NCBI GenBank assembly: GCA_016934035.1
Contig: JAFGTP010000012.1
Coordinates: forward strand, 11,879-75,878
Length of the DNA: 64,000 nucleotides
Direction of reading: 5' to 3'
DNA from: Fidelibacterota bacterium
GTDB taxonomy: Bacteria; Fidelibacterota; UBA2242; JAFGTP01
Made by a program: the position numbers and the translations under genes. Below, in pieces: positions 1-64,000 of the stretch. Under the pieces are notes generated by a model. It was not told the DNA's origin. It did not search any database and was given only the letters and a program-made list of their open reading frames with translations. The number at the start of each line of letters is the position of its first letter. Positions within the stretch are counted from its first letter, which is position 1.

Positions 1-910
1 CGCAGTCTGCCCCGGTATCACCACCTCCGATGACGACTACAGTTTTATCTTTTGCAGATATCCGGTCTGCTTTGTTTATTTTTTCACCGGCGTTGGTCCT
101 GTTTTGTTGTGTCAGGTAGTCCAGGGCCTGGTGAATTCCTTGCAGATCTCTTCCGGGGATATTCAGTTCCCGGGCTGTTCTGGCTCCGGTGGCAATCAAA
201 ACAGCATCATAACTTTTCAATAGATAATTGAAAGAAATATCCACTCCGATTTCGACGCCTGTTTCAAATTTGACACCTTCCTTTTCCATTTGCTGAATCC
301 TTCGGTCGATTTTAGTTTTATCCAGTTTATAATCCGGAATACCATAGCGCAGCAATCCACCGATTTTGCTGGCTTGTTCAAAGACGATGACAAGGTGGCC
401 GGCCCGTGCTAATTGTTGGGCTGCTGCCAGACCGGAGGGGCCGGAACCGATGATGGCCACTTTCCGTCCGGTTTTTGTTGCACAAGCCTGGGGCGTGATA
501 TAACCGGAATCCCAACCGTGTTCGACAATTTGCAGTTCAATCTGACGAAAGGACACCGCTTCATCATCAAGGGTAAGGGTACAGGCCTCCTCGCAGGGGG
601 CAGGACAGATCCGGCCGGTGAATTCCGGAAAATTATGGGTTGAATGCAAAATAGCCAGGGCTTCTTTCCAGAGCCCGCGAAAAACCTTGTCATTGATATC
701 AGGTATTCGATTGGCCAGCGGACAGCCAAAATCATGACAGAATGGAACACCACAATTCATACAGCGTGCAGCCTGTATGTTTAATTGTTCTTCTGTCAAA
801 GGTTTTTCAAATTCTTCAAAATTTTTCAAACGTTCTTCAACATTTAATTTTTCCGGATATTGTCGTTTGTAGGTCAAAAATCCGGTCCTTTTATCCAAAT
901 TAACCATCAT
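1..910 (-). CDS. gltD: Glutamate synthase small subunit (NADPH-dependent, GltD type); 3' end lies beyond the window edge
   Basis: Absent from the ORF track because it runs off the window. My translation of the minus strand from ATG 910/907 gives MMVNLDKRTGFLTYKRQYPEKL...CMNCGVPFC...CPAPCEEAC...KVAIIGSGPSGLAAAQQL...VVVIGGGDTGADC. These are the two Cys clusters and both GxGxxG dinucleotide folds typical of GltD. The start overlaps the gltB stop (900-902). Confidence 0.85.
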   Translation of the reverse strand, partial: MMVNLDKRTGFLTYKRQYPEKLNVEERLKNFEEFEKPLTEEQLNIQAARCMNCGVPFCHDFGCPLANRIPDINDKVFRGLWKEALAILHSTHNFPEFTGRICPAPCEEACTLTLDDEAVSFRQIELQIVEHGWDSGYITPQACATKTGRKVAIIGSGPSGLAAAQQLARAGHLVIVFEQASKIGGLLRYGIPDYKLDKTKIDRRIQQMEKEGVKFETGVEIGVDISFNYLLKSYDAVLIATGARTARELNIPGRDLQGIHQALDYLTQQNRTNAGEKINKADRISAKDKTVVVIGGGDTGADC

Positions 911-3900
911 ACACCTCTTCTGTAACGGACAGGGTTTCCTTATCGTAATCTTCCTTGAGACTGATTCTCTCCAGCGCCATCTTATAGTCAATTGGCATGA
1001 CTTTTACGAATAATGGAAAATGGACTTCCCAATCTTCGAGTATCATTTTGGCCTTTTCGCTGCCGGTTTCGTCCAGGTGCTTTTTGATCAGGTTTTTGAG
1101 TTCTTTCTGGTCTTTTTCATGCCAGACGGTTTCGAGATCGACCATATCCAGATTGCAAAGATTGTCAAAGAGTTCAGAATTGTCATAGACATAGGCTATG
1201 CCGCCACTCATGCCGGCTGCAAAGTTTTTTCCGGTTTCACCCAGAACAACAACCTTTCCGCCGGTCATGTATTCACAGCCGTGGTCACCAATGCCTTCCA
1301 CCACTGCAGTAGCACCGCTATTACGGACGCAAAATCGTTCACCTGCCCGGCCTCGAATGAAAACCTCGCCGCCTGTGGCCCCAAAAAGGACGACATTTCC
1401 GCAAATCACATTGTTTTCGGCCTTAAATTTGGCCTTTGGTGAGGGCACGACGACGATTTTTCCGCCGGACATTCCTTTGCCCAGGTAGTCATTGACATCG
1501 CCGAAGATTTTGAAATTGATGCCGGTAATCAGAAAAGCGCCAAAACTCTGGCCTGCCGATCCGGTAAAAATAACTTTCAATTGATTGGCTTTTAAGCCCT
1601 TAATGCCCAGTTCTTTGGTAATTTTTCCACTGATTTCTGCTCCGATAGTGCGATTGATATTTCTGATTTTCAGGTCTAATGAGACAGGCTCTCTGGTTTT
1701 GATCAGGTGGTCGGCAGCTTTCAATAACTCATTATCCAATTCTGAATATTGGATGCGAGTGAGCTCATTCTCGCCTTTCAACATAATATTTTTCTGGATG
1801 TGATCGGTATTGAGAATACCCGATAAATCAATTTTGTGGGCTTTCCACAGGTTGATGGCCGGATTGAAATCCAGACGGTCGACGCGGCCTACCATCTCAT
1901 CGATTGTAGCAAAACCCAGTTGGGCCATGATTTCGCGCAATTCCCGGGCTATAAAATGCATGAAGTTAATGATATATTCGGGTTTTCCGGTAAACCGGCC
2001 GCGAAGTCTGGCATCCTGAGTGGCAACACCGACAGGGCAGGTGTTTTTATGGCATTTTCGCATCATGACGCAGCCAACGCAGATAAGGACAGAGGTGCCA
2101 AAACCAAATTCTTCGGCACCCAGCAGTGTGGCGATGGCCAGATCACGACCTGTTTTCAACTGACCATCGACCTGGAGCCGTACATTTTTCCGCAATCCGT
2201 TGAAAACCAGGGATTGCTGGGTCTCTGCCAGGCCCAATTCCCAGGGCAGTCCGGCATGTTTAATGGCTGTCAGCGGTGAGGCGCCTGTGCCGCCTTTTTG
2301 ACCGGATATCAAAATCATATCGGCTTTAGCTTTGGCGACGCCGGAAGCAATCGTGCCGACGCCTGCTTCAGAAACCAGTTTAACCGATACCCGTGAATTA
2401 CTGGTGACTTTTTTCAGGTCAAATATCAACTGGGCCAAGTCTTCGATGGAATAAATATCATGATGGGGCGGCGGTGATATCAGGGTCACACCGGGTGTCG
2501 TATGGCGGATTTTAGCGATTTCTTCGCTGACTTTGTGACCTGGCAGTTGGCCGCCTTCTCCGGGTTTTGCACCCTGGGCCATTTTAATCTGAATTTCATC
2601 GGCGTTGACTAAGTATTCAGTGGTAACGCCAAACCGTGCGGAAGCCACTTGGCGAATTCGGGACCTTTTGGTGTCACCGTTTTGGTAGACGATTGCTCTT
2701 TCCGGGTCCTCACCGCCTTCACCGGAATTGGATTTGGCACCCAGCCGGTTCATGGCAATGGCAATGGTTTCATGGGCCTCTTTGCTGATGGACCCCATGG
2801 ACATGGCTGCCGATACAAATCTTTTGACGATACTTTCTACCGGTTCAACCTGATTGATATCAATGGATGTGCATTTTTTAAATTTTAGCAGACCTCGCAG
2901 CAATCCTCCGTCTTTGTATTTATGGTCCATTTCAGTGGTAAATTCTTTATATAACAGGTAATCACCCTGGCGGACAGCTTTTTGAAATTTATGGATTGAG
3001 GAGGCATCCCAGAAATGCTGCTCTCCATCTTTACGGACACGGTATTCTCCGCCAGAATCCAGTACTTTGTTTTCAATATTGTCTGAAAAAGCCCTGTTAA
3101 AACGGTGTAAAACCTCGTCGGATATTTCTTTGAGGCCCAGACCACCTATTCGTGATACAGTGCCGGTGAAATATTTTCTGATGACGGACTTGTTAATGCC
3201 AACAGCTTCAAAGATTTGGTTTCCCCAGAAACTATGAAGGGTGGAAATTCCCATGCGACTGAAAGTTTTAAGCAGTCCTTTTTTGACTGCTGTGATGTAG
3301 CGATCCATGGCTTCTTCGGATGATTTTACCGGGTGCAGCATGTTTTTTTGAAACAGGTCATCAATGGTGTAATAGGCCAGATAAGGACAGATAGCATCAG
3401 TTCCATAGGCCAGTAAGAGTGCGAAGTGCATAATTTCCCTGATTTCGCCGGATTCCACAATGATTGCAGCAGCCGTTCTCAATCCTTTTTTTAACAGATG
3501 ATGATGAAGGCCTGCGGCAGCCAGCAAAGACGGAATCGGCGCATGATTTTGATTCATTCTTTTGTCGGTGAGAATAATCATCGCCACATTTTCCTGAATA
3601 TGTTGTTCCGCTTGTCTGAAAATTTCCACCATGGCTGTTTCAAGATTTTCTCCGGTTTTGTCCGGCGTGTATAATATATCGATTTCCCGACAGGTTAGAT
3701 CGGAATTTTTATTTTCTTTTAGTTTTTTCAAATCGGTTATGCTCAGAATGGGGTGATGGAGCTTCAAACTGCTGTAATACTGAGAGGTCTCTTCAAGTAT
3801 ATTGTTTTCTTTTTCCAGGAAACTCTCCAGAGACATGACCAGTTCTTCACGAAGAGGGTCAATCGGCGGGTTGGTGACCTGGGCAAACATCTGTTTAAAA

Positions 3901-5465
3901 TAATTAAACAGCAAGTTATCTTTTTTGGATAAGACCGTTAATGCGGTATCGTTACCCATGGAGCCGATGGCTTCCTGGCCTTTTCTTGCCATAGGTCGCA
4001 GGATTTTGTGGCAAACTTCTTCGGTATATCCGAAAGCAAATTGTTTTTCCAGCAATTCCTTTGCTTCCATGCTATGGGTCTCATCGGGAGCAAATAGGCC
4101 TCGCAGTTCCAGACGCCTGTTTTTTACCCAGCGGCGATAGGGTTTTTGGCGGGAGATTTTGGATTTGATTTCTTTGTCGGGTACGACTCTTTTCTCCTGA
4201 AAATCTAGCAGAAGCATTTTTCCTGGCTGAAGCCGGCCCTTGGTTTTGATTTTGGCTTCATCAATATCCAGAACGCCGGTTTCCGAAGAAAGGATGATTT
4301 TGTCGTCATCGGTGATGATATAGCGGGAAGGTCGCAATCCGTTTCTGTCCAGGGTGGCGCCAAGATATCGTTCATCACAAAAAACCAACGAAGCCGGGCC
4401 GTCCCAGGGTTCCATAATTGAAGAATGGAATTCATAAAAGGCCCGTTTGTCCTCAGACATTTGAATATTGGCGGAGGTTGCTTCCGGCACCATCATCATC
4501 ATGGAATGTGGCAGGGAACGGCCACCGTTTACCAGCAGTTCCAGGACATTGTCAAAAATTGCTGAATCGCTGCCAGTCTCGTCAATGATCGGTTTAATAT
4601 TTTGGATTTTTTCTCCGAAAAGGGGGGATTGCATGATGGCTTCCCGGGCTTTCATTCGGTTAATATTTCCGCGCAAAGTATTGATTTCTCCGTTATGGGC
4701 AATATAGCGGAAAGGTTGGGCAAGGTTCCAGGAGGGCAATGTATTGGTGCTGAATCGTTGGTGGACAATACAGAAAGACACCTTGAATTCCGGGTCCTGC
4801 AGGTCTAGATAAAAGTTCCGCAGTTGTTCGGAGGTCAACAAACCTTTATAAATAATGGAATAGTGTGAGAGACTGGGAATATAAAACTGTGAATTGTCGC
4901 CGCTTAATTCCGTTCGGACATATTTTTCAATTCGGCGTCGGATGATATAAAGTTTTCTTTGAAAGTCTTTACCGGTCAGATTATTTGACCCGATAAACAC
5001 CTGCTTGATATCCGGTTCGGTACTGCGGGCTAATTGTCCCAGAGAGGAATTGTCCGTATCGACATTTTTCCATCCCAGGGGTGCACAGTTTTCCTCTTCG
5101 GTTATTCGATTGAAATGGTCAATGATCTGAGTGGAGGCCATTTCGCTGTTTGGTAAAAAGATCAGGCCGGTCCCATATTTTCCATAGGATGGCAGTTGCA
5201 AGTCTTCATATTTCTTTTTATAAAATGAATCGGGAATCTGAAACAGAAGTCCGGCTCCGTCCCCTGTTTTCGCATCGCCTCCCACGGCGCCGCGATGTTC
5301 CATGTTTTGAAGAACAGTGATGCCGTTTTCAACAATGGAATACTCTCTCTTCCCGTTGATGTTGGCGATAAAGCCAATTCCGCAGGCGTCATGCTCAAAA
5401 CGAGGATCGTAAAGCCCCTGGCTGACAGTCTGCCCTGCAGCATTTTTTTTAAAATTGTTCATCAT
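900..5465 (-). CDS. gltB: Glutamate synthase large subunit (1521 aa)
   Basis: N-terminal Ntn amidotransferase start (CGIGFIANINGK), FMN/TIM-barrel central region, and C-terminal GXGXG beta-helix region (GDHGCEYMTGG). The length is typical of GltB, and gltD follows immediately. Confidence 0.95.
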   Translation of the reverse strand: MMNNFKKNAAGQTVSQGLYDPRFEHDACGIGFIANINGKREYSIVENGITVLQNMEHRGAVGGDAKTGDGAGLLFQIPDSFYKKKYEDLQLPSYGKYGTGLIFLPNSEMASTQIIDHFNRITEEENCAPLGWKNVDTDNSSLGQLARSTEPDIKQVFIGSNNLTGKDFQRKLYIIRRRIEKYVRTELSGDNSQFYIPSLSHYSIIYKGLLTSEQLRNFYLDLQDPEFKVSFCIVHQRFSTNTLPSWNLAQPFRYIAHNGEINTLRGNINRMKAREAIMQSPLFGEKIQNIKPIIDETGSDSAIFDNVLELLVNGGRSLPHSMMMMVPEATSANIQMSEDKRAFYEFHSSIMEPWDGPASLVFCDERYLGATLDRNGLRPSRYIITDDDKIILSSETGVLDIDEAKIKTKGRLQPGKMLLLDFQEKRVVPDKEIKSKISRQKPYRRWVKNRRLELRGLFAPDETHSMEAKELLEKQFAFGYTEEVCHKILRPMARKGQEAIGSMGNDTALTVLSKKDNLLFNYFKQMFAQVTNPPIDPLREELVMSLESFLEKENNILEETSQYYSSLKLHHPILSITDLKKLKENKNSDLTCREIDILYTPDKTGENLETAMVEIFRQAEQHIQENVAMIILTDKRMNQNHAPIPSLLAAAGLHHHLLKKGLRTAAAIIVESGEIREIMHFALLLAYGTDAICPYLAYYTIDDLFQKNMLHPVKSSEEAMDRYITAVKKGLLKTFSRMGISTLHSFWGNQIFEAVGINKSVIRKYFTGTVSRIGGLGLKEISDEVLHRFNRAFSDNIENKVLDSGGEYRVRKDGEQHFWDASSIHKFQKAVRQGDYLLYKEFTTEMDHKYKDGGLLRGLLKFKKCTSIDINQVEPVESIVKRFVSAAMSMGSISKEAHETIAIAMNRLGAKSNSGEGGEDPERAIVYQNGDTKRSRIRQVASARFGVTTEYLVNADEIQIKMAQGAKPGEGGQLPGHKVSEEIAKIRHTTPGVTLISPPPHHDIYSIEDLAQLIFDLKKVTSNSRVSVKLVSEAGVGTIASGVAKAKADMILISGQKGGTGASPLTAIKHAGLPWELGLAETQQSLVFNGLRKNVRLQVDGQLKTGRDLAIATLLGAEEFGFGTSVLICVGCVMMRKCHKNTCPVGVATQDARLRGRFTGKPEYIINFMHFIARELREIMAQLGFATIDEMVGRVDRLDFNPAINLWKAHKIDLSGILNTDHIQKNIMLKGENELTRIQYSELDNELLKAADHLIKTREPVSLDLKIRNINRTIGAEISGKITKELGIKGLKANQLKVIFTGSAGQSFGAFLITGINFKIFGDVNDYLGKGMSGGKIVVVPSPKAKFKAENNVICGNVVLFGATGGEVFIRGRAGERFCVRNSGATAVVEGIGDHGCEYMTGGKVVVLGETGKNFAAGMSGGIAYVYDNSELFDNLCNLDMVDLETVWHEKDQKELKNLIKKHLDETGSEKAKMILEDWEVHFPLFVKVMPIDYKMALERISLKEDYDKETLSVTEEVYDG

Positions 5466-5495
5466 TTCTGTCCTGTGTGTGTTTTGTGTTGTGTA

Positions 5496-5510
5496 TAAAA
5501 TCAGTGCCTG
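5496..5510 (-). promoter_or_regulatory. Weak candidate sigma-54 type -24/-12 element upstream of gltB (aGGCAC-N5-TTAT)
   Basis: The minus strand reads AGGCACTGATTTTAT about 30 nt upstream of the gltB ATG. The -24 GGCAC is good, but the -12 GC is replaced by AT. Confidence 0.15.
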
Positions 5511-5556
5511 TAAAATAAAATTCCCGGAGAGTCCCGATTTAAACGGGACTTCCGGG
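5511..5556 (-). terminator. Rho-independent terminator of glnN
   Basis: The minus strand reads CCCGGAAGTCCCG-tttaaat-CGGGACTCTCCGGG followed by AATTTTATTTT. It lies 20 nt after the glnN stop. Confidence 0.7.
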
Positions 5557-5575
5557 ACCCGTGCAAGAAAATAAT

Positions 5576-7717
5576 TTATAGATTAAACAGCATTTTGCTA
5601 TATTTGGGTAATGGCCAGATTTCATCCGGCATCATTTCCTCCAGCTCATCGATTTTTTCTCTGGCGGCAGCCATGATACCCAGAATTTTATCGGGATAAA
5701 ATTTGGTCCGGGTTGGAAGAGATTCGATCTCGCGAGATTCTTTGAGTTTTGTATGAATTTCTGCAACGGATTCTTTGATAAATTTCATCGATTCCAGGAT
5801 TTTATTCAGATCCGTTTCAAAGGGTTTTGAAAAATCCGAATCAACCAAATCCGGAATTGAACGAAGGTCTTTAACCATGCCAATTAACTCTTTTATTTGT
5901 TTTTGCAGGGCTGGTAAAATCATCGTGTTGGTGAGATTGTTGAATGTCGCCAGTTCAATTTCAAGATCGCTGATGTATTTTTCCATCATGGCTGTGTGAA
6001 AAAGGTCTAGTTCAACTTCGGTGTATATTTCTTTTCTGAGGAACATTTTTTTATTTTTTAAGGAAACGATGGCATCCAGTGCATAGCCGGTATTGGGCAG
6101 GATGGGTAAGCCACGATTGGCCGCTTCTGTTTTCCATTCATCAGAATAGTTATTGCCTTCAAAGCGTACGACTTCTGTTTCCTTGATGTATTTTTGTAGC
6201 ACTGTCTGCACAGCCTCTCCGAGGTTTTTTCCGGCATTCATCTGGGATGAGATTTCTTCATAAATTTTGTCCAGTGAATCTGAAACAGTGGCGTTCAGGA
6301 CAATATTGGGGAAGGAGACAGACTGTCTGGAGCCGACGGCCCTGAATTCGAATTTTGAACCCGTAAAGGCAAAGGGAGAGGTTCGGTTTCTGTCTGTATT
6401 ATGCTTGATAATGGGAGGAAGTTTATCCACCCCAAGGTTCAAAAAGGTCTCGCCATTGCTTTCAATGGTTTTGCCTTTTTTTATTGCATCCAACACTCTG
6501 TTCAAGGTTTCACCCAGGAAGACAGACATGATTGCCGGTGGTGCTTCATGTCCGCCTAAACGGTGGTCATTCCCGGCGCTGGCAGCTGTGGCCCTGAGCA
6601 GTCCGCCATGTTCGTAAACAGCGTTTAAAACGGCGACTAGAAACACAAGGAACTGCATATTCTCATGGGGTGTTTCTCCGGGGTCAAGAAGGTTATTGCC
6701 TTCGGAATCCATGAGGGACCAGTTGTTGTGTTTTCCACTGCCATTGATGCCGGCAAAGGGCTTTTCATGGAGCAACATGGCCAGTCCGTGGCGATTGGCC
6801 ACTTTGGCCATAATATCCATGGTAATCTGGTTTCTGTCAGCACCAATATTGGTTTCATTGAAAATCGGGGCAATTTCAAACTGATTTGGGGCCACTTCAT
6901 TGTGCCGGGTTTTGGAAGGAATTCCCAGTTTGTCCAGTTCGATTTCCGCATCATCCATATAAGCGAGTATACGATCTTTGATGGAACCAAAATAATGGTC
7001 ATCCAATTGTTGCGCTTTGGTAGGCATTGCACCGAACAGGGTTCTGCCGGTCAATTGCAGATCGAGGCGCTTGTCATAATAATTTTTGTCAATGAGAAAA
7101 TATTCCTGCTCTGCACCAATAGTAGAGACAACGCTGGTGGCTGTGGTATTGCCAAAGAGTTTTAATATTTTTAAAGCCGAATCATTGATGGCTTTCATAG
7201 AACGTAGCAAGGGGGTTTTTTTGTCTAACGCTTCACCGTTATAACTAATAAATACCGAGGGAATACATAGAACGCCGCCTTTTTTGCTTTCCATAATGAA
7301 AGCCGGTGATGTCGGGTCCCAGGCTGTATATCCGCGGGCTTCAAAGGTTGAGCGAGTTCCCCCGCTGGGGAATGATGAGGCGTCCGGTTCACCCTGGATC
7401 AACTGGCTGGCCCTGAATCTTTCAATCACGTAGCCGTCGGTTTCAATTTCTAAAAAAGCATCGTGTTTTTCAGCGGTCAAACCGGTTAAAGGTTGAAACC
7501 AGTGGCAAAAATGAGTCGCTCCTTTGTTAATAGCCCATTCTTTCATGGCATGGGCAACGGTTGTTGCAAGGTTGGCGTCCATTTTTTCATTAGATGAAAT
7601 CACGGCTTTCATTTTTTTGTAGGTGTCTCTGGGTAACAAATCGCGCATAACGGTGTCGTCAAAACAATTTTCACCAAAGCGACTGAGCCTGCTTTTTTTA
7701 ATTAAAACTTCCGACAT
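5576..7717 (-). CDS. glnN: Glutamine synthetase type III (713 aa)
   Basis: The length and sequence are characteristic of GSIII (long N-terminal domain, catalytic core ...NGSGKHNNWSL..., C-terminal extension). GAGGA RBS sits 5 nt upstream of the ATG. Confidence 0.9.
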   Translation of the reverse strand: MSEVLIKKSRLSRFGENCFDDTVMRDLLPRDTYKKMKAVISSNEKMDANLATTVAHAMKEWAINKGATHFCHWFQPLTGLTAEKHDAFLEIETDGYVIERFRASQLIQGEPDASSFPSGGTRSTFEARGYTAWDPTSPAFIMESKKGGVLCIPSVFISYNGEALDKKTPLLRSMKAINDSALKILKLFGNTTATSVVSTIGAEQEYFLIDKNYYDKRLDLQLTGRTLFGAMPTKAQQLDDHYFGSIKDRILAYMDDAEIELDKLGIPSKTRHNEVAPNQFEIAPIFNETNIGADRNQITMDIMAKVANRHGLAMLLHEKPFAGINGSGKHNNWSLMDSEGNNLLDPGETPHENMQFLVFLVAVLNAVYEHGGLLRATAASAGNDHRLGGHEAPPAIMSVFLGETLNRVLDAIKKGKTIESNGETFLNLGVDKLPPIIKHNTDRNRTSPFAFTGSKFEFRAVGSRQSVSFPNIVLNATVSDSLDKIYEEISSQMNAGKNLGEAVQTVLQKYIKETEVVRFEGNNYSDEWKTEAANRGLPILPNTGYALDAIVSLKNKKMFLRKEIYTEVELDLFHTAMMEKYISDLEIELATFNNLTNTMILPALQKQIKELIGMVKDLRSIPDLVDSDFSKPFETDLNKILESMKFIKESVAEIHTKLKESREIESLPTRTKFYPDKILGIMAAAREKIDELEEMMPDEIWPLPKYSKMLFNL

Positions 7718-7774
7718 ATTTTCCTCATAATTTAAAGGGTTGATAGTAAATCAAAATTTTTGTTCAGGGTTAAA

Positions 7775-7790
7775 ACAAAGGCCGTACCAA
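7775..7790 (-). promoter_or_regulatory. Candidate sigma-54 promoter for glnN (TGGTACG-N4-TTGT)
   Basis: The minus strand reads TTGGTACGGCCTTTGT. This has 13 of 15 positions of TGGCACG-N4-TTGC with correct spacing, ~60 nt upstream of the glnN ATG. A sigma-54 enhancer-binding protein is encoded divergently. Confidence 0.3.
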
Positions 7791-7980
7791 GGGCAATTAA
7801 TTATTTTAAACTTTTGTTTTTTAATGAATTTAAATAAATAGTTCGGGTAAAAATTAAATAAATTAATTTTTTGGGGACAAAATTCAATACAAAATCGTGT
7901 TATAATTTTTATGAAACTACTTTTTTGTAGGATTATTTAACCTTCAGGAGCAACCGGGTTTTTGAGATTTAAAAAAAATA

Positions 7981-8024
7981 TTACAAAATTGTGTTTAAAA
8001 TAAATTGTGTTTACAAATTTGTAA
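7981..8024. promoter_or_regulatory. Direct repeat (AAATTGTGTTTA x2) plus perfect 14-bp palindrome TTACAAATTTGTAA; candidate operator/UAS in the glnN-regulator divergent region
   Basis: Repeat copies lie at 7986-7997 and 8002-8013, and the palindrome at 8011-8024. The TTACAAA half-site also occurs at 7981-7987. Confidence 0.3.
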
Positions 8025-8102
8025 TTTGTTGCTTTATTTAGGACATCGCTAATTCCCAGTTGGAAAAAACTCTTTTCTTTTGCACTTTTTTTGGTTATTA
8101 TC

Positions 8103-8133
8103 TTGACAAAAGGTTAATTTTGTATTTGATAAT
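8103..8133 (+). promoter_or_regulatory. Possible sigma-70 type promoter of the sigma-54 activator gene (TTGACA-N19-GATAAT)
   Basis: Perfect -35 box at 8103-8108. The best -10 (GATAAT, 8128-8133) needs a long 19-bp spacer. Confidence 0.2.
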
Positions 8134-8153
8134 TACAATAATGTAGGTGACGA

Positions 8154-9698
8154 ATGGATTTGAGAACAAGTCAAACCAATATTTTTGATAAACTCGATAT
8201 TTTGATAGAAATCAATCAATCGGTCAGTAGAAATCTTAATCTCAAGGAATCCTTGAACGCAACTTTAAAAATCCTGAAACAATTATACAAGATTAATTCC
8301 GGCACTATTTTTTTAGTTGAAGACGAGAGTGATATCGTTCGTCCGGTGGCTTTTGTTGGATTCAAACAGGATATATTGCGGGGAAAATTCAGGATTGGTG
8401 AAGGGCTGACCGGAAGGATTATTGAATCGGGAAATCCGATCGTGGTGCCAATGGTTTCAAAGGAACCTCTTTTTATGAACCGCTATCACACATGGAACCC
8501 AAAATCTGACGATGAGTTGAGTTTTATTGGTGTACCCATTTCTCTGGACTATAAAACACTTGGTGCTCTGGTCATTACCTTTCCTTTTGAGCCTGGGCGG
8601 GATTATGAAATATCTGTTAAATTTCTTTCTTTGGTGGCTTCGGCTCTTTTGCAGCCCATCAGGGTTCAGAAGATTATTGAGCAGGAAAGAAAATCGTTAA
8701 TCGATGAGAATACCTCGTTGAAACACAAACTTCAGGCGGAATTCAGCATCAGCAATATTATTGGCAATTCCCATGAAATGCGGGAAATTATTGAACAGAC
8801 TAGTCGAATTGCACAATCCGACACAACTGTCATTATTCGGGGTGAATCCGGCACTGGAAAGGAGCTGATTGCCGAAGCAATTCACTATAATTCCAATCGA
8901 AAAGATCAGCCCTTTATTCGGGTCAATTGTGCGGCCATTCCGGACAATCTGATAGAATCGGAATTTTTTGGTTATGAAAAAGGCGCTTTTACTGGAGCGG
9001 ATAAAACCAAAAAAGGGCGGTTTGAACTGGCTGATAAAGGTACGATCTTTTTGGATGAAGTCGCTGATTTGTCGCCCATGACCCAGACTAAATTATTAAG
9101 GGTTTTACAGGAACAGGAATTTCAAAGAGTCGGGGGTACTGAAACAATTAAAGTGGACGTCAGAGTCATTGCTGCTACCAATGGGGACCTTGAAGCATTG
9201 ATTGAGCACAATAAATTCCGGGAAGACCTTTACTATCGTTTAAATGTATTTTCCCTGTGTTTGCCTTCCCTTCGTGAGCGCAAAGCAGATATTCTCTTGC
9301 TGGCTGATCATTTTATGTTGAAATATGGCCGGAAGCATAAAAAATCAGTCAAGCGCATTTCTACCCCTGCCATTGACCTTCTGATGTCTTATCACTGGCC
9401 CGGGAATGTACGTGAGCTGGAAAATTGTATTGAGAGAGCTGTGGTCATGAGTGATGACCAGGTGATTCATTCCTATTCTTTACCGGCTACCCTGCAATCA
9501 GCCGAAAGCAGCAATACTTACCAGCGATTATCTCTGGCAGATGCCGTACAAAATTATGAAAAAGAAATCATTCAGGATGCCTTAAAACAGACCCAGGGAA
9601 ATATTGCCAAAGCGGCACGAATATTAAGTTCCACGGAACGAATCCTGGGCTATAAAATCAGTAAATTCAGGATCAGGCCCGGACGGTTTAAAAATTAA
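8154..9698 (+). CDS. Sigma-54-dependent transcriptional activator, GAF-AAA+-HTH (NifA-like architecture, no receiver domain)
   Basis: N-terminal GAF-like region, Walker A GESGTGKE, the sigma-54 contact loop GAFTGA (EKGAFTGADK), an R-finger region, and a C-terminal Fis-type HTH (NIAKAARILSSTERILGYKISKF). Confidence 0.9.
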   Translation: MDLRTSQTNIFDKLDILIEINQSVSRNLNLKESLNATLKILKQLYKINSGTIFLVEDESDIVRPVAFVGFKQDILRGKFRIGEGLTGRIIESGNPIVVPMVSKEPLFMNRYHTWNPKSDDELSFIGVPISLDYKTLGALVITFPFEPGRDYEISVKFLSLVASALLQPIRVQKIIEQERKSLIDENTSLKHKLQAEFSISNIIGNSHEMREIIEQTSRIAQSDTTVIIRGESGTGKELIAEAIHYNSNRKDQPFIRVNCAAIPDNLIESEFFGYEKGAFTGADKTKKGRFELADKGTIFLDEVADLSPMTQTKLLRVLQEQEFQRVGGTETIKVDVRVIAATNGDLEALIEHNKFREDLYYRLNVFSLCLPSLRERKADILLLADHFMLKYGRKHKKSVKRISTPAIDLLMSYHWPGNVRELENCIERAVVMSDDQVIHSYSLPATLQSAESSNTYQRLSLADAVQNYEKEIIQDALKQTQGNIAKAARILSSTERILGYKISKFRIRPGRFKN

Positions 9699-9803
9699 TC
9701 AACCTTTGCTGGATATTGGCAATGTGCACCGGGGGGTTGAAAAATTGTTTGAGGGATCCATTTTTTTTGAATATCTTTACAAAAAATAAATGAGGATCAT
9801 GTG

Positions 9804-10958
9804 ATGAATAAACCGAGATATTTTCAGCTGTTGATGGTTTTGCTTTTTATATTACAAAATTTATTTCCCTGCACCACCGGTCTGGTGGACAGAAAATATG
9901 CGACCGGTAAACGAGCCATTTTATGGAAAAACAGGGATTCATCTCATGAAAAAAATGAGTTCTTTTTGTTTAAGCGGGGGGATTTTAAATTTTTTGGAAT
10001 TATCAATAACAATGATACGACCCAGGTTTGGTCCGGAGTGAATAATTTTGGCTTTGCGATCATGAATGCTGAGTCCCGGGATTTAATCACTATTGGGGAC
10101 ACTACTTTTTATGATGATGAAGGCTATCTGATGAAGGAGGCCTTGACAAAATGTAAATCAATCGAAGATTTTGAAAAGTTACTGTCCCTATCCAATATTT
10201 CCGGCAGAAAAGTGACCTCCAATTTTGGTGTCATTGACGCTTCCGGAAGGGGTGCCTATTTTGAGACAGGAAATTGTTCTTATATTCGTTATGATGCGGA
10301 CCAGGAATTTCTCATACGGGCCAATTTTTCTCTGGCCGGCAGAGGTCATGAGAAATATGGGCTTTACCGTTATCAAAGAGCCAAAGAATGGTTTGAAAAA
10401 CTCAAGCGGGAAAGAGCACTTACACCAGCAGGTATTATCAACCATGTGATTGCCGATCCTTATCTGGTTCCATCGGTCACAAAGGAAAATTTTCATGAAT
10501 ACGAAAAAGTGCTGCTTTATGATTCAATTTGTCGTTATTCCACTGTTGCTGTGTCGATTGTGGAAGGCATAAAAAAGAACGAGCATCCCGAGATGACGAC
10601 CTTTTGGCTGAATTTGGGCCATTCGGCGGCCTCAGTCTCTATTCCCCTCTGGTTGTACAGCGATTCAGTTCCCAACGGTTTTGAAGGAATTGAAGAATCG
10701 GAACTGAATGCCTTATACCGAAAACTACGTGCTTATATTTTTGAAGGGGACCCCAAAAAAGTGTCGCCGGAAAAATATCTTGAAATCAGACAAAAACTGG
10801 ATAAAATCCAGATGGAAATTAATCATCGTACAGCAGAAAAACTGGACTTTTGGCGAAAGCATATGCCAACGCGGCAAGAGGTTGCTGAATTTCAAAATGA
10901 TCTAACCCAGGGTGTCCTGAGCAATATAAAAAAAATAGTGGATTCTTTACCATTATAG
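9804..10958 (+). CDS. Secreted Ntn-hydrolase superfamily protein (C45/C59-like, Cys nucleophile)
   Basis: Signal peptide ending ...LFPC, followed by CTTGLV...KRAILWKNRDS. This resembles the N-terminal nucleophile Cys and the R-N-x-D motif of choloylglycine-hydrolase/C45 acyltransferase families. ATG 9804 is preferred over GTG 9801 (GAGGA RBS 7 nt upstream). Confidence 0.45.
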   Translation: MNKPRYFQLLMVLLFILQNLFPCTTGLVDRKYATGKRAILWKNRDSSHEKNEFFLFKRGDFKFFGIINNNDTTQVWSGVNNFGFAIMNAESRDLITIGDTTFYDDEGYLMKEALTKCKSIEDFEKLLSLSNISGRKVTSNFGVIDASGRGAYFETGNCSYIRYDADQEFLIRANFSLAGRGHEKYGLYRYQRAKEWFEKLKRERALTPAGIINHVIADPYLVPSVTKENFHEYEKVLLYDSICRYSTVAVSIVEGIKKNEHPEMTTFWLNLGHSAASVSIPLWLYSDSVPNGFEGIEESELNALYRKLRAYIFEGDPKKVSPEKYLEIRQKLDKIQMEINHRTAEKLDFWRKHMPTRQEVAEFQNDLTQGVLSNIKKIVDSLPL

Positions 10959-11206
10959 AAGCTTTGTCTAATTTTTATCCACTGGATTAAATTATAACAG
11001 CCCGCTCGGTAAAGTGGTGAATATTCCAATTTAAATTCCATCTTGCGGCTTTTTCTTTATAAAAATCAAGAAAATATGTCTAAAAATTACACAACCTTAG
11101 AGTGGTTGAAAATTTAACTTAACCAATTGATTTTATATTAATTAGATAAAATAGTAGGATTGGTGTTTCTTTTGGCATTCTCCTTTTAACAAAATGAGAG
11201 ATTGCC

Positions 11207-11623
11207 ATGAAGAAATTTTTAATACCAATAATTTTAATTCTGATCACCACCACTTTTCTTCCTGCACAGGACATGAAATGGAGGTGGTCTAATTCTGCCT
11301 TTAACGTCACACCTGAAGCCAATTTAACCCACCTGATCGGAAGTGCTTTTCTGGCAGACTATTTTGAAAGTCGTGGTCTGGTATGGTGGCAGGCGGATCT
11401 GGCTGCTTTCGGTATGGGACTGGCCTGGGAAATTAAAGATGGTTTTGTACCTTATGAAAGTGTGCCGGTTTTTGGTGCTGAGGGCTTTTCAAAAATGGAT
11501 ATTGCTGTGGACCTTGCCGGAGTTTTACTGAATCGTGCGATAAATATTACCCTGGAAAAAGCTTTTAAAATGGATCGAAAAGATCGAAGGGAACCCAGGG
11601 ATCCGGGCGATTACTACTATTGA
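11207..11623 (+). CDS. Small secreted/membrane protein, function unknown (possibly YfiM/DUF2279-like)
   Basis: Signal peptide MKKFLIPIILILITTTFLPAQ. The motif WEIKDG...GFSKMDIAVDLAG is reminiscent of DUF2279, a weak recognition only. Confidence 0.45.
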   Translation: MKKFLIPIILILITTTFLPAQDMKWRWSNSAFNVTPEANLTHLIGSAFLADYFESRGLVWWQADLAAFGMGLAWEIKDGFVPYESVPVFGAEGFSKMDIAVDLAGVLLNRAINITLEKAFKMDRKDRREPRDPGDYYY

Positions 11624-11644
11624 TTTTGAGAGCAACTGTTGAGA

Positions 11645-11685
11645 TAAAAAAAAGGTTCCTGCTTAAATTGCAAAGCAGGAACCTT
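11645..11685 (-). terminator. Hairpin terminator between convergent genes (T-tract on the minus strand)
   Basis: 13-bp perfect stem AAGGTTCCTGCTT (11652-11664) / AAGCAGGAACCTT (11673-11685) with an 8-nt loop. An A7 run on the plus-strand 5' side gives a U-tract for the minus-strand transcript. Confidence 0.65.
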
Positions 11686-11711
11686 CTTGTACTTTATAAT
11701 TGTGAATGTTA

Positions 11712-12629
11712 TTAAAGAGTATTGGTAACAGTTCGAATTTTATTGGTTGCCAGAAACACATCGGCAACATATTTTTTGCTGTAATTATAACGGAGAAGCG
11801 CTTTACGTTTTGAATAATAACTGTCTGACCAGCCTTTTTCTTTCAGATAATTGGCTGTTGAATGGATCGCGTCTCGATAATTGAAGAGATCAATTTTATT
11901 GTCGCCGTCTCCGTCAACTGCATACTGATTGAAACTTGATGGCATGAATTGGCAATAACCAAAAGCGCCGGCAAAAGAGCCCCGCAGTTCCATAATATTG
12001 TAGTTTTCATTGATATACATCTCAATGAGATTGGCAAGTTCATATCGGGCCATTTGTGCCTTCTTCTGTGCATAATTTTCATAATAGGACAGAATATTTT
12101 TAAGTTGCATGGTAGAACTGGAGGCATATTGTTTTTTTATTTCCAGTCTCATTTCTCGGATTGCAAATTCCTGGTCACTCAAAGCCAGTGAACTGAGAAT
12201 ATTGAATATGCGATAATCTCCGGTGAAATGACCGAATTTTGTTTCCACATAGATAATCGCCGCGATGGCCTCTTTCTCAACACCGTACCTTATTTCGGCA
12301 TCGACAAGATCAGAATAATACTCTTGAATAAAATCTTCGGTTTTGTGTTTGGTGACTTCCAGTTCGATTTCATCGGCATCTACATTATTTTCCGGAATTT
12401 TTGTCAAAATTAAATTTGGGTAATACTGGATTCTTGAATCATTAAATAAAAACTGAGTTATCTCTTTGGAGTATCCCACGGTTTCAAGATAATTCAAAAG
12501 GGACTCGTATTTTGCATCATAGCCCTTGTGAAAGATGTTTGTCACGCTACTTGAACTGTCAACAATTCCGGGTCTGGCTAACAAAAAGAGTAAAGTAGCG
12601 TAAAGTATAAATTTTTTTCTAATTAACAT
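11712..12629 (-). CDS. Lytic murein transglycosylase, MltB family
   Basis: YGVEKEAIAAIIYVETKFG (catalytic Glu context) and FAGAFGYCQFMPSSF...DGDGDNKIDL...AIHSTANYLKEKGW are typical of the SLT_2/MltB family. I prefer ATG 12629 (MLIRKKF..., signal peptide) over the TTG at 12665 used by the ORF track. Confidence 0.8.
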   Translation of the reverse strand: MLIRKKFILYATLLFLLARPGIVDSSSSVTNIFHKGYDAKYESLLNYLETVGYSKEITQFLFNDSRIQYYPNLILTKIPENNVDADEIELEVTKHKTEDFIQEYYSDLVDAEIRYGVEKEAIAAIIYVETKFGHFTGDYRIFNILSSLALSDQEFAIREMRLEIKKQYASSSTMQLKNILSYYENYAQKKAQMARYELANLIEMYINENYNIMELRGSFAGAFGYCQFMPSSFNQYAVDGDGDNKIDLFNYRDAIHSTANYLKEKGWSDSYYSKRKALLRYNYSKKYVADVFLATNKIRTVTNTL

Positions 12630-13156
12630 AAACGAGAGTTCCTTATTAAAAAATTTTAATTTCAAATGTTAAATTATGGTCAATTATTATTCCATTGCGT
12701 TCAAGTTTACAACAAAAATTCTTTTTATGCAATGAAAAATCTGGTGGCATAATTTATTGTTTTTTAAATATTTGTTATGTGGTTCTCCTCGATAAATTTC
12801 TATGTTTATGTCTGATCTGAAGAGAAAATTGGAAAGTTGAAAAAAAATTTAATCAAAATATTATTTTATTTTAATATGAAAATGTCCTTTACCTTTTAAT
12901 TGGCTCTAATAAAGTTGTTTATTGTGTTTCATTATTTTCATTAATCATTAAAAGTATTAAAAGGATTAATTAATAGTAATATTTTTTTTGACGATTTTTT
13001 TGTGATTTATATCATAATTTTTTATGGAAAATTTACACTTTATTGATGGTTCCGGATATTTTTTGCGGGTTTAATTGTTGGTCTTTATGGCTTTTTTTCT
13101 TTTTTGTTTTTGCGGATTACTGTTATATATTCTGAGCAATTGAATTAGAGGAATTT

Positions 13157-14362
13157 ATGGATCAAAATATTCAAATTTTTACGGCAAAGTGGGTGCTGCC
13201 CATTTCAAAAAATCCTATCGAAAATGGTGCTGTGGCAATCAGGAACAATGAGATTATCGGTGTTGACAGTATCGGCAATATTACGTCAAAATTCAGTGGG
13301 AAAATCACGGATTTGGGCAATAGTATCATTTTTCCCGGATTTGTAAATGTCCATACCCATCTGGAACACGGAAAAATTACTGAAAAAGTCGGTTCTTATC
13401 TGGATTTTTTGACAAAAGTAAAAACTGAGATGGATGCGTTATCCAAGGAAATTAAACAAGAGAATATTCATCAGAACATTTTAAAAAGTATTGAAAATGG
13501 TGTGGTTGCAATTGCTGATTTTTCAAGCGACGGTGAATCTGCTGCACTTTTGTTGGAAAACCCAATATATGCCCGGGTTTTTCATGAAATGAATGAATTG
13601 AAGGCCTATCGCGCCAGAGATGTTTTTAATCAGCATAAATATATTATCAATGATTTTCATCCCGATAAAAGTGTGACCCAGCATTTTGCCTATAATTCAG
13701 TCTGGCGAAACTCAGCAGAACTTCTGCGTGAGATCAGTGTCAAAGAGCAACATATTTCTGTGCATATGGCAGTTACTGAAGAAGAACAAAATTTTTTGAT
13801 GACCGGTGAGGGGCGGTTAAAACAATTTCTACTCAACCAGAATGAATTTGATTATTCTTTTCAGGCGCCGGGTGAATCACCGTTTATGTATTTTATGAAT
13901 AATCATTTTTTCTCAAAGCATAATATCCTTATTCACATGTTGCATGTGAATGAATTGGAGTTAAAAAAAATCAATGATTTTCAGACCAAAATTAATATCT
14001 GCATCTGCCCCAGAAGTGTTGAGGTACTAAATCTGAAAAAGCCAGATGTCCAGATGTTTTTGCGCAACAACATTAATGTCTGCCTCGGCACAGAATCACC
14101 GGCTCTGATTCCTGATCTCGATATGAGGCGGGAATTGATTAAATGCATCGATGACTTTCATATCAGGCCTGAAATCGCCATGAAATTTGCCTGTTTAAAC
14201 GGGGCCTATGCCATCGGGTATCACCGGGAAGTTGGAAGTTTGGATCCTGGGAAAACAGCCAGGTGCCTATACATTAATATAGATAGTGAAATTAATATGG
14301 ACCCCTATGAAGCGATCTTATCTTCAGGCGATGAGGCGAACTGGTTAACGGAGAATATATAA
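13157..14362 (+). CDS. Metal-dependent amidohydrolase family protein (deaminase/chlorohydrolase-like)
   Basis: The N-terminal beta-sandwich leads into FPGFVNVHTHLEH (HxH metal motif). Overall length is ~400 aa. The substrate cannot be assigned. Confidence 0.7.
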   Translation: MDQNIQIFTAKWVLPISKNPIENGAVAIRNNEIIGVDSIGNITSKFSGKITDLGNSIIFPGFVNVHTHLEHGKITEKVGSYLDFLTKVKTEMDALSKEIKQENIHQNILKSIENGVVAIADFSSDGESAALLLENPIYARVFHEMNELKAYRARDVFNQHKYIINDFHPDKSVTQHFAYNSVWRNSAELLREISVKEQHISVHMAVTEEEQNFLMTGEGRLKQFLLNQNEFDYSFQAPGESPFMYFMNNHFFSKHNILIHMLHVNELELKKINDFQTKINICICPRSVEVLNLKKPDVQMFLRNNINVCLGTESPALIPDLDMRRELIKCIDDFHIRPEIAMKFACLNGAYAIGYHREVGSLDPGKTARCLYINIDSEINMDPYEAILSSGDEANWLTENI

Positions 14363-14381
14363 AAAAACACTTTTTAATAAA

Positions 14382-14413
14382 AAAGCCCTTCCCAAAAAGA
14401 AGGGCTTTTTTTG
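14382..14413 (+). terminator. Rho-independent terminator of the amidohydrolase gene
   Basis: AAAGCCCTTC-ccaaaaa-GAAGGGCTTT followed by TTTTTT. Confidence 0.8.
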
Positions 14414-14464
14414 TTATCAGGAACAAAAATAAAAAAGAGAAAGTAAAAAATATTTGGAAAAGAA

Positions 14465-14493
14465 TTGATAAAGAAGATATTAGTTTTTATATA
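14465..14493 (+). promoter_or_regulatory. Candidate sigma-70 type promoter (TTGATA-N17-TATATA)
   Basis: -35 at 14465-14470 and -10 at 14488-14493, ~125 nt upstream of ATG 14622. Confidence 0.3.
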
Positions 14494-14621
14494 GACAATA
14501 CAGCGATAAATTTACATGAGAACTCATTCTACTGACATAAAAATACAAATTACAATAAAGTCTGGTCTGTTTTAGATGCAGGCATTTTTTATTGTCACAA
14601 TCTAAACTCAAGGAGGTCAAT

Positions 14622-15761
14622 ATGATTGAAAAAAGCATGGTTTCAGAATTAACAAACTACAAAGAATCATCAAGTCCGGTTACTACTGCCTACATCACCG
14701 TTGACAATAACGCTGAAAACAGAGGAAAGCACATTATTGAACTGAAAAAAATGATCCAATATAAAAAAAGCACATCATATTTTAAAGAATTAAGCGAATC
14801 CGAACAATCATCGGTTATCAGGGATTTTGAAAAAATCCTGGAATGGGTCAAGAATAACTTTGATAATAAGGAGTACAATTCGGCTATTATATTCAGCTCA
14901 GAATCGACGGGGTATTGGAAAACAATTGTTTTAAAGCAAAAGATGGAAAACCTGATTGAAATACATATGAAGCCCTACATTCGGCCTTTGACGACACTTT
15001 TTGAAGATTCCAAAAAATATGCTGTCGTTCTGGTTGACAAGGCAAAAGGGCGCATTTTTGAATCAAATTATGGTGAATTCTCAGAAGTCTTCAATATTAA
15101 AGAAGAGGACTATGAATCAGCCATCACTGGCGGATATCGAGGTATGGAGGAGAGAAAAATCGAGCGCGCCAACCATAAGCAGGTGGTTGAACATTATAAA
15201 AAGATTTCAGATGAGCTTATGAAACTGGACCAGAAAAATAAATACAACTGGATTGTTGTAGGTGGAAGAAAGGAATCTGTCAATGAGTTTAAAGAATATC
15301 TGCACAGTTATGTAAAAACGAAAATTTCCGGAACCTTGTTTGTCGAGCCTTCGGCCAATATCAAAGAAGTTCTGGATGAAATTGAGAAGACAGAAAAAGA
15401 ATCCAGGATGCATTTTGAACAAAAATATCTTGAATTACTGAATGAGAAAAAACAACAGCTACTGGCCGCCGAAGGTGTGGAAGAAATCATTCAGGCCGCT
15501 AAAGCGCAACAGATCGACACGCTTTTCATCAAAGAAAATTTTAAAATAAAAGGAAAATATTGCAAACGGGATAGTTTTGTCACTACAGCCAATATCGATA
15601 AATGCCCGGAATGCGGCTCTCAGCTGGAAAGAACGGACGATTTGATCGAGCATATTTTGCATCTGACCATTCAACAGTCATCCAAAATAAAATATGTCAA
15701 TGGAACTTTTGATGAGCATGGCAAAATAGCGGCTTTTTTACGCTTTCCGCTGGTAAAATAA
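14622..15761 (+). CDS. Bacterial eRF1/Pelota-like protein (baeRF-type) with GGQ replaced by GGY and a CPEC zinc-ribbon-like insert
   Basis: The central and C-terminal regions align by eye with eRF1:
- YAVVLVDKAKGRIFES
- ITGGYRGMEERKIERANHKQVVEHY, matching [26 protein letters not shown]
- [14 protein letters not shown]
- [22 protein letters not shown]
- GKIAAFLRFP, matching GGIGGILRY
The true start is ATG 14622, with AAGGAGG 5 nt upstream. The track start at 14592 is a TTG. Confidence 0.7.
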   Translation: MIEKSMVSELTNYKESSSPVTTAYITVDNNAENRGKHIIELKKMIQYKKSTSYFKELSESEQSSVIRDFEKILEWVKNNFDNKEYNSAIIFSSESTGYWKTIVLKQKMENLIEIHMKPYIRPLTTLFEDSKKYAVVLVDKAKGRIFESNYGEFSEVFNIKEEDYESAITGGYRGMEERKIERANHKQVVEHYKKISDELMKLDQKNKYNWIVVGGRKESVNEFKEYLHSYVKTKISGTLFVEPSANIKEVLDEIEKTEKESRMHFEQKYLELLNEKKQQLLAAEGVEEIIQAAKAQQIDTLFIKENFKIKGKYCKRDSFVTTANIDKCPECGSQLERTDDLIEHILHLTIQQSSKIKYVNGTFDEHGKIAAFLRFPLVK

Positions 15762-15783
15762 TATTAGGTCCAATTAAAAACAG

Positions 15784-15822
15784 ATCTCGTGCAGTCTTGA
15801 GGGGTTGCACGAGATTTTTTTT
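15784..15822 (+). terminator. Rho-independent terminator
   Basis: ATCTCGTGCA (15784-15793) / TGCACGAGAT (15806-15815) followed by T8. Confidence 0.8.
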
Positions 15823-16246
15823 AAAGCTTAATTAATTAAAGAAATACTCCATTTAAAATAATATTGTTTATATAATTGTGTAAAAAAAACAGTAAAAAAC
15901 AGCAAGGTTTTATGAAATCGGGGTATTTGTGTAGAAAAAATATTTTGTGAGTGACAATCTGCATTACCGCCTTCAAAATGAAACAGCGATCATTATTTTG
16001 GGAAAATAAGAATAGGATGGTCTTTAAAAAAGATGAGTTATTTCTTTCAGGAAATGAAATTTTCAGAGAACAAGGTGTTAGCCCTTGCTGATAGTTCAGG
16101 CTAAAACTGCTGGTGTGGGATAAAAAATAAGGACGGCTTCAAAATTTATTGAATTTTATTGTTTTTTATTTGATAAATAACAAGAAATTGAGCCTGTTTT
16201 CATTATTGATTAGTATTTTCCGTAAAAAGGTTAGTATAATAAAATA

Positions 16247-16262
16247 TGTGATATGAATCACA
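16247..16262. promoter_or_regulatory. Perfect CRP/FNR-family type palindrome TGTGA-N6-TCACA
   Basis: TGTGAtatgaaTCACA, centred ~82 bp upstream of the start site predicted for the 16302-16330 promoter. Confidence 0.35.
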
Positions 16263-16301
16263 AAAATAATTAATGGTTATCATTTTGACGATAAAAATTA
16301 C

Positions 16302-16330
16302 TTGACAAGATGAAAAAAAAATTATAAAAT
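16302..16330 (+). promoter_or_regulatory. Candidate sigma-70 promoter P1 (TTGACA-N17-TAAAAT)
   Basis: Perfect -35 at 16302-16307, exact 17-bp spacer, and -10 TAAAAT at 16325-16330. Confidence 0.35.
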
Positions 16331-16526
16331 GAAAACCGTCGATATAAAATGAAATCAGCGAGTAAAATTAAGTTAGGAAAAAGGATTGTTTGTCAAAATT
16401 TTACTTGATTAACCGAAAAAAAAATGATAATGTACTTTGAATATTATTCGAAACTATTGTTTTGAATCCTTTTATTGCCGGAGAAAGCCGGCTGGCAATA
16501 AAAAAAATTATAGAGGAGAAAATCTC

Positions 16527-16555
16527 TTGACAACAACTGGTAATTTTAGTAATAT
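16527..16555 (+). promoter_or_regulatory. Candidate sigma-70 promoter P2 (TTGACA-N17-TAATAT)
   Basis: Perfect -35 at 16527-16532, 17-bp spacer, and -10 TAATAT at 16550-16555. It would give a ~155-nt leader for the giant gene. Confidence 0.35.
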
Positions 16556-16642
16556 TTGTATAATTTGACGCATACACATTATTTCATTAAGAGGAAAGTC
16601 AATTTTTATGGTATTTTTATGATTAAAATTAAAAGGAGGACA

Positions 16643-16723
16643 ATGAAGATCGAATCAAACGAAAATATTTTTTTAACCTTAAGACGTAAGTTAATTTCTA
16701 ATTTAGGAGGTATTGTATTATGA
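16643..16723 (+). CDS. Candidate 26-codon upstream ORF (MKIESNENIFLTLRRKLISNLGGIVL), stop overlapping the giant-gene start (ATGA)
   Basis: AAGGAGG at 16633-16639, 3 nt before the ATG. The TGA stop at 16721-16723 overlaps ATG 16720-16722. It falls below the ORF-track size cut-off. Confidence 0.25.
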   Translation: MKIESNENIFLTLRRKLISNLGGIVL

Positions 16724-19700
16724 AAAAGAGATTCTTGATTTCTCTTATGGTCGTAATGGCCATTTTCCTGTTTACTTCCAATGCTTTCGCTCAGCACACC
16801 ATTAAAATTTCTGGTAGAGCGGAGATGGACGGTATTCAGGCCAATCAAACAAGCCTTAGCTACACAGTTGAGGCAAGAATCAATTTGGGCGCAAGCTATT
16901 CATGGCTTCCTGTCACAGGCGCTGGTTTGAACTGGGACTGGGAAGACGATGTTGAAACAGACAGCTTCAGCGTTGAGATTGATTCCAATATGATCGATGG
17001 CGCTGATTCCATTCGAATCACACTTCGTCCCTTAACAGGTGTTTCTGCAACTCCGAGTTCATTGACATCCGCTATGGGCTACAGTGTTGGCTGGGGTGGA
17101 TTGTCCTTTGATTCAACTGCTGCAACCACCGATCAGGATTCAGTTTTCCAGGTTGCCACAACCGGCGGAAATCCTTTTGAATTCTTCTCTTTGCCGGAAG
17201 TTGCAACAGACAGTCTGGGTGTTTTACCAGACATGAATTATACACCCACAAGACTGGTTCTTGCCTGTCATGATTCTGTCGGTTCAACAGTTCTGGGCAG
17301 AGGCCTGAGAATTGATATCTCAATTGCCAATGACGCTGCCACTTATGGCGCTTCCCAGATCACAGAACTGAGAATTTCAGCCAGAGATTTTACAACCAAG
17401 GCTGCTATCGGCAACGATACCCTGGTTGTTCCCAAGAATGCTGCCAATGACAGTCTGTTCATCAGCGATGATATCGTTGGTGGCGGCACTACCTGGGATG
17501 CATTCCTGGATTCATTGGCTGCCAATGGTGCAACCCGTGTTGATTTCTCTGTTGCCATGATTAGTGTTAATGGCACCACAATGGCTACTATTGCCACAAC
17601 CAACGGCGTATGGATTGACAGAGAAGGCCCGGCCGCTCCGACTTATGATGACATTGTTATCAGAAATGCAGGCGGCACAGTTGTTGACTTCGGTCTGACT
17701 CCTTTGATGGAAGGTCAGGTTTATACAATCGAAGTTACTTCCACTGACGCGATTTCTTCACTGTCCGAAGCCAGCATCGTTTTCAACTATCATGGCGCTG
17801 CCAACGTGCTGGGGCTTCCTGCTGCCGGTTCACAGGCTACCCTTGATATGGACGACGCGGTTATTTCCGGCGCCGGCCATGTGATTACTTTTACTTTCAC
17901 ACCGGATGATGGTATCGGACAGACTCCTTTCTGGTATGCAATGCAGCTGAATATGGAATTCATCGATATCAACGGTAACGTAACTACAGCAATGAATGAC
18001 AATGTAACCCATTGGACATTGCTGAACAGAAACGTATTTGTAACTGGTGTTGAAATTTCCGATTATACAAAAGACCCGGATGATCCGGATACATTGGAAT
18101 GGGGCAATGTTTACAGAATCGTTGGTAACGACTTTGCTGTAGAACATATGGGCGCCACCATCAACTTTATTGCTCTGCGTGACGGTTTAGATGAAGAAGA
18201 TGGCGTTTTCGTCACAACACCCGGCTCAAACTGGTTTAAGCTGAATGGTGACGTACTCAGTGCATGTCTCATGGCTGGTGCATCAGACACAACCTTTGCT
18301 CCCGGCTGGCAATATTACATCATGGGTATGAATTCCATGAATGGCAATAATTACATTCCCTGGGGCGATGTCTTTGTTTCCAATTACGCTTATGACGGTG
18401 TTGACTCTCTGGGTTGGGCCGGCGTCAGAGACCTGGCCGGTAACCTGGCCGGAATGATTGACAGTATTTTTGTTCATGATTCAAGATATCCTGAATTAAC
18501 CATCATCTCCTTTGAAGGCGAAGATGTTGATACAGTCAACAGCTGGATCATTGCTGATACAGTATCCGGCGACAATATTCATGAACATACAGTATACATT
18601 AATGTTGATGCTGTAAAAGACACAAACGGCCTGGCCAAAGTCCAGATCTGGTACAGAAAACACGAAGAAGATCCGGCCTGCTATCCTGACAAATGTGAAT
18701 GGATCTTATTAACTACTGTTAATACAGACACTGTACCATGGCAGTTTGATGTTGATCTGAGTAAACTGAATTTCGAAGCACGTCGTTATCAGTTTGCCGC
18801 CATCGGTATTGATGACAGAGATGTTATCGGCAACTATTTTGGACCCAACAGGCAGCCCATCGAACCTCAGGCTGACCTCTATATCGAACGTGGCGAAGCT
18901 GCTCCGACAGGAACAATCGCTGCTGTTGTTACACCTTTTGAATTTGGCGGCACCAATAAAGTCCATTGGACTGTAGCTGATGATTTCTTTGTAAAAACTG
19001 CTTCTGTAACTTGTGCTGCAACCGGTCAGAACACAGCTCTTGCTGTTGCCGGAAAAGCCAGTGATGCTGCTGACCTGACTGTAACTGGTCTGACCACTGC
19101 TCATATCGGAACAAACCTGACATACGTTTTGACTGTCCAGGATTATTTTGGAACAGTTAGAACTTTCAACGTTGTGGTTCCTGTAGTTAATGAAGTTGTT
19201 GATGTTGTTATTGACAGTTTGAACAATGGCGTGCCAATGGTTGGCTGGCCATGGCCCGGCGATGCTTTCGATGATCTCGAAGATGAAGATTTGCCGGTTC
19301 ACATTCATGGCGACAGCGTCAATGTTTTCTTCACAGTTGATGATGCCAATACTCCGGTACAGCTTTGGACAAAAGTTGGTGTTGCCGGTACCTGGGCAAA
19401 ACTGGGTACTGCCGTAGCAGCCGGTGGATATTATCATAACTGGAATGTCAATGCTCTGACCGATGCTGATACAATCTATATCGGTGGTACATACAGCGCT
19501 TCCGGTTCAGACAAAATCGTTGCCGGAAACGTATTGAAAGTTGTTGTTGATCATTATGGCTTTGCAGCCGGTGATGTATCCTGCAACCTGACCGCCGGTC
19601 AGTATGTAACCAACACGACAGACATTACTGTTTCTACAACTTTAAATGACCTGGCCAATCCCTATACACTCAGTGGCAGCATGGGCTCAGCCAACTGGGG

Positions 19701-22700
19701 AAGCAAAGTCAATGATTTTGCTAATGGAAAAGCCGATGGTCCTCTGACTGTTTCCGTAACCGGAACAGATCTTTCTGTACCGAATGTAAACAATGGTTCT
19801 GCTACTCTGGTATCAGTTGTTGTTGATAATTTGGTTCCTGTAGTTGATGAATTCACTGTTAATGAAAAACCAATGTCCGTTGCTGAAATTTCAGCCGGCA
19901 ATGCAGTGTTTGAATTGACAGTATCCGACGCCGGATCCGGTATCGATGCGATTTTCGCCTATATCGAACTGGATTACGATGACGGTCAGACAGCCGAAGA
20001 TTCAGTGCTTTTTGAAGTAACCGGACTCGGTGGCCTGGATGAATATACTATCACCAACACCATTGATGTTTCTACCTGGGCAAAAGATACATTCCAGATT
20101 TACCTGGAAGTAACTGACAAATATGGCAGAACATTAGAAGACAACACTCATAAATTTTCAATTCTTGAAAACAATACACTTCCGATTCCTGTCATTGCTG
20201 CTATTGATGAACATGACCAGGAAAATGAAGATTGTTCTGTAACTCTGTATGCCTTCACAGGCCTCTGCCTGCCAAACAACTACCAGAAAGAACCTGATCA
20301 CCTGCGTTTTGAATACAAAAACGGTAACGGTGTTTGGATTGAATTCGGTAACGTTGATTTTGATGCTTCTACAGCCGGTCCTAACGGAAAATTCCGTGTA
20401 TGGCCGATTGAATTCAATTATGATTCAGAAGATGGCGGATACTATGATGAAGAAGTACGCGCTGTAGCTGTTTCCGATGCTTTTGAAGACGATATGGGCG
20501 AAACACCCTATCCGTTCTTAGAAGTTGCCGGTCCTGCATTAGTACCTCATACAGTTTACGACAACAACAGAAAAGCCATGAACGATGCTGATCAGAAACT
20601 CTATTCTGACAATGCTGTCGAATCTCCGACAAACGTTGTATTGGTTCTGACAGAATCCAACGAAAGTGGTCCTCAGGGCAACACCATCAATCATTTCCAA
20701 CTGGTATCTACTGAACTCATCAATGGTATGTACAGAGGAATGTTAGATGTTGAACCCAATTCAGTTCTTGCAGCTGCTCCCTCAGCCGGAACTGTAACTG
20801 TTTGGTCTTTCAGCTCTTACAACATCAATCAGCCGACTTTCACCTACACACTGAATGCCGGTGTCATGGATGTGACCAAATTGTATGATGCTCATGACCA
20901 GGTTGCTGTTTCTTACTGTGGCGCAATGACTGTTGAAGTTGATGCTTCAGCTATCAGCTCCGATGAACTGGTTTATTTTGAACCTTTCAGAAACAAAACC
21001 AGAAATGGTGTTCATATTCACACAACACTTGCGGATGAAATTGATGTTCCTTTTACCATGATTCACAATACAGACATCAGCGGCATGACACTGCCCGCTC
21101 TGAAAGTATGGCGCTGGGGTGAAAATGCTGACGGTATCATGACATGGTTGAATGAAGTTGAAATTGATACAGTACTGGATGACACTGTTTACGCCACGAG
21201 CGTTTCTGCTCAGGGCACAGGCTCTTTCATCGGTACTTTCAAAAACGACGCTATCTATGCTATTTCAGTATACGATGCCTACGTTCCTCCGACACCTTAC
21301 AGTGGTCCGGTTGCTAATTTCGCGCTGCTTGATTACAATGGCGCCGTTAACGGCCTCGATGATGATCATACCGGTTATGCTCCTCATAGTGTAATCTTTG
21401 GTATCTGCGGCAACGGAACTGACTGCGCTGGCGACAATATCTATTATACTTTAGCAAGTGGTCAGGGTGCCGGTGCTGCCAAAGATCATGAAATTACTTT
21501 CATTTTCGATGGCGAACATCAGATCACCTTCATGGCTGACGAATGTTGTAAAGATGTTGCATGGGAAGATAGCTATACCGGTCTGGTAGACAGTACCTAT
21601 GGCAATGCAATGTTTACTTACATGACTCCCGGCAGCTATGACGTTACCATGATCATCAATGATACAAAAGGTCACGGTGCAGACACATTGACAATTGAAG
21701 ATTTCATCATTGTTCATGACAAAGCCCTTGCTATTGACCTTGTAACCATGTTGCCTTCTTACTCCAATGCCGAAGGAAAAACTTATACAAGCAAAACTCC
21801 TTCCTTTGAAGTACAGGTTGTCTATCCGCAATCTGAAGAAAGCGAACTGAAAGCTCACGCTTTCCTGAATGGTCATCATGTACTGTTCCAGGATGCAACC
21901 AAAGAAGCCTTTGATTGGGTTGACTTTGCAAATCTTGAAGCTACACTGACCATTGAAAATGAAAGCGGCGAAGCGCTGAACAGATTCCTGAAAGAAGACG
22001 AAGCTAACGAAATTTACTTCGTAGTCTATGACGAAGCTGCCGGCCTGTCCGTCACTTCTGAAACTCTGACCTTCTGGCTGGATATGACAACTCCGTTGGT
22101 CGCATGCTATGATGAAGACGAAGACTGGATCCTCGGTACTCACGGCTCCAACTCTCATGATGTTTGGGTATTTGCCGAAGTCAAAGATCCTGAATCACTC
22201 ATCAGACTGACCAATTGTTCAATGACTATCGGTCAGAAAAATGATACCAATGACATCGTTACTTATGTTGGCGAAGCCTTCGATATCATCGAAGAATATG
22301 CTGATGGTTTTAAATTGAGAAAAGCCATCAATTTTGCTGACTTCAACCATGCAATCTGGGAAGATGAGACATTCTCCAATGATATGACCATCTCCTTTAC
22401 TTTTGCTAACAGATTAGGTATGACCACAACTGCAGAATATGACTTCTCTTTTGACTTACTTGATCCGATTGCCACTGTTGACGATGATGCATGGCCAATG
22501 GTACCGACCGATTCAATTCCTTATGACAACGACGGTGATTCACTTGCCAACGAAGATCCGATTGATGGTATCAACAACGACGGCGATTGGCACGATGTCA
22601 ACCTGAATGGAAGACGTGATTACTACTTCCAGACATGGTGTGAAGTTGTTTATGATTGCTGCGGTTATGTTGTAGATACAATCTGCCACAAAGAAGTAAT

Positions 22701-23364
22701 GCTTGAAGAAGAATATATTGATGAAGATCCGATTGACTGGGAATACACCTACTATCAGTATGAAGTAGATTGCAACAGCGGTCTGAGTCTGCATCTCTAT
22801 GCCTACGATCCAGAAGAATGTCGTGGCTCTTGCCAGGAACAGGAATACGGATCAGGCAATATCTGGTCAGCTGCTTCCGGTATTGACCATGAATCCTTCA
22901 AACTTTACCTGGACGGTGAATTATTAGACGCAACAATGGACGAAAATGGCGCAGTTGTTGGTGGCCAGGACAATATTCCTCACGGACACCATCAGATTAT
23001 GCTTTCTGTTTCTGACCATGCAGGTAGATCTGCTAATCCTTTAAGATTCAGAATCAAAGCTAACCATGACGTTGCGATTGTTGACGAACCTATCGCTCCT
23101 GAAAAGTTTGAACTGGGTGACAACTATCCGAACCCATTTAACCCAACAACAAACATCAAATTGTCTATTGCAAAACAGACTGATGTTACTCTGACTGTTT
23201 ATGACCTCATGGGTAAAAAAGTTAGAGAAATGAGCTGGACTAATATGGAAACCGGATACCATACAGTAAACTTCGACGCTCAAGGCTTGGCAACTGGTGT
23301 CTATATTTACACCTTGAAAGCCGGAAACTTCGTAGATACTAAAAAGATGATTCTTCTTAAGTAA
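16720..23364 (+). CDS. Giant (2214 aa) acidic secreted surface protein with T9SS C-terminal sorting domain; candidate S-layer/major surface protein
   Basis: AGGAGG RBS; signal peptide MKKRFLISLMVVMAIFLFTSNAFAQ; long Thr/Val/Asp/Gly-rich sequence with no recognisable catalytic motif; C-terminal CTD. Its codon usage differs from that of its neighbours. Confidence 0.85.
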   Translation: MKKRFLISLMVVMAIFLFTSNAFAQHTIKISGRAEMDGIQANQTSLSYTVEARINLGASYSWLPVTGAGLNWDWEDDVETDSFSVEIDSNMIDGADSIRITLRPLTGVSATPSSLTSAMGYSVGWGGLSFDSTAATTDQDSVFQVATTGGNPFEFFSLPEVATDSLGVLPDMNYTPTRLVLACHDSVGSTVLGRGLRIDISIANDAATYGASQITELRISARDFTTKAAIGNDTLVVPKNAANDSLFISDDIVGGGTTWDAFLDSLAANGATRVDFSVAMISVNGTTMATIATTNGVWIDREGPAAPTYDDIVIRNAGGTVVDFGLTPLMEGQVYTIEVTSTDAISSLSEASIVFNYHGAANVLGLPAAGSQATLDMDDAVISGAGHVITFTFTPDDGIGQTPFWYAMQLNMEFIDINGNVTTAMNDNVTHWTLLNRNVFVTGVEISDYTKDPDDPDTLEWGNVYRIVGNDFAVEHMGATINFIALRDGLDEEDGVFVTTPGSNWFKLNGDVLSACLMAGASDTTFAPGWQYYIMGMNSMNGNNYIPWGDVFVSNYAYDGVDSLGWAGVRDLAGNLAGMIDSIFVHDSRYPELTIISFEGEDVDTVNSWIIADTVSGDNIHEHTVYINVDAVKDTNGLAKVQIWYRKHEEDPACYPDKCEWILLTTVNTDTVPWQFDVDLSKLNFEARRYQFAAIGIDDRDVIGNYFGPNRQPIEPQADLYIERGEAAPTGTIAAVVTPFEFGGTNKVHWTVADDFFVKTASVTCAATGQNTALAVAGKASDAADLTVTGLTTAHIGTNLTYVLTVQDYFGTVRTFNVVVPVVNEVVDVVIDSLNNGVPMVGWPWPGDAFDDLEDEDLPVHIHGDSVNVFFTVDDANTPVQLWTKVGVAGTWAKLGTAVAAGGYYHNWNVNALTDADTIYIGGTYSASGSDKIVAGNVLKVVVDHYGFAAGDVSCNLTAGQYVTNTTDITVSTTLNDLANPYTLSGSMGSANWGSKVNDFANGKADGPLTVSVTGTDLSVPNVNNGSATLVSVVVDNLVPVVDEFTVNEKPMSVAEISAGNAVFELTVSDAGSGIDAIFAYIELDYDDGQTAEDSVLFEVTGLGGLDEYTITNTIDVSTWAKDTFQIYLEVTDKYGRTLEDNTHKFSILENNTLPIPVIAAIDEHDQENEDCSVTLYAFTGLCLPNNYQKEPDHLRFEYKNGNGVWIEFGNVDFDASTAGPNGKFRVWPIEFNYDSEDGGYYDEEVRAVAVSDAFEDDMGETPYPFLEVAGPALVPHTVYDNNRKAMNDADQKLYSDNAVESPTNVVLVLTESNESGPQGNTINHFQLVSTELINGMYRGMLDVEPNSVLAAAPSAGTVTVWSFSSYNINQPTFTYTLNAGVMDVTKLYDAHDQVAVSYCGAMTVEVDASAISSDELVYFEPFRNKTRNGVHIHTTLADEIDVPFTMIHNTDISGMTLPALKVWRWGENADGIMTWLNEVEIDTVLDDTVYATSVSAQGTGSFIGTFKNDAIYAISVYDAYVPPTPYSGPVANFALLDYNGAVNGLDDDHTGYAPHSVIFGICGNGTDCAGDNIYYTLASGQGAGAAKDHEITFIFDGEHQITFMADECCKDVAWEDSYTGLVDSTYGNAMFTYMTPGSYDVTMIINDTKGHGADTLTIEDFIIVHDKALAIDLVTMLPSYSNAEGKTYTSKTPSFEVQVVYPQSEESELKAHAFLNGHHVLFQDATKEAFDWVDFANLEATLTIENESGEALNRFLKEDEANEIYFVVYDEAAGLSVTSETLTFWLDMTTPLVACYDEDEDWILGTHGSNSHDVWVFAEVKDPESLIRLTNCSMTIGQKNDTNDIVTYVGEAFDIIEEYADGFKLRKAINFADFNHAIWEDETFSNDMTISFTFANRLGMTTTAEYDFSFDLLDPIATVDDDAWPMVPTDSIPYDNDGDSLANEDPIDGINNDGDWHDVNLNGRRDYYFQTWCEVVYDCCGYVVDTICHKEVMLEEEYIDEDPIDWEYTYYQYEVDCNSGLSLHLYAYDPEECRGSCQEQEYGSGNIWSAASGIDHESFKLYLDGELLDATMDENGAVVGGQDNIPHGHHQIMLSVSDHAGRSANPLRFRIKANHDVAIVDEPIAPEKFELGDNYPNPFNPTTNIKLSIAKQTDVTLTVYDLMGKKVREMSWTNMETGYHTVNFDAQGLATGVYIYTLKAGNFVDTKKMILLK
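22525..22857 (+). other. Asp-rich calcium-binding-like (TSP3-like DxDxDG) plus Cys-rich module inside the giant protein
   Basis: DNDGDSLANEDPIDGINNDGDWHDVNLNGRRD is followed by 8 Cys within ~90 aa (WCEVVYDCCGYVVDTICH...VDCNSG...ECRGSCQ). Confidence 0.4.
23098..23361 (+). other. T9SS type-A C-terminal sorting domain (CTD)
   Basis: PEKFELGDNYPNPFNPTTNIKLSI...VTLTVYDLMGKKV...GYHTVNFDAQGLATGVYIYTLKAGNFVDTKKMILLK. Confidence 0.85.
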
Positions 23365-23393
23365 TATTTTAAGAATAAAAATACCATCTTTCG

Positions 23394-23427
23394 AAAGGGG
23401 CTCGCTTAGCGGGTCCCTTTTGTTTTT
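23394..23427 (+). terminator. Rho-independent terminator of the giant gene
   Basis: 12-bp stem AAAGGGGCTCGC / GCGGGTCCCTTT (two G-U pairs) followed by TGTTTTT. Confidence 0.7.
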
Positions 23428-23793
23428 CATTTCATAATTAGTGCAGACAATATTTATAATTAATTATTCTTTAATAACACTTCCATAAACATCTTTTATC
23501 AAACAGGATATTATTGTTTATCCAATCATATATTGAATAAAATGATAATAAAACATTGTGAAGGTCTCTGTCAGTAATTCAATATGTGGATTTTTCATAA
23601 AGGTTTTTTCTCTAAACCAATAATCCGGTAATGATCAATTGTTCTAATGTAAAATTTTTAATAAAAATGTAAGAAAATATTCATAACAATTACCATTTTT
23701 AAAATTTTATGTTTATAATTATAAATTGCAGGAACCTTGAAATTCATGTAATAAATAGATACTTTTACAACACTTAAACATTTAGGGGGTAAT

Positions 23794-26700
23794 ATGAACA
23801 AGAAGTTAATGACTTTCATTTTATTTTGTCTGGTACTAGGCACCATCCTGTCTGCTTATGATAGTGCGGACAATTACAAACCGGCCAACTATGTACCGGC
23901 AGTAATTCAACATGAACCTATTGGACCGCAATATGCACCCATGTTGGTCGAACCACTTTCTGTACAAATTAACAGCATCAATATTCAAAAATGGCCTTTT
24001 GTTTATTTAAATGTCAATGTGGATACCAATGGAGCCGGAATAAATAGTCTTGATAAGAACAATTTTGAGGTTTATGAAGATGGTATCTTACAATCGGATT
24101 TGTTTGATGTACTCCCTCCCGCTTCCGGAGAAGGAAACAGGCTGGCAGATTTTATCTTCGTCCTGGATGTGTCCGGAAGTATGGGCGAAGAAATTGAAGC
24201 TGTCCGGCAAAATATGAGTGCTTTTCTGGATGCTCTTGCGAATTCCGGTATTAATTATAATGTCGGATTTGTTGTTTTTGCGGACCCGCATTATGTCTAC
24301 AATGATGGCTTTCTCTATTCAGATAAAAACCAAATTCAAAGTGTTATTGACAATATGGAACTGGGAGAGCATGATTTAGGATTGGGTGGTGATATTCCTG
24401 AAGACCAATTGGACGCCCTGGTGTCCGCTTCAGCCATGAATTTTCGACCTGGTGCGCAAAGAGTAGCCATTATGATTACTGATGCGCCGGCGCATACTTT
24501 TGCTGATGTCAATGGGAAATGGACCAATCAAACGGTTGATAGTTGTATTGAAGAGTTAATGGCACAATCCATAACCGTATATCCGGTTTTTGCAACAAGG
24601 GCGATCAATGGTATTCTGCAGGTTAATGTTGATAAACAGATCGAGCAATATATACCCATTGCACAGGCTACACAAACCGGATTATATTTCGATGTATGGG
24701 ATCCTTTTGATGAAATATTAAATACAATTTATGAAGTCATTGCCAATACATACCTGGTCAGATATTACTCAAATAATAACAGAACCTGTGATTATGACCG
24801 GTTTGTTGATGTCATTGTTGATTACCGGTTAGAACAGAACCACGATACGATTTCCTATACCATCGGAGCTGTTCCAATGATTGAAAGGACCCAGGCTACA
24901 CTGCAACTGCATAATAGTTCAAGACCCGAAAATGTCAGTTTTAATATTGATGTTACCATTACCGATGATGTGGCCCCCTTTACCCAATCAGCAGAACTGC
25001 TCTACAAAACATCTACCGGTACTTCTTTTAAAACAATGGCCTTTACTTATATTTCCGATAATCTTTGGAGGGCCACTGTACCGGCAGCGGATGTTGATTT
25101 TCCGGGGTTTGATTATTATATCACTGCAACGGATGGTCAATTTACCAGTACTTTGCCATCCATGGAACCCTATAAAAATCCTTTCCAATTAGCTGTCGGC
25201 ACCAATGAATTGCCGGTTGTGGATCACACACCTTTGGAATCTTATTCATATTTAAACACAGCCATTGCCATTTCGGCCAATGTGACTGATGCGACGGATA
25301 ATGTAGACAGGGTTGAACTTTATTATAAAAAATATGGACAGTTGCTTTATGATATGACAGAAATGACCAAATCCGGTGGAAATACCTACCTTTCAGAAAT
25401 TCCGTCCAATATTGTCACCACGGACGGATTTGAATATTTTATCAAAGCTGCAGATAACCATAATGTTGCCCGATATGTGGGCGATTATGATGCGCCGATT
25501 TTCGTCAGATGTGCTCTCACTCCTCCCGGGCATTTTACTGCCGAGTTGATTGATTCAACTGATGGTTTAGTTGAGCTGAAATGGCGTAAAGAAATTAATA
25601 ATGGCGGATTTTATGAAGATTTTGGCGACACGCTGATACCGGAATGGAAAATTGTCACCGGACAATGGCATGTAGCAGACGGCAATTTTAACACTTCCAA
25701 TTCAACGCATCAGCGCAATTCAGTATACTACAATGACTATTTTGAAAACTTCGTGCTGGAAGCCAGAATGAAAAGGTCTGGTGGTTCTCCTTATGGCATT
25801 GGTCTTTATTTTAATGGTGATCCGACAGAAGTGTCCGCCAGCGGTAAATGGGCCGATGGTTATGCTTTTACTTACTGTACAGCAGGAAACTGGGACCTCA
25901 TTGTTTATGAAAATGGTTACTCCAAAGCTATTCAGCCATTGGTTTGCAGTTCAGAAATTTTACAGGGTGATAATCAGTGGAACATATTAAAAGTAGTCTA
26001 TGCCTATGGATACATTGATGTCTATATTAATCATAAACTGCAGGGCAGTTATTTTGATGAGACCCATAAACGGGGCAGAATCGGCTTACATCTGCACGAT
26101 GATCAGTTAGCAGGTACCGCAGCCTTTGATTATGTTACTTTAACCCCTTTGCCGGACCAGTATTCCTTTGGAACCCTGCAATTGGCGGATCACCAATTCA
26201 GCATGATTTATGATCGTCAAAACCAGGAAATGACTACAGAAGAACTACCCAGTTTAAAACTGGCTCGCTGCAGCTATCCGACCTATGGATTGAATTTTCA
26301 ATATCTGGTCAAAAACAATGCTTATCTTACCGAAGAAGAACCGACATTTAAGTTCTTCAAGGTATACAGAGATAATTATTGTATTGCCGAATCCCACAAA
26401 TCCTATTATTATGATAATCTTGAAGTCAGTGGAACTTACAAATACAAAGTGACCTCTCTCTATGAAGAGGGTGAATCCAGACCTGCCGGCCCTGCTAAAA
26501 TCATTTGGGGTGAAGAAAACATTGTGGGCAGCACCTTCTCCGGAAATTTACTGTATCTGAATTCAAATGAACCTCTGGTGGGCGATACTTTAGAACTGAC
26601 AGGAGATCTGGATAATATTTCCATTACGGACGCCAATGGATTTTATCAATTCAAAGGGCTCTCCAGCCATACCATTGTAATGCCCAAGAAGACAGGTGAA

Positions 26701-27693
26701 ATTGGTAGTATCAATGGTCTGGATCTTCTCAGTCTCAAAAACCACCTGATGGGTACAAAAGTCCTGACCAACAATTCCAAGAAAGCGGCTGATTGTAATC
26801 TGGATTATAATATCAATGGCAATGATTTATTGCTGCTACAAAATTATTTATTGGGAAAAACTGTATCCGCACCCCTGGGTACCTGGGAATTCAATCCTGA
26901 AAAATATGAATATGAAATCATTGTCGGTGATATGCTCAATAAAAATTTCACGGCCTTTATCTATGGCGATGTCAATCTGAGCTGGAATGAAAGTGAAGCC
27001 CTGGCAAAAGAAATTTTTGCTCATCAGACCAATCTGGAATTTGATGACATGTATTTTTCTGACGGAGAATATCTCTATTTACCCCTTACCATTGACAATA
27101 GTCTGAAAATGGCTGTGATTGATTGGATGATTGAATACAATCCGGATGAATTGGAGTTTGTGGGCATTACAGGTCCGGTAAACTTTCAATCCAATATTGT
27201 TGATAAGGGCGTAAAAATCTCCTGGCTGTATGATGGCAGGGAAATCACGATTAACGAGAACCAAGCCCTGGCTGAATTGAAATTCATCATCAAGTCCTCA
27301 GCAAATACCACCACTGTCACATTTTCCGGCAATAGTCTGACGGCTGACAAAAATGAAAATGTTTATCATATCAATTATGCCTCCGGAAAATTAAATCTTA
27401 ACAAACAACTGAAAGAGGTTATTATTCCTGAAAAAACAGAGTTGTTTGCTAATTATCCGAATCCCTTTAATCCGTCTACCATGATCCGGTTTGGCCTGGC
27501 TGAAGATGCAAAAGTACATTTAGCAATCTATGATGTTCGCGGAAGATTGGTTGAGACTTTAGTAAATGAAAATAAAAATGCAGGTTATTATACGATCCAT
27601 TGGGACGCTTCAAAAATGGCTTCCGGTGTTTATATCTATAAATTGCAGACCAATAATTATAATGACATTAAAAAATGTATTTTTCTGAAATAA
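23794..27693 (+). CDS. 1299-aa secreted multidomain protein: vWA - repeated beta-sandwich modules - LamG/DUF1080-like - Fn3-like - dockerin-like - cohesin-like - T9SS CTD
   Basis: AGGGGG RBS, signal peptide, and the domain motifs listed in the sub-features below. Confidence 0.85.
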   Translation: MNKKLMTFILFCLVLGTILSAYDSADNYKPANYVPAVIQHEPIGPQYAPMLVEPLSVQINSINIQKWPFVYLNVNVDTNGAGINSLDKNNFEVYEDGILQSDLFDVLPPASGEGNRLADFIFVLDVSGSMGEEIEAVRQNMSAFLDALANSGINYNVGFVVFADPHYVYNDGFLYSDKNQIQSVIDNMELGEHDLGLGGDIPEDQLDALVSASAMNFRPGAQRVAIMITDAPAHTFADVNGKWTNQTVDSCIEELMAQSITVYPVFATRAINGILQVNVDKQIEQYIPIAQATQTGLYFDVWDPFDEILNTIYEVIANTYLVRYYSNNNRTCDYDRFVDVIVDYRLEQNHDTISYTIGAVPMIERTQATLQLHNSSRPENVSFNIDVTITDDVAPFTQSAELLYKTSTGTSFKTMAFTYISDNLWRATVPAADVDFPGFDYYITATDGQFTSTLPSMEPYKNPFQLAVGTNELPVVDHTPLESYSYLNTAIAISANVTDATDNVDRVELYYKKYGQLLYDMTEMTKSGGNTYLSEIPSNIVTTDGFEYFIKAADNHNVARYVGDYDAPIFVRCALTPPGHFTAELIDSTDGLVELKWRKEINNGGFYEDFGDTLIPEWKIVTGQWHVADGNFNTSNSTHQRNSVYYNDYFENFVLEARMKRSGGSPYGIGLYFNGDPTEVSASGKWADGYAFTYCTAGNWDLIVYENGYSKAIQPLVCSSEILQGDNQWNILKVVYAYGYIDVYINHKLQGSYFDETHKRGRIGLHLHDDQLAGTAAFDYVTLTPLPDQYSFGTLQLADHQFSMIYDRQNQEMTTEELPSLKLARCSYPTYGLNFQYLVKNNAYLTEEEPTFKFFKVYRDNYCIAESHKSYYYDNLEVSGTYKYKVTSLYEEGESRPAGPAKIIWGEENIVGSTFSGNLLYLNSNEPLVGDTLELTGDLDNISITDANGFYQFKGLSSHTIVMPKKTGEIGSINGLDLLSLKNHLMGTKVLTNNSKKAADCNLDYNINGNDLLLLQNYLLGKTVSAPLGTWEFNPEKYEYEIIVGDMLNKNFTAFIYGDVNLSWNESEALAKEIFAHQTNLEFDDMYFSDGEYLYLPLTIDNSLKMAVIDWMIEYNPDELEFVGITGPVNFQSNIVDKGVKISWLYDGREITINENQALAELKFIIKSSANTTTVTFSGNSLTADKNENVYHINYASGKLNLNKQLKEVIIPEKTELFANYPNPFNPSTMIRFGLAEDAKVHLAIYDVRGRLVETLVNENKNAGYYTIHWDASKMASGVYIYKLQTNNYNDIKKCIFLK
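24136..24690 (+). other. von Willebrand factor type A domain with MIDAS motif
   Basis: DFIFVLDVSGSMGEEIEAVRQNMSAFLDAL (DxSxS at 24166-24180), followed by ...AIMITDAPAH... Confidence 0.8.
25603..26145 (+). other. Concanavalin-A-like lectin (LamG / DUF1080-like) domain
   Basis: EWKIVTGQWHVADGNF...YFENFVLEARMKR...GIGLYFNG...GYAFTY...IDVYINHKLQG...GRIGLH. Confidence 0.55.
26707..26862 (+). other. Dockerin-like duplicated segment (first Ca loop degenerate, second intact)
   Basis: SINGLDLLSLKNHLMG ... DCNLDYNINGNDLLLLQNYLLG. The second segment fits D-x-N-x-D-x-x-I-N-x-x-D followed by a helix ending LLG. Confidence 0.55.
27070..27402 (+). other. Cohesin-like module
   Basis: YLYLPLTIDNSLKMAVIDWMIEYNPDELEFVGITGP...GVKISWLYDG...ALAELKFIIKSSANTTTVTFSG...ASGKLNL. 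It follows the same pattern as the three modules of the next gene. Confidence 0.55.
27421..27690 (+). other. T9SS type-A CTD
   Basis: IIPEKTELFANYPNPFNPSTMIRFGL...VHLAIYDVRGRLV...GYYTIHWDASKMASGVYIYKLQTNNYNDIKKCIFLK. Confidence 0.85.
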
Positions 27694-27705
27694 ATAGGTG
27701 CTATT

Positions 27706-29268
27706 ATGAAAATCTATAAAATTATTTTAGCATTTATTATCTCGATAACTTTCGGGTTTGGTGTAACACTGGACCTGAGAGTCAATGAAATAACCGGGCT
27801 CGTTGGCAATGAGGTGGAACTTGCAATCGTTACAGAAAATGGATTCTCGAACGTTGCCATGATGGAACTTGAATTGCTTTTTGACGACACAAAAATGACT
27901 TTTTTAAATAGTGAAAGCAGTCTGTTGTCCAGTGCCAATATCAATGCCAGCAACGGTGTTTTGAAAATTGTCTGGATCTATACCAGCAACATGATGGCGC
28001 TGGCTTCAGGCGATACACTGGCCAAATTGAGTTTTGATGTTTTGCCGTCAAACAATCAAACCGGCGATTATCTGACCCTGAGTTTCACAGATAAATGTAT
28101 GGCCAGTGATAAAGATGAAAACCTTTTTGACATGACTTTGGTTAATGGCGGTATCCATGTGACGGAAAATACGATATTTTTCTCGATACCCAGAGTCGTC
28201 AAATATGACAATACCAGTGTATCAGTACCGGTTATTGTGAATTATGGTTTTGATAATGTCGCCATGGTTGAATTGCATATTGCTTTTGATCAGACCAAAT
28301 TGACCTATAACAGTATCACAAGTTCTTACATCAATGCCGAAAATGTCAATTTGATCGGCAATGTGCTGACTATTCTCTGGGTCTACGAAGGGACGTCGAT
28401 GAATATTGCTGATAACCAAGATTTACTGAGCATCAATTTTACTGCGAATATGCCTGAAGGTTCAGAATCCTTTGCGTCGGTCAGGTTTGTGGGTGAAAAT
28501 AATGTCAGCGATGCCGATGCCTATCCATTTATGCTCTTATTTAAGGATGGCGGGGTGTTAAATTTTGATACCAGTTCGATGCTCATCACGATACCCTCTG
28601 TTACTGGCTATGATAACAAACCGGTTACGGTTCCCATGGTCGTGGATTACAGTGTGACCAATGTCGGGTCAATTCAACTATATGTTAATTATGATGATGA
28701 AAATATGGATTATTCGGGAATGGAAAGTGCCTACTTGTCCAGTTCCAATGTAACCCGGAATGGAAATACGATTACGATCAGTTGGTCAAGCGGAACAGGA
28801 ATTAATTTTTCTGACAATGACACATTGGTAAAATTCAATTTCAATGTGGACCTGACCAGTGACGTTGTTAATTTCGTTCCGGTAACTTTTACTGGTGAAA
28901 ACAGTGTCAGTGATGCCAGCGGAAATCCTTTTCAGCTGTATCTGGATGATGGTGGTGTCAACATTGAAGAGTGGGTCAGTGGATTAGATCAGGATATTAT
29001 TATACGGGAATTCAAATTATACCAGAATTATCCAAATCCTTTTAATCCAACCACAACGATAAGTTTTGATCTGGCCGAATCTGCCACAATCAACCTCAGT
29101 ATTTACAACCTTAGCGGAGAATTGCTGCAAACCCTGGTCAATTCCAGGCTGGATAATGGGCATCATCGCATTAAATGGCAGGCCGGGAATTTTTCATCAG
29201 GAATTTATATCTACAGATTACAGTCCGACGGTTTCCATGAAACCCAAAAATGTATTTTGATGAAATAA
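27706..29268 (+). CDS. 520-aa secreted protein with three tandem cohesin-like modules and a T9SS CTD (candidate surface scaffold)
   Basis: It starts 12 nt after the previous stop with an AGGTG RBS. It has a signal peptide, three mutually alignable ~130-aa modules, and the CTD YQNYPNPFNPTTTISFDL...SGIYIYRLQSDGFHETQKCILMK. Confidence 0.85.
   Translation: MKIYKIILAFIISITFGFGVTLDLRVNEITGLVGNEVELAIVTENGFSNVAMMELELLFDDTKMTFLNSESSLLSSANINASNGVLKIVWIYTSNMMALASGDTLAKLSFDVLPSNNQTGDYLTLSFTDKCMASDKDENLFDMTLVNGGIHVTENTIFFSIPRVVKYDNTSVSVPVIVNYGFDNVAMVELHIAFDQTKLTYNSITSSYINAENVNLIGNVLTILWVYEGTSMNIADNQDLLSINFTANMPEGSESFASVRFVGENNVSDADAYPFMLLFKDGGVLNFDTSSMLITIPSVTGYDNKPVTVPMVVDYSVTNVGSIQLYVNYDDENMDYSGMESAYLSSSNVTRNGNTITISWSSGTGINFSDNDTLVKFNFNVDLTSDVVNFVPVTFTGENSVSDASGNPFQLYLDDGGVNIEEWVSGLDQDIIIREFKLYQNYPNPFNPTTTISFDLAESATINLSIYNLSGELLQTLVNSRLDNGHHRIKWQAGNFSSGIYIYRLQSDGFHETQKCILMK
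27763..28968 (+). repeat. Three tandem ~130-aa cohesin-like protein modules (approx. 27763-28160, 28171-28564, 28574-28968)
   Basis: The three modules align with each other:
- GFSNVAMMELELLFDDTKMTFLNSES...NGVLKIVWIY...LAKLSFDV
- GFDNVAMVELHIAFDQTKLTYNSITS...GNVLTILWVY...LLSINFTA
- VTNVGSIQLYVNYDDENMDYSGMES...GNTITISWSS...LVKFNFNV. Confidence 0.6.
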
Positions 29269-29296
29269 GTTTATTCGATAATATTAAAAAATAAAG

Positions 29297-29329
29297 AAAA
29301 GGCCGGTTCAAAAACTGGCCTTTTCTTTG
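29297..29329 (+). terminator. Rho-independent terminator of the cohesin operon
   Basis: AAAAGGCCGG-ttcaaaaa-CTGGCCTTTT followed by CTTT. Confidence 0.6.
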
Positions 29330-29751
29330 ATAATGTGAATTTTTTATCGTTTATATTAACCCAGTCTATGCAATGGGAATTTTCCTCATTTTTCATTGCC
29401 AGGGCTTTCAAGCCATGGATGATCATGATACTCAAATCAGGGCTTTAGCATTATAACTGTTTATGGGATAAAGCAAGTTTTAAAAGGGAATTCCCTTTGT
29501 AGAAGAAAAAACCAGAAATCAACAATTCGAATGATTCCATGGAATTTATTATTAATAACATGTGAGTTCGATATATGATAATTGCTCAATTATTGAATAG
29601 CATTAATCATAAGTAATATCTCGCAAGTGATAATTCCTGTTTTCACTTTTCCGGTCCAAAGCGATAATGCGAATTATCGTTTACATTTGAAAACTGGAAA
29701 GTTGATCCAAAAAGCTGAGGTCGAACTGATGTTAATATCAATCATTGAAAA

Positions 29752-29791
29752 AGTAAAAAAAAAGGCGGACTATCATGAGACCGCCTTTTTT
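29752..29791 (-). terminator. Rho-independent terminator of the Fn3/FGE-like gene
   Basis: The minus strand reads AAAGGCGG-tctcatgatagt-CCGCCTTT followed by T7+. It lies 18 nt after the stop at 29809. Confidence 0.7.
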
Positions 29792-29808
29792 GTAAAGTTT
29801 TAATTGTT

Positions 29809-32388
29809 TTACCGTGTCCGGCAAATCCTGAAACCGATATAATCATAGGAAAATTCGGGAGAATTGTTGTTTCGGTTGGTTGTACGGGCATAAAAGGGTC
29901 CATAATTATAAGACCCACCCCGATTGACCTTTCTGCCATTGGATGCGGCTTTGGAGGGGCCGGTGGGGAAATAGGGATTGCCGGTAATCTGACCTTCAAT
30001 ATACCAGTCCCAGCACCATTCAAAGACATTACCGCTCATATCAAAGATGCCCAGTAAATTGGCTTTCAGCTGTCCAACCGGTTGAATAATATCGGGGCTG
30101 TTTTTGGCTGTATAGGCATATTCATCGATTTCATCCCAAAAATTGGTACCGCTGTATCTTTGGTCATTTCGGCCACCACTGCGGGCGGCGTATTCCCATT
30201 CGGCTTCTGTCGGCAGACGATATCCTTTGGCTTCCCAGTTTGCTACGACGGAGTCAGGAAAAACCGTATAAACCGGCAGCAAACCGTGCTGAATGCTGAG
30301 CCAGTTGCAATATTCAACAGCGCCGTACCAGGTGACTTCCATGACAGGACTCAGAATACCCGCAATCTTGGAGCGCTGGACAAAATAGAATTCGATGTTG
30401 TCCCATTCAATAGCGCAGTCCATGTCATTCATATCCAGGAGATAATTGCCGTTTAATTTACCCTGGCCATCGGCACCGGAGTTGTTAAGAAATTCGATAA
30501 ATTGCTGATGAGTGATTTCGTAAGTGCCCATAAAAAAATCCGGCAGATTAACATTACGCAAGGTCTGTTCATCCTTGTCACCCTCATGCCAAATGTCACC
30601 CATGACAAAGGAACCGCCTTCGACATAGCGCAATCCGGCGGGGGGTAACAAAACCTCTACTATATTGGTTTTGTTACTTTGGTTTTTGGAAGTAAAAGCA
30701 AAAACCCGGTATTGGTAGCGGAAATCATTTTGCAGACCGGTTTCAGTATATTCATGAATGTCAGGACCGACGGAGCCGATTTCGACAAAAGCTGCGCCGT
30801 CATCACTTCTTTCTATTTTAAAACCGGATTCAAAATGACAGCTGTCTTCCCAGTGCAGGGTGAGAGAATATTCATCCAGTTCTTCCAGGATCAGATTATA
30901 GGGGGCATTGATCTTGATTGTTATGGCTTTGGTTTCATTGGAATATTCGCTGCTGTTAAATTGGGTTGAGGCCTTGACGCGATACTGATAGCTGGTGGCA
31001 TAGGAAACGGTGTTATCGGTGAAAGTTGTATTGTTGGCATTGACAGTGGCAATTTCGCTGTAGCCGGAGCCGGAATTTCTCTCGATTACATATTGGGATT
31101 CAAAAGGACAATTATCTTCCCAGGTGAGAGAGATGTGCTCATCATCGATAAATTGGGACTGAAGGTTGGTTGGGGCTTCCATAAAACTGAAAACGGAGGT
31201 GTTTAAACTGCCGGATTTTTTTTCGCCGAAGTAGGCATAGACGATATAAAAATTGGTTTGTCCGTAGACGGGGTTTTCATCGGTCCAGGTAGTGACGTTG
31301 CCGATGACAGAACCATAGTTTTCCACCCATTCTCCGTTGCCCACTTTGCGATCAACTTTAAAACCTTCCTCATCGTCACTGTTGTCGGTCCAGTTCAGGA
31401 CAACGGCCTTATCGGAAACCAGTTGTCCGGTGAGGTCGGAAGGGGCCGGGAAAAGGGTCGAAATAGCGACTTCTTTGCTGGAAGAAGTCTGGTCTTTATT
31501 ATAGGCTGTGATACGATAGCGGAAATTGGCAGCCGGCAGGGCATTTTCATCAGTATAGGTAGTAATATTTTTTCCCACAACAGCATAGCCGGTCTGCCAG
31601 TCATTGCTTTCATATTTGCGGTCTATGGTAAAACCATCTTCCCCCAGGATATTTTCCTTCCAGGTCAATTTGATTCTGGCCAGAGACAGCTGTTCCGCAG
31701 CAAAGTCGGTGGGAGAGGGAAAGAATATGTTTTGTGAAGACTGGATTTGGGCTGAGTTGTGGCTGCTGTAAAAAGCATAGACCCGGTAGAGGTTGGTTTT
31801 ATTCGGGACGGCCATGGTGTCCAGGAAAGAGGTGGCATTTTGACCCAGAGTCTTATAGTTGATTTGCCAGTCTTCAGCGCCGATTTTGCGGTCAATTTTA
31901 AAGCCTTCCTCACCATCGGAATTGTCCTTCCAGGTAAGATTGATCTGGTTCAGGGTCAGTTGTTCCAGCTGCAGGTCCGAAGGTTTAGGAAAAACAGGTG
32001 TAATGGTGATCGTTTTGGAACTGGAACTCTCTTCATGAGCAAAGGTGGTGATGCGGTATTCGTGGACAAGTGTAGTGTCCGGAGTCAGTCCGTCATCAGT
32101 GATACTGTATTCAGCAGCATCAGTCTTATCAAGGGTTCTGAAGTTTTCTGTCCAGGCGTTGTCAGCGGTTCTTTTGTCGATTCTGAAACCATCGACATTT
32201 TCTTCCATTTGGTGCCAGGTCAGTTTTGCAGTAAAGACATTTAACTGTTCCAGTGACAAACCATCTGGCGACCATTGGTCCGGTGAGAGCTGGTTTTTTG
32301 CGTCATGAGGGTTCGTCCATAATCGATCTTCGCAGTGATAAAGGACAATTAAGATTAGTAGGAGTGATAAATATTGGATTGTTTTCAT
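29809..32388 (-). CDS. Probable lipoprotein with six Fn3-like repeats and a C-terminal FGE-sulfatase (SUMF1) fold domain lacking the catalytic cysteines
   Basis: The start is moved to ATG 32388 (MKTIQYLSLLLILIVLYHC), 13 nt after the PEGA gene stop. There are six ~90-aa repeats (L.L.W.DNS..EEGFKIDRK...Y.Y.V.A). The FGE fold shows YVEGGSFVMGD...GYRLPTEAEWEYAARSG...GNVFEWCWDW...RGGSYNYGPFYARTTNRN...IGFRICR. Confidence 0.85.
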   Translation of the reverse strand: MKTIQYLSLLLILIVLYHCEDRLWTNPHDAKNQLSPDQWSPDGLSLEQLNVFTAKLTWHQMEENVDGFRIDKRTADNAWTENFRTLDKTDAAEYSITDDGLTPDTTLVHEYRITTFAHEESSSSKTITITPVFPKPSDLQLEQLTLNQINLTWKDNSDGEEGFKIDRKIGAEDWQINYKTLGQNATSFLDTMAVPNKTNLYRVYAFYSSHNSAQIQSSQNIFFPSPTDFAAEQLSLARIKLTWKENILGEDGFTIDRKYESNDWQTGYAVVGKNITTYTDENALPAANFRYRITAYNKDQTSSSKEVAISTLFPAPSDLTGQLVSDKAVVLNWTDNSDDEEGFKVDRKVGNGEWVENYGSVIGNVTTWTDENPVYGQTNFYIVYAYFGEKKSGSLNTSVFSFMEAPTNLQSQFIDDEHISLTWEDNCPFESQYVIERNSGSGYSEIATVNANNTTFTDNTVSYATSYQYRVKASTQFNSSEYSNETKAITIKINAPYNLILEELDEYSLTLHWEDSCHFESGFKIERSDDGAAFVEIGSVGPDIHEYTETGLQNDFRYQYRVFAFTSKNQSNKTNIVEVLLPPAGLRYVEGGSFVMGDIWHEGDKDEQTLRNVNLPDFFMGTYEITHQQFIEFLNNSGADGQGKLNGNYLLDMNDMDCAIEWDNIEFYFVQRSKIAGILSPVMEVTWYGAVEYCNWLSIQHGLLPVYTVFPDSVVANWEAKGYRLPTEAEWEYAARSGGRNDQRYSGTNFWDEIDEYAYTAKNSPDIIQPVGQLKANLLGIFDMSGNVFEWCWDWYIEGQITGNPYFPTGPSKAASNGRKVNRGGSYNYGPFYARTTNRNNNSPEFSYDYIGFRICRTR

Positions 32389-32401
32389 ATTTATGCCTCT
32401 G

Positions 32402-34063
32402 TCATTTAAAATTGTAAGAAAGTTGAATTTGATGTCCGGTGCAAGGATCGTAGCCCACATTGAGTTGGGTCTTCAGTTGCCTGATTTTCATGTGGCAGTA
32501 TATGGATGGCATGAGAAGGGCAACTCCCGCACCGATGGCAGCCGGATATAACTGGTCTTTCATTTCGATGGAATCATGTAGGGAAGTGGCGTTGGAACCG
32601 GCCTTCTTGTAATCTTCATAATCCTGGTCGGAGGAAAATTTCAGCACAGCGCCGGTGATGGTCGATGCGATAGCTGTGTAAAAGCTCAGGTTGCGAACGA
32701 TTTTCAGACGATGGATACGTTTGTTGATTTCCATCATATTGGGATCAAGAACAATGTTCAGGGATTTTTTTTCGCCGGGTAGCAGCGCTACGGTCAGGCT
32801 TTTTTCGAAAAAATTCCGTTTGGTAAAGGTGATATCATAGGTGCCGGTTTCCAGTTCGCCTTTCCAGGGGGTTTTGTAACTGGTTTCGCTGTTGATGGAA
32901 AATTTTGCATTATCAGGATTGCTGCTGATTTCCAGCATGCCCAGCTGCGAAATGGATTTGGTGTAGGTATAAGTTGCGCCAGCGGAAATATTGATGACCT
33001 CTTCTGTGGTTGCAAAATTGTTTTTGGTTATTTTTATAGTGTGAAACCCTTTGCTGACATTTTCAATCAGCATGGGCGTTTTTCCGACCATATTTCCATC
33101 CAGATAGATATTGGAACCTTCGGGCTGGGATTGAACGTCAATTCTGCCGTAAAGGGGCATTAGGTCCAGGAAAATTGATTGCTGTTCGGGTGAATTGAGG
33201 TTCACCAGTATTTCACCTGAATAACCGGATGTCTTCATTTCAATTTTATAATTTCCGAAAACCAGATTGTCGATCACAGCCGGAGAATTTTTCGGCAGTT
33301 TGTTGCCGTTAATATAAATTTCAGCGTCGGTAGGATTGGATTCAATTTTAATGCTGCCCATGGTTGTGTTTTGGATTTGGGAAGTGATGGTCGGCTGCTG
33401 TGGCAGATTTGCTACTGGTTGCTGGGGATAGGAAACCACAGGCTGCTGAACCGGCAAAGCGCCTTCTTTTTCCAGCGTAAATTCAAAGAAATGATTAGCA
33501 GGGCTGACGGTGATATTTTTGCGCAGGGTCTTGTATCCCATTTTCTGAATTTCCAACAGATGTTGTCCGGAAGTGACGGTAAATTGTTCATTAATGCCAA
33601 TATAGTTTCCGTCCAGATAATATTTGGTCAGCGGCGGTGTGGTCTTGACGGTAATCATGACCTGGGTGGGTGAAGTGGATACCGGCGCCCGGTGACCATC
33701 GGAAATGGAAATTTCCCACATTTCTTTTGGGTTCAGTTGGATACCATAATCAGCAAAATTAATTGGGAAGGGCTCATAGTTTTGATGATAGATTTCAATA
33801 GCCTGTTCCTGGGGCAAAACAAAGACGATATCTTCATTCTCCAGGTCATCAATCTGAACAATTCCCAGATAGGAATCATACTGAAGGCCTTCGATTGTGG
33901 AGATGATTCGCAGGGCCGAGCAATATCTGCCTTCGGAATCCTGAACATCAACACTGACGTATTTGATTTTTTTGGCTTCAATGTGAAGGTTTAGTTGCTG
34001 TGCAAACAAATTCGACAGCAGCAGTGCCAGCAAAGTAATCAATAAAGATAATTTTTTTTCCAT
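32402..34063 (-). CDS. PEGA-domain protein with signal peptide and C-terminal membrane anchor
   Basis: Repeated PEGA-type modules are present, e.g. IDVQSQPEGSNIYLDGNMVGKTPMLIENVSKGFHTIKI and IESNPTDAEIYINGNKL...GNYKIEM. There is a hydrophobic segment near the C-terminus. AAGGA RBS. Confidence 0.8.
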   Translation of the reverse strand: MEKKLSLLITLLALLLSNLFAQQLNLHIEAKKIKYVSVDVQDSEGRYCSALRIISTIEGLQYDSYLGIVQIDDLENEDIVFVLPQEQAIEIYHQNYEPFPINFADYGIQLNPKEMWEISISDGHRAPVSTSPTQVMITVKTTPPLTKYYLDGNYIGINEQFTVTSGQHLLEIQKMGYKTLRKNITVSPANHFFEFTLEKEGALPVQQPVVSYPQQPVANLPQQPTITSQIQNTTMGSIKIESNPTDAEIYINGNKLPKNSPAVIDNLVFGNYKIEMKTSGYSGEILVNLNSPEQQSIFLDLMPLYGRIDVQSQPEGSNIYLDGNMVGKTPMLIENVSKGFHTIKITKNNFATTEEVINISAGATYTYTKSISQLGMLEISSNPDNAKFSINSETSYKTPWKGELETGTYDITFTKRNFFEKSLTVALLPGEKKSLNIVLDPNMMEINKRIHRLKIVRNLSFYTAIASTITGAVLKFSSDQDYEDYKKAGSNATSLHDSIEMKDQLYPAAIGAGVALLMPSIYCHMKIRQLKTQLNVGYDPCTGHQIQLSYNFK

Positions 34064-34133
34064 TATACGAATATCCTTTTCATTCTTGATATGGCGAAAA
34101 CTACTAAAAATATAGTGAATATAAAAAGCATTA

Positions 34134-37100
34134 TCATTTGATTAGCAGACATTTTTTAATTTTAATATAATTTCCTGCCACTATTTTGTAAAAATATAAA
34201 CCCGAGGGCAGGTTTGGTACTTTCCAATGGAATTGATAGTAGCCTGCGGCTTGTTGAGGAAAGTGTTTGTAGTCCACCAGTTTTCCCGCAGAATTATAAA
34301 AATATAATTGCACTTCAGTCGGCAGGGCTAGCGAATAGGAAAGAATGGTTGAAGAATTGAAAGGGTTCGGAAAATTTTGAGAAAGTTGAAATTTTTCAGG
34401 CACGGTCTCTTCGCCAATGGAAACCGGCCCGTTTTTCAGCGTAATTGTGAAGGTGTCGGTGCTCAATACCGTATCCATATGACTCGTGACCGTTACATAC
34501 CAGGGAAATGTAATCAACGGTGACGGGTTCTGCCGGTACCCGCTTGTGGGCCAGGAGAGGAGGGTATCCGGTGTGAACAACTGGGTGTCTGAAAGAACAA
34601 GAATGTACAAGAGAGTATCTCCAGGGTCCGGATCTGCAGAACTTTCCCAGCAAAAGGTGATGGAATCCTTATGAAAAATATCAATTGTGTCACGATTCAG
34701 GGGCAGCAACAATGAAAATGGAGCGGGTAGATCATTGACTTCACTGACGAAAACAGAAAAAGTATCTGTTACGGTGTAAGCATTGGAAGCAGCGCCCACG
34801 ATCAGGGTTGACGCGCCGTACTGGTTGGGTGCAAAACTCAAGGAAAGCATTGAGTCAGCGAGGGTTGCGGAAACCCGTTGAGAAGGGCTGTTTTGCAAAA
34901 CCGAAAAAGATAATACCGAATCGTCAGGATCGAAAAAAAATGGACGGATATTAAGGATTGTATCCCCGGCGTCTTCATGAAAAAAAAGATCGGGCAAAGG
35001 GTGTAATACGATGGGCGGATCGTCAATTTCTTCAACATGAATGGTCAGGGTATAGATTGAATCACTGATACCAAACTCATCATCCACGACCTGAAAGGAA
35101 AATTGGGCGTAATCCCGGCCAATCCTGTTTTTTTCAGGTAAAAAACTCAAGGCGGCAAAATCAAAAAGATTTGTATTGATAACTGCCGGTTCATCGTGGT
35201 AATACAAATGGCCGGATCCGGGTAAAGACTGCAGGCGGATTGAAACCAGTGAATCCTGTTCGATATCTTCAAAAGGAAAGTTAGTTTTTAAAAAATAAAA
35301 ACGGGTATCTTCACCCAAAGTTACGGCTGTGTCCCGGCTAAAGGGTGCGTCATTTACCGGACTAACATTCAGCTGCAACGTATCGGTCACCGATAGAAAA
35401 TTTGAAATTCCTACTACTATAATCGTAGAATTGCCAAAGGCATTATCTTTCAGAATAATTTCCAGTGAATCCTGAAAGAGTGTGGCCTCACAAAGAGATG
35501 AATCGCTGATAGAAAGAATTGCATGGGTGATGAGTGAATCCTCATTGTCAATATCGGAAAATACCGAATCGAGGAGGATGAAAATTTCCGTCGAATCTTC
35601 CGTCACTTCAAGCAGACCTGTCTTTCGGTTGATATATGGCGGATCGTCAACATTTTCTACCTTCAGGGCCATTTGATAGGCGGAGTCGCTGAAAGCTCCG
35701 GGCGCATCCATGAGCCGATAGGAAAAAGCAGCGTATTCAGGACCAAAGTCATTGGGTTCTGGGCGATAACAAAAAACTGAAAAATCGGTGACCAGTTGGT
35801 CGGCTGACAAAGGCAGGGTATGATAGTATGCAGCGCCCTTTTGCGGCAATGTAAGAATTTGGATCGCTCTTAAAGAGTCCATTTCAATATCGGTGTAAGG
35901 GAAATCGGATTTTTGAAAACAAACCAGCGAATCTTCTAATATTGTCACCGTACCGTTCATTCCTGTCGGCGCATCATTTACCGGATTGATGGTGACGGAA
36001 AAAGTATCATTGGCAGTCATGCCGTCGGATTCAGCCTGTAAATAAACCATCGATGTTCCGTACTGGTTCAGGTTGGGCTGGAGATAGAGGATTTCATCGA
36101 GGATTTGAAGGGTAAAGAGCGTATCATTACTGACGTAAAGAATGCTTTTGGTGATGGGACCCGAGGTATTATCATGATCAATAAAAACATGGGACAGATT
36201 AAGGGTAAAGATAGGCGAGTCTTCCTCAATTGTCAGGTTGGGAATTGGATTTTGCAGGAGCGGGGCAAAATTTGGTGGATTGTAGTAAAGGGGTGATATC
36301 AGTCTTTCGGCCTTAAAATCTTCCCACCTCATATCGGCCGGTATCTTACTGTTTTGGGAATTGGTTTCATAGGGCGGGAAAGTATCGGTGGGATGGATGA
36401 AAAAGGAGGGCTTATGGTCGTAAATATAGGAAATATCGGGGCAGTTGTTGTCACGGATAATATTTTTAGACTTTTTGGCTTCCGGGTGGACCAGCTGATA
36501 GGCCCAGCTGGGTTCATCGATAAAGGTATGGTCTCCTTTGATATAATTGGTGAAGACATTGGAGGAATCGGAATTATAGAGAGTCAGGTTATCATTCCTG
36601 ACTTTATTGCGCAAAAAGGTGTTGAAGGGGCCGTTATCGCCATGGGTTTCATCACCGTAAATAAAATCAACGGAATTTCCTTCAAATAAATTGGCAAAAG
36701 GATAGCGGCCATGGAGGCGAACATCGCCGGGATTGAGATTATCAAAGTCCCATTCCGCATCCCTGGAATAGTTATAGTCAAAGACATTGCTATTGGCGCC
36801 CCGACCGACCAGCATGGCATGTCGTGTTTTTTGAAAAACATTGTTTTCAATTCGGCAATTGGTGGTGGCATTTCCCAGCACAATTCCATAGCCGGAGCCT
36901 TCATTTGAATCGTAATTGGTGGCCTTGTTGATAAAGCAGCCGTCGATTTGTATATGGGTTGAATGGTTGATTTGGATATGATACCCGGTGCAGTTGTAGG
37001 ATTCAACCCCTTTCAGCCAGCAATTCACTGCGCGGTCGAAATAAAAAGTTGAGCCATATCCTTTGGAACTGTTATCCCGCTCTACTTTGAGGTTTTCAAA

Positions 37101-37802
37101 TCCGATGTTCATGACCGGTCGAAATTCCTGAAGCCACATATCGTTGCTGACAGCATAATTTTTAGCGGCTTCGTCCTGTATAGAAACGGCGCCTGGGCCG
37201 ACGGCGGTAATCTGGGTGATCTGGCCGATGAATTCTGCCTTGCTTTTGTTGTAATCGTCATCAAATTCCGGCTCACAAAATTTGATCCAGTCACCGGTTT
37301 CCAGGCTGATATTTCCTGTATCGTCATAATAAAGGACCTGATCGCCTTTTTGGACATCGTCCAGAATCAGGGCTGTATCACCGGACCACCAGCCGCGCAG
37401 AAGGATGCAATCATCATCATCATCAAGACCCTCAAAGACCAGGGTCGTCAGCGTGTCCGGTGAAAGATTGCCGAGGAACAGGATATTGCCAGTTTTGTTT
37501 TTCTGAAGGGGTGTTATATCAATTTTGGCGGTGATGTGATAGGATTGGGATTGAAAATAGATAATTGTATTTCCCGGTTGCTGGTTGGCGTTGGTGATGG
37601 CCGCCAGGATCTTGTTGTAATCACTGCCGGTGTAATCATTCACATAAATCCAGTTGTCAACGGAAAAATCAGTGTCCGGTAGCAACCCGGATTTTTTCCA
37701 GTCAACCCGGCGCGAATCGGGAAGGCAACTGTCGGCAGAAAGTTTTACAACAGAAACCAGTAAAAGAAATAGTGTAATACAGAGCAGTTTGGTTATTCTC
37801 AT
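34134..37802 (-). CDS. Large secreted adhesin-like protein: pectate-lyase-fold beta-helix region, VNDAP-type cadherin-like repeats, T9SS CTD
   Basis: The signal peptide starts at ATG 37802 (MRITKLLCITLFLLLVSVVKLSA), whereas the track start at 37853 is a TTG. Beta-helix motifs are present (CRIENNVFQKTRHAMLVG). There are alternating ~100-aa repeats bounded by NPVNDAP / SPVNDAP / EEIDDPP. The CTD is QNFPNPFNSSTILSYSL...SGLYFYKIVAGNYIKIKKCLLIK. Confidence 0.8.
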   Translation of the reverse strand: MRITKLLCITLFLLLVSVVKLSADSCLPDSRRVDWKKSGLLPDTDFSVDNWIYVNDYTGSDYNKILAAITNANQQPGNTIIYFQSQSYHITAKIDITPLQKNKTGNILFLGNLSPDTLTTLVFEGLDDDDDCILLRGWWSGDTALILDDVQKGDQVLYYDDTGNISLETGDWIKFCEPEFDDDYNKSKAEFIGQITQITAVGPGAVSIQDEAAKNYAVSNDMWLQEFRPVMNIGFENLKVERDNSSKGYGSTFYFDRAVNCWLKGVESYNCTGYHIQINHSTHIQIDGCFINKATNYDSNEGSGYGIVLGNATTNCRIENNVFQKTRHAMLVGRGANSNVFDYNYSRDAEWDFDNLNPGDVRLHGRYPFANLFEGNSVDFIYGDETHGDNGPFNTFLRNKVRNDNLTLYNSDSSNVFTNYIKGDHTFIDEPSWAYQLVHPEAKKSKNIIRDNNCPDISYIYDHKPSFFIHPTDTFPPYETNSQNSKIPADMRWEDFKAERLISPLYYNPPNFAPLLQNPIPNLTIEEDSPIFTLNLSHVFIDHDNTSGPITKSILYVSNDTLFTLQILDEILYLQPNLNQYGTSMVYLQAESDGMTANDTFSVTINPVNDAPTGMNGTVTILEDSLVCFQKSDFPYTDIEMDSLRAIQILTLPQKGAAYYHTLPLSADQLVTDFSVFCYRPEPNDFGPEYAAFSYRLMDAPGAFSDSAYQMALKVENVDDPPYINRKTGLLEVTEDSTEIFILLDSVFSDIDNEDSLITHAILSISDSSLCEATLFQDSLEIILKDNAFGNSTIIVVGISNFLSVTDTLQLNVSPVNDAPFSRDTAVTLGEDTRFYFLKTNFPFEDIEQDSLVSIRLQSLPGSGHLYYHDEPAVINTNLFDFAALSFLPEKNRIGRDYAQFSFQVVDDEFGISDSIYTLTIHVEEIDDPPIVLHPLPDLFFHEDAGDTILNIRPFFFDPDDSVLSFSVLQNSPSQRVSATLADSMLSLSFAPNQYGASTLIVGAASNAYTVTDTFSVFVSEVNDLPAPFSLLLPLNRDTIDIFHKDSITFCWESSADPDPGDTLLYILVLSDTQLFTPDTLLSWPTSGYRQNPSPLITFPWYVTVTSHMDTVLSTDTFTITLKNGPVSIGEETVPEKFQLSQNFPNPFNSSTILSYSLALPTEVQLYFYNSAGKLVDYKHFPQQAAGYYQFHWKVPNLPSGLYFYKIVAGNYIKIKKCLLIK
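34137..34412 (-). other. T9SS type-A CTD
   Basis: VPEKFQLSQNFPNPFNSSTILSYSLALPTEVQLYFYNSAGKLV...GYYQFHWKVPNLPSGLYFYKIVAG. Confidence 0.8.
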
Positions 37803-37923
37803 TTTTTTTCGATCTCGTGATTTAGTCAACAAGGTTACACTTTTAAAATACAAAAGTTTTCCAATTTATTCTAAAAATTCCTCCCTTCCATCAAAGACTT
37901 GAGGGAAAGATGAAAGACGGGGC

Positions 37924-37961
37924 AAAAAAAAAGGCTGCAAAAATTATGGCAGCCTTTTTTT
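37924..37961 (-). terminator. Rho-independent terminator of the 1117-aa gene (A/T tracts on both sides)
   Basis: AAAGGCTGC-aaaaattatg-GCAGCCTTT with an A9 run before it and a T7 run after it on the plus strand. It lies 15 nt after the stop at 37976. Confidence 0.7.
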
Positions 37962-37975
37962 AATGATTTTGGTAT

Positions 37976-40900
37976 TTATTTAATAATCGTCATTTTCTTG
38001 ATATCGCTGAAATTTCCGGCCTGTATTCTATAGAAATAGATCCCGGTAGAAAATTTTTCAGCATCAATTTCAATTCTGTGGTAGCCGGCATTGACTGTCC
38101 CGAAAACAAGGGACTTGACCAGTTTTCCGCTGATATCATAGATGGTCAGGACAACAGGTGATGATTCCGGGAGGGCGAAGGGAATGACGGTCGTCGGGTT
38201 AAAGGGGTTCGGATAGTTCTGGGAGAGGCTGAATTCTGTCGGCATGAGTTCTTCCTCAACAGCTACGGCCGAGGTGTCGCCAAAGTAATTAGTGGTATCG
38301 CCGGGAATAACAGACTTAATCGTAACGTCAAAGGAAATGTAAGCCGTATCATTCATGCAATTTCCCTGCAAGGTGACGGTGCCAAACCCATCGGCGTGTT
38401 TGGTATATCGCAAGTAGAGAATATCTTCATGGATGGCGCCCCAGATCAGGGTATCTCCGCAACAGCAGCAGCAATATTTTGCGGTAATGGAATCCTCGAT
38501 GGAGTAGATGGATTTTTCAATGATGAATTCTTCATCGGTGGCACTTGCTGATTTGCTGAGCATTGCGACTTCTTCCTGTTGGTTCTGGCCGGTATCAGGG
38601 ATCACATAGAAAAAATTGGTCAATGGAATGGTTGTATGTACAAATCTTTCGCCGACCTCCACATCATAATCCGGAATCTGGCGGGTCAGCAATTCAATGC
38701 TGTAGGTCAGCTCATAAGCACCATGGTCTACGGTACCGTAGCGGATTCTTTCATTGCCGTCTAAATCATAGGGTAAAGCTGCTCCATCGTTATTTCCGGC
38801 ATTGACGGAGGGTGAATTTCCGGAGAGATGAAAATCTCCGGCTGTACTGGGGGCATTGTTTGGATCCAGAGGCTCGATAAAAAGCGGGTCCTGGTTAATG
38901 TTGCGATCAAAGAAACTTTCACCGGTTCCCATCAGATCGTAATCATCGGATGCAATGTTGCAGTCGACAATTTGCAAACCGCTACTCCACGTGTAAACCT
39001 GCCTACCCTCACCGGAGGAATTAAACTGAACAATGGAGTTTAAAATTGAAAAATTTGCAAAATTGGTATAAATGCCGCCCCCATATTGCGTCGAATGATT
39101 GCCCGTGATGGTCACATTTTCCATAATGGCTGAACAGGGGCCCGAAAGGGCCATTGCCCCGCCTGCGCCTAATTCACTGAAAGCGCTATTGCCGGTTAAA
39201 ATACTATTTCGGATGGTTACCGAATATTCATTGTAGCCTATGAAAATACCGCCACCTTTGGAGACTGAGCTGTTTCCGGAAATAATGCACCGGTCGATAT
39301 AGGGCGCTGATTGGGGCCCTGAGATATATAATCCGCCGCCAATATTATCACTGAAGTTAGATGAAATTTCGAGATTTGTCATCAATGGAGTGGAATTATG
39401 TATAGCCATGCCGGCACCGGCGCCTGAAGTCGAGTTATTTAAAATTTTGCAATTGGTGATGGTTGGTACGCTAAGGTTGCAAAGGATGCCACCACCGGTT
39501 TCATCGATCGCTCCACCATCGGCCAGTCCGTCCTGAATGATAAATCCATCCAGAGTTGTTCCATCACCGGCATGATCAAAAACGACGACGTGAAAGGAAT
39601 TATCCCAGTTTTCAGACGGAACACCGATATCGCCGCTTAAAATGGTCGGATGGCCTTCAATATCATCCCGCTCGCTCAGGGCAACTTCAATACCTTCAAA
39701 TCCGCCATAGACTTCTACGCCACTGGGGATTTCAAAGCTGACTAGCCTGGGATTTGCCAGGGTTTTTGACCTTTTACCCAAATTAGCATTGTTACCGCCG
39801 CCGTTGAAATAATGGCTGGGCAGATAGGTCCCTTCTGCCACCCACACCTGGTAATTTTCATTGATGCCAGGGTGTTGCAGTGCGTCCTGTAGATCATTAA
39901 AGGCATTTTCCCAGGATGAGCCGTTATTTTCGCCGTCGGCGTCCTGGTCTACGTAAAACATCAGATAGGCGTAGATAACTTCCCGGTAATCTTCTATTGT
40001 CATGAGGTCGGGGGCGATCATAATGACCTGGATGGTATAGGGTCCGGAGACTGAATTGATGGGAATATCTACGGTGATGCCCACAGAAGATACGCCGGCA
40101 TTCAGATGCAAGTTGTAGGTGTGGGAGTCTAACATATTTCCCATCGGGTCAACCAGGTTGACGATATAACGGTGGTATCCGGTGGTTGTTACTTCGGTGT
40201 AAAATACAGGATAAACGTGGCAATACGGATCATCGATTTCGGAATCGGCAATATACAGATCGGTCAGTTGTCCGCTTTCTTTGTTGCCGCCGTCGATGAC
40301 CAACTGTCCCCAGTCTACGGTGGAGGCCCAGTCCCCTTCATAAACATCAATTTCATAACGGACCAGGTTGTTGCCCTGTCGGACCCATTCGATAGGTATG
40401 ACAAAGGATGTGATATTATATTGGGAATCCTCACCATGCGTTTTGCCGCAAAAATGGCCGTTAAAATAAACATGGTTTACTTCGCCGGCTTCTTCATCTA
40501 CATCATAGACATAAATCGCCAGTATAGCGCTATTCTGCGGAAGATCGCCGGTGACATTAATAAAAAATTCAATGGGGCTTTTTTCATTATCGTTGAATAG
40601 ATAGGTGTCCATATCAAAGTCGGCCGGGCCAGTGCCGCCATTACCGGTATTGTCAGAATTGGTTACATAGGTAGCGCCCGTAGTGACAGAACTTTGGTTC
40701 TGAGAAGGGACAGAGGAAACTCTGGTCTGGTCTTCCATTGTCCTCTTGTTTTTCTGTACCGGCTGGTTTTCAATCTTCAGTGCTTCACTGGTGCTGACGG
40801 GAGCGGGAATAATTTTTTGATCTGCAACAGTCATGGATTCACAGCTGGCCTGCAGGGTCACCGGAGGTGTCTGGGAGTTGACGTCGATGGCGAGCCAAAA

Positions 40901-41278
40901 ATAATGGGTCCCCTGGGTAATTTGCTGGTCACCGGAAACCACCAGGGTTTCCTGATTGGTGACTGGTGCCTGGCCATACAAGGCTTCAGGCGAAAAAGCG
41001 TCTGAATTGCCCGTGTAGAACAGTTTGACTTGTGAGATGGCCGTTTCATTTTTTAAGCCGCTGAGATTGGTTTTAAGATGAAAATCGGAAACCGTTGCCA
41101 TCGTTTTAGAATCAATTTTGATTTTTAAGATTGGCTGATTTTCTGTTCCGGATTTTATGAGCCCGGTCATCATTTCGGCCTGGCTTTTATAGATATTACC
41201 TATTTCACTATCTTTTCCCATGGAAGAAACTGACAGTAAAAGCAATGACGAAATAATGAAAATGATAGATTTTTTCAT
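37976..41278 (-). CDS. Large secreted right-handed beta-helix (PMP/PbH1-repeat-like) protein with T9SS CTD
   Basis: The start is moved to ATG 41278 (MKKSIIFIISSLLLLSVSS; AGGGGAG RBS). Motifs include GSSWENAFNDLQDAL...VWVAEGTY and repeated GGG(I/L)..N / N.S...GGA(M).. beta-helix turns. The CTD is SQNYPNPFNPTTVIPFAL...TGIYFYRIQAGNFSDIKKMTIIK. Confidence 0.8.
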   Translation of the reverse strand: MKKSIIFIISSLLLLSVSSMGKDSEIGNIYKSQAEMMTGLIKSGTENQPILKIKIDSKTMATVSDFHLKTNLSGLKNETAISQVKLFYTGNSDAFSPEALYGQAPVTNQETLVVSGDQQITQGTHYFWLAIDVNSQTPPVTLQASCESMTVADQKIIPAPVSTSEALKIENQPVQKNKRTMEDQTRVSSVPSQNQSSVTTGATYVTNSDNTGNGGTGPADFDMDTYLFNDNEKSPIEFFINVTGDLPQNSAILAIYVYDVDEEAGEVNHVYFNGHFCGKTHGEDSQYNITSFVIPIEWVRQGNNLVRYEIDVYEGDWASTVDWGQLVIDGGNKESGQLTDLYIADSEIDDPYCHVYPVFYTEVTTTGYHRYIVNLVDPMGNMLDSHTYNLHLNAGVSSVGITVDIPINSVSGPYTIQVIMIAPDLMTIEDYREVIYAYLMFYVDQDADGENNGSSWENAFNDLQDALQHPGINENYQVWVAEGTYLPSHYFNGGGNNANLGKRSKTLANPRLVSFEIPSGVEVYGGFEGIEVALSERDDIEGHPTILSGDIGVPSENWDNSFHVVVFDHAGDGTTLDGFIIQDGLADGGAIDETGGGILCNLSVPTITNCKILNNSTSGAGAGMAIHNSTPLMTNLEISSNFSDNIGGGLYISGPQSAPYIDRCIISGNSSVSKGGGIFIGYNEYSVTIRNSILTGNSAFSELGAGGAMALSGPCSAIMENVTITGNHSTQYGGGIYTNFANFSILNSIVQFNSSGEGRQVYTWSSGLQIVDCNIASDDYDLMGTGESFFDRNINQDPLFIEPLDPNNAPSTAGDFHLSGNSPSVNAGNNDGAALPYDLDGNERIRYGTVDHGAYELTYSIELLTRQIPDYDVEVGERFVHTTIPLTNFFYVIPDTGQNQQEEVAMLSKSASATDEEFIIEKSIYSIEDSITAKYCCCCCGDTLIWGAIHEDILYLRYTKHADGFGTVTLQGNCMNDTAYISFDVTIKSVIPGDTTNYFGDTSAVAVEEELMPTEFSLSQNYPNPFNPTTVIPFALPESSPVVLTIYDISGKLVKSLVFGTVNAGYHRIEIDAEKFSTGIYFYRIQAGNFSDIKKMTIIK
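37979..38258 (-). other. T9SS type-A CTD
   Basis: EELMPTEFSLSQNYPNPFNPTTVIPFALPESSPVVLTIYDISGKLV...GYHRIEIDAEKFSTGIYFYRIQAG. Confidence 0.85.
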
Positions 41279-41707
41279 TTTCGCTCCCCTTTTTAATTTA
41301 TTTATTTTTAATGTTTTGTCTGAAAACATGGTGCAATCTAATTCAACTAATTGTTCATATTAAAATTTTAACACAGTAATTCTCTAAAAATCACTATTGT
41401 TGATATATTATAAAACAAATATCAATATATCAATCAAATTTTTAAATATTCCCGACTAGGTTTTTTAGAAAAAATATGAATTTTATTTAAATAAAATTCA
41501 GAGGGCAATAATTGTTTTGAGAAAAGGTTCCTGTCGTTCCGAATTTGATGAAGAATCTCTTCAAGGGAAAGTCAAGATTATTGCTCTTGCGCCGAAAGGA
41601 AAGGAGGACGGTGAAATTTGATTTTGGCCCTAAGGCCCAATGAAATGACAAGCGGGTCTTTTATTGTCCTTCCAATGGGCCCAAATACGGGGTGTATTAT
41701 TTCATTA

Positions 41708-43072
41708 TTAAAACATTCTGTCCCAGGGCGGCAGCTTCTCCGGCTTTTCCTGGAGAATTTTCAGAATATTTTCCGGTAAAAATTCCTCTTTGATGACCAG
41801 GCGGAACATATACTCGTCAAACCAGTCATCAGTCATAATGAGGAAGCCTTTGAAGCCGGCGTCTGCGCCCCAGCTGTTTTCCAGCAGCCATTTGGTGATT
41901 TCACCGTCGGCAGTGGTATCGATACCCACCAGGGCCATGCCATGACTGGAGCCAGACTGATAGGACAATATGCGCTCTTCCTTGGTCATGTCGAATTGGA
42001 CACCAAAAAGGCTTTCATAGTCGTAAAGACCAACGTCGACAAGTCCGCGATCCCGATCCAGATGCTTTCCCACATCGCAGGAGAAATACATCGGTTCGTC
42101 GCCGAGAATTGATTTTTTGGCGAATTTTTTGATTTCATCACTGGGCAGGTTGATATATTTCCAGTTAATGCCTTCGACCAGGTTGCGGTACCATTGGATT
42201 TCATAAAATTTGTGGTAAGGACGGGAAGGATCATCCATCAGCATGACATATTGACCCAGATCATAATCGATGGCGTCCTGATAAAATTCCTGTGGCGTCA
42301 TGGTCCTGACGGTAAAGGTTTCAGATTCTTTTTCTTTGATGCGCCAGGTAAATTTCTCCGGCGGAGTTCCCATGGTCAGGGCCAGGATGCGATAGACATC
42401 TTTCAGCATTTCGGTTTTGGCGTCCTGTAATTTTTTGAGGTTGTCAGTTTTCATAGCCCTCAGGTCCATGGCCTGGGTCCGCAGCTTTTCACTGAGTATA
42501 CGGCGGAATTCGCCGGTGTTGGCACTATGGCGGGTTTCTTCCATGAATTCCTTTGGAATGAAGCCGTATTTCCCAACAATTCCAGGCATCATGTTCCAGA
42601 CACCGCCGTCGCCGATGGGGCTGCGTAACAGAAACCGGACATATTCATCGTTAATGTCTTTGTCCCGGGTGGCGATAATATTTTCCAGGAAGAGATTGGC
42701 CTTTTCAAACTGGTCCCAGAAGAAGAGGTAGTTTTCGGAAAACTCAAAATCCTCCAGGTTGTATCTGGCGACAATTTTCGGACGCAATACGTTGAGTGAG
42801 GTAAACAGCCAGCAGCGACCTGTATTTTCCTGATCGGTTATACCCGGCACATCAATGCGATAGGAAAAATTTTTATCGATGTGCTGGACTTTGGACCGGT
42901 TCAGGGCCAGGTCTTGAATACTATTGTTGGTAATGGCGTTTTGGGTGGCTTTGGTGTAGGCATCTTCGTTGAAGGACTTGCGAATCTCCTGTAGCATTCG
43001 GGCATCGACAGCGCCGTCATTGGCATAGAGTGCGAGTGCTAATGCGAAAATCACCAATAATTTAAGTTTCAT
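41708..43072 (-). CDS. pepC: Aminopeptidase C / bleomycin-hydrolase family cysteine peptidase (C1B), with signal peptide
   Basis: QENTGRCWLFTSLNVLRP is the active-site Cys context. The C-terminal SHGMALVG...WLLENSWG gives the His and Asn contexts. AGGAGG RBS. Confidence 0.9.
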   Translation of the reverse strand: MKLKLLVIFALALALYANDGAVDARMLQEIRKSFNEDAYTKATQNAITNNSIQDLALNRSKVQHIDKNFSYRIDVPGITDQENTGRCWLFTSLNVLRPKIVARYNLEDFEFSENYLFFWDQFEKANLFLENIIATRDKDINDEYVRFLLRSPIGDGGVWNMMPGIVGKYGFIPKEFMEETRHSANTGEFRRILSEKLRTQAMDLRAMKTDNLKKLQDAKTEMLKDVYRILALTMGTPPEKFTWRIKEKESETFTVRTMTPQEFYQDAIDYDLGQYVMLMDDPSRPYHKFYEIQWYRNLVEGINWKYINLPSDEIKKFAKKSILGDEPMYFSCDVGKHLDRDRGLVDVGLYDYESLFGVQFDMTKEERILSYQSGSSHGMALVGIDTTADGEITKWLLENSWGADAGFKGFLIMTDDWFDEYMFRLVIKEEFLPENILKILQEKPEKLPPWDRMF

Positions 43073-43285
43073 TTTGCCCCTCCTTTAATTAATTTTTTAC
43101 AACGTTGGATAATATAACCAACTGGATTTTTTATAGAAATGATTTAATTGATATTTTAATGCGCCACAATAAATTGTGATGATATTCCGAATCGCGGCCA
43201 AACATCCCGATTTAACCCGGTCGCAGGAGAAAAATTAACCTTAGCCTTCAGCGGGCTATATATAAACAGATCTGGATTAATCATT

Positions 43286-44389
43286 ATGGACAAAAAAAAA
43301 TCAAAAAACTATAACCGGATAAAACTGACGCTGTCAATTTCTGATAGTATTATTAATCTGGTTTTTGTGCTGGTGTTGCTGTTTTGTGGATTTTCCGTAA
43401 AAATGGACCATTGGATTTCGGGATTGATTGGAAATGAATATCTGGCGCTTTTCTTTTTTTTATTCCTGTTGGGAATTTTGAGCAGCATCATCACCTTCCC
43501 GGTTGGATTCTGTAAGGACTACCTTCTAGAACACCGGTACAAACTCAGTAACCAAACCATCGGCCAGTATTTTTTGGAAAAAGCCAAGGGAATGATGGTG
43601 GTACTACCAATCCTTCTGGTCATGATGTCGATTTTTTATTTTGTATTGAAAAACCGGCCGGAAAGCTGGTGGATAATCTTTGGGACGGTTATTGTCTTTT
43701 TTTCCGTTCTCCTGTCGCGGCTGGCGCCAACGCTGATTTTTCCGCTTTTTTATAAATTTTCAGAATTAGATAATTCCGATTTAAGGGAAAAAATAGAAAA
43801 TTTATGTAATCAGACAGGAATGAATCTGGAGGGCGTGTTCCGGTTTGATATGAGCAAAAATACTCAAAAAGCCAATGCTGCTTTTACCGGAATCGGAAAA
43901 TCAAAGCGGATTATTCTTGGCGATACATTGCTGGGCACTCTGGAGGATGATGAAATTCTGGCTGTCCTGGCTCATGAACTGGGCCATTTTAAAAGGAAGC
44001 ATATCTGGAAGGGAATGTTTGTAGGGGTTTTACTCAACTACCTGGGCTTGTTCCTGGTGGATGAGATTTATACCGAATATTTTTTAAATTTTGGTCCCGA
44101 AAAACATTCTCTGGCGGCCCTGCCGCTGATTGCTTTGCTTTTATCTATTTTCGGAATGATCACAGGCCCACTGACCAATATCCTTTCCAGAAAACATGAA
44201 CGGGAAGCCGATGCTTTTGCGGCGAAGTTCATGCAGTCGCCGGGACCCTTGATAAGCGGGTTGAATAAATTGAGCCGACAAAATCTGGGTGATGATGATC
44301 CGCACCCGGTGGTCGAATTTTTATTTTACAGTCATCCGTCCACAAGGAAACGGATTGAAAGATTGTCTGCATTTGGTCTGATAGATTAA
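43286..44389 (+). CDS. M48 family (Ste24/HtpX-like) integral-membrane zinc metallopeptidase
   Basis: Multiple TM segments, HELGHFKRKH (HExxH), and a downstream EREADAFA. Confidence 0.85.
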   Translation: MDKKKSKNYNRIKLTLSISDSIINLVFVLVLLFCGFSVKMDHWISGLIGNEYLALFFFLFLLGILSSIITFPVGFCKDYLLEHRYKLSNQTIGQYFLEKAKGMMVVLPILLVMMSIFYFVLKNRPESWWIIFGTVIVFFSVLLSRLAPTLIFPLFYKFSELDNSDLREKIENLCNQTGMNLEGVFRFDMSKNTQKANAAFTGIGKSKRIILGDTLLGTLEDDEILAVLAHELGHFKRKHIWKGMFVGVLLNYLGLFLVDEIYTEYFLNFGPEKHSLAALPLIALLLSIFGMITGPLTNILSRKHEREADAFAAKFMQSPGPLISGLNKLSRQNLGDDDPHPVVEFLFYSHPSTRKRIERLSAFGLID

Positions 44390-44461
44390 ACCGGAGAAAT
44401 GCCGTCAAATAGGTTTTGTTAAAATGGAATTGGAAACATCATCCGAAAGGTAAAGGTAAAA

Positions 44462-45373
44462 ATGAAAAATCAATCTAAAGCCTATATTTTTACGGCATTT
44501 TCAATCCTGTGCTGGGCCACGGTAGCCACAGCTTTTAAACTGGCATTGCGGTACATATCACCGGTCCAGTTATTGTTTGTATCGACCCTCAGCTCGCTGA
44601 TTGTTTTGTTTTCTCTGGCTGTAGTCACCGGTAAATTGAGTAAATTGAAGAAATTCAATCAAAAGGAGATTTTTTTTTCAGCTCTCATGGGGTTGGTCAA
44701 TCCTTTTGGCTATTATCTGGTCTTGTTTCAGGCCTATGCGATGCTGCCGGCACAAATTGCCCAGCCACTGAATGTGACCTGGGGAATTGTGATTGTTTTT
44801 CTTTCTGTTCCGATTCTTCGGCAAAAGGTCCGCTGGCAGAATTTTTTTTCGCTGGTGCTGGCTTTTCTTGGGGTCTCACTGATCGCCTACGGCGGTGAAG
44901 TCAGCGAATATCTGAATGTCAGTATTGCCGGAATATTACTGGCCCTTTCCACGTCTGTGATCTGGTCGTTGTACTGGCTGATTAATGCCAAAGATACCCA
45001 GGATGAGCTGTTGCGACTTTTGCTGAATTTTTTCTTTGGCGCCATATATATCGTGATTTTTGTTTTGTTAAACGGAAGTCTGGTAAATTTTGATATGCAG
45101 GGATTCTGGCCGGCGGTGTATGTGGGGATTTTTGAAATGGGACTGACTTTCTGGTTTTGGCTGCAGGCCCTGCGATACTCTGAAAATACTGCCCGGATTT
45201 CCATTTATATTTATATTTTTCCGGTACTATCCATGGGAATTATTTACATGGTGCTCGGCGAAAAAATCTTGTTTACGTCCTTCATTGGACTGATGCTGGT
45301 TATCACCGGAGTCCTTGCCAACAAAATTTTGGATTCAGGCCCCTCCCGACATCAATCTAAACCTAAATCTTGA
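44462..45373 (+). CDS. DMT superfamily transporter (two EamA-like halves, ~10 TM segments)
   Basis: The hydrophobic profile and duplicated EamA-like pattern fit, as does the length of 303 aa. Confidence 0.75.
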   Translation: MKNQSKAYIFTAFSILCWATVATAFKLALRYISPVQLLFVSTLSSLIVLFSLAVVTGKLSKLKKFNQKEIFFSALMGLVNPFGYYLVLFQAYAMLPAQIAQPLNVTWGIVIVFLSVPILRQKVRWQNFFSLVLAFLGVSLIAYGGEVSEYLNVSIAGILLALSTSVIWSLYWLINAKDTQDELLRLLLNFFFGAIYIVIFVLLNGSLVNFDMQGFWPAVYVGIFEMGLTFWFWLQALRYSENTARISIYIYIFPVLSMGIIYMVLGEKILFTSFIGLMLVITGVLANKILDSGPSRHQSKPKS

Positions 45374-45381
45374 CCTCGACC

Positions 45382-46779
45382 TCAGCTTCTCTCCCAGGTT
45401 GTTCCGTCAGGACCGTCTTTCAGGAGGATTCCTTTTTCTTTGAAAAGGTCACGAATTCTGTCGGCTTCAGCCCAGTTTTTGGCCTTTTTGGCCTCCAGCC
45501 GTTGGGCGATCAAAGTATATTCTTCAGATGAAAGGTCTTCGGCTTTGAGGGCCTCCTCATATCTGCCAACATTGAGCACGGAATCGCTTTTTTTCATAAA
45601 TTCCATGATTTTTTGAGCGTCCGTTTCGGAAATTTTCCGGCCTTCCAGATCGCTGTTGACGGATTTCATCAGGTTAAACAAGGCACCGACGGCCCCGGAA
45701 ATATTGAGATCATCAGCCAGGCAGTTGTCAAACTCGGCTTCGGCCTCGGTGACCAGCGGCCCGAATTGAGCTGCGGAAGTATCGGTATTGCAGAGGCTTT
45801 TAAAAAAACTGCGCATTTTTAGGATGTTTTTTTCCGCAGCATCCAGTTTTTCAAAAGTAAAGTTCAGGGTCTGGCGGTAGTGGGTATTCAGCAATACCAG
45901 GCGAATGGCTTCAGGCGAGTAGCCTTTTTCCAGAATATCCCTGAGGCTGTATACATTACCAAGGGATTTACTCATTTTCTGGCCGTCGACAATCAGGTGC
46001 TTGCAATGCATCCAGTAGTTGACAAATTTCTCTCCGGTAGCACCTTCACTCTGGGCAATCTCATTTTCGTGGTGGGGAAAAATATTGTCGACGCCACCAC
46101 AATGAATGTCAAAGTGGTTGCCCAGGTATTTGGTACTCATGGCAGAGCATTCAATATGCCAGCCCGGACGGCCTTTGCCCAGTTCTGTTTCCCAATAGAC
46201 ATCACCATCTTCTTCTTTGTAACCTTTCCAGAGTGCGAAGTCCCGTAATTCTTCTTTTTCATATTCATCATTTTCAACGCGTTTGCCTTTTTGCATTTCG
46301 TCGGTGTTCAGGTTGGCCAGTTTGCCGTAGCCGGGAAATTTGGCGATCTGAAAATAGACTGAGCCTTCATCGGTGGTGTAAGCAAATCCTTTTTGCAGCA
46401 GGCTCCTGACCAGTTCCACCATTTCCGGAATGGTTTCCGTTGCCGCCGGTGTAATATCGGCCCGTAATATTCCCAGGGTTTCCAGGTCCCGGAAAAAGGC
46501 ATCTTTGTAGGTTTGGGTATAATCGGTGATGGAAATATTCTGCCGGTAAATGGCTTTGATGATTTTATCATCGACGTCGGTGAGGTTCATCACGTGCTTG
46601 ACTTTGTAGCCTTTATAGATCAGGTATCGTTTCAGCAGGTCTTCAAACATGTAGGCGCGAAAATTTCCGATATGGGCATAATTGTAAACTGTCGGGCCAC
46701 AGGTATAAAGCCGGACTTCCCGGGAATCAATGGGCATGAATTCTTCTTTTTTTCTTGTCAGTGTGTTAAAAAATTGCAT
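45382..46779 (-). CDS. cysS: Cysteine--tRNA ligase
   Basis: TCGPTVYNYAHIGNFR (HIGH) and GQKMSKSLGN (KMSKS). The start is moved to ATG 46779 (MQFFNTLTRKKEEF; AAGGAG RBS). The 20-codon extension in the ORF track would overlap the upstream gene. Confidence 0.95.
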   Translation of the reverse strand: MQFFNTLTRKKEEFMPIDSREVRLYTCGPTVYNYAHIGNFRAYMFEDLLKRYLIYKGYKVKHVMNLTDVDDKIIKAIYRQNISITDYTQTYKDAFFRDLETLGILRADITPAATETIPEMVELVRSLLQKGFAYTTDEGSVYFQIAKFPGYGKLANLNTDEMQKGKRVENDEYEKEELRDFALWKGYKEEDGDVYWETELGKGRPGWHIECSAMSTKYLGNHFDIHCGGVDNIFPHHENEIAQSEGATGEKFVNYWMHCKHLIVDGQKMSKSLGNVYSLRDILEKGYSPEAIRLVLLNTHYRQTLNFTFEKLDAAEKNILKMRSFFKSLCNTDTSAAQFGPLVTEAEAEFDNCLADDLNISGAVGALFNLMKSVNSDLEGRKISETDAQKIMEFMKKSDSVLNVGRYEEALKAEDLSSEEYTLIAQRLEAKKAKNWAEADRIRDLFKEKGILLKDGPDGTTWERS

Positions 46780-46789
46780 GACAGCTCCT

Positions 46790-47290
46790 TTAATGAAATT
46801 TTTCCACATTCTCCGGGTCCACCGGTGTGGAAAAAGCAAAATTTATGGCATCAATTTTTAATATCAGTTTGGAATGGCCGCTGATTTTTGTAATCAGGCC
46901 GATTCGTCCGGACAACGGCCCGGTCAGTACTCTGACCTTTTCGCCTTCGGTAAAATAATTGGCCGGTTCCAGATGGATGCGTTCTTCCAGGGCTTTTTGC
47001 AGGGCTTCAATCTGGAAATCCGGAATAAGGGTGTATTTTTCACCAATACGGACGATGTTGAGGATGCCTTCAGTCTGCAGGACATAGAGTAGATTTCTGG
47101 CTTCTTCCTGAACAAATATATAACTTTTTATCAGCGGGATTTCGACTTCCTTGATACGGTCTTTCCATTGGCTTTTTTGCCGAACCAAAGGTAAAAAAGT
47201 GACAATGCCTTTCTTTTCCAGGCGTTCTTTGACGACTTTTTCATGCCTTGATTTTGTGTAGGCAGCAAACCAGTGGCGCTTATCTTCCAT
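46790..47290 (-). CDS. UpxY-family / NusG-like transcription antiterminator paralogue
   Basis: NGN domain WFAAYTKSRHEKVVKERLEKKGIVTFLPLVRQKSQWKDRIKEVEIPLIKSYIFV and KOW motif GEKVRVLTGPLSGRIGLI. Confidence 0.8.
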   Translation of the reverse strand: MEDKRHWFAAYTKSRHEKVVKERLEKKGIVTFLPLVRQKSQWKDRIKEVEIPLIKSYIFVQEEARNLLYVLQTEGILNIVRIGEKYTLIPDFQIEALQKALEERIHLEPANYFTEGEKVRVLTGPLSGRIGLITKISGHSKLILKIDAINFAFSTPVDPENVEKFH

Positions 47291-48275
47291 TCCTCAGGCC
47301 TGTCTCAATTATTATTTCCAGCAATTCTGAAAAAGGGATACCTGCAGCTTTGGCTGCCTTGGGTACCAGGGAGTGGCTGGTCATTCCGGGTAATGCATTC
47401 AATTCCAGGAAATAAGGTTTATTGTCCGGCGACAGTCTCAGGTCCATTCTTCCATAACCGGAGCATTTTAGGGCTTTGAAGCCCAGGAGTGAGTATGCCT
47501 GGATTCTTCGGGTCAGTTCTTGCGGCAAGGGCGCAGGGGAGAGATATTCACTCATGCCGTCGGCATATTTACATTCGTAATCATAAATTTGGTGTTTTGG
47601 AATTATTTCCACAACCGGAAGTGCCCTGTTATCCAGCAGGGCGACAGTGAGTTCCCGGCCCGGAATGAATTCTTCCACCAGGACCTCTTTAGAAAATTTT
47701 CTGGAAAAGTGGATGGCGTCGGTCAGTTTTTCCGGTTGATTGACTATTGTCAATCCCACAGTTGACCCTTCATTGGCTGGTTTGACAACGACGGGATAGG
47801 CCAGGTTTTTTTCGATATCCCGGACCATTTCTTCTATTGTTTCTTCCTTGCCACGATTGAAATGTTCCCATTTTGGCGTGGGAATATTATAGCGTTCGAA
47901 AATTAATTTAGAAATGATTTTATCCATGGAAATTGCGCAACCGGTTGAATCCGAACCGTTGAATTTCATTCCGTGCATCATCAGCAGCGACTGGACCTCG
48001 CCATTTTCACCTTCGCCGCCGTGAAGTGCATTAAAAACAAAATCGCAATTGCGGAAAAGGTCATGATGCAACAGTTTCAGCAAATTGGAATTGCCTCTTC
48101 TCAGATGGTTTTCAGTTGTGTCCAATTTTTTTTCCAATTGTTCCATTGGCAGGACTGTATCAATTTCCGTTACCTGGTGTTGGTTTTCACGCAAGGTGTC
48201 AGCAATGATCTTTCCGGAAACCAGCGAAACTTCCCTTTCGGATGAAATGCCACCTTTGAGTACAATGATGTTCAT
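47280..48275 (-). CDS. ddl: D-alanine--D-alanine ligase
   Basis: IIVLKGGISSEREVSLVSG, an ATP-grasp core, and the C-terminal GYGRMDLRL...YFLELNALPGMT. Confidence 0.9.
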   Translation of the reverse strand: MNIIVLKGGISSEREVSLVSGKIIADTLRENQHQVTEIDTVLPMEQLEKKLDTTENHLRRGNSNLLKLLHHDLFRNCDFVFNALHGGEGENGEVQSLLMMHGMKFNGSDSTGCAISMDKIISKLIFERYNIPTPKWEHFNRGKEETIEEMVRDIEKNLAYPVVVKPANEGSTVGLTIVNQPEKLTDAIHFSRKFSKEVLVEEFIPGRELTVALLDNRALPVVEIIPKHQIYDYECKYADGMSEYLSPAPLPQELTRRIQAYSLLGFKALKCSGYGRMDLRLSPDNKPYFLELNALPGMTSHSLVPKAAKAAGIPFSELLEIIIETGLRNGR

Positions 48276-48829
48276 TGATTTTTCTCCAGATTAATGATTG
48301 TTTCTGCTGCTGTCAGAAGGTTCATTTCGATCAGGTCCGGTCTGATCCCCCAGCCGGCAATGGTTTCAGGATCAATTTTTCGAATGCCTGATAAAACCAG
48401 GGCTGTTTTGCATCGGGCGTTGTAACCGGTTTGAATATCTTTTTGTGAATCACCGATAAACCAGGATTGGGACAGATCAATATCATGGTCCCAGGCTGCC
48501 TGCAACACATGGGAGGGTTTGGGTTTTCGACAATCACATTGGGACTCCGGTAGATGGGGGCAAAAACGGATGTCCAGTATCCTGACATTCCTTTTGGCCA
48601 ATTCACCCAACATCAGGTGGTTCATCTGATGAAAAATTTCCTCGGAAAAATAGCCCCTGCCAATGCCTGATTGATTGGTGATGATGATCAATTCAAATCC
48701 GGCCTTGTAAAATTTTTCCAGGGCTTCCGCGGTATAGGGAAACAAACGGAAATCCTGAAGGGTCCTGATATATTTTTCACTATCAAAATTGATCGTCCCG
48801 TCACGATCCAGAAAAATTGCTTTTTTCAA
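48272..48829 (-). CDS. gmhB: HAD-IIIA phosphatase, D-glycero-D-manno-heptose 1,7-bisphosphate phosphatase-like
   Basis: FLDRDGTIN, ITNQSGIGRGYF, Zn site CPHLPESQCDCRKPKP, and FIGDSQKDI. It has a TTG start with an AAAGG RBS. Its stop overlaps the ddl start (ATGA). Confidence 0.8.
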   Translation of the reverse strand: MKKAIFLDRDGTINFDSEKYIRTLQDFRLFPYTAEALEKFYKAGFELIIITNQSGIGRGYFSEEIFHQMNHLMLGELAKRNVRILDIRFCPHLPESQCDCRKPKPSHVLQAAWDHDIDLSQSWFIGDSQKDIQTGYNARCKTALVLSGIRKIDPETIAGWGIRPDLIEMNLLTAAETIINLEKNQ

Positions 48830-48998
48830 ATCAACCTTTTGTTTTTCTATTTTCTCAGGCCTAAATCTAAAACTTATCTGGAAAATAATGAAAAGGAAAA
48901 AAATCCTGAAGGCTTGATATTGTTAAAATTTATGGTTTTTTATATAAAGTTAATGATTTTTATGCCGATTATGGTATTAGCAGGAAATAGGAGTCAAA

Positions 48999-49154
48999 AT
49001 GAATTTAACAGTATTCATTATCGGTTTTTTTACAGGTTATCTCTTTCATTCAATCATAGCAGTTGGTAAAGTCGAAGATATGAAAATTGCCATAAAACAA
49101 ATGGCCGAAACCAGCGATAATACACTTTGTCGAAAACTTGTGGATGGACAATAA
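48999..49154 (+). CDS. Candidate 51-aa small membrane protein (MNLTVFIIGFFTGYLFHSIIAVGKVEDMKIAIKQMAETSDNTLCRKLVDGQ)
   Basis: AGGAG RBS 6 nt upstream, an N-terminal TM helix, and a hairpin with T-tract following the ORF. It falls below the ORF-track size cut-off. Confidence 0.35.
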   Translation: MNLTVFIIGFFTGYLFHSIIAVGKVEDMKIAIKQMAETSDNTLCRKLVDGQ

Positions 49155-49178
49155 GTTCTCACACAATTTTGTCAACTG

Positions 49179-49210
49179 AAAAAGAGCGGCATGATGCGGC
49201 TCTTTTTTTT
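49179..49210. terminator. Bidirectional hairpin between convergent genes
   Basis: AAAAAGAGCGGC-atgat-GCGGCTCTTTTTTTT, with one G-G mismatch in the stem and A/T tracts on both sides. Confidence 0.5.
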
Positions 49211-49223
49211 GTCATCTAAAATG

Positions 49224-50156
49224 TTACAAAAATTCAAACCAGTATTGCAGGGAATCCACATAAGCCCTAAGGACTGACTCGTAGCTGGAAAATACCGAAA
49301 TATCGATTTTCCAGGTGGCAGAATCGCTCGAATTTAATTGATTGTCCGGCACCAGAAAATCCAGTTCCTTCTGAACTTCATCAAACCGGAAATAGTGCAA
49401 ATGGGCCTTGGCTAAAATAATGGATATATCGACATTATTGATACTTGTGTCATGCTCAAAAACATAAAATGGGCGTTCCGGTGATGCCGGCTGTTCAGTA
49501 TTCTGTTGCCAAAGCAGTTCGCCGTAGATGATTGATTCGAGATAAAGGCCAATCTGGTAATTGGCAATACAGATACCTGTGAGGGCATTCGAATTTTGAT
49601 AATTGATGGTATAGAGGTTTTCAAAATTTTCCAATGCCTGTTGCAGGGAATCGATCCGAAGACTGGACCAGGCCAGTCCCAGCAGGATTTCTTCGGACTC
49701 TTCATCGGCAAGGGCTTCAAAAGCTTGCAAGGCTTCGGCATAATTGCCTGATTCAAACAGGGACCAGCAATGGTTCAGGGATATTTTTGTCCTGAAATTC
49801 AGCAGCTGGCTGGTCACGGATTGTTGGTCCTGATTCGTGGAAATAGCTCTGAAGTGGTAGGTCTGGTTGTCATTCAGAGGTTTGATGGTAAACCAATGTT
49901 CCTGGCGATATTCTTCATTTAAGATTTCAAGGGTGTCATCGGATTCGGCGACTTCATTGGAAATGTAACGGACTTTGCTGCAACAGGGCATGTCTGTGGT
50001 CCACTGGATCGTGGCCTGATCGGACAAAACAGGGGTCACCAGGGGACCCTGCAAAAATACCGGCGAAGGGATAGGGGTTGTTTTGACAATATTTTGTTCA
50101 CAGGAAACTATCCATAAGACGGACATAAGAATTATTAATACTTTCTTGATTTTCAT
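49224..50156 (-). CDS. Lipoprotein with N-terminal Fn3-like domain and TPR-like helical repeats (paralogue of 50422-51318)
   Basis: Lipobox-like LWIVSC, an Fn3-like ATIQWTTDMPCCSKVRY...YHFRAIS, then helical-repeat-like sequence. Confidence 0.6.
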   Translation of the reverse strand: MKIKKVLIILMSVLWIVSCEQNIVKTTPIPSPVFLQGPLVTPVLSDQATIQWTTDMPCCSKVRYISNEVAESDDTLEILNEEYRQEHWFTIKPLNDNQTYHFRAISTNQDQQSVTSQLLNFRTKISLNHCWSLFESGNYAEALQAFEALADEESEEILLGLAWSSLRIDSLQQALENFENLYTINYQNSNALTGICIANYQIGLYLESIIYGELLWQQNTEQPASPERPFYVFEHDTSINNVDISIILAKAHLHYFRFDEVQKELDFLVPDNQLNSSDSATWKIDISVFSSYESVLRAYVDSLQYWFEFL

Positions 50157-50233
50157 GGTAACTCTTTTGTTCTCTTCATTGCATATTCATGATTTTTTGG
50201 GTAATTTTTATGGGTCTATTAAAGGAAAAAAGG

Positions 50234-50440
50234 ATGAATGACCAGGATAAAAATATAAACCGACGCAAATTTTTGAAACAGTTAGCCCAAAATGCTGTGT
50301 TTATTCCACCCACAATTACCAGTTTTGATCTCTTGCAAACCAAATCTCCCTGGTGGTGGTGGACCGGACATCACCATCATCATACCAACAACCGGCCGAC
50401 ACCGCCACCGCCGCCGCCCGGCTATGGAAATGACGAGTAA
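50234..50440 (+). CDS. Candidate 68-aa peptide with Tat-like RRKFLK motif and W4 / H5 / P6 homopolymer runs
   Basis: MNDQDKNINRRKFLKQLAQNAVFIPPTITSFDLLQTKSPWWWWTGHHHHHTNNRPTPPPPPPGYGNDE. AAGGAAAAAAGG lies upstream of ATG 50234. It sits in a 265-bp gap between two minus-strand genes, and its 3' end overlaps the next gene by 19 nt. Confidence 0.3.
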   Translation: MNDQDKNINRRKFLKQLAQNAVFIPPTITSFDLLQTKSPWWWWTGHHHHHTNNRPTPPPPPPGYGNDE

Positions 50441-51318
50441 AATTCACTTTTCAAAAAATTAAGGGCAGCAATAATAAACGCTTCAAGATTATTGTATTTG
50501 ACACCTTCCAATACCCAACTTTCAGAATTATTGTAAAAAATATTTTCCGGTAATAACTGGTCAAGGAGATTAATAGACTTTTCAAAATCACCCATGATCA
50601 AAGAAGTCTCTGCCAGGATTAATCTCGCCAGATTTGAGTTGTATTGTGTGAAATAAAGAAATTGCCATTGAGGATGAAGCAGGAGCAGTGACTCGCCAAA
50701 GGTCAGGGCCTCATTATAATTTTCCGTTATCTGTTCCAAAAGTGTCAAGCCAAGCAGGTGCAGGGGTTCTGATGCCAGAAGTGTATCACAGTATAAAAAT
50801 TTTTCCCGGGCTTCCTGGTACGAGCCTGTTTGCAGCAAACACCAGCCTTGAGAACTTATCGTCCACGGGTCGTGTGGATTCGATTGATTGTAGGTATTCA
50901 GGAAAGAGAGTGCTGTTTCAAATTCGCCATCGCGAAAAGCCTGCCATCCCCGACTGAAATTATTTTCTGCGGTAGCGGCTGTGATCCCAATCGATGTGAT
51001 TTCAAGGCTATCATAAAATTCGGTCAGCCGGACCTCAATCTGATAATGAATTCCAGCATAAAGGTCATTGAGGGTGATTTCATGATTTTGTCTGAATTCC
51101 TGCACAAGGACGGAATCCGTATTATAGCCGTCGCAATAATACAAATGACAACGGCTGGCTTTATTCACTGAAAAGATGACGGTCAGGGAGTCTTCGGTGA
51201 TATTTTTAATGGAGATATCCGTTGTAAAAAATAATTTTTCATCATCGGCTACGTAGCTGACGGTCTCGCAACCGAAAAAAAGAATTGTAAGGATGAGATA
51301 AAGACCAAATTTTTTCAA
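50422..51318 (-). CDS. Lipoprotein with N-terminal Fn3-like domain and TPR-like repeats (paralogue of 49224-50156)
   Basis: LFFGC lipobox, LTVIFSVNKASRCHLYY...YQIEVRL, then helical repeats. It has a TTG start 10 nt after the stop of the 1295-aa gene. Confidence 0.6.
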   Translation of the reverse strand: MKKFGLYLILTILFFGCETVSYVADDEKLFFTTDISIKNITEDSLTVIFSVNKASRCHLYYCDGYNTDSVLVQEFRQNHEITLNDLYAGIHYQIEVRLTEFYDSLEITSIGITAATAENNFSRGWQAFRDGEFETALSFLNTYNQSNPHDPWTISSQGWCLLQTGSYQEAREKFLYCDTLLASEPLHLLGLTLLEQITENYNEALTFGESLLLLHPQWQFLYFTQYNSNLARLILAETSLIMGDFEKSINLLDQLLPENIFYNNSESWVLEGVKYNNLEAFIIAALNFLKSEFYSSFP

Positions 51319-51328
51319 TTTTTTTCTC

Positions 51329-54300
51329 TCATTTTAGATAGGTGATTTTTTTCATCATGATATTTCTGCCGGATTGGGTTTCGCTTTCAAATCGCAGAAA
51401 ATAGGTCCCTGAAGCCAGGTGTTGACGGTTTTCATCGGTTCCGTTCCAGGAGACCTGGTGATAGCCCTGGTTGGCGATACCATCGAATATAGCCCTGACT
51501 TTTTGACCCTTCAGATTGTAAACGAAAATTTGGATTTTGGCCAGGTCTGTCAGACTGAAGCGAATGGTCGTCTCGGCATTAAAGGGGTTTGGATAGACGG
51601 ATTCGATATGAAAATCTTTGCTAATATCAGGCCGAGAGGTTTCGTCAGGTACTGGATTTTTGAAAAGCTGATAAATGCCTGTTTCCTCAATCGGAAAGTG
51701 ATCGGTGCCGGACCGGACAAAAGACCAGCGGTTATTTTTGTAATGATAGAGAAAGGCCGGTTGCCGGGTCCCAAAAAATAATTTTGCTTTTTGTAAAAAT
51801 TGAATGTTTGAAGGCCCGATTTTAATGGGCTGAGACAACGGTTCCATTGTTTCATTCGGGGTGATGTCCAGGGCCTCAGCGGTCAGGGTCAGGCTTACGG
51901 TTCGATCCAGGCTATTGGCCGGCAGTTTAAAAACGACTGAACCTGATTGGAGAATTGCCTGTTCTGGGCCGGTGACTTTGGTCAAACTGATTGTGGTGGA
52001 ATGGGAACGGGTGTTGCCAGCATAGTCGATCAGGTCAACATCAATGGCCAGTGAACCATAGTCAGGTAAAAAGTATTTATGGTAATAGATATTTGAGTTT
52101 TGTGAAATTTTTGACACTTCGATTTCCTGGTTATTAAGTCTGGCGCTGATACTGCTTACAGGTTCAACGGGAATGATAAAGAGGGTCATATCTTTGGGTA
52201 TCAGAAAATTTTGTGTATACATAAACCGGCATTCCGGTGGTGTGGTATCGGCAATTTTTTGTGCTGTCAATATGAAGGATTTATGGACCTCATCCAGGTT
52301 AAAAGTGTAGGAAGAGATGGCGCCAAGGTCTTCCACCAGGGTTTCTCCGGTTTCATTTTTGAGTGAGAAGCGCAGGTTGCCCGGCACCGTATTTAAAAAA
52401 GGCCACAGGATTTTAAAATTTTTCCCTCTGTTTTCCTGATTGGTTGTTATTTTAAAATTCCATTCGCTTTCAGTCTCAAAATCCCCGTGCAGATCATAGG
52501 TAAATTTTCGGCCGTTTTCATGAAGGAAATAGAGGCTGATATAATCGTCATTTTGGGAATCAAATTCAAAGGCGTCCCAGCCATCTTCCTGGTCCAGGGC
52601 GTTTTCATAAACACCAATGCCATTCTCCGTGTCTGACAGTAAATTGTCTTCTGAAAAAACGCTTAGTTTTAAAAACCATTCCCATTCGGAAAAGGTGCTG
52701 GCGGGTTTGATGTTAAATTTCGGGTCAATAGTATAAATGGATTCAATGAGGATTTCTTCCTGGCTGGTGCTTTTGGGAATTGCATTTGGCTGGTAGGGAA
52801 TTTTCAATCGAAAAGTCTCCGGTGATGAGGTCCGCTGTACAAACCAGAATCCTTGCCAGGTTTTGATTTTGTCTGTATGGTTGAAATAGTTGGGAGCAAC
52901 GAGTTCATATTGGCTGGAATTATGGTTCCAGGTGTAGGCATAGACAGAGACGTAGGGCAAAATAAAAGCTATCCAAAGCGGATAATCTACACCATTATAG
53001 CGGACTGAAGTGTTTGACCAATCCATGGCAAAGTTAAAGGGGTTGGCAAACATATTGAATCCCGGAGCTGGTGGGTCCCAGTCTGCTTCCGGTGCAGGCG
53101 CAATGTTCAGAAGCATATCTTCTGTGACGGGCTCTCCGGTGACGTCCAGGACGACAGGGTCACCATAATCCTGCCAGAGGAAATGCCCCAGTCCGGGCCT
53201 GGGATTTTCCGGTTGATAGGGAGTACCATCGCCATATTCATAATATTCCGACACCTCATCTTCGGTACGCCAGCGAATGAAAGACCAGTGGTCATTGTCA
53301 AAGGGTGCTTCGCCGCCGAAATCATCACCGTAGACTGCCATCGGGTTTGTATTCTGGGGCATCACCGGTGGTCCGATCAGTACCCAGGTGGATTCCGGTA
53401 TGACATATTGGTGGGTTTCCACGACCGGTGCATTGGGGTCACCGGATAAAGATGCCTGGTTTGTATTCCCGTATGCACCTATATTTATTCTGCCTCCATT
53501 TATTGGAGGTTCACTGGAATAGGAATCGTTGGGATCGCCGGCATCCAGACAGGGAGAGGATGCATCATCTTTTGTCCAGGCTCCATTGTGATAGGAGCCG
53601 TATATACTTTTGATATGAAAATCTCCCCCGGCTGCATTGACAAACATGGGATCGGCAGATAATGAATTGGTGCCTTCAGCGATGCCACTATAATGGGTAT
53701 GGTTATCATAAAGACAGTTATAGGACAAGAGAGGTGTTGAGTTTTGAACCTGAAGGCCGAAAAATCCAGAATTTGAGTGTCCTGCAATGATGTTGTTCTT
53801 CCAGATCCCTGTCACATTTTTTCCATAGATTCCCGCAAGCCCGGTTTTGTAAAGGGTATTGTTGATAATATCCAGAGGATTATTGCCATTGTTATTGATG
53901 TAAATTCCACGGCTGCTCCAAATTCGGGAGGAATTATAAATCAGGTTGTTTCTGATAACCAGGTTTCTGACATTATCTACATAGATTCCGGCGCCTTCCA
54001 GAAAATCCGATATCGCATTCTCTGATATCAGATAGTTGCTGTCCTTTTTACCATTTCTTAAGGATATTCCATTAAAGGTATTACTGATGGTATTTTGTGC
54101 GATGTTTCCAAAGGATTTAAAATTATTCAAATAGATGCCATCCTGTTCACAATCACGAATGTTGTTATAAGAAACATTTCTGATATTGATTTCGGTGGTG
54201 GAAAATACATAGATGCCACATTTCATTACATTTGCAATGGTATTGTAATTCATGTCCGAAACATTGGTCTGATTGCAATGAATGCCATGATTGATATCCA

Positions 54301-55216
54301 CGGTATGAATGGAATTGTAGGAAATTTCATCAATATTGTCGGAGGAATTACAATATATTCCGTTGGAGAGCACACGTTCGATTATGTTGGAATTTATTTT
54401 TTTGACATTGCTTTTGTCAACGTAAATGGCATTTCCTGAATTAATTAAAGAGAGGTTGTTGTTGGAAATTTGACCTATTGGAAAACTGTTTTGAATGGCA
54501 ATACCTTCCTGATTAACATTACTGATAGTATTGCTGTTGATTGATTCAGCTATGGACATAAAAAGATAAATACCGGTACCACAGATTGAAATATTATTTT
54601 CTGTAATATTTACAAGTGAATTTTCGGTGATATTCGTAGAATATATACCGGCAAAGGTTTCATTTGAAATCTGATTTCCCCGAAACGTAAAGGTTCCGGA
54701 TGAATTAGCATGAAATATCCCGAATTGACCACAATTGTCAATTTCGCAGTCAATGACGGATATATTATCGGAATTATAAATATATATTCCTGAATGGTCA
54801 GTGAACCGCATTTTTAGATTTTTAAAAACAAGATTGCTTTCGGAATCAACCGTTATTGCTTTACTGAATCCGTTGCCGTTGATATATACATTTCCGGAAC
54901 TGGCAAAAGCCCCGAAATATTCTCCTGTTTTGTCTCCAAAGTAGGTAATTGGATTGCCTGATGTTCCTGAATGGCTGATGACCGGTGCATCATTATATTC
55001 ACCGGCAGCGATATAAATGGTTGATCCAGATTCGATAGCCTGTGAAGCTGCATAGGCGATAGTTTGCCAGGCGTTTTCCGGGCTCAGTCCATCATTGGCA
55101 TTATTACCATCGAACCTTACATAATAGGTTTCGCTGAAAAGTGATGGCATGAAAAGGACAAAAACCATAAAGATTTTTGCTGATAAATAAATGATGTGAT
55201 TAAAGTTTTTTTGCAT
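51329..55216 (-). CDS. 1295-aa secreted right-handed beta-helix (PbH1 repeat) protein with T9SS CTD
   Basis: Signal peptide; YYVRFDGNNANDGLSPENAWQTIAYAA...IYIAAGEY; many N.I.N....GI repeats; CTD VYPNPFNAETTIRFSL...IQIFVYNLKGQKV...GYHQVSWNG...SGTYFLRF. Confidence 0.8.
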   Translation of the reverse strand: MQKNFNHIIYLSAKIFMVFVLFMPSLFSETYYVRFDGNNANDGLSPENAWQTIAYAASQAIESGSTIYIAAGEYNDAPVISHSGTSGNPITYFGDKTGEYFGAFASSGNVYINGNGFSKAITVDSESNLVFKNLKMRFTDHSGIYIYNSDNISVIDCEIDNCGQFGIFHANSSGTFTFRGNQISNETFAGIYSTNITENSLVNITENNISICGTGIYLFMSIAESINSNTISNVNQEGIAIQNSFPIGQISNNNLSLINSGNAIYVDKSNVKKINSNIIERVLSNGIYCNSSDNIDEISYNSIHTVDINHGIHCNQTNVSDMNYNTIANVMKCGIYVFSTTEINIRNVSYNNIRDCEQDGIYLNNFKSFGNIAQNTISNTFNGISLRNGKKDSNYLISENAISDFLEGAGIYVDNVRNLVIRNNLIYNSSRIWSSRGIYINNNGNNPLDIINNTLYKTGLAGIYGKNVTGIWKNNIIAGHSNSGFFGLQVQNSTPLLSYNCLYDNHTHYSGIAEGTNSLSADPMFVNAAGGDFHIKSIYGSYHNGAWTKDDASSPCLDAGDPNDSYSSEPPINGGRINIGAYGNTNQASLSGDPNAPVVETHQYVIPESTWVLIGPPVMPQNTNPMAVYGDDFGGEAPFDNDHWSFIRWRTEDEVSEYYEYGDGTPYQPENPRPGLGHFLWQDYGDPVVLDVTGEPVTEDMLLNIAPAPEADWDPPAPGFNMFANPFNFAMDWSNTSVRYNGVDYPLWIAFILPYVSVYAYTWNHNSSQYELVAPNYFNHTDKIKTWQGFWFVQRTSSPETFRLKIPYQPNAIPKSTSQEEILIESIYTIDPKFNIKPASTFSEWEWFLKLSVFSEDNLLSDTENGIGVYENALDQEDGWDAFEFDSQNDDYISLYFLHENGRKFTYDLHGDFETESEWNFKITTNQENRGKNFKILWPFLNTVPGNLRFSLKNETGETLVEDLGAISSYTFNLDEVHKSFILTAQKIADTTPPECRFMYTQNFLIPKDMTLFIIPVEPVSSISARLNNQEIEVSKISQNSNIYYHKYFLPDYGSLAIDVDLIDYAGNTRSHSTTISLTKVTGPEQAILQSGSVVFKLPANSLDRTVSLTLTAEALDITPNETMEPLSQPIKIGPSNIQFLQKAKLFFGTRQPAFLYHYKNNRWSFVRSGTDHFPIEETGIYQLFKNPVPDETSRPDISKDFHIESVYPNPFNAETTIRFSLTDLAKIQIFVYNLKGQKVRAIFDGIANQGYHQVSWNGTDENRQHLASGTYFLRFESETQSGRNIMMKKITYLK
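51332..51628 (-). other. T9SS type-A CTD (more divergent copy)
   Basis: DFHIESVYPNPFNAETTIRFSLTDLAKIQIFVYNLKGQKVRAIFDG...ASGTYFLRFESETQSGRNIMMKKITYLK. Confidence 0.75.
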
Positions 55217-55287
55217 AATTTTCCTTGTTTTGTTTCAAACAACTAAACCGCAGATTAATAGCAAAAATTATGCACAAAAAAAATTGA

Positions 55288-55325
55288 ACAAAAAACAGGG
55301 CAAAGCAGTATCTCTTTGCCCTGTT
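55288..55325 (-). terminator. Rho-independent terminator of thyX
   Basis: 11-bp stem ACAGGGCAAAG / CTTTGCCCTGT. The minus-strand transcript continues with TTTTTTG. Confidence 0.75.
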
Positions 55326-55349
55326 TAAAATAAGTTTGATTGGTATTTT

Positions 55350-56186
55350 TCAGGAGTCTAAAATTCTTTTCAATTTGATTTCAAACTCTGTTTTATTGAT
55401 TCCTTTCAGACGATGATCCTGGCCGGATAATTTTGCCTTCAGAGCGGCAACTTCATCACCGGAGAACCTGATTGAGTTAAGGAGGTGGTCTTCAAAGGCC
55501 TGGTAGGCGATTGGTGCCACAGCTTTGGCCATTTCTGCCATCACTTTTCCATATTCCCTGATTTCCCATTGAGCGTGATAATCGAGGCGCAATTTCAGGA
55601 AATGAAAGAGGTTGTGTAGGTCAATATTCCAGTACCATTGGGTATATAGAGAAAGTGGCAGGTTGATTCGCGCCAGTTCCCGCGCAAGGTCATCCTCCAG
55701 CATGGCGTTGTAATCATGATAGGATTGTTTGTTGGATTTTATAAGAAGATCCAAAACTTTTTGTTTGAGTTCTTCTGGTACTTCATCCAGTGATCTGCCC
55801 TGACGATTGTCTTTGTTTTGAAAACTGATCTGGTCGGCAGGAGGAACATAAAATTCGTTTTCCATGACCGAATAGCGGCCGGATATCTCGTTGATTCGGG
55901 CAGTCCTGTGGCGGACCCACTGGCGGGCAACAAAAATGGGCATTTTGCAATGAAAAGTCAGCATTACTTGTTCAAATGGCGAAGTGTGCTCATGGCTGAT
56001 GAGATAATTGATGAGGCCTCTGTCTTCTCTGACAGACTTGGTCCCTTTGCCGTAAGAAACCCTGGCAGACTGAACTATCCGCTGGTCGCCTCCCATATAG
56101 TCCACTAATCGGACAAAACCATGGTCCAGGACTTTGTACTCAATATCTAATATTTTTTCTGCAGCTTCTGAAAATTCATGGGCCAT
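55350..56186 (-). CDS. thyX: FAD-dependent thymidylate synthase
   Basis: ThyX signature RHRTARINEISGRYS (RHR-x7-S-x-RY). AAGGAG RBS. Confidence 0.9.
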   Translation of the reverse strand: MAHEFSEAAEKILDIEYKVLDHGFVRLVDYMGGDQRIVQSARVSYGKGTKSVREDRGLINYLISHEHTSPFEQVMLTFHCKMPIFVARQWVRHRTARINEISGRYSVMENEFYVPPADQISFQNKDNRQGRSLDEVPEELKQKVLDLLIKSNKQSYHDYNAMLEDDLARELARINLPLSLYTQWYWNIDLHNLFHFLKLRLDYHAQWEIREYGKVMAEMAKAVAPIAYQAFEDHLLNSIRFSGDEVAALKAKLSGQDHRLKGINKTEFEIKLKRILDS

Positions 56187-56198
56187 TCTGGATCTCCT

Positions 56199-56648
56199 TT
56201 AATATTTTTCCCGAAACAGTGCCAGGATGGCCGAATGAGGAATGATGATATAGGTATGGTTTTCAATTTCTACTTCTACGCCGGCTTTTTTAATGAAGAT
56301 GGCATAATCACCAACTTTAGCCTGAAGAGGAATATACTCAGGCTCCGGGGCATCCTCGGCTGATTCCCAGGGTTCAAAGTCTTCTTCCTCTTCGCCCCAG
56401 GACTGAATATAACCCGGGCCGGTCTGTATGATGAAGCCACCCTGAACTTTTTCTTTTTGCTTTACGCCGGGTGGCAGGTAAAGTCCGCCGGCTGATTGCT
56501 GCTGGTCTTTGCTGGGATCGATCAGCACTTTATCACCGATCAATATAATTTCTCTGTCTTTAAAATCTGTCAATTGATTACCTTCTTCTGAAAATTGTTG
56601 TTTTAAAAATCGTGCCTCAAATTTTGCTAAAAATCTGGAATTATTCAA
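56199..56648 (-). CDS. GroES/Cpn10-like protein with N-terminal extension and acidic insertion
   Basis: ILIGDKVLIDPSKDQQQSAGGLYLPPGVKQKEKVQGGFIIQTGPG ... AKVGDYAIFIKKAGVEVEIENHTYIIIPHSAILALF aligns by eye with GroES. The track start is a TTG without an RBS. An alternative TTG at 56573 (GAAGG upstream) would give a more GroES-like N-terminus. Confidence 0.55.
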   Translation of the reverse strand: MNNSRFLAKFEARFLKQQFSEEGNQLTDFKDREIILIGDKVLIDPSKDQQQSAGGLYLPPGVKQKEKVQGGFIIQTGPGYIQSWGEEEEDFEPWESAEDAPEPEYIPLQAKVGDYAIFIKKAGVEVEIENHTYIIIPHSAILALFREKY

Positions 56649-56685
56649 GTTAATTCTAATGCCTGAAAGGAAATTGATGATGAAA

Positions 56686-56726
56686 TAAAAAAGGCAAAGG
56701 ATGGTAGATCCCTTGCCTTTTTTTCA
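56686..56726 (-). terminator. Rho-independent terminator of the OPT transporter gene
   Basis: AAGGCAAAGGA / TCCCTTGCCTT (10 of 11 paired) with T-tracts on both strands. Confidence 0.65.
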
Positions 56727-56744
56727 CCATTTATTTATGATCGT

Positions 56745-58751
56745 TTATTCTTTTTCCCGGGTCGAATCCCAGTAGAGATAGAGACAGAGTAAAATGAACA
56801 TCACAAAACCGAGAATTTCAGCTGAAGCTGATTCGGACCAGTGTTCCGTTCCGATAGCGTGCATGATCGTCCAATCAGGATTGATAAATTGTTTGCCGAT
56901 AAAAACAATAAAAGCAGAGATTACTCCCATGATGGCACCGCCGGCGATGAACCCTGATGCAATGAGTGTTCCCTTGTCTTTGCGTTTTTTGGTAACTTCT
57001 TCATTTTTGCTGCTTTTGGATACAAAATGGGCGATAATACCACCGGCCAGAATGGGTGTATTCAGATAAATTGGCAGATACATACCCAGTGCAAAAGCCA
57101 GTGGGGGAATGCCGATCAGTTCCAAAATGATGGCCAGAAAAATGCCGGCGATGTAGAGCATCCAGGGCGCCTGGCTTCCGGTCATTAAGGGTTCCAGCAC
57201 TGCTGCCATGGCTGAAGCCTGAGGGGCTTCCAGACCACCGGGACCGAAACCATAAGTTTTATAGAGAATCAGAATAACCAGCCCAACAGAGGCAGCGGAA
57301 AAAATAGTGCCCAGAAATTTATATTTTTCCTGCTTCATCGGCGTGGTTCCCAGCCAGTATCCGATTTTCAGGTCTGTGATAAATCCGCCCGCCATGGACA
57401 AGGCCGTACAGACCGTGCCGCCAATGAGCAACGCCGCCAGCATTCCCAATTCACCGGACAATCCGGCTTTGACCAGAATAACCGATGATAAGATCAGAGT
57501 CATCAGCGTCATGCCGGACACCGGGTTTGTGCCCACGATGGCAATGGCCCGGGCAGCGACAGTTGTGAATAAGAATGAGATAATCATCACGATTAGCAAT
57601 CCCACAATCGCGTGCCAGATATTCAGATGGACAACACCAAAGAGCAGGAACAGAAAAAGACCGATAAAGGTGAACAGCAGAAACAATGATATCCATTTCA
57701 TTTGAATATCTTTTTGGGTTCTTTCGGAAGATTCTTTACTGGTACCAACACCACCACGCAGTTCTGTTGCAGCCAGTTTAAAAGCGCCGGCTATAATTTT
57801 GGAAGATTTTAGAATGCCGATAATTCCGGCAGCCGCAATTCCGCCAATGCCGATATGGCGAACATATTCAGAAAAAATATCCTGAGGAGCCATGTCCTTT
57901 ATAGCGATGGTTGCATTCATAATGGGGCCGGGAATATATTGCCCGATGAAATAAACAGCCGGAATTAAAACCCACCAGGCCAGAAAGGAACCCGCAGCAA
58001 TAATCATTGCGTACTTCAATCCCACAATGTAGCCCAGCCCCATAACGGCCGCCCCAATATTTATTTTCAATACCAATTTAAATTTGTCCGACAGGGCTTG
58101 TCCCCAGCCAAAGACTTGTGTGGAAACGACTTCTTTCCAAAAACCGAACCCGGAGACACAAAAATCATAGATACCGCCAATGGTTGCTGCCGTTACCAGC
58201 ACCTTGGCCTGGCTGCCGCCGGACTCTCCGGCAATCAGCACTTCGGTTGTGGCCGTGGCTTCGGGAAAGGGAAATTCCCCGTGCATGTCCTTGACAAAAT
58301 ATTTTCGAAAGGGTATGAGAAACAATATGCCCAGGAAGCCACCAGTCAGGGAGGCAAGAAAAATCTGGAGAAAAGAGGCTTCCAGTCCCAGAATATACAA
58401 GCCCGGAATAGTAAAAATGGCACCGGCTACGATAACTCCCGATGAGGCCCCGATCGACTGAATAATCACATTTTCCTGCAAGGCGTTTTTACGTTTTAAC
58501 ATCACTGAAGTGCCAACAGCTAGAATGGCAATGGGAATTGCCGCTTCAAAGACCTGTCCGATTTTTAAGCCCAAATAGGCTGCCGCCATTGAAAAAAGTA
58601 CGGAATAAAATAGGCCCCAACTGAGAGAATATGGGGTGACTTCCGGTACAATTTTGTCAGCGGGTATAACAGGCTGGTAAACTTCTCCCTCATTCAGTTT
58701 ACGATAAGCGTTTTCCGGTAATTTGATATTGCCGGATTTTGAATCTGTCAT
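56745..58751 (-). CDS. OPT-family oligopeptide transporter
   Basis: 668 aa with ~16 TM segments. The N-terminus is typical of the bacterial OPT family (VYQPVIPADK...TPYSLSWGLF...AAYLGLKIGQ). GGAGGG RBS. Confidence 0.85.
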   Translation of the reverse strand: MTDSKSGNIKLPENAYRKLNEGEVYQPVIPADKIVPEVTPYSLSWGLFYSVLFSMAAAYLGLKIGQVFEAAIPIAILAVGTSVMLKRKNALQENVIIQSIGASSGVIVAGAIFTIPGLYILGLEASFLQIFLASLTGGFLGILFLIPFRKYFVKDMHGEFPFPEATATTEVLIAGESGGSQAKVLVTAATIGGIYDFCVSGFGFWKEVVSTQVFGWGQALSDKFKLVLKINIGAAVMGLGYIVGLKYAMIIAAGSFLAWWVLIPAVYFIGQYIPGPIMNATIAIKDMAPQDIFSEYVRHIGIGGIAAAGIIGILKSSKIIAGAFKLAATELRGGVGTSKESSERTQKDIQMKWISLFLLFTFIGLFLFLLFGVVHLNIWHAIVGLLIVMIISFLFTTVAARAIAIVGTNPVSGMTLMTLILSSVILVKAGLSGELGMLAALLIGGTVCTALSMAGGFITDLKIGYWLGTTPMKQEKYKFLGTIFSAASVGLVILILYKTYGFGPGGLEAPQASAMAAVLEPLMTGSQAPWMLYIAGIFLAIILELIGIPPLAFALGMYLPIYLNTPILAGGIIAHFVSKSSKNEEVTKKRKDKGTLIASGFIAGGAIMGVISAFIVFIGKQFINPDWTIMHAIGTEHWSESASAEILGFVMFILLCLYLYWDSTREKE

Positions 58752-58812
58752 AAAATCCCTCCATTTTTTATTTTAAAGAAAATTGTATAAAAATGGTAAT
58801 TTTGCGAAGGAT

Positions 58813-59085
58813 TTAACGAATTTTTGTTGTGACACTTTGTTTGATGTAATCCGAAACAGTGTCAAAAATCACATTGATTTCATCGTCATTTAAAGATTCT
58901 AGCCAATTGCGTACTTTATATCCGTATTTTTGAGCCCATTCAAAATATGCCTGTTTTCCAACATCAGAGCCAACCTGCTCGCTACAAATATATTTGTATT
59001 TTTCCATTTCAGATATTTGTATTGCCATCTCTTTTTCATGTCTTGAAAGAACTCTTCTTTGAACTATGATACAATCTCCATCCAT
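58813..59085 (-). CDS. Hypothetical 90-aa protein
   Basis: An intact ORF with no motif I can assign and a weak RBS. Confidence 0.4.
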   Translation of the reverse strand: MDGDCIIVQRRVLSRHEKEMAIQISEMEKYKYICSEQVGSDVGKQAYFEWAQKYGYKVRNWLESLNDDEINVIFDTVSDYIKQSVTTKIR

Positions 59086-59250
59086 TTGAAAAAAATCCCT
59101 AAAAATTATAATTAAACTAACAAAATCCCCGCATGAATTTAGGATGATTTAAAAATATCGGCAATAAAAAATAAAAAAACTTGGTTTTTTCCTTCGTAAA
59201 TTTCTAGTTTATCAGAGAAATTAGAAAAATAATTTTCGACGGAGAGAACA

Positions 59251-60360
59251 ATGAAGATAAAAAATGTAACCGTTTTCATTTTAATGGTTTTGCTGGGTGC
59301 AAAACTTTTTGCTGCCGATTTTATCAATAATGTTGAAAAACTGGTGGGATACAATGCAAAATCCTATGCCATGCCTCTGGTTGAGGGCTTTGGTAGCAGC
59401 ATGAATTCCGGACTCTATAAAAAAGCTTCTGTAGATCCGGGCAAACTTATTCCCATTGGTTTTGATATTGGTATTGCAAATTTTTATGCTTTTGTGCCCG
59501 ATGACAAAATGGACTTTGCCCACCAATTGGAAGATTTTCAGTTTAATTATACCCTGATGTCCGGAAACCAGCAAATCGCTGAAATCCCCATTTCCTTTAA
59601 AGATATTTACACCACTGATAAAGATAGAACCCCCAATATTGCCGGATCGGAAAAAGGCGTCAAATGTACGCTTAAAAGTGATGATGAAATATTTCAGACA
59701 ATTTCTGAAAGACTGCAGTCAGCGGGAGTCAATCAGGCTATTATCGATGCCAATGAAAGCGCAATAAAAGCTTATATCAACGAATCACTCAACAATGAAT
59801 ATTCGTCCTTCACATTTCCCAAGGGTCTGGGGATCAGCGCCATGACAGCCCTGGCTTTGCAGGCTAATGTCAGACTGCCTTTTATCGGTCTGGAAGTGAC
59901 GGGACGCTATCTGCCGCCAATGCAATTCAGTGCTGATTTGGGCGAAATCAACTTGTTGGGCGTCGGCTTGAGAAAAAGTGTGCCGGTGCCAATCCTTGAT
60001 GTTACTGTCGGTGCTTTTGTTCAGCAGTTGAAAATCGGAGAGTTTTTTACAATGGACGCCAGGATGTTGCACGCCGAAGTGGGAAAATCTATCGGTATTC
60101 CTTTTCTTTTCAGTCTTTCTCCTTACGCTGGTATTGGCTATGCACAGACAAAGGCAGAACTCGACTATACGATTCCAGCCGGAACTATACCGGGATTTAA
60201 CATCGATCAAAAACTCAAATATACCATCAAACCCGATGACCAGTTTGTTGTTACTGTAGGGGCCACGGCGCAGATCATTCCACTGACCTATCTGAACCTG
60301 GAACTCAACCAGAGCGATTATTTAACAGCCTGCATCAAACTGGGTGTAATTTTAAAATAA
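59251..60360 (+). CDS. Hypothetical secreted / outer-membrane protein (369 aa)
   Basis: GGAGAG RBS and signal peptide MKIKNVTVFILMVLLGAKLFAA. The C-terminal half has alternating hydrophobic residues suggestive of beta strands. No family was recognised with confidence. Confidence 0.55.
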   Translation: MKIKNVTVFILMVLLGAKLFAADFINNVEKLVGYNAKSYAMPLVEGFGSSMNSGLYKKASVDPGKLIPIGFDIGIANFYAFVPDDKMDFAHQLEDFQFNYTLMSGNQQIAEIPISFKDIYTTDKDRTPNIAGSEKGVKCTLKSDDEIFQTISERLQSAGVNQAIIDANESAIKAYINESLNNEYSSFTFPKGLGISAMTALALQANVRLPFIGLEVTGRYLPPMQFSADLGEINLLGVGLRKSVPVPILDVTVGAFVQQLKIGEFFTMDARMLHAEVGKSIGIPFLFSLSPYAGIGYAQTKAELDYTIPAGTIPGFNIDQKLKYTIKPDDQFVVTVGATAQIIPLTYLNLELNQSDYLTACIKLGVILK

Positions 60361-60373
60361 CCGGAGAAAATGA

Positions 60374-61138
60374 ATGCCTAAATGGACGGGAACGCTAATT
60401 GGAGGCGGAATCGGATGGGTGCTGGCCGGACCTATCGGTGCATTAATTGGTGCTGCGATCGGCAATATGTTCAATACTGATCAAGCCGGTACTTATCGGC
60501 AAACTTATTCTAACCAATATTACCAGGGTGGGTACCAAAAAGAGACCAGGCATCAGACAAAACCGGGTGATTTTGCCGTAGCCCTGTTGGTTCTTTTTGC
60601 CTATGTGACCAAAGCTGACAAACAGATTTTGTCGGCAGAAATCCAATATGTCAAAAAATATCTCATTCAAAAATTCGGGATGGGTAACGCCCAGGAAATG
60701 ATGTATCTATACAAAGATATTTTAGACAAGGAATACAATATTCAGCATATCTGCCAGCAGGTGAATTTTCACCTTGATCATTACTCAAAACTTGAAATGC
60801 TGCATATTTTATTCGGTATTGCTAACGCAGATAAACGCATCACGGAACCTGAACTTCAGGCAATCAGCCTGATATCCGGTTATCTGGGTATTTCAGCCGC
60901 TGAATATAAGTCCATTCAAGCTATTTTTGTCAAGCAGGATAATCAAGCCTATGGCATTCTTGGCATTAACCGCAACGCAACCGATGAGGAAATCAAAAAG
61001 GCATATCGGGACCTGGCCGTCAAACATCATCCGGATAAAGTGGCGAGCCTGGGTGAAGAGTTTCAAAAAGTTGCAGAGGAAAAATTTAAAGCTGTTAATA
61101 ATGCCTATCAGACTATCAGGCAGGAACGTGGGTTTTGA
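60374..61138 (+). CDS. DjlA-like co-chaperone (N-terminal TM, TerB-like middle domain, C-terminal J domain)
   Basis: Gly-rich TM segment [27 protein letters not shown] and J domain [30 protein letters not shown]. Confidence 0.8.
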
Positions 61139-61914
61139 TGAAAGTGAAACAACTGGATATTTTGACATCCTTTATAAGACCTCAGATTTTGCATTTTGAG
61201 GAAATTGATTCCACAAACAAATATCTCCTCGAAAAGGACCATCCCAATGGCACCGTGGCCCTGGCTGATTTTCAGTCGGCCGGAAGAGGAAGATTGGATA
61301 GAAAATGGGAGGCATCAAAATCAGATGCTCTGCTTTTTTCATTGGTCCTGAGCGACAACATCAATCAATATCATCCCTGTATTTTATCCCTGATCACCTC
61401 TGTGGCTGTGTACGAAAGCCTGAAAAAAGTCTATTATCACCTTCCGCTGGCATTGAAATGGCCCAATGACGTCATTTCCAACAAAAAGAAGCTATGTGGA
61501 ATTTTGATAGAAACCCGATCAACCGGCTCAGAATTTTCCAAAATTGTCATTGGAATCGGAGTAAACATCAACCAATCCCGGAATTTTTTTGAAAAAGAGG
61601 GACTCGATCATGGTACATCCCTCCTTTTGGAAACCGGACAACAGGGAGATCGGATTTATATACTAAAATCCATTCTGGAGGCACTGGAAGAAAACCTGTT
61701 CTATTCCAGAGACCATGAAATACAGGATGTTCTGTACCGATGGAAAAACTACTGCCCCTATATTGGCAAAATAGTAAAATTAAACGAAAAAGAGGAAGAT
61801 CATATCGGCATTTTTGAAGACCTGACCCCGGAAGGAGGAATGATCCTCAACCAGAATGGTGAACGAAAAATTTTTTATGCTGCCGATGTATCCTTTGATA
61901 AGGAATATCTCTAA
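61138..61914 (+). CDS. birA: Biotin--[acetyl-CoA-carboxylase] ligase (no N-terminal HTH)
   Basis: QSAGRGRLDRKW, KWPNDV and GILIE motifs. ATG 61138 overlaps the djlA-like stop (TGATG). Confidence 0.9.
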   Translation: MKVKQLDILTSFIRPQILHFEEIDSTNKYLLEKDHPNGTVALADFQSAGRGRLDRKWEASKSDALLFSLVLSDNINQYHPCILSLITSVAVYESLKKVYYHLPLALKWPNDVISNKKKLCGILIETRSTGSEFSKIVIGIGVNINQSRNFFEKEGLDHGTSLLLETGQQGDRIYILKSILEALEENLFYSRDHEIQDVLYRWKNYCPYIGKIVKLNEKEEDHIGIFEDLTPEGGMILNQNGERKIFYAADVSFDKEYL

Positions 61915-62684
61915 TGTTTTTAGCCATTGATATCGGAAATACCAATACCGTCATAGGTGTTTATCATGAAAAAGAACTGATCAACAACTGGCGTCTGGCC
62001 AGTAAAAATGCCAGAACAGTGGATGAATACTGGATTGTGACAAAACTGTTTTGTGATAATGCCGGAATCGATGTTTCAAAAATTGATGGCGCCATTATGG
62101 GTTCCGTTGTTCCGGACCTGACCCAGAATTACCAGCAAATGGTGTCCCAATATTTCCACAGAGAATCGATTGTCGTGAATGACAAAATCAATCTCGGGTT
62201 TGCCTTGAAAGTAGAGGTTCCATCCAGTGTTGGTGCGGACCGGATTTGTAATGTAGCGGCAGCCAGAGTTCAATACCCGTTGCCTGCGGTTGTGGTTGAC
62301 TTGGGTACCGCAACAACCTTTGATGTCATCGATGAAGGCGGGGATTATATTGGTGGTGCTATATCGCCGGGAATTTACACTGCCAGTTCGGAACTGACTC
62401 GAAAAGCTGCGAAACTTTCCAAAATTGATTTAAAAAACCCACTGCATTATATCGGAAAGACAACTGAAGAGCATCTGCTCACCGGAATTTTTACCGGCCA
62501 TATTGCCATGATTGAAGGATTGATTTCACGAATGCAACAGGAATATGGAAAAGAACTCACTGTCATTGCAACCGGTGGATTGTCTCAGGAAATTGCTGAT
62601 CATTGTTCCCTCATTCGGGTGGCCGACAAAAACCTGACTCTGGAGGGCTTGAGAATATTATACGAATTCAACACGGAGCAATGA
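61914..62684 (+). CDS. coaX: Type III pantothenate kinase
   Basis: MFLAIDIGNTNTVIGVY, GADRI and ATGG motifs. The start overlaps the birA stop (TAATG). Confidence 0.9.
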   Translation: MFLAIDIGNTNTVIGVYHEKELINNWRLASKNARTVDEYWIVTKLFCDNAGIDVSKIDGAIMGSVVPDLTQNYQQMVSQYFHRESIVVNDKINLGFALKVEVPSSVGADRICNVAAARVQYPLPAVVVDLGTATTFDVIDEGGDYIGGAISPGIYTASSELTRKAAKLSKIDLKNPLHYIGKTTEEHLLTGIFTGHIAMIEGLISRMQQEYGKELTVIATGGLSQEIADHCSLIRVADKNLTLEGLRILYEFNTEQ

Positions 62685-63421
62685 AACTCATTCGACTTTT
62701 ACTTTTGGTAACCTTACAACTCTCACTCGTCTTGGGAAATCCGGCAGAGGAATTTCATTATGTTGTTCATTATTTTCTTCTTCCTGGCCTTGAAATGAAG
62801 ATGAAAATTTTCAGGGACATTGAATTTGAAGGAGAAAAATATCACCGGATTGATGTTTCCACCCGGACAAAAAAAATCTTTGACAGAATATTTGCCATTG
62901 ATAATTTTTACTCATCTGTTTACCATGCCCTGAACTTTCATTGTCACTATTTTGAAAAAACCATCCGCCAACCCAATGTTGAGCAGCACTTGACTGTCCG
63001 ATATACTGACCATTTGGCTTTCTATTCTACCGGTGAAACAAGACCGGTGGAAAATCATATTTTTGATTTTTTTTCCATGCTCATGTATTTGCGGACCCTG
63101 GATGATGAGCAATTCGAAAAAGAAAGAATCATAATAGATATGGAGGGTGAACTTTTTGAGGTCAGGTTTGAAATTTTACAGGAAGAAGATATCAAAGTCG
63201 CTCACCATGAGGTGCCAACCATTAAAATAAGTTTGATTTATAAAAAATTAAATCCGCTTCAGCCATCGGTTTTAGATTATACAGATATATTTTTTTGGAA
63301 AATTGCAGAAGAAAAAGGAGAAAAATATATCTGGATAGAAAAAGCAGAGTTGCGGCGAATCATCAAGGCCCGGTTTGCTGAAGGGGGCCGATTTCTGGAG
63401 GCTAAACTGACTGAAAAATGA
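62681..63421 (+). CDS. Hypothetical secreted protein (possibly DUF3108-like)
   Basis: The start is moved to ATG 62681 (MKLIRLLLLVTLQLSLVLG), which overlaps the coaX stop (ATGA). The track ORF starts 78 nt earlier, inside coaX. Confidence 0.5.
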   Translation: MKLIRLLLLVTLQLSLVLGNPAEEFHYVVHYFLLPGLEMKMKIFRDIEFEGEKYHRIDVSTRTKKIFDRIFAIDNFYSSVYHALNFHCHYFEKTIRQPNVEQHLTVRYTDHLAFYSTGETRPVENHIFDFFSMLMYLRTLDDEQFEKERIIIDMEGELFEVRFEILQEEDIKVAHHEVPTIKISLIYKKLNPLQPSVLDYTDIFFWKIAEEKGEKYIWIEKAELRRIIKARFAEGGRFLEAKLTEK

Positions 63422-63653
63422 ATTTTTCGAAGGACTGATACCCTTGGCCTTTTGGAAGGAGAATTAAATAACCGATTGGATAAAATCTCAAAAAAATAAA
63501 TGTTAACCCATCAAAATAGACATTTATTGATGGTCGTAATAAGTTCAGACAAAAAGCAAAGGTTAAATTATTTTAAAAATATTAGTAATTTTTGACAACT
63601 TATTTCACTGTTGATAGTCGAAAAGCAGGAATATTTTAAAATGGGAGCATAGA

Positions 63654-64000
63654 ATGAGGTTCAAATGTTTAATTAACAAGGAGATGACTCTGTTCTCCGC
63701 ACTGATCTTTATCGCATCATTTTCTTTCGCTGATGACAACGTGATCAAGGTCGAGCAAATTTACCCGGGGAAAGTGGATATAAAAACCTTTCAGGTGGAC
63801 CAGGAAACCACAGTGGATATATATGGCAAAGGAGCTAAACTGAAAAAACGCAGTCGTAATGTTCTTTGCTATGGATGGATTATCAATGCAGAAACCGGCC
63901 GAACGGAATGGAACTCTCTGAAAATCCTGAAAAATAAATTTATAGATGAAAATGGAATTTTTCCTTTTGAAGATCAGGTGACATTGAACCCCGGTGTTTA
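63654..64000 (+). CDS. Hypothetical secreted protein, 5' part only (runs off the window)
   Basis: GGGAG RBS. My translation gives MRFKCLINKEMTLFSALIFIASFSFADDNVIKVEQIYPGKVDIKTFQVDQ..., open to the window end. Confidence 0.45.
   Translation, partial: MRFKCLINKEMTLFSALIFIASFSFADDNVIKVEQIYPGKVDIKTFQVDQETTVDIYGKGAKLKKRSRNVLCYGWIINAETGRTEWNSLKILKNKFIDENGIFPFEDQVTLNPGV

What the first reader, a model, noticed from the sequence alone, without database searches (positions are those of the whole stretch)
16720..23364. Giant 2214-aa CTD protein looks like a highly expressed S-layer-type major surface protein
- **Isolated transcription unit.** The gene sits between two strong terminators (15784-15822 and 23394-23427). 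It is preceded by a ~900-bp AT-rich non-coding region with two consensus-like promoters, a long leader and a perfect AGGAGG RBS.
- **Distinct codon usage.** Of the first 13 Arg codons I read, 10 are AGA, with the rest CGT or CGA. The adjacent 23794 gene and the sigma-54 regulator gene mix CGG, AGG, CGA, CGC and AGA. The gene also looks more GC-rich by eye. Strong codon bias plus these expression signals is what highly expressed surface-layer genes show.
- **Protein character.** It is acidic, Thr/Val/Asp/Gly-rich, and has no catalytic motif I can see. It ends in a T9SS CTD, the export and anchoring route used by the Tannerella forsythia S-layer proteins TfsA and TfsB.
Basis: partly seen in the sequence, partly recalled or inferred. 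Interest (0 to 1): 0.62.

Follow-up and report, generated by a model that had tools for sequence, protein, structure and literature searches.

The report
Highly expressed giant T9SS surface protein
An uncultured sediment bacterium devotes most of its detectable local transcription to one 2,214-residue acidic protein of unknown fold that is exported to the cell surface, so it is probably the cell's main coat protein, although a crystalline S-layer has not been shown.

Summary
ORF 16720-23364 encodes a 239-kDa, pI 4.1 protein with a signal peptide and a type-A T9SS sorting domain. It sits between two strong terminators, behind the longest (958 bp, 27% GC) spacer in the window. Its codon bias is the strongest of about 32 ORFs, but GC3 is not raised.

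In seven sediment metatranscriptomes from five studies, RNA contigs lie almost only on this gene, while DNA coverage is flat. A 74%-identical orthologue in a second species shows the same pattern in four more runs.

New findings:
- The roughly 430 bp upstream are near-invariant between species whose proteins are only 70-81% identical.
- Four RNA assemblies share a 5' end 76 nt upstream of the ATG.
- The protein body has almost no relatives among billions of proteins. It has a few orthologues and one 23%-identical homologue in a Guaymas MAG.

"S-layer" itself remains unproven. There is no similarity to any S-layer protein, AlphaFold failed, and there are no proteome or imaging data. Best reading: the major T9SS-anchored surface coat protein of a Fidelibacterota-like bacterium, possibly an S-layer.

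The parts
15782..15817 (+). Intrinsic-terminator-like hairpin ending the upstream baeRF gene, which insulates the unit
   Evidence: 16-bp stem plus T-run. A hairpin is kept at the same place in L031 with a different sequence.
15762..16719 (+). 958-bp, 27% GC non-coding spacer, the longest in the window
   Evidence: The orthologue has a 752-bp spacer at 24% GC, and the distant homologue a 769-bp spacer at 27% GC.
16302..16330 (+). Promoter-like box P1, TTGACA-17-TAAAAT, preceded by an A-tract
   Evidence: 11/12 match. One mismatch to L031/L032 across the surrounding ~50 nt.
16405..16431 (+). P1-like box, TTGATT-15-GATAAT, with the same A-rich spacer; weaker spacing
   Evidence: Read from the sequence. 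Conserved in L031/L032. Not called by the scan tool.
16527..16555 (+). Promoter-like box P3, TTGACA-17-TAATAT
   Evidence: 10/12 match. Both hexamers are identical in L031/L032; three spacer positions differ.
16392..16811 (+). Ultraconserved control region: 85-100% nucleotide identity to the orthologous locus, with a 93-100% core at 16512-16751
   Evidence: There are 4 mismatches in the 160 nt before the ATG, while flanking CDS is 55-80% identical and the proteins 70-81%.
16643..16723 (+). 26-codon upstream ORF (MKIESNENIFLTLRRKLISNLGGIVL*) behind AAGGAGG; its stop overlaps the main ATG (ATGA). Probably not translated from the stable RNA.
   Evidence: Read. It has 3 substitutions in the orthologue, 2 of them non-synonymous. 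The RNA 5' end falls at its start codon.
16644..16719 (+). 76-nt A/U-rich, unstructured mRNA leader; a common RNA 5' end lies at 16644
   Evidence: RNA contigs of X6 and X8 begin at 16644. Contigs of X14 and X17 begin at the equivalent L031:5396. Fold z-score +0.37. No Rfam match.
16705..16710 (+). Shine-Dalgarno sequence AGGAGG, 9 nt before the ATG
16720..23364 (+). CDS of the 2214-aa giant surface protein
   Evidence: Purifying selection: 60 of 80 listed strain differences fall on codon position 3.
16720..16791 (+). Sec signal peptide, residues 1-24, with an AFA|Q cleavage site
   Evidence: Read. The N-terminal 150 residues are 89-92% conserved.
17794..17985 (+). Weak Big_2-like Ig domain, residues 359-422
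   Evidence: it matches the repeats of a Big_2 protein (P0012) at about 29% identity.
21385..21696 (+). Borderline PKD domain, residues 1556-1659; absent from the distant homologue
   Evidence: 23.9 bits against a cutoff of 23.5. One search shows a gap here in P0011.
22525..22737 (+). D/N-rich block resembling calcium-binding loops (DNDGD, NNDGD, DVNLNGRRD, IDEDPID), residues 1936-2006
   Evidence: Conserved even in the 23%-identical homologue. No dockerin or TSP3 model matches.
23125..23352 (+). T9SS type-A C-terminal sorting domain, residues 2136-2211
   Evidence: Pfam PF18962 at 43.1 bits; TIGR04183 at 43.7 bits against a cutoff of 23. PDB 8glj_D.
23392..23422 (+). Strong intrinsic terminator; RNA coverage stops here
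   Evidence: It is kept in L035 with compensatory stem changes.

Best explanation
The gene encodes the principal cell-surface coat protein of an uncultured FCB-group sediment bacterium close to Fidelibacterota/Marinisomatota.

Proposed path of the protein:
- The precursor crosses the inner membrane by Sec, using its signal peptide.
- The type-IX secretion system recognises it through its type-A C-terminal domain and moves it across the outer membrane.
- The CTD is cut off, and the mature polypeptide of about 230 kDa is linked to surface lipopolysaccharide. There it forms a dense outer layer that is acidic, beta-rich, probably stabilised by Ca2+ and possibly O-glycosylated. This layer may be a true S-layer.

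How the high demand for subunits is met:
- An insulated single-gene unit between two terminators.
- An ultraconserved control region of about 430 bp with stacked sigma-70-like boxes.
- A short, unstructured A/U-rich leader with a perfect Shine-Dalgarno sequence.
- Very strong codon optimisation.

Shown: gene structure, signals, codon bias, conservation and dominant transcript level.
Inferred: T9SS export, LPS anchoring, coat formation, lattice, Ca2+ binding and glycosylation.

I put about 0.8 on 'major abundant T9SS-anchored surface protein' and about 0.35-0.4 on 'regular 2-D S-layer'. The overall confidence given (0.65) is for the coat-protein statement as a whole.
For: Expression:
- RNA contigs of X3-X9 (7 runs, 5 studies) lie on 16644-23340.
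- In X3, X4 and X6, which were laid on the whole window, there is essentially nothing genuine on the other 57 kb.
- In the same-site run X5 the gene has about 20% breadth at up to 14x depth. The rest of the window has about 2.6% breadth at 2-4x.
- DNA coverage is flat at 16.8x.
- This replicates in a second species (L031): four more runs cover only the giant gene.
- The distant homologue is seen in a 9-Mb vent metatranscriptome.

Codon bias:
- It is the strongest in the window.
- It is conserved in the orthologue even though that genome's GC3 is 0.20 against about 0.45 here.

Surface targeting:
- The gene has a signal peptide plus a TIGR04183 CTD.
- Five other CTD cargo genes lie in the window.
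- CTD-protein expansions are known in this phylum (PMC5596340).

Coat-like properties:
- pI 4.1, no repeats and no enzyme domain.
- The D-[ST]-[AILVMT] sequon is enriched 2-fold (z = 4), and 18 of 24 sites are kept in orthologues.

Precedents:
- The T. forsythia S-layer proteins are T9SS cargo (PMC4175972).
- S-layer genes typically combine strong or multiple promoters, stabilising leaders and biased codons (PMC3666127).
Against: - There is no similarity outside the CTD to TfsA/TfsB or to any named S-layer family.
- Both AlphaFold attempts failed (pLDDT 33 and 31), so no lattice-type or Ig-array fold is shown.
- There are no proteomic or imaging data.
- The only cultured member of the phylum is described with an outer membrane and LPS, and no S-layer is mentioned (PMC11652737).
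- The protein has 22 cysteines, which is more than most S-layer proteins.
- The RNA evidence rests on assembled contigs, not read counts. The runs were also chosen because they hold this gene, so only within-run comparisons are fair.
- No ribosomal-protein genes were available to calibrate codon adaptation.
Confidence: 0.65

Rival explanations
1. It is a giant T9SS-delivered adhesin that attaches cells to particles, minerals or other cells, or a gliding adhesin like SprB. On this reading it is not a continuous coat.
For: - It has Ig-like (Big_2-like, PKD) pieces and Ca-loop-like motifs.
- The downstream neighbours carry VWA, dockerin and cohesin adhesion modules with CTDs.
- Giant T9SS adhesins are well known in Bacteroidota (own knowledge).
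Against: - It has no internal repeats at all, whereas giant adhesins are usually highly repetitive.
- Its CTD is type A, not the type B used by SprB.
- Transcript dominance and near-maximal codon optimisation fit a stoichiometric structural protein better than an adhesin.
- It is a separate transcription unit from the cohesin/dockerin genes.
Confidence: 0.2
2. It is a highly expressed secreted or surface enzyme, or a substrate-binding protein for polymer degradation, whose catalytic domain is too divergent to be recognised.
For: - About 85% of the sequence matches no profile, so an unknown enzyme cannot be excluded.
- Many T9SS cargoes in this window and phylum are hydrolase-like (PMC5596340).
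Against: - Pfam, NCBIfam and PDB sequence or profile searches find no catalytic family or motif.
- The composition and pI are coat-like.
- Enzymes rarely dominate a cell's mRNA pool across twelve unrelated samples.
Confidence: 0.1
3. The codon bias and RNA signal are artefacts. The gene would be a recently acquired foreign gene, and the RNA hits would be DNA carry-over or cross-mapping.
For: Its codon usage differs from its neighbours. Short CTD-like pieces do cross-map between genes.
Against: - The same gene order is found in a second species.
- The bias is conserved in a genome with very different GC3, and GC3 is unchanged here.
- The RNA contigs are full-length, 100% identical matches spread over the whole gene, while DNA coverage is flat across the neighbours.
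Confidence: 0.02

Closest known systems
[quoted passage not shown]
   Same: Both are large, acidic surface proteins with a Sec signal peptide and a T9SS C-terminal domain. TfsA and TfsB are major cell proteins whose surface layer disappears in porK, porT and sov mutants, and they are O-glycosylated at D-[ST]-x sequons (PMC4175972). The protein here is enriched in the same sequon.
   Different: - There is no detectable sequence similarity outside the CTD.
- It is one 239-kDa chain in a single-gene unit, not two co-transcribed proteins of 133 and 151 kDa.
- It belongs to a different phylum (Fidelibacterota-like, not Bacteroidota).
- Lattice formation and glycosylation are untested here.
Expression architecture of classical S-layer genes (e.g. 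Lactobacillus slpA)
   Same: S-layer genes are known for strong or tandem promoters, a 5' untranslated leader that contributes to long mRNA half-life, biased codon usage and a single-gene unit (PMC3666127). All the sequence-level counterparts are present here.
   Different: - The leader here is unstructured (z = +0.4 to +1.5). The stabilising leaders described for slpA form a 5' hairpin.
- The stable leader here is only 76 nt.
- The organism is diderm, and the protein is anchored by T9SS rather than by cell-wall binding domains.
Giant T9SS adhesins such as Flavobacterium johnsoniae SprB (own knowledge)
   Same: Very large T9SS-exported cell-surface proteins rich in beta/Ig-like structure.
   Different: SprB-type proteins are highly repetitive and use a type-B CTD. 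This protein has no internal repeats and a type-A CTD.

Membership tests
S-layer protein (functional class) | Self-assembles into a regular two-dimensional lattice that covers the cell | not testable with these tools
   This needs EM, cryo-ET or in-vitro assembly. The structure models were unusable (pLDDT 33 and 31).
S-layer protein (functional class) | Among the most abundant products of the cell | tested here: met
   Met at RNA level only. It is the dominant transcript of the 64-kb window in 7 runs and of the orthologous locus in 4 more. Its rank against ribosomal genes and its protein level are not measured.
S-layer protein (functional class) | Secreted and attached to the outermost envelope layer | tested here: met
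   It has a signal peptide and a type-A T9SS sorting domain above the curated cutoff. Attachment itself is inferred.
S-layer protein (functional class) | Typical composition: acidic pI, rich in Thr, Ser, Ala, Val and Asp, few Cys | tested here: inconclusive
   pI 4.1 and D/T/V/A/G-rich, but with 22 Cys (1.0%). Composition is not specific to S-layers.
TfsA/TfsB family (Tannerella S-layer) | Sequence homology of the mature region | tested here: not met
   No named family matches outside the CTD in Pfam or NCBIfam. Database hits outside the family cover only the CTD. TfsA/TfsB sequences were not compared directly.
T9SS type-A cargo | C-terminal Por_Secre_tail/TIGR04183 domain at the extreme C-terminus, plus an N-terminal Sec signal | tested here: met
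   TIGR04183 scores 43.7 bits against a cutoff of 23, at residues 2136-2211 of 2214. PF18962 scores 43.1 bits.
T9SS type-A cargo | The host encodes the T9SS machinery (PorK/L/M/N, Sov, PorU/V) | not testable with these tools
   None of these genes lies in the window. Six CTD cargo genes in 64 kb argue indirectly for a T9SS.
Dockerin-bearing cellulosome-type component (partner of the neighbouring cohesin proteins) | Dockerin type I module | tested here: not met
   The D/N-rich block gives no Dockerin_1 or TSP_3 hit even at E<=10.
SprB-like gliding adhesin | Highly repetitive architecture and a type-B CTD | tested here: not met
   Self-BLAST finds no internal repeat. The CTD matches the type-A model.

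The most novel reading that the evidence does not exclude
A previously unrecognised family of T9SS-anchored proteins of about 2,000-2,200 residues forms a true S-layer on uncultured Fidelibacterota/Cloacimonadota-like bacteria. Its mRNA would be among the most abundant bacterial messages in anoxic marine and freshwater sediments. Expression would be driven by an ultraconserved cassette of about 430 bp that yields a defined, possibly processed, 76-nt leader.
Probability: 0.35. Interest if true: 0.75.

Novelty: new variant of a known kind. Interest (0 to 1): 0.62.

Why it matters
- T9SS-dependent S-layers are documented only in Tannerella. A sequence-unrelated, single-chain giant counterpart in another FCB phylum would show that the T9SS is a general route for building cell coats.
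- It would also give a molecular handle (antibodies, FISH-correlated cryo-ET, phage-receptor studies) on abundant but uncultured sediment bacteria.
- The gene is detectable in very small metatranscriptomes from many sites, so it may be one of the major unannotated messages in sediment RNA data.
- The control region is invariant across species whose genomic GC3 differs by about 0.25. It is a candidate strong expression element for FCB-group bacteria.

Tried and rejected
- **Homology searches.** The word-indexed searches (full length, body without the CTD, family profile) found only the protein itself and CTD-only hits. Exhaustive HMMER on residues 26-1225 found only one orthologue fragment, one distant homologue and a Big_2 repeat protein.
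- **GTDB genomes.** The protein found nothing. The family alignment had no stretch conserved enough to search with. The leader used as a DNA probe found nothing.
- **PDB.** Sequence and profile searches matched only the CTD.
- **AlphaFold.** The N-terminal half from a single sequence gave pLDDT 33. The C-terminal half with a 4-row alignment gave pLDDT 31. No fold search was run, because it would be meaningless.
- **Leader as riboswitch or structured RNA.** Rejected. There is no Rfam hit, and the fold is no better than shuffled sequence.
- **Dockerin hypothesis for the Ca-like block.** No support.
- **Codon calibration against ribosomal genes.** None lie on the accessible contigs. A Cpn10-like gene ranks only 4th of 31 in similarity to the giant gene's codon profile.
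- **Foreign-gene explanation for the codon bias.** Rejected.
- **Literature.** No paper on this protein or on S-layers in this phylum was found.
Full report
**Observation**

The window holds a 6,645-nt ORF (16720-23364, +) encoding 2,214 residues.
- It begins with a classical signal peptide (MKKRFLISLMVVMAIFLFTSNAFA|Q).
- It ends in a T9SS type-A sorting domain at residues 2136-2211. PF18962 scores 43.1 bits, and TIGR04183 scores 43.7 bits against a cutoff of 23.
- It is bracketed by the two best terminator-like hairpins of the region, at 15782-15817 and 23392-23422.
- It is preceded by a 958-bp, 27% GC spacer, the longest intergenic region in the window.
- Two sigma-70-like boxes (16302-16330, 11/12; 16527-16555, 10/12) and an AGGAGG 9 nt before the ATG are present. 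Only two of 32 genes have so long a Shine-Dalgarno match.

**Codon usage**

- The gene has the lowest ENC of the window, 41.9.
- Of its 45 Arg codons, 41 are AGA or CGT.
- It virtually lacks ATA, CTA, AGG, CGG, CGA, GGG, GCG/ACG/TCG, GTG and GAG. It prefers GCT, GGT, GTT, ACT/ACA, CCT, TCT and TTC, with per-amino-acid p values down to 1e-21.
- A rare-codon set makes up 2.3% of its codons, against 7.7-12.6% elsewhere.
- GC3 (0.40) is not raised.
- No other gene of the window approaches this profile.
- Calibration against ribosomal-protein genes was impossible, because none lie on the accessible contigs.

**Expression**

- Seven sediment metatranscriptomes from five studies hold the gene, including 454 cDNA runs of only 3-4 Mb.
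- Laid on the window, their contigs fall on 16644-23340 and stop at the terminator.
- For X3-X6, which were laid on the whole window, the remaining 57 kb gives nothing genuine in three runs. In the same-site run X5 it gives a few short contigs at 2-4x depth. The giant gene in X5 has about 20% breadth at up to 14x.
- DNA coverage in the source metagenome is flat at 16.8x, so this is RNA and not carry-over.
- Caveats: these are assembled contigs, not read counts. The runs were also found through this gene, so only within-run contrasts count.

**Relatives**

- The organism is an uncultured FCB-group bacterium. Its CysS is 74-76% identical to unnamed MAGs and 67% identical to a 'Candidatus Neomarinimicrobiota' MAG. 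NCBI now files that name under Fidelibacterota.
- The protein body has almost no relatives. Three word-indexed searches of 5.8 billion clusters returned only CTD matches.
- Exhaustive HMMER over 1.84 billion representatives found an orthologue fragment (P0010) and one collinear 2,051-aa homologue (P0011). BLASTP segments to P0011 are 24-28% identical, and identity is 23% overall. P0011 comes from a Guaymas Basin MAG labelled Cloacimonadota.
- A second species carries a 74%-identical full-length orthologue in the same gene order: SLT, amidohydrolase, baeRF, then the giant gene.
- In that species, with a genomic GC3 of about 0.20, the gene is again the most codon-biased. Its ENC is 34.8 against 43-45 for neighbours, and its rare codons are 1.7% against 6-8%.
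- It is again the only transcribed gene of its locus, in four further metatranscriptomes.
- The distant homologue also sits behind a 769-bp AT-rich spacer and is seen in a 9-Mb vent metatranscriptome.
- Strain variants at 90-95% identity differ mainly at third codon positions, 60 of 80 listed differences. The frame is therefore under purifying selection.

**Control region (new)**

- Between the two species, the flanking proteins are 70-81% identical and the coding DNA 55-80%.
- In contrast, 16392-16811 is 85-100% identical, and 16512-16751 is 93-100% identical. There are 4 mismatches in the 160 nt before the ATG.
- All promoter-like boxes lie in conserved blocks.
- The leader matches no Rfam family and folds no better than shuffled sequence. 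It is therefore an unstructured A/U-rich leader, not a riboswitch or a stabilising hairpin.
- Four independent RNA assemblies share the same 5' end, 76 nt upstream of the ATG. This is window 16644 in X6 and X8, and L031:5396 in X14 and X17. No contig covers the stretch between box P3 and that point.
- Either the -76 end is a processing site of transcripts started further upstream, or the true promoter is not of the scanned type. This is unresolved.

**The protein**

- The mature mass is 239 kDa and the pI is 4.1. D, T, V, A and G are the most abundant residues. There are no internal repeats and 22 Cys.
- The only recognisable pieces are a weak Big_2-like domain (359-422), a borderline PKD (1556-1659, absent from the distant homologue) and the CTD.
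- A D/N-rich block (1936-2006: DNDGD, NNDGD, DVNLNGRRD, IDEDPID) is conserved even in the 23%-identical homologue. It looks like a set of Ca2+-binding loops but matches no dockerin or TSP3 model.
- The Bacteroidota O-glycosylation sequon D-[ST]-[AILVMT] occurs 26 times against 12.8 expected (z = 4). It is concentrated in the N-terminal half, and 18 of 24 testable sites are kept in orthologues. This is suggestive only.
- Conservation is mosaic. Residues 1-150, 1051-1275, 1951-2025 and the CTD are most conserved. Residues 301-375, 601-675 and 901-1050 are most variable.
- Both AlphaFold runs failed, with pLDDT 33 and 31. The fold is unknown, and no fold search was justified.

**Interpretation**

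The data strongly support a very highly expressed, T9SS-exported, surface-anchored structural protein. They are what one expects of an S-layer gene.
- The T. forsythia S-layer proteins use the same export route and are major glycoproteins (PMC4175972).
- S-layer genes classically combine strong or multiple promoters, special leaders and codon bias (PMC3666127).

A regular lattice is the defining feature of an S-layer, and it could not be tested.
- There is no homology to any S-layer family.
- The only cultured member of the phylum is described with an outer membrane and LPS, with no S-layer mentioned (PMC11652737).

I therefore commit to 'major T9SS-anchored coat protein' (about 0.8) and treat 'true S-layer' as plausible (about 0.35-0.4). 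The main rival is a giant adhesin. The complete lack of repeats, the type-A CTD and the transcript dominance disfavour it. A cryptic enzyme cannot be excluded while the fold is unknown.

Noticed in passing
window 16631-16723: A 26-codon upstream ORF sits behind a strong AAGGAGG, and its stop overlaps the main start codon (ATGA). The shared RNA 5' end (16644) falls on its start codon, so its ribosome-binding site would not be on the stable RNA. It could be a relic, a leaderless mini-ORF, or part of a processing signal.
   Followed up: partly
window 23794-29268 (+): Two T9SS-CTD proteins lie directly downstream. One carries VWA, dockerin and cohesin modules; the other carries three cohesins. This suggests a cohesin-dockerin surface scaffold anchored by T9SS in an FCB-group bacterium. 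They are barely transcribed in the same runs.
   Followed up: partly
window 34134-41329 (-) and 51329-55216 (-): Three more large T9SS cargo genes lie here (cadherin-like, BNR-associated, beta-helix/disaggregatase-like), giving six CTD proteins in 64 kb. The cadherin-like one is also strongly enriched in the D-[ST]-[AILVMT] sequon (22 observed against 6.3 expected).
   Followed up: partly
window 32402-34063 (-): A protein with four PEGA domains. Its ORF overlaps the upstream end of the FGE-sulfatase/fn3 gene (29809-32460) by 59 nt. Its role was not examined.
   Followed up: no
window 14592-15761 (+): A bacterial eRF1-like (baeRF family 10) gene lies directly upstream. It is kept next to the giant gene in the second species (81% identity). 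Its function is unknown.
   Followed up: no
L033 1-170: The first 170 bases of the Guaymas contig, upstream of the distant homologue, are a very high-copy element. Depth is 3,000-6,700x against about 20x for the rest, and a ~30-nt direct repeat is present.
   Followed up: no
window 16392-16811 vs L031/L035: The two species differ in genomic GC3 by about 0.25 (roughly 0.45 against 0.20), yet they share an almost identical control region. Contigs in X14 and X17 carry the same leader joined to still more divergent coding sequence.
   Followed up: partly
window 56199-56648 (-): A Cpn10 (GroES-family) gene of 149 codons with an unusual acidic insertion. It was not in my first ORF list because it is shorter than 150 aa.
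   Followed up: no

Follow-up and report, generated by a model that had tools for sequence, protein, structure and literature searches.

Two adjacent genes, here called g1 and g2, in the MAG of an uncultured bacterium of marine type (Candidatus Marinimicrobia, Neomarinimicrobiota) are best explained as a two-gene operon that encodes a non-cellulosomal cohesin-dockerin system on type IX secretion system (T9SS) cargo, which would link proteins at the cell surface; this explanation, taken as a whole, is considered somewhat better than an even prospect. Cohesins and dockerins are best known from machinery that breaks down cellulose, but the task of the modules here is probably to connect adhesins and proteases at the cell surface and not to degrade cellulose. 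The tail of g1, consisting of a beta-sandwich, a dockerin, a conserved linker, a cohesin and a C-terminal sorting domain (CTD), is shown by sequence comparison to be a conserved cassette, described here, that stands behind unrelated passengers. Positions given below are those of the window, the whole 64,000-nucleotide stretch of DNA that was analyzed, and all features lie on its + strand.

Both open reading frames are present exactly where a first-pass annotation of this DNA had placed them, at 23794..27693 (g1, NCBI MBN2279638.1) and 27706..29268 (g2, MBN2279639.1), 12 nt apart, and they encode a 1299-aa T9SS cargo protein and a 520-aa scaffoldin-like T9SS cargo protein, respectively. The spacer (27694..27705, ATAGGTGCTATT) carries the SD-like motif AGGTG, and its counterpart in an orthologous contig (L001), GTAGGTGCTATT, keeps the 12-nt spacing. 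The upstream 2214-aa gene ends in an intrinsic-terminator-like hairpin with a 14-bp stem, 8 GC pairs and a T-run (23392..23422), which divides it from the g1-g2 unit, and a sigma-70-like promoter match, TTACCA-18-TATAAT (23690..23719; consensus match only), lies upstream of g1. Because a strong terminator precedes g1, none was found between the two genes, and the 12-nt spacer bears an SD-like motif, the genes are read as an operon.

The predicted architecture of g2 (signal peptide, three cohesins and T9SS CTD) was borne out by Pfam matches above curated cut-offs and by TIGR04183, which supports the CTDs of both proteins. Pfam Cohesin (PF00963) matched g2 in three stretches (E 2.3e-20, 73.7 bits; cut-off 24.1), corresponding to the class A cohesins 1 (27766..28173, aa 21-156), 2 (28174..28578, aa 157-291) and 3 (28579..28977, aa 292-424). 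The type A sorting domain that follows (29029..29256, aa 442-517) matched Por_Secre_tail (442-517, E 1.6e-10) as well as 8glj_D.

The g1 protein runs from a signal peptide through a VWA domain, an Ig-like region, a ConA-like domain and an fn3-like region to the beta-sandwich, dockerin, linker, cohesin and CTD, and thus displays adhesion-type modules (VWA, ConA-like) on the conserved C-terminal cassette. The VWA domain (24148..24591, aa 119-266; PF00092, E 1.1e-9) contains the DxSxS motif as DVSGS, but its MIDAS, previously described as intact, reads GGD at the usual Thr position in our reading of the sequence. The supposed LamG-like lectin domain (25627..26106, aa 612-771) is a ConA-like beta-sandwich by virtue of its match to PF06439 3keto-disac_hyd (E 2.7e-7, 31.2 bits; cut-off 26.8), whereas Laminin_G_3 itself reached only E 0.08. 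We take PF06439 to be a member of the ConA-like superfamily.

Within the tail, a five-strand, CarboxypepD_reg-like beta-sandwich (26521..26688, aa 910-965), which in profile searches weakly resembles the X-modules of X-dockerin dyads, precedes a type I-like dockerin (26689..26868, aa 966-1025) with predicted helices at 975-986, 993-999 and 1009-1019. Dockerin_1 matched residues 971-1020 (E 1.6e-9, 38.3 bits; cut-off 22.9), the sequence directly matched the solved type I dockerins 1ohz_B (6e-5) and 8x3a_A (2e-8), and the family profile matched solved dockerins down to 2e-16. As first described, one calcium loop is intact and one degenerate: by sequence reading, loop 2 is canonical (D1000, N1002, D1004, N1008, D1011), while positions 6-12 alone remain of loop 1 (G971...N974...D977), and positions 1-5 of this loop are absent across the whole cassette family. 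The dockerin is N-terminal to the fourth cohesin, although not directly so, as about 50 aa of conserved, structured sequence separate them. The linker (26869..26982, aa 1026-1063; three predicted beta-strands) ends in a family-invariant motif, G1058-D-V-N-L-S1063 (GDVNxS across the family), which lies ~85 residues downstream of calcium loop 1 and is an in-register complement of its missing half. Dockerin, linker and cohesin are joined by a short low-confidence connector.

The fourth cohesin, a cassette-type or class B module (27019..27408, aa 1076-1205), matched PF00963 above the cut-off (1091-1190, E 1.9e-8, 35.1 bits), and its AF2 model (pLDDT 88-91) resembled solved cohesins in Foldseek, with TM 0.65-0.74 and ~3 A rmsd to 2vn5_A, 6kgf, 5nrm_A, 1ohz_A, 2jh2 and 2xdh. 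The g1 sorting domain, also type A (27454..27681, aa 1221-1296), matched Por_Secre_tail over the same residues (1221-1296, E 8e-12). The searches with Cohesin PF00963, Dockerin_1 and Por_Secre_tail/TIGR04183 were thus all significant, the Pfam matches exceeding curated cut-offs, and together with the solved-structure matches and the predicted fold of cohesin 4 they support the identification of these modules as genuine cohesins, dockerin and T9SS CTDs.

An exhaustive search yielded 1017 representatives of the cassette family (E<1e-3), and in 36 of the best 150 among these, a single uninterrupted match spanned dockerin, linker and cohesin and stopped 89-125 aa short of the C-terminus. In a Pfam census of 23 aligned members, which are 23-38% identical and alignable over dockerin, linker and cohesin as one contiguous unit, the CTD was found in 23/23 and Dockerin_1 in 22/23; only 8/23 cohesins were significant for Pfam Cohesin on their own, which counts against the best explanation. 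As passengers, the family carries modules of adhesin or Ig-like type and papain-like peptidases (Peptidase_C1). The first-pass annotation had treated g1 as an adaptor; its dockerin and cohesin are real, but they belong to a C-terminal cassette common to many proteins and not to an ad hoc arrangement.

Class A cohesins accompany the cassette in 10/10 loci (the window, L001 and L007-L014). They are encoded in an adjacent gene in the window, L001 and L007, whereas most relatives in the Neomarinimicrobiota carry a class A cohesin immediately ahead of the cassette in the same polypeptide, so that a single protein combines it with the dockerin unit and the class B cohesin (8 proteins, 7/8 GTDB species-representative loci). 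Sequence comparison thus indicates that the g1/g2 pair is a split version of a tail that is one polypeptide in most relatives. Orthologues of both genes on L001 are 85% identical in the dockerin, 63% in cohesin 4 and 56-70% in cohesins 1-3. This fusion/fission (Rosetta-stone) pattern, with the conserved pair and spacing in L001, supports a functional coupling of g1 and g2. In three independent contexts (L003, L004, L006), cohesin-CTD genes likewise adjoin dockerin-CTD genes.

Across lineages, dockerins thus strictly co-occur with cohesins, either within one gene or in neighboring genes. This argues against the very improbable view that homologues of these folds were reused as inert Ig-like spacers with a Ca2+-stabilized helical insert, without mutual recognition. 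Divergence among the cohesins would fit that view, since the other g2 modules are 27% and the g1 module 18% identical to module 1 (overall range 18-27%), and no direct phmmer match of any of the four to solved cohesins was obtained; the degenerate first calcium loop would fit it too. Peer et al. are said to have found in 2009 that non-cellulosomal cohesin and dockerin modules are widespread, most of them without binding tests, which lends it further weight. On the other hand, both dockerin helices and the second calcium loop are strongly conserved in the cassette alignment, and to our knowledge every tested non-cellulosomal pair binds (A. fulgidus, C. perfringens). The non-cellulosomal pair of R. 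bromii binds as well (PMC4611034).

AlphaFold predicted a fixed orientation between the dockerin unit of g1 and the class B cohesin that follows it, the two being packed together in cis (pTM 0.86), and the dockerin might therefore be unavailable to the neighboring scaffold g2. If it is occupied intramolecularly on cohesin 4, this counts against docking on g2, and the simple adaptor reading of g1 becomes uncertain. The block of beta-sandwich, dockerin and cohesin might in that case serve as a stiff stalk or a folding unit beside the CTD anchor and not as a connector between proteins, its dockerin being permanently bound to its own cohesin, while the class A cohesins of g2 bind dockerins encoded elsewhere or non-dockerin ligands, a reading that we judge unlikely. 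In its favor, pTM rose from 0.70 to 0.86 on removal of the CTD, although the largest rigid body covers only ~53% of the construct; dockerin, linker and cohesin are inherited as one unit despite 23-38% identity; and neither Foldseek nor profile searches found a solved structure that spans the whole cassette. Yet the model rests on a shallow MSA of 23 sequences, the packing may involve the beta-sandwich and not the binding face of the dockerin, both dockerin helices are conserved, and the constant presence of class A cohesins, whether in the same protein or in the neighboring gene, is left unexplained.

According to the preferred explanation, a surface linkage system, g1 and g2 would leave the cell by way of Sec followed by T9SS, to be either tethered at the outer membrane or set free. 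Ca2+-dependent dockerin-cohesin contacts would then join cassette-type proteins non-covalently on the cell surface, with g2 serving as a trivalent platform on which g1 and its paralogues dock by the dockerins in their tails. A multivalent coat of adhesins and cysteine peptidases would result, suited to binding particulate organic matter and breaking it down proteolytically. The choice of cohesin by the dockerin, the Ca2+ dependence, the surface anchoring and the ecological role are elements that we infer. The single dockerin for four cohesins in the window, a ratio that had been counted correctly, and the incomplete first Ca2+ loop weigh against this explanation.

Dockerins might also bind, in trans and by domain swapping, the cohesins of like proteins or of neighboring cells, which would build head-to-tail polymers or a lattice resembling an S-layer, or make cells adhere to one another (flocs, particle-attached biofilm). 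This is consistent with the presence of both partner types in every cassette protein, the adhesin-type passengers, the autoaggregation precedent of Amy4 (PMC4611034) and the several cassette genes per genome (at least four in MAG CSMAG_1237, on L011 and L012, and three in GCA_020628755.1, on L002 and L003). It is nonetheless regarded as improbable in its own right. It is largely a sub-case of the best explanation, and any swapping in trans would face competition from the predicted cis packing.

Neither the window ORFs of at least 150 aa nor the passengers of at least 20 cassette or neighboring proteins yielded a glycoside hydrolase domain, in agreement with the earlier view that this is not a classical cellulosome. 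That g2 might be the scaffoldin of a cellulosome-like complex, receiving glycoside hydrolases that carry dockerins and are encoded at other sites of the genome, is suggested by the resemblance of its tandem cohesins and CTD to a Stygibacter scaffoldin-like protein (PMC8542988). This is hardly credible, given that no CBM was found in g2 by Pfam search, the passengers are adhesins and Peptidase_C1, and the dockerins are internal to the cassette and not C-terminal enzyme tags. No T9SS machinery genes lie within the window, which counts against the surface-linkage explanation. Characterized T9SS cargo is exported by Sec and then T9SS, followed by outer-membrane attachment or release. The CTDs are export signals in the first place, and g1 and g2 may in addition be covalently anchored, or else released once the CTD is cleaved.

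T9SS-anchored cohesin scaffolds had been thought uncharacterized. This holds insofar as the literature searched contained no experimental characterization of them, and nothing on such a scaffold in Marinimicrobia, but the scaffold as such was already proposed in silico in 2021 for Cloacimonadota, in the "cellulosome-like" system of Ca. Stygibacter, on purely genomic evidence (Williams et al. 2021, PMC8542988). Stygibacter is likewise an FCB-group diderm, although from Cloacimonadota and not Marinimicrobia; its scaffoldin has 3755 aa with CBM2/CBM3, compared with 520 aa and no CBM in g2, and enzymes of GH18, GH57, S8 and C25 bear its dockerins as C-terminal tags (PMC8542988), whereas the dockerin here lies inside a beta-sandwich-dockerin-cohesin-CTD cassette with mainly adhesin modules as passengers. 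In the non-cellulolytic amylosome of R. bromii, Amy4 carries both cohesin and dockerin, and the dockerin recognizes the cohesin of its own protein, resulting in autoaggregation (Ze et al. 2015, PMC4611034), a precedent for the best explanation. Unlike g1, the system of this Gram-positive Firmicute uses sortase or ScaE-like anchoring and GH13 amylase passengers and has no T9SS CTD, fixed cassette or split calcium loop.

The C-terminus of CipA from C. thermocellum (CohI9-X-DocII) has the order cohesin, Ig-like X module and dockerin, which the Neomarinimicrobiota tails mirror with a class A cohesin, beta-sandwich and dockerin. The cassette profile weakly matched X-module-dockerin chains (4u3s_B, 1.1e-4; 4wi0_B, 1.2e-4; 2b59_B, 2.6e-3), and the Foldseek list for the g1 model includes the X-dockerin structures 3kcp_A and 4fl4. 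This X-module similarity is weak, and the CipA dockerin is type II, terminal and bound by SLH-anchored scaffoldins, whereas that of g1 is type I-like by sequence and is followed by a cohesin and a T9SS CTD. Cohesins and dockerins outside plant cell-wall degradation are represented by the pairs of A. fulgidus (2xdh) and C. perfringens (GH84C/NagJ, 2jh2/2w1n). The former provides the best profile match of the cassette cohesin among solved cohesins (2xdh_A, 7.6e-8), and the latter the top Foldseek match for cohesin 4 (2w1n). AF2375 and AF2376 of A. fulgidus are presumably adjacent genes as well, encoding cohesin plus dockerin and cohesin, respectively. In the Chlorochromatium epibiont, another FCB-group bacterium (Chlorobiota), partners inferred by AF3 are also encoded in adjacent genes, Cag_2037/2038, which are assigned to T1SS (bioRxiv 10.64898/2026.03.19.712371). 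From all three of these cases, the g1/g2 system is set apart by its T9SS CTDs and by the conserved cassette.

The open reading frames of the proposed pair, g1 (23794-27693, 1299 aa) and g2 (27706-29268, 520 aa), have precisely the positions given in the first-pass annotation. They share the (plus) strand and the reading frame, and the 12-nt gap between them bears an SD-like AGGTG. Because a strong terminator (23392-23422) ends the gene immediately upstream of g1 and none was found between g1 and g2, the pair is probably bicistronic. Both products are present at NCBI at 100% identity (MBN2279638.1 for g1 and MBN2279639.1 for g2, from a Candidatus Marinimicrobia/Neomarinimicrobiota MAG), where their sole annotation is 'T9SS type A sorting domain-containing protein'. 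Both carry a sorting domain at the extreme C-terminus together with an N-terminal signal peptide, as expected of type A cargo, the signal peptides having been called by eye on the N-terminal sequences.

Profile searches with Cohesin, Dockerin_1 and TIGR04183, which had been suggested as a check, all gave scores above the cut-offs. The predicted three cohesins of g2 were recovered as three stretches matching PF00963 (E 2.3e-20, 73.7 bits, gathering cut-off 24.1) and the fourth, in g1, with E 1.9e-8 (35.1 bits, cut-off 24.1). The C-terminal domains (CTDs) matched Pfam Por_Secre_tail (PF18962; E 1.6e-10 in g2 and 8e-12 in g1) and TIGR04183 (40.8 and 39.9 bits, respectively, cut-off 23), and that of g2 is alignable to the solved CTD 8glj_D. 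The vWA domain assigned to g1 was also found (Pfam VWA, E 1.1e-9), along with a match to PF06439 (E 2.7e-7, Pfam), which we take to be a member of the ConA-like superfamily. Relative to cohesin module 1, identity is 27% for modules 2 and 3 and 18% for the g1 module, values from which the four modules are judged to be old duplicates. An orthologous metagenome contig retains g1, g2 and the spacer, with identity to the window of 85% for the dockerin, 63% for cohesin 4 and 70, 62 and 56% for cohesins 1, 2 and 3. The count of four cohesins and one dockerin also held: a lenient Ca-loop motif scan in six frames over the 64 kb brought up no dockerin besides that of g1, and custom HMMs found no further cohesin or dockerin in the window.

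The g1 dockerin matches Dockerin_1 (PF00404; E 1.6e-9, 38.3 bits, gathering cut-off 22.9) and, by phmmer, the solved type I dockerins 1ohz_B (6e-5) and 8x3a_A (2e-8), and a profile of the family described below reaches the same chains at 5e-11 and 2e-16, respectively. An AlphaFold2 model of g1 906-1299, computed from a 23-member alignment (mean pLDDT 88.3, pTM 0.70), consists of a five-strand beta-sandwich, three helices corresponding to the dockerin (975-986, 993-999 and 1009-1019, pLDDT >90), three strands, a short low-confidence connector, a beta-rich module corresponding to the cohesin, a second connector and the CTD. Cohesin 4, with pLDDT of ~90 over the module, is predicted to adopt a nine-stranded jelly roll, a fold assessed for this cohesin only, and Foldseek matched it to solved cohesins at target-normalised TM of 0.65-0.74 and ~3 A rmsd, including the type I cohesins 2vn5_A, 6kgf_C, 5nrm_A and 1ohz_A, the cohesin-like module 2jh2 of C. 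perfringens and the non-cellulosomal cohesin 2xdh of A. fulgidus; by sequence, the best solved cohesin for the family profile was 2xdh_A (7.6e-8). Neither a lack of profile matches nor a wrong fold, the latter judged on cohesin 4 and the dockerin, was thus encountered, and the profile matches together with the predicted fold indicate that the modules are genuine. No solved chain spanned the entire conserved tail (Foldseek, query-normalised TM <=0.30), and a family profile search found no PDB chain matching both of its halves. The family profile also matched the X-module-dockerin chains 4u3s_B and 4wi0_B more weakly (~1e-4). The beta-sandwich preceding the dockerin (profile positions 2-113) showed weak similarity to the X-modules 2b59_B, 4u3s_B and 4wi0_B (E 1e-4 to 3e-3). 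Comparison with type II X-dockerin dyads hints that beta-sandwich and dockerin may form an XDoc-like dyad.

A complete dockerin loop was defined as D1, N/D3, D/N5, N/D9 and D12 followed by a helix, and two such 12-residue Ca2+ loops in repeats of ~22 residues are not both present in g1. As the first-pass annotation had noticed, one loop is intact and one degenerate: repeat 2 is complete (D1000, N1002, D1004, N1008, D1011), while repeat 1 has K966, G968 and I970 at loop positions 1, 3 and 5 and keeps only positions 6-12, and the Pfam match in g1 accordingly begins at profile position 8. Positions 1-5 of this loop are missing throughout the family. A motif G-D-V-N-x-S/T, in g1 GDVNLS (residues 1058-1063; window 26965-26982), is invariant across the family; its D-V-N-x-S has the form of a half-loop of positions 1-5, which completes the retained G-x-[IV]-N-x-x-D to a canonical loop of 12 residues. 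When the motif was grafted in silico, Dockerin_1 scored 9-12 bits higher in each of the five members so treated, and the match widened from profile positions 8-11..57 to 1-2..57, that is, to full coverage. This arrangement of distal motif and truncated loop is consistent with an EF-hand-like Ca2+ site that may be split or circularly permuted. The idea that the dockerin was inserted into a CarboxypepD_reg-like beta-sandwich was probed by deleting it in silico from eight members; the CarboxypepD_reg match still ended near position 57 of the 82 in the profile, and a prealbumin-like (SpaA) match crossed the splice in only two of the eight.

The orientation of the dockerin unit relative to cohesin 4 was addressed with the pTM of a truncated native construct, which served as a proxy for packing in cis. 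The model of g1 910-1204, which excludes the CTD, reached pLDDT 91.1 and pTM 0.86. Because its larger rigid body comprises only ~53% of the construct, such a pTM implies that the mutual orientation is confidently fixed and, hence, that dockerin unit and cohesin 4 are predicted to pack in cis. A dockerin permanently held by its own cohesin, so that the block would be a structural stalk, is the main rival explanation, and it is considered rather unlikely. A variant in which such contacts form in trans or between cells and cause aggregation has a precedent in R. bromii Amy4, whose dockerin recognises its own cohesin (PMC4611034), and is given a distinctly low probability here.

Homologues of full-length g1 match only its N-terminal 40%, which includes the VWA domain. 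This part is a widespread module of the FCB group that is joined to varied C-terminal halves, sometimes with a dockerin and sometimes with a cohesin and CTD. The C-terminal part of g1 behaves as an independent unit. P0143 (863 aa) and P0153 (822 aa), VWA homologues of this N-terminal part, end in a dockerin and have no CTD; in some lineages, a dockerin thus appears to have taken the place of the CTD at the end of this passenger. An exhaustive HMMER search with g1 residues 963-1209 against 1.84 billion representatives returned 1017 matches at E<1e-3; among the best 150 of these, dockerin, linker and cohesin formed a single contiguous match in 36, all of which stop 89-125 aa short of the C-terminus. 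With its contiguous module order, this same spacing and a CTD, g1 belongs to the family so defined, whose conserved tail of beta-sandwich, dockerin, GDVNxS linker, cohesin and CTD is referred to here as the cassette. Residues 906-1299 of g1 align over their full length with 22 homologues (23-37% identity), and in the resulting 23-member alignment D12 of both dockerin loops, the post-linker GDVN, W1031, P1097, W1144 and the CTD's PNPF are invariant or nearly so. Por_Secre_tail was detected in 23 of 23 members, Dockerin_1 in 22 and CarboxypepD_reg in 12, and only 8 of the 23 cassette cohesins reach Pfam Cohesin alone at E<=0.01. The passengers preceding the cassette are mutually unrelated and include VWA/ConA-like, FG-GAP, PKD, TIG, MAM, BACON, HYR and P_proprotein domains and papain-family peptidases.

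When one genome per GTDB species was scanned with an alignment of the 7 closest sequences, eight loci were recovered, five of them titled Neomarinimicrobiota; the MAG of the window was not among the representatives recovered. Custom HMMs for the cohesins of the g2 type (class A), the dockerin unit, the cassette cohesins (class B) and the CTD were run on all fetched loci. Cohesins of both classes occur together with the dockerin unit in eight proteins at seven of the eight loci (L008, L009, L010, L011 with two, L012, L013 and L014), and the CTD is seen in all of these except the proteins of L012, which is truncated where its contig stops, and L014, whose class B cohesin and CTD lie in the ORF that follows. 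The gene that follows often has further class A cohesins. No class A cohesin is fused upstream of the dockerin unit in g1, nor is one present in the cassette gene of the orthologous contig or of L007; the adjacent gene has three, three and two copies, respectively. Thus, with fusion at seven loci and an adjacent gene at the other three, all ten pair the cassette with class A cohesins, and the window has the split variant of a tail that is usually fused. Of the evidence that g1 and g2 work together, this fusion/fission (Rosetta-stone) pattern, drawn from comparison of loci, is the strongest. That the cohesin and dockerin folds have been reused here as inert parts is considered very improbable.

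Other loci add to the range of arrangements. Three cassette genes stand in tandem in L011 (405-12886; Neomarinimicrobiota MAG CSMAG_1237) and a fourth on the contig of L012; three of these four have class A, dockerin unit and class B modules, the third L011 gene being without class A. With four copies in CSMAG_1237, the cassette is a multi-copy tail within single genomes. In the distant genome GCA_020628755.1 (L003, 1-5643), cassette genes adjoin PorP/SprF and the gene of a giant protein with SprB repeats, a context that may connect the family with T9SS cargo loading of the gliding type; the gene table of this locus has a 400-aa cohesin-CTD gene just upstream, which an ORF scan places within a longer cassette-bearing ORF. 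In further distant genomes, LRR-cohesin-dockerin-CTD genes are found in tandem at L004, an Ignavibacteriales cluster (L006) comprises a 3-cohesin-CTD gene, the gene of a dockerin protein of 2314 aa and a further cohesin-CTD gene, and the cohesin-CTD gene of L005 is solitary.

The remainder of the window is ordinary chromosome, with genes for GOGAT, glutamine synthetase type III, CysS, Ddl, ThyX, an OPT transporter and aminopeptidase C; no tRNA or tmRNA genes were found in 1-64000, and no T9SS core genes in the 64 kb. T9SS cargo is unusually plentiful, with four CTD-bearing proteins besides g1 and g2. The 2214-aa protein encoded upstream of g1 (16720-23364, plus strand) has a PKD domain and aspartate-rich 'DNDGD...NNDGD' stretches, without cohesin or dockerin, and neither module was found in the three on the minus strand (34134-37853, 37976-41329 and 51329-55216), which have a cadherin-like domain, BNR_assoc_N, or a beta-helix with a disaggregatase-related domain. 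Convergent with g2 is a gene (29809-32460, minus strand) whose 883-aa product combines repeated fn3-like modules with an FGE-sulfatase (formylglycine-generating-enzyme-like) domain at the C-terminus. The start of this gene overlaps the end of a gene for a 553-aa protein with four PEGA domains (32402-34063, minus strand). A baeRF family 10 (bacterial archaeo-eukaryotic release-factor-like) gene (14592-15761, plus strand, E 4e-21) lies in a stretch at 12-16 kb whose GC content is 0.32-0.36, compared with ~0.42 elsewhere, and which may be an acquired island.

Of the marks of a cellulosome, a multi-cohesin scaffoldin is present, since g2 has three cohesins. As to dockerin-bearing glycoside hydrolases and a CBM on the scaffoldin, no CBM was found in g2 by Pfam, and no glycoside hydrolase domain in the window or among the examined cassette and neighbouring proteins of the related loci. 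For this reason the reading as a cellulosome-like CAZyme complex was rejected as scarcely credible, in line with the earlier view that this is not a classical cellulosome. With moderate confidence, we favour an assembly system of the cohesin-dockerin type, non-cellulosomal and built on T9SS cargo, in which g2 would be a trivalent platform for docking. Surface proteins bearing adhesins and peptidases would be held together by dockerin-cohesin contacts that depend on Ca2+ and are presumably partner-specific, and the assembled proteins may either stay anchored or be released after CTD cleavage.

The general idea of non-cellulosomal cohesin-dockerin modules already exists, as does that of T9SS anchoring. 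A CTD-anchored tandem-cohesin scaffoldin with dockerin-bearing enzymes was proposed for Cloacimonadota from genomes alone (Williams et al., 2021; PMC8542988), and an adjacent-gene cohesin-dockerin pair exported by T1SS was inferred in Chlorobiota in a 2026 preprint (bioRxiv 10.64898/2026.03.19.712371). The supposition that T9SS-anchored scaffolds were uncharacterised is only partly right in view of the in silico proposal for Cloacimonadota, and stands for Marinimicrobia, for which, as for the cassette, no account was found in the searchable literature, a body that leaves out much subscription literature. What appears to be new, all of it computational, is a conserved tail of cohesin, dockerin, cohesin and CTD, the split form that it takes in the window, the predicted packing in cis and the possible split Ca2+ loop.

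Marinimicrobia (SAR406) are abundant, uncultured inhabitants of the ocean and of anoxic habitats, and their interactions with particles are poorly known. If true, the favoured system, modular and Ca2+-dependent, would offer a concrete and testable account of how these bacteria attach to particles and break down protein outside the cell, through linked T9SS-exported adhesins and cysteine peptidases, a putative ecological role, and would extend the cohesin-dockerin paradigm, until now proposed on a T9SS basis only in silico and for Cloacimonadota, to diderms that use T9SS for both export and anchoring. Its architecture would also be new, with a dockerin between two cohesin classes, a possibly split Ca2+ site and packing in cis, and orthogonal cohesin-dockerin pairs naturally suited to Gram-negative outer-membrane display would be useful parts for biotechnology.

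A more far-reaching proposal, which as a whole we regard as unlikely and put forward tentatively, joins these features in one undescribed module. The first Ca2+ loop would be split or permuted, its positions 6-12 lying before helix 1 and its positions 1-5 coming from the GDVNxS motif ~85 residues downstream; the block of beta-sandwich, dockerin, linker and cohesin would act as a clasp that, as modelled, holds its own class B cohesin in cis; and class A cohesins, in cis or from an adjacent gene, would combine with the block in a self-assembling, Ca2+-dependent lattice at the outer membrane, displaying diverse T9SS adhesins and papain-like peptidases in Marinimicrobia and related FCB bacteria. 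Such a lattice would be a diderm counterpart, based on T9SS, of the cellulosome and amylosome principle of Gram-positive bacteria.
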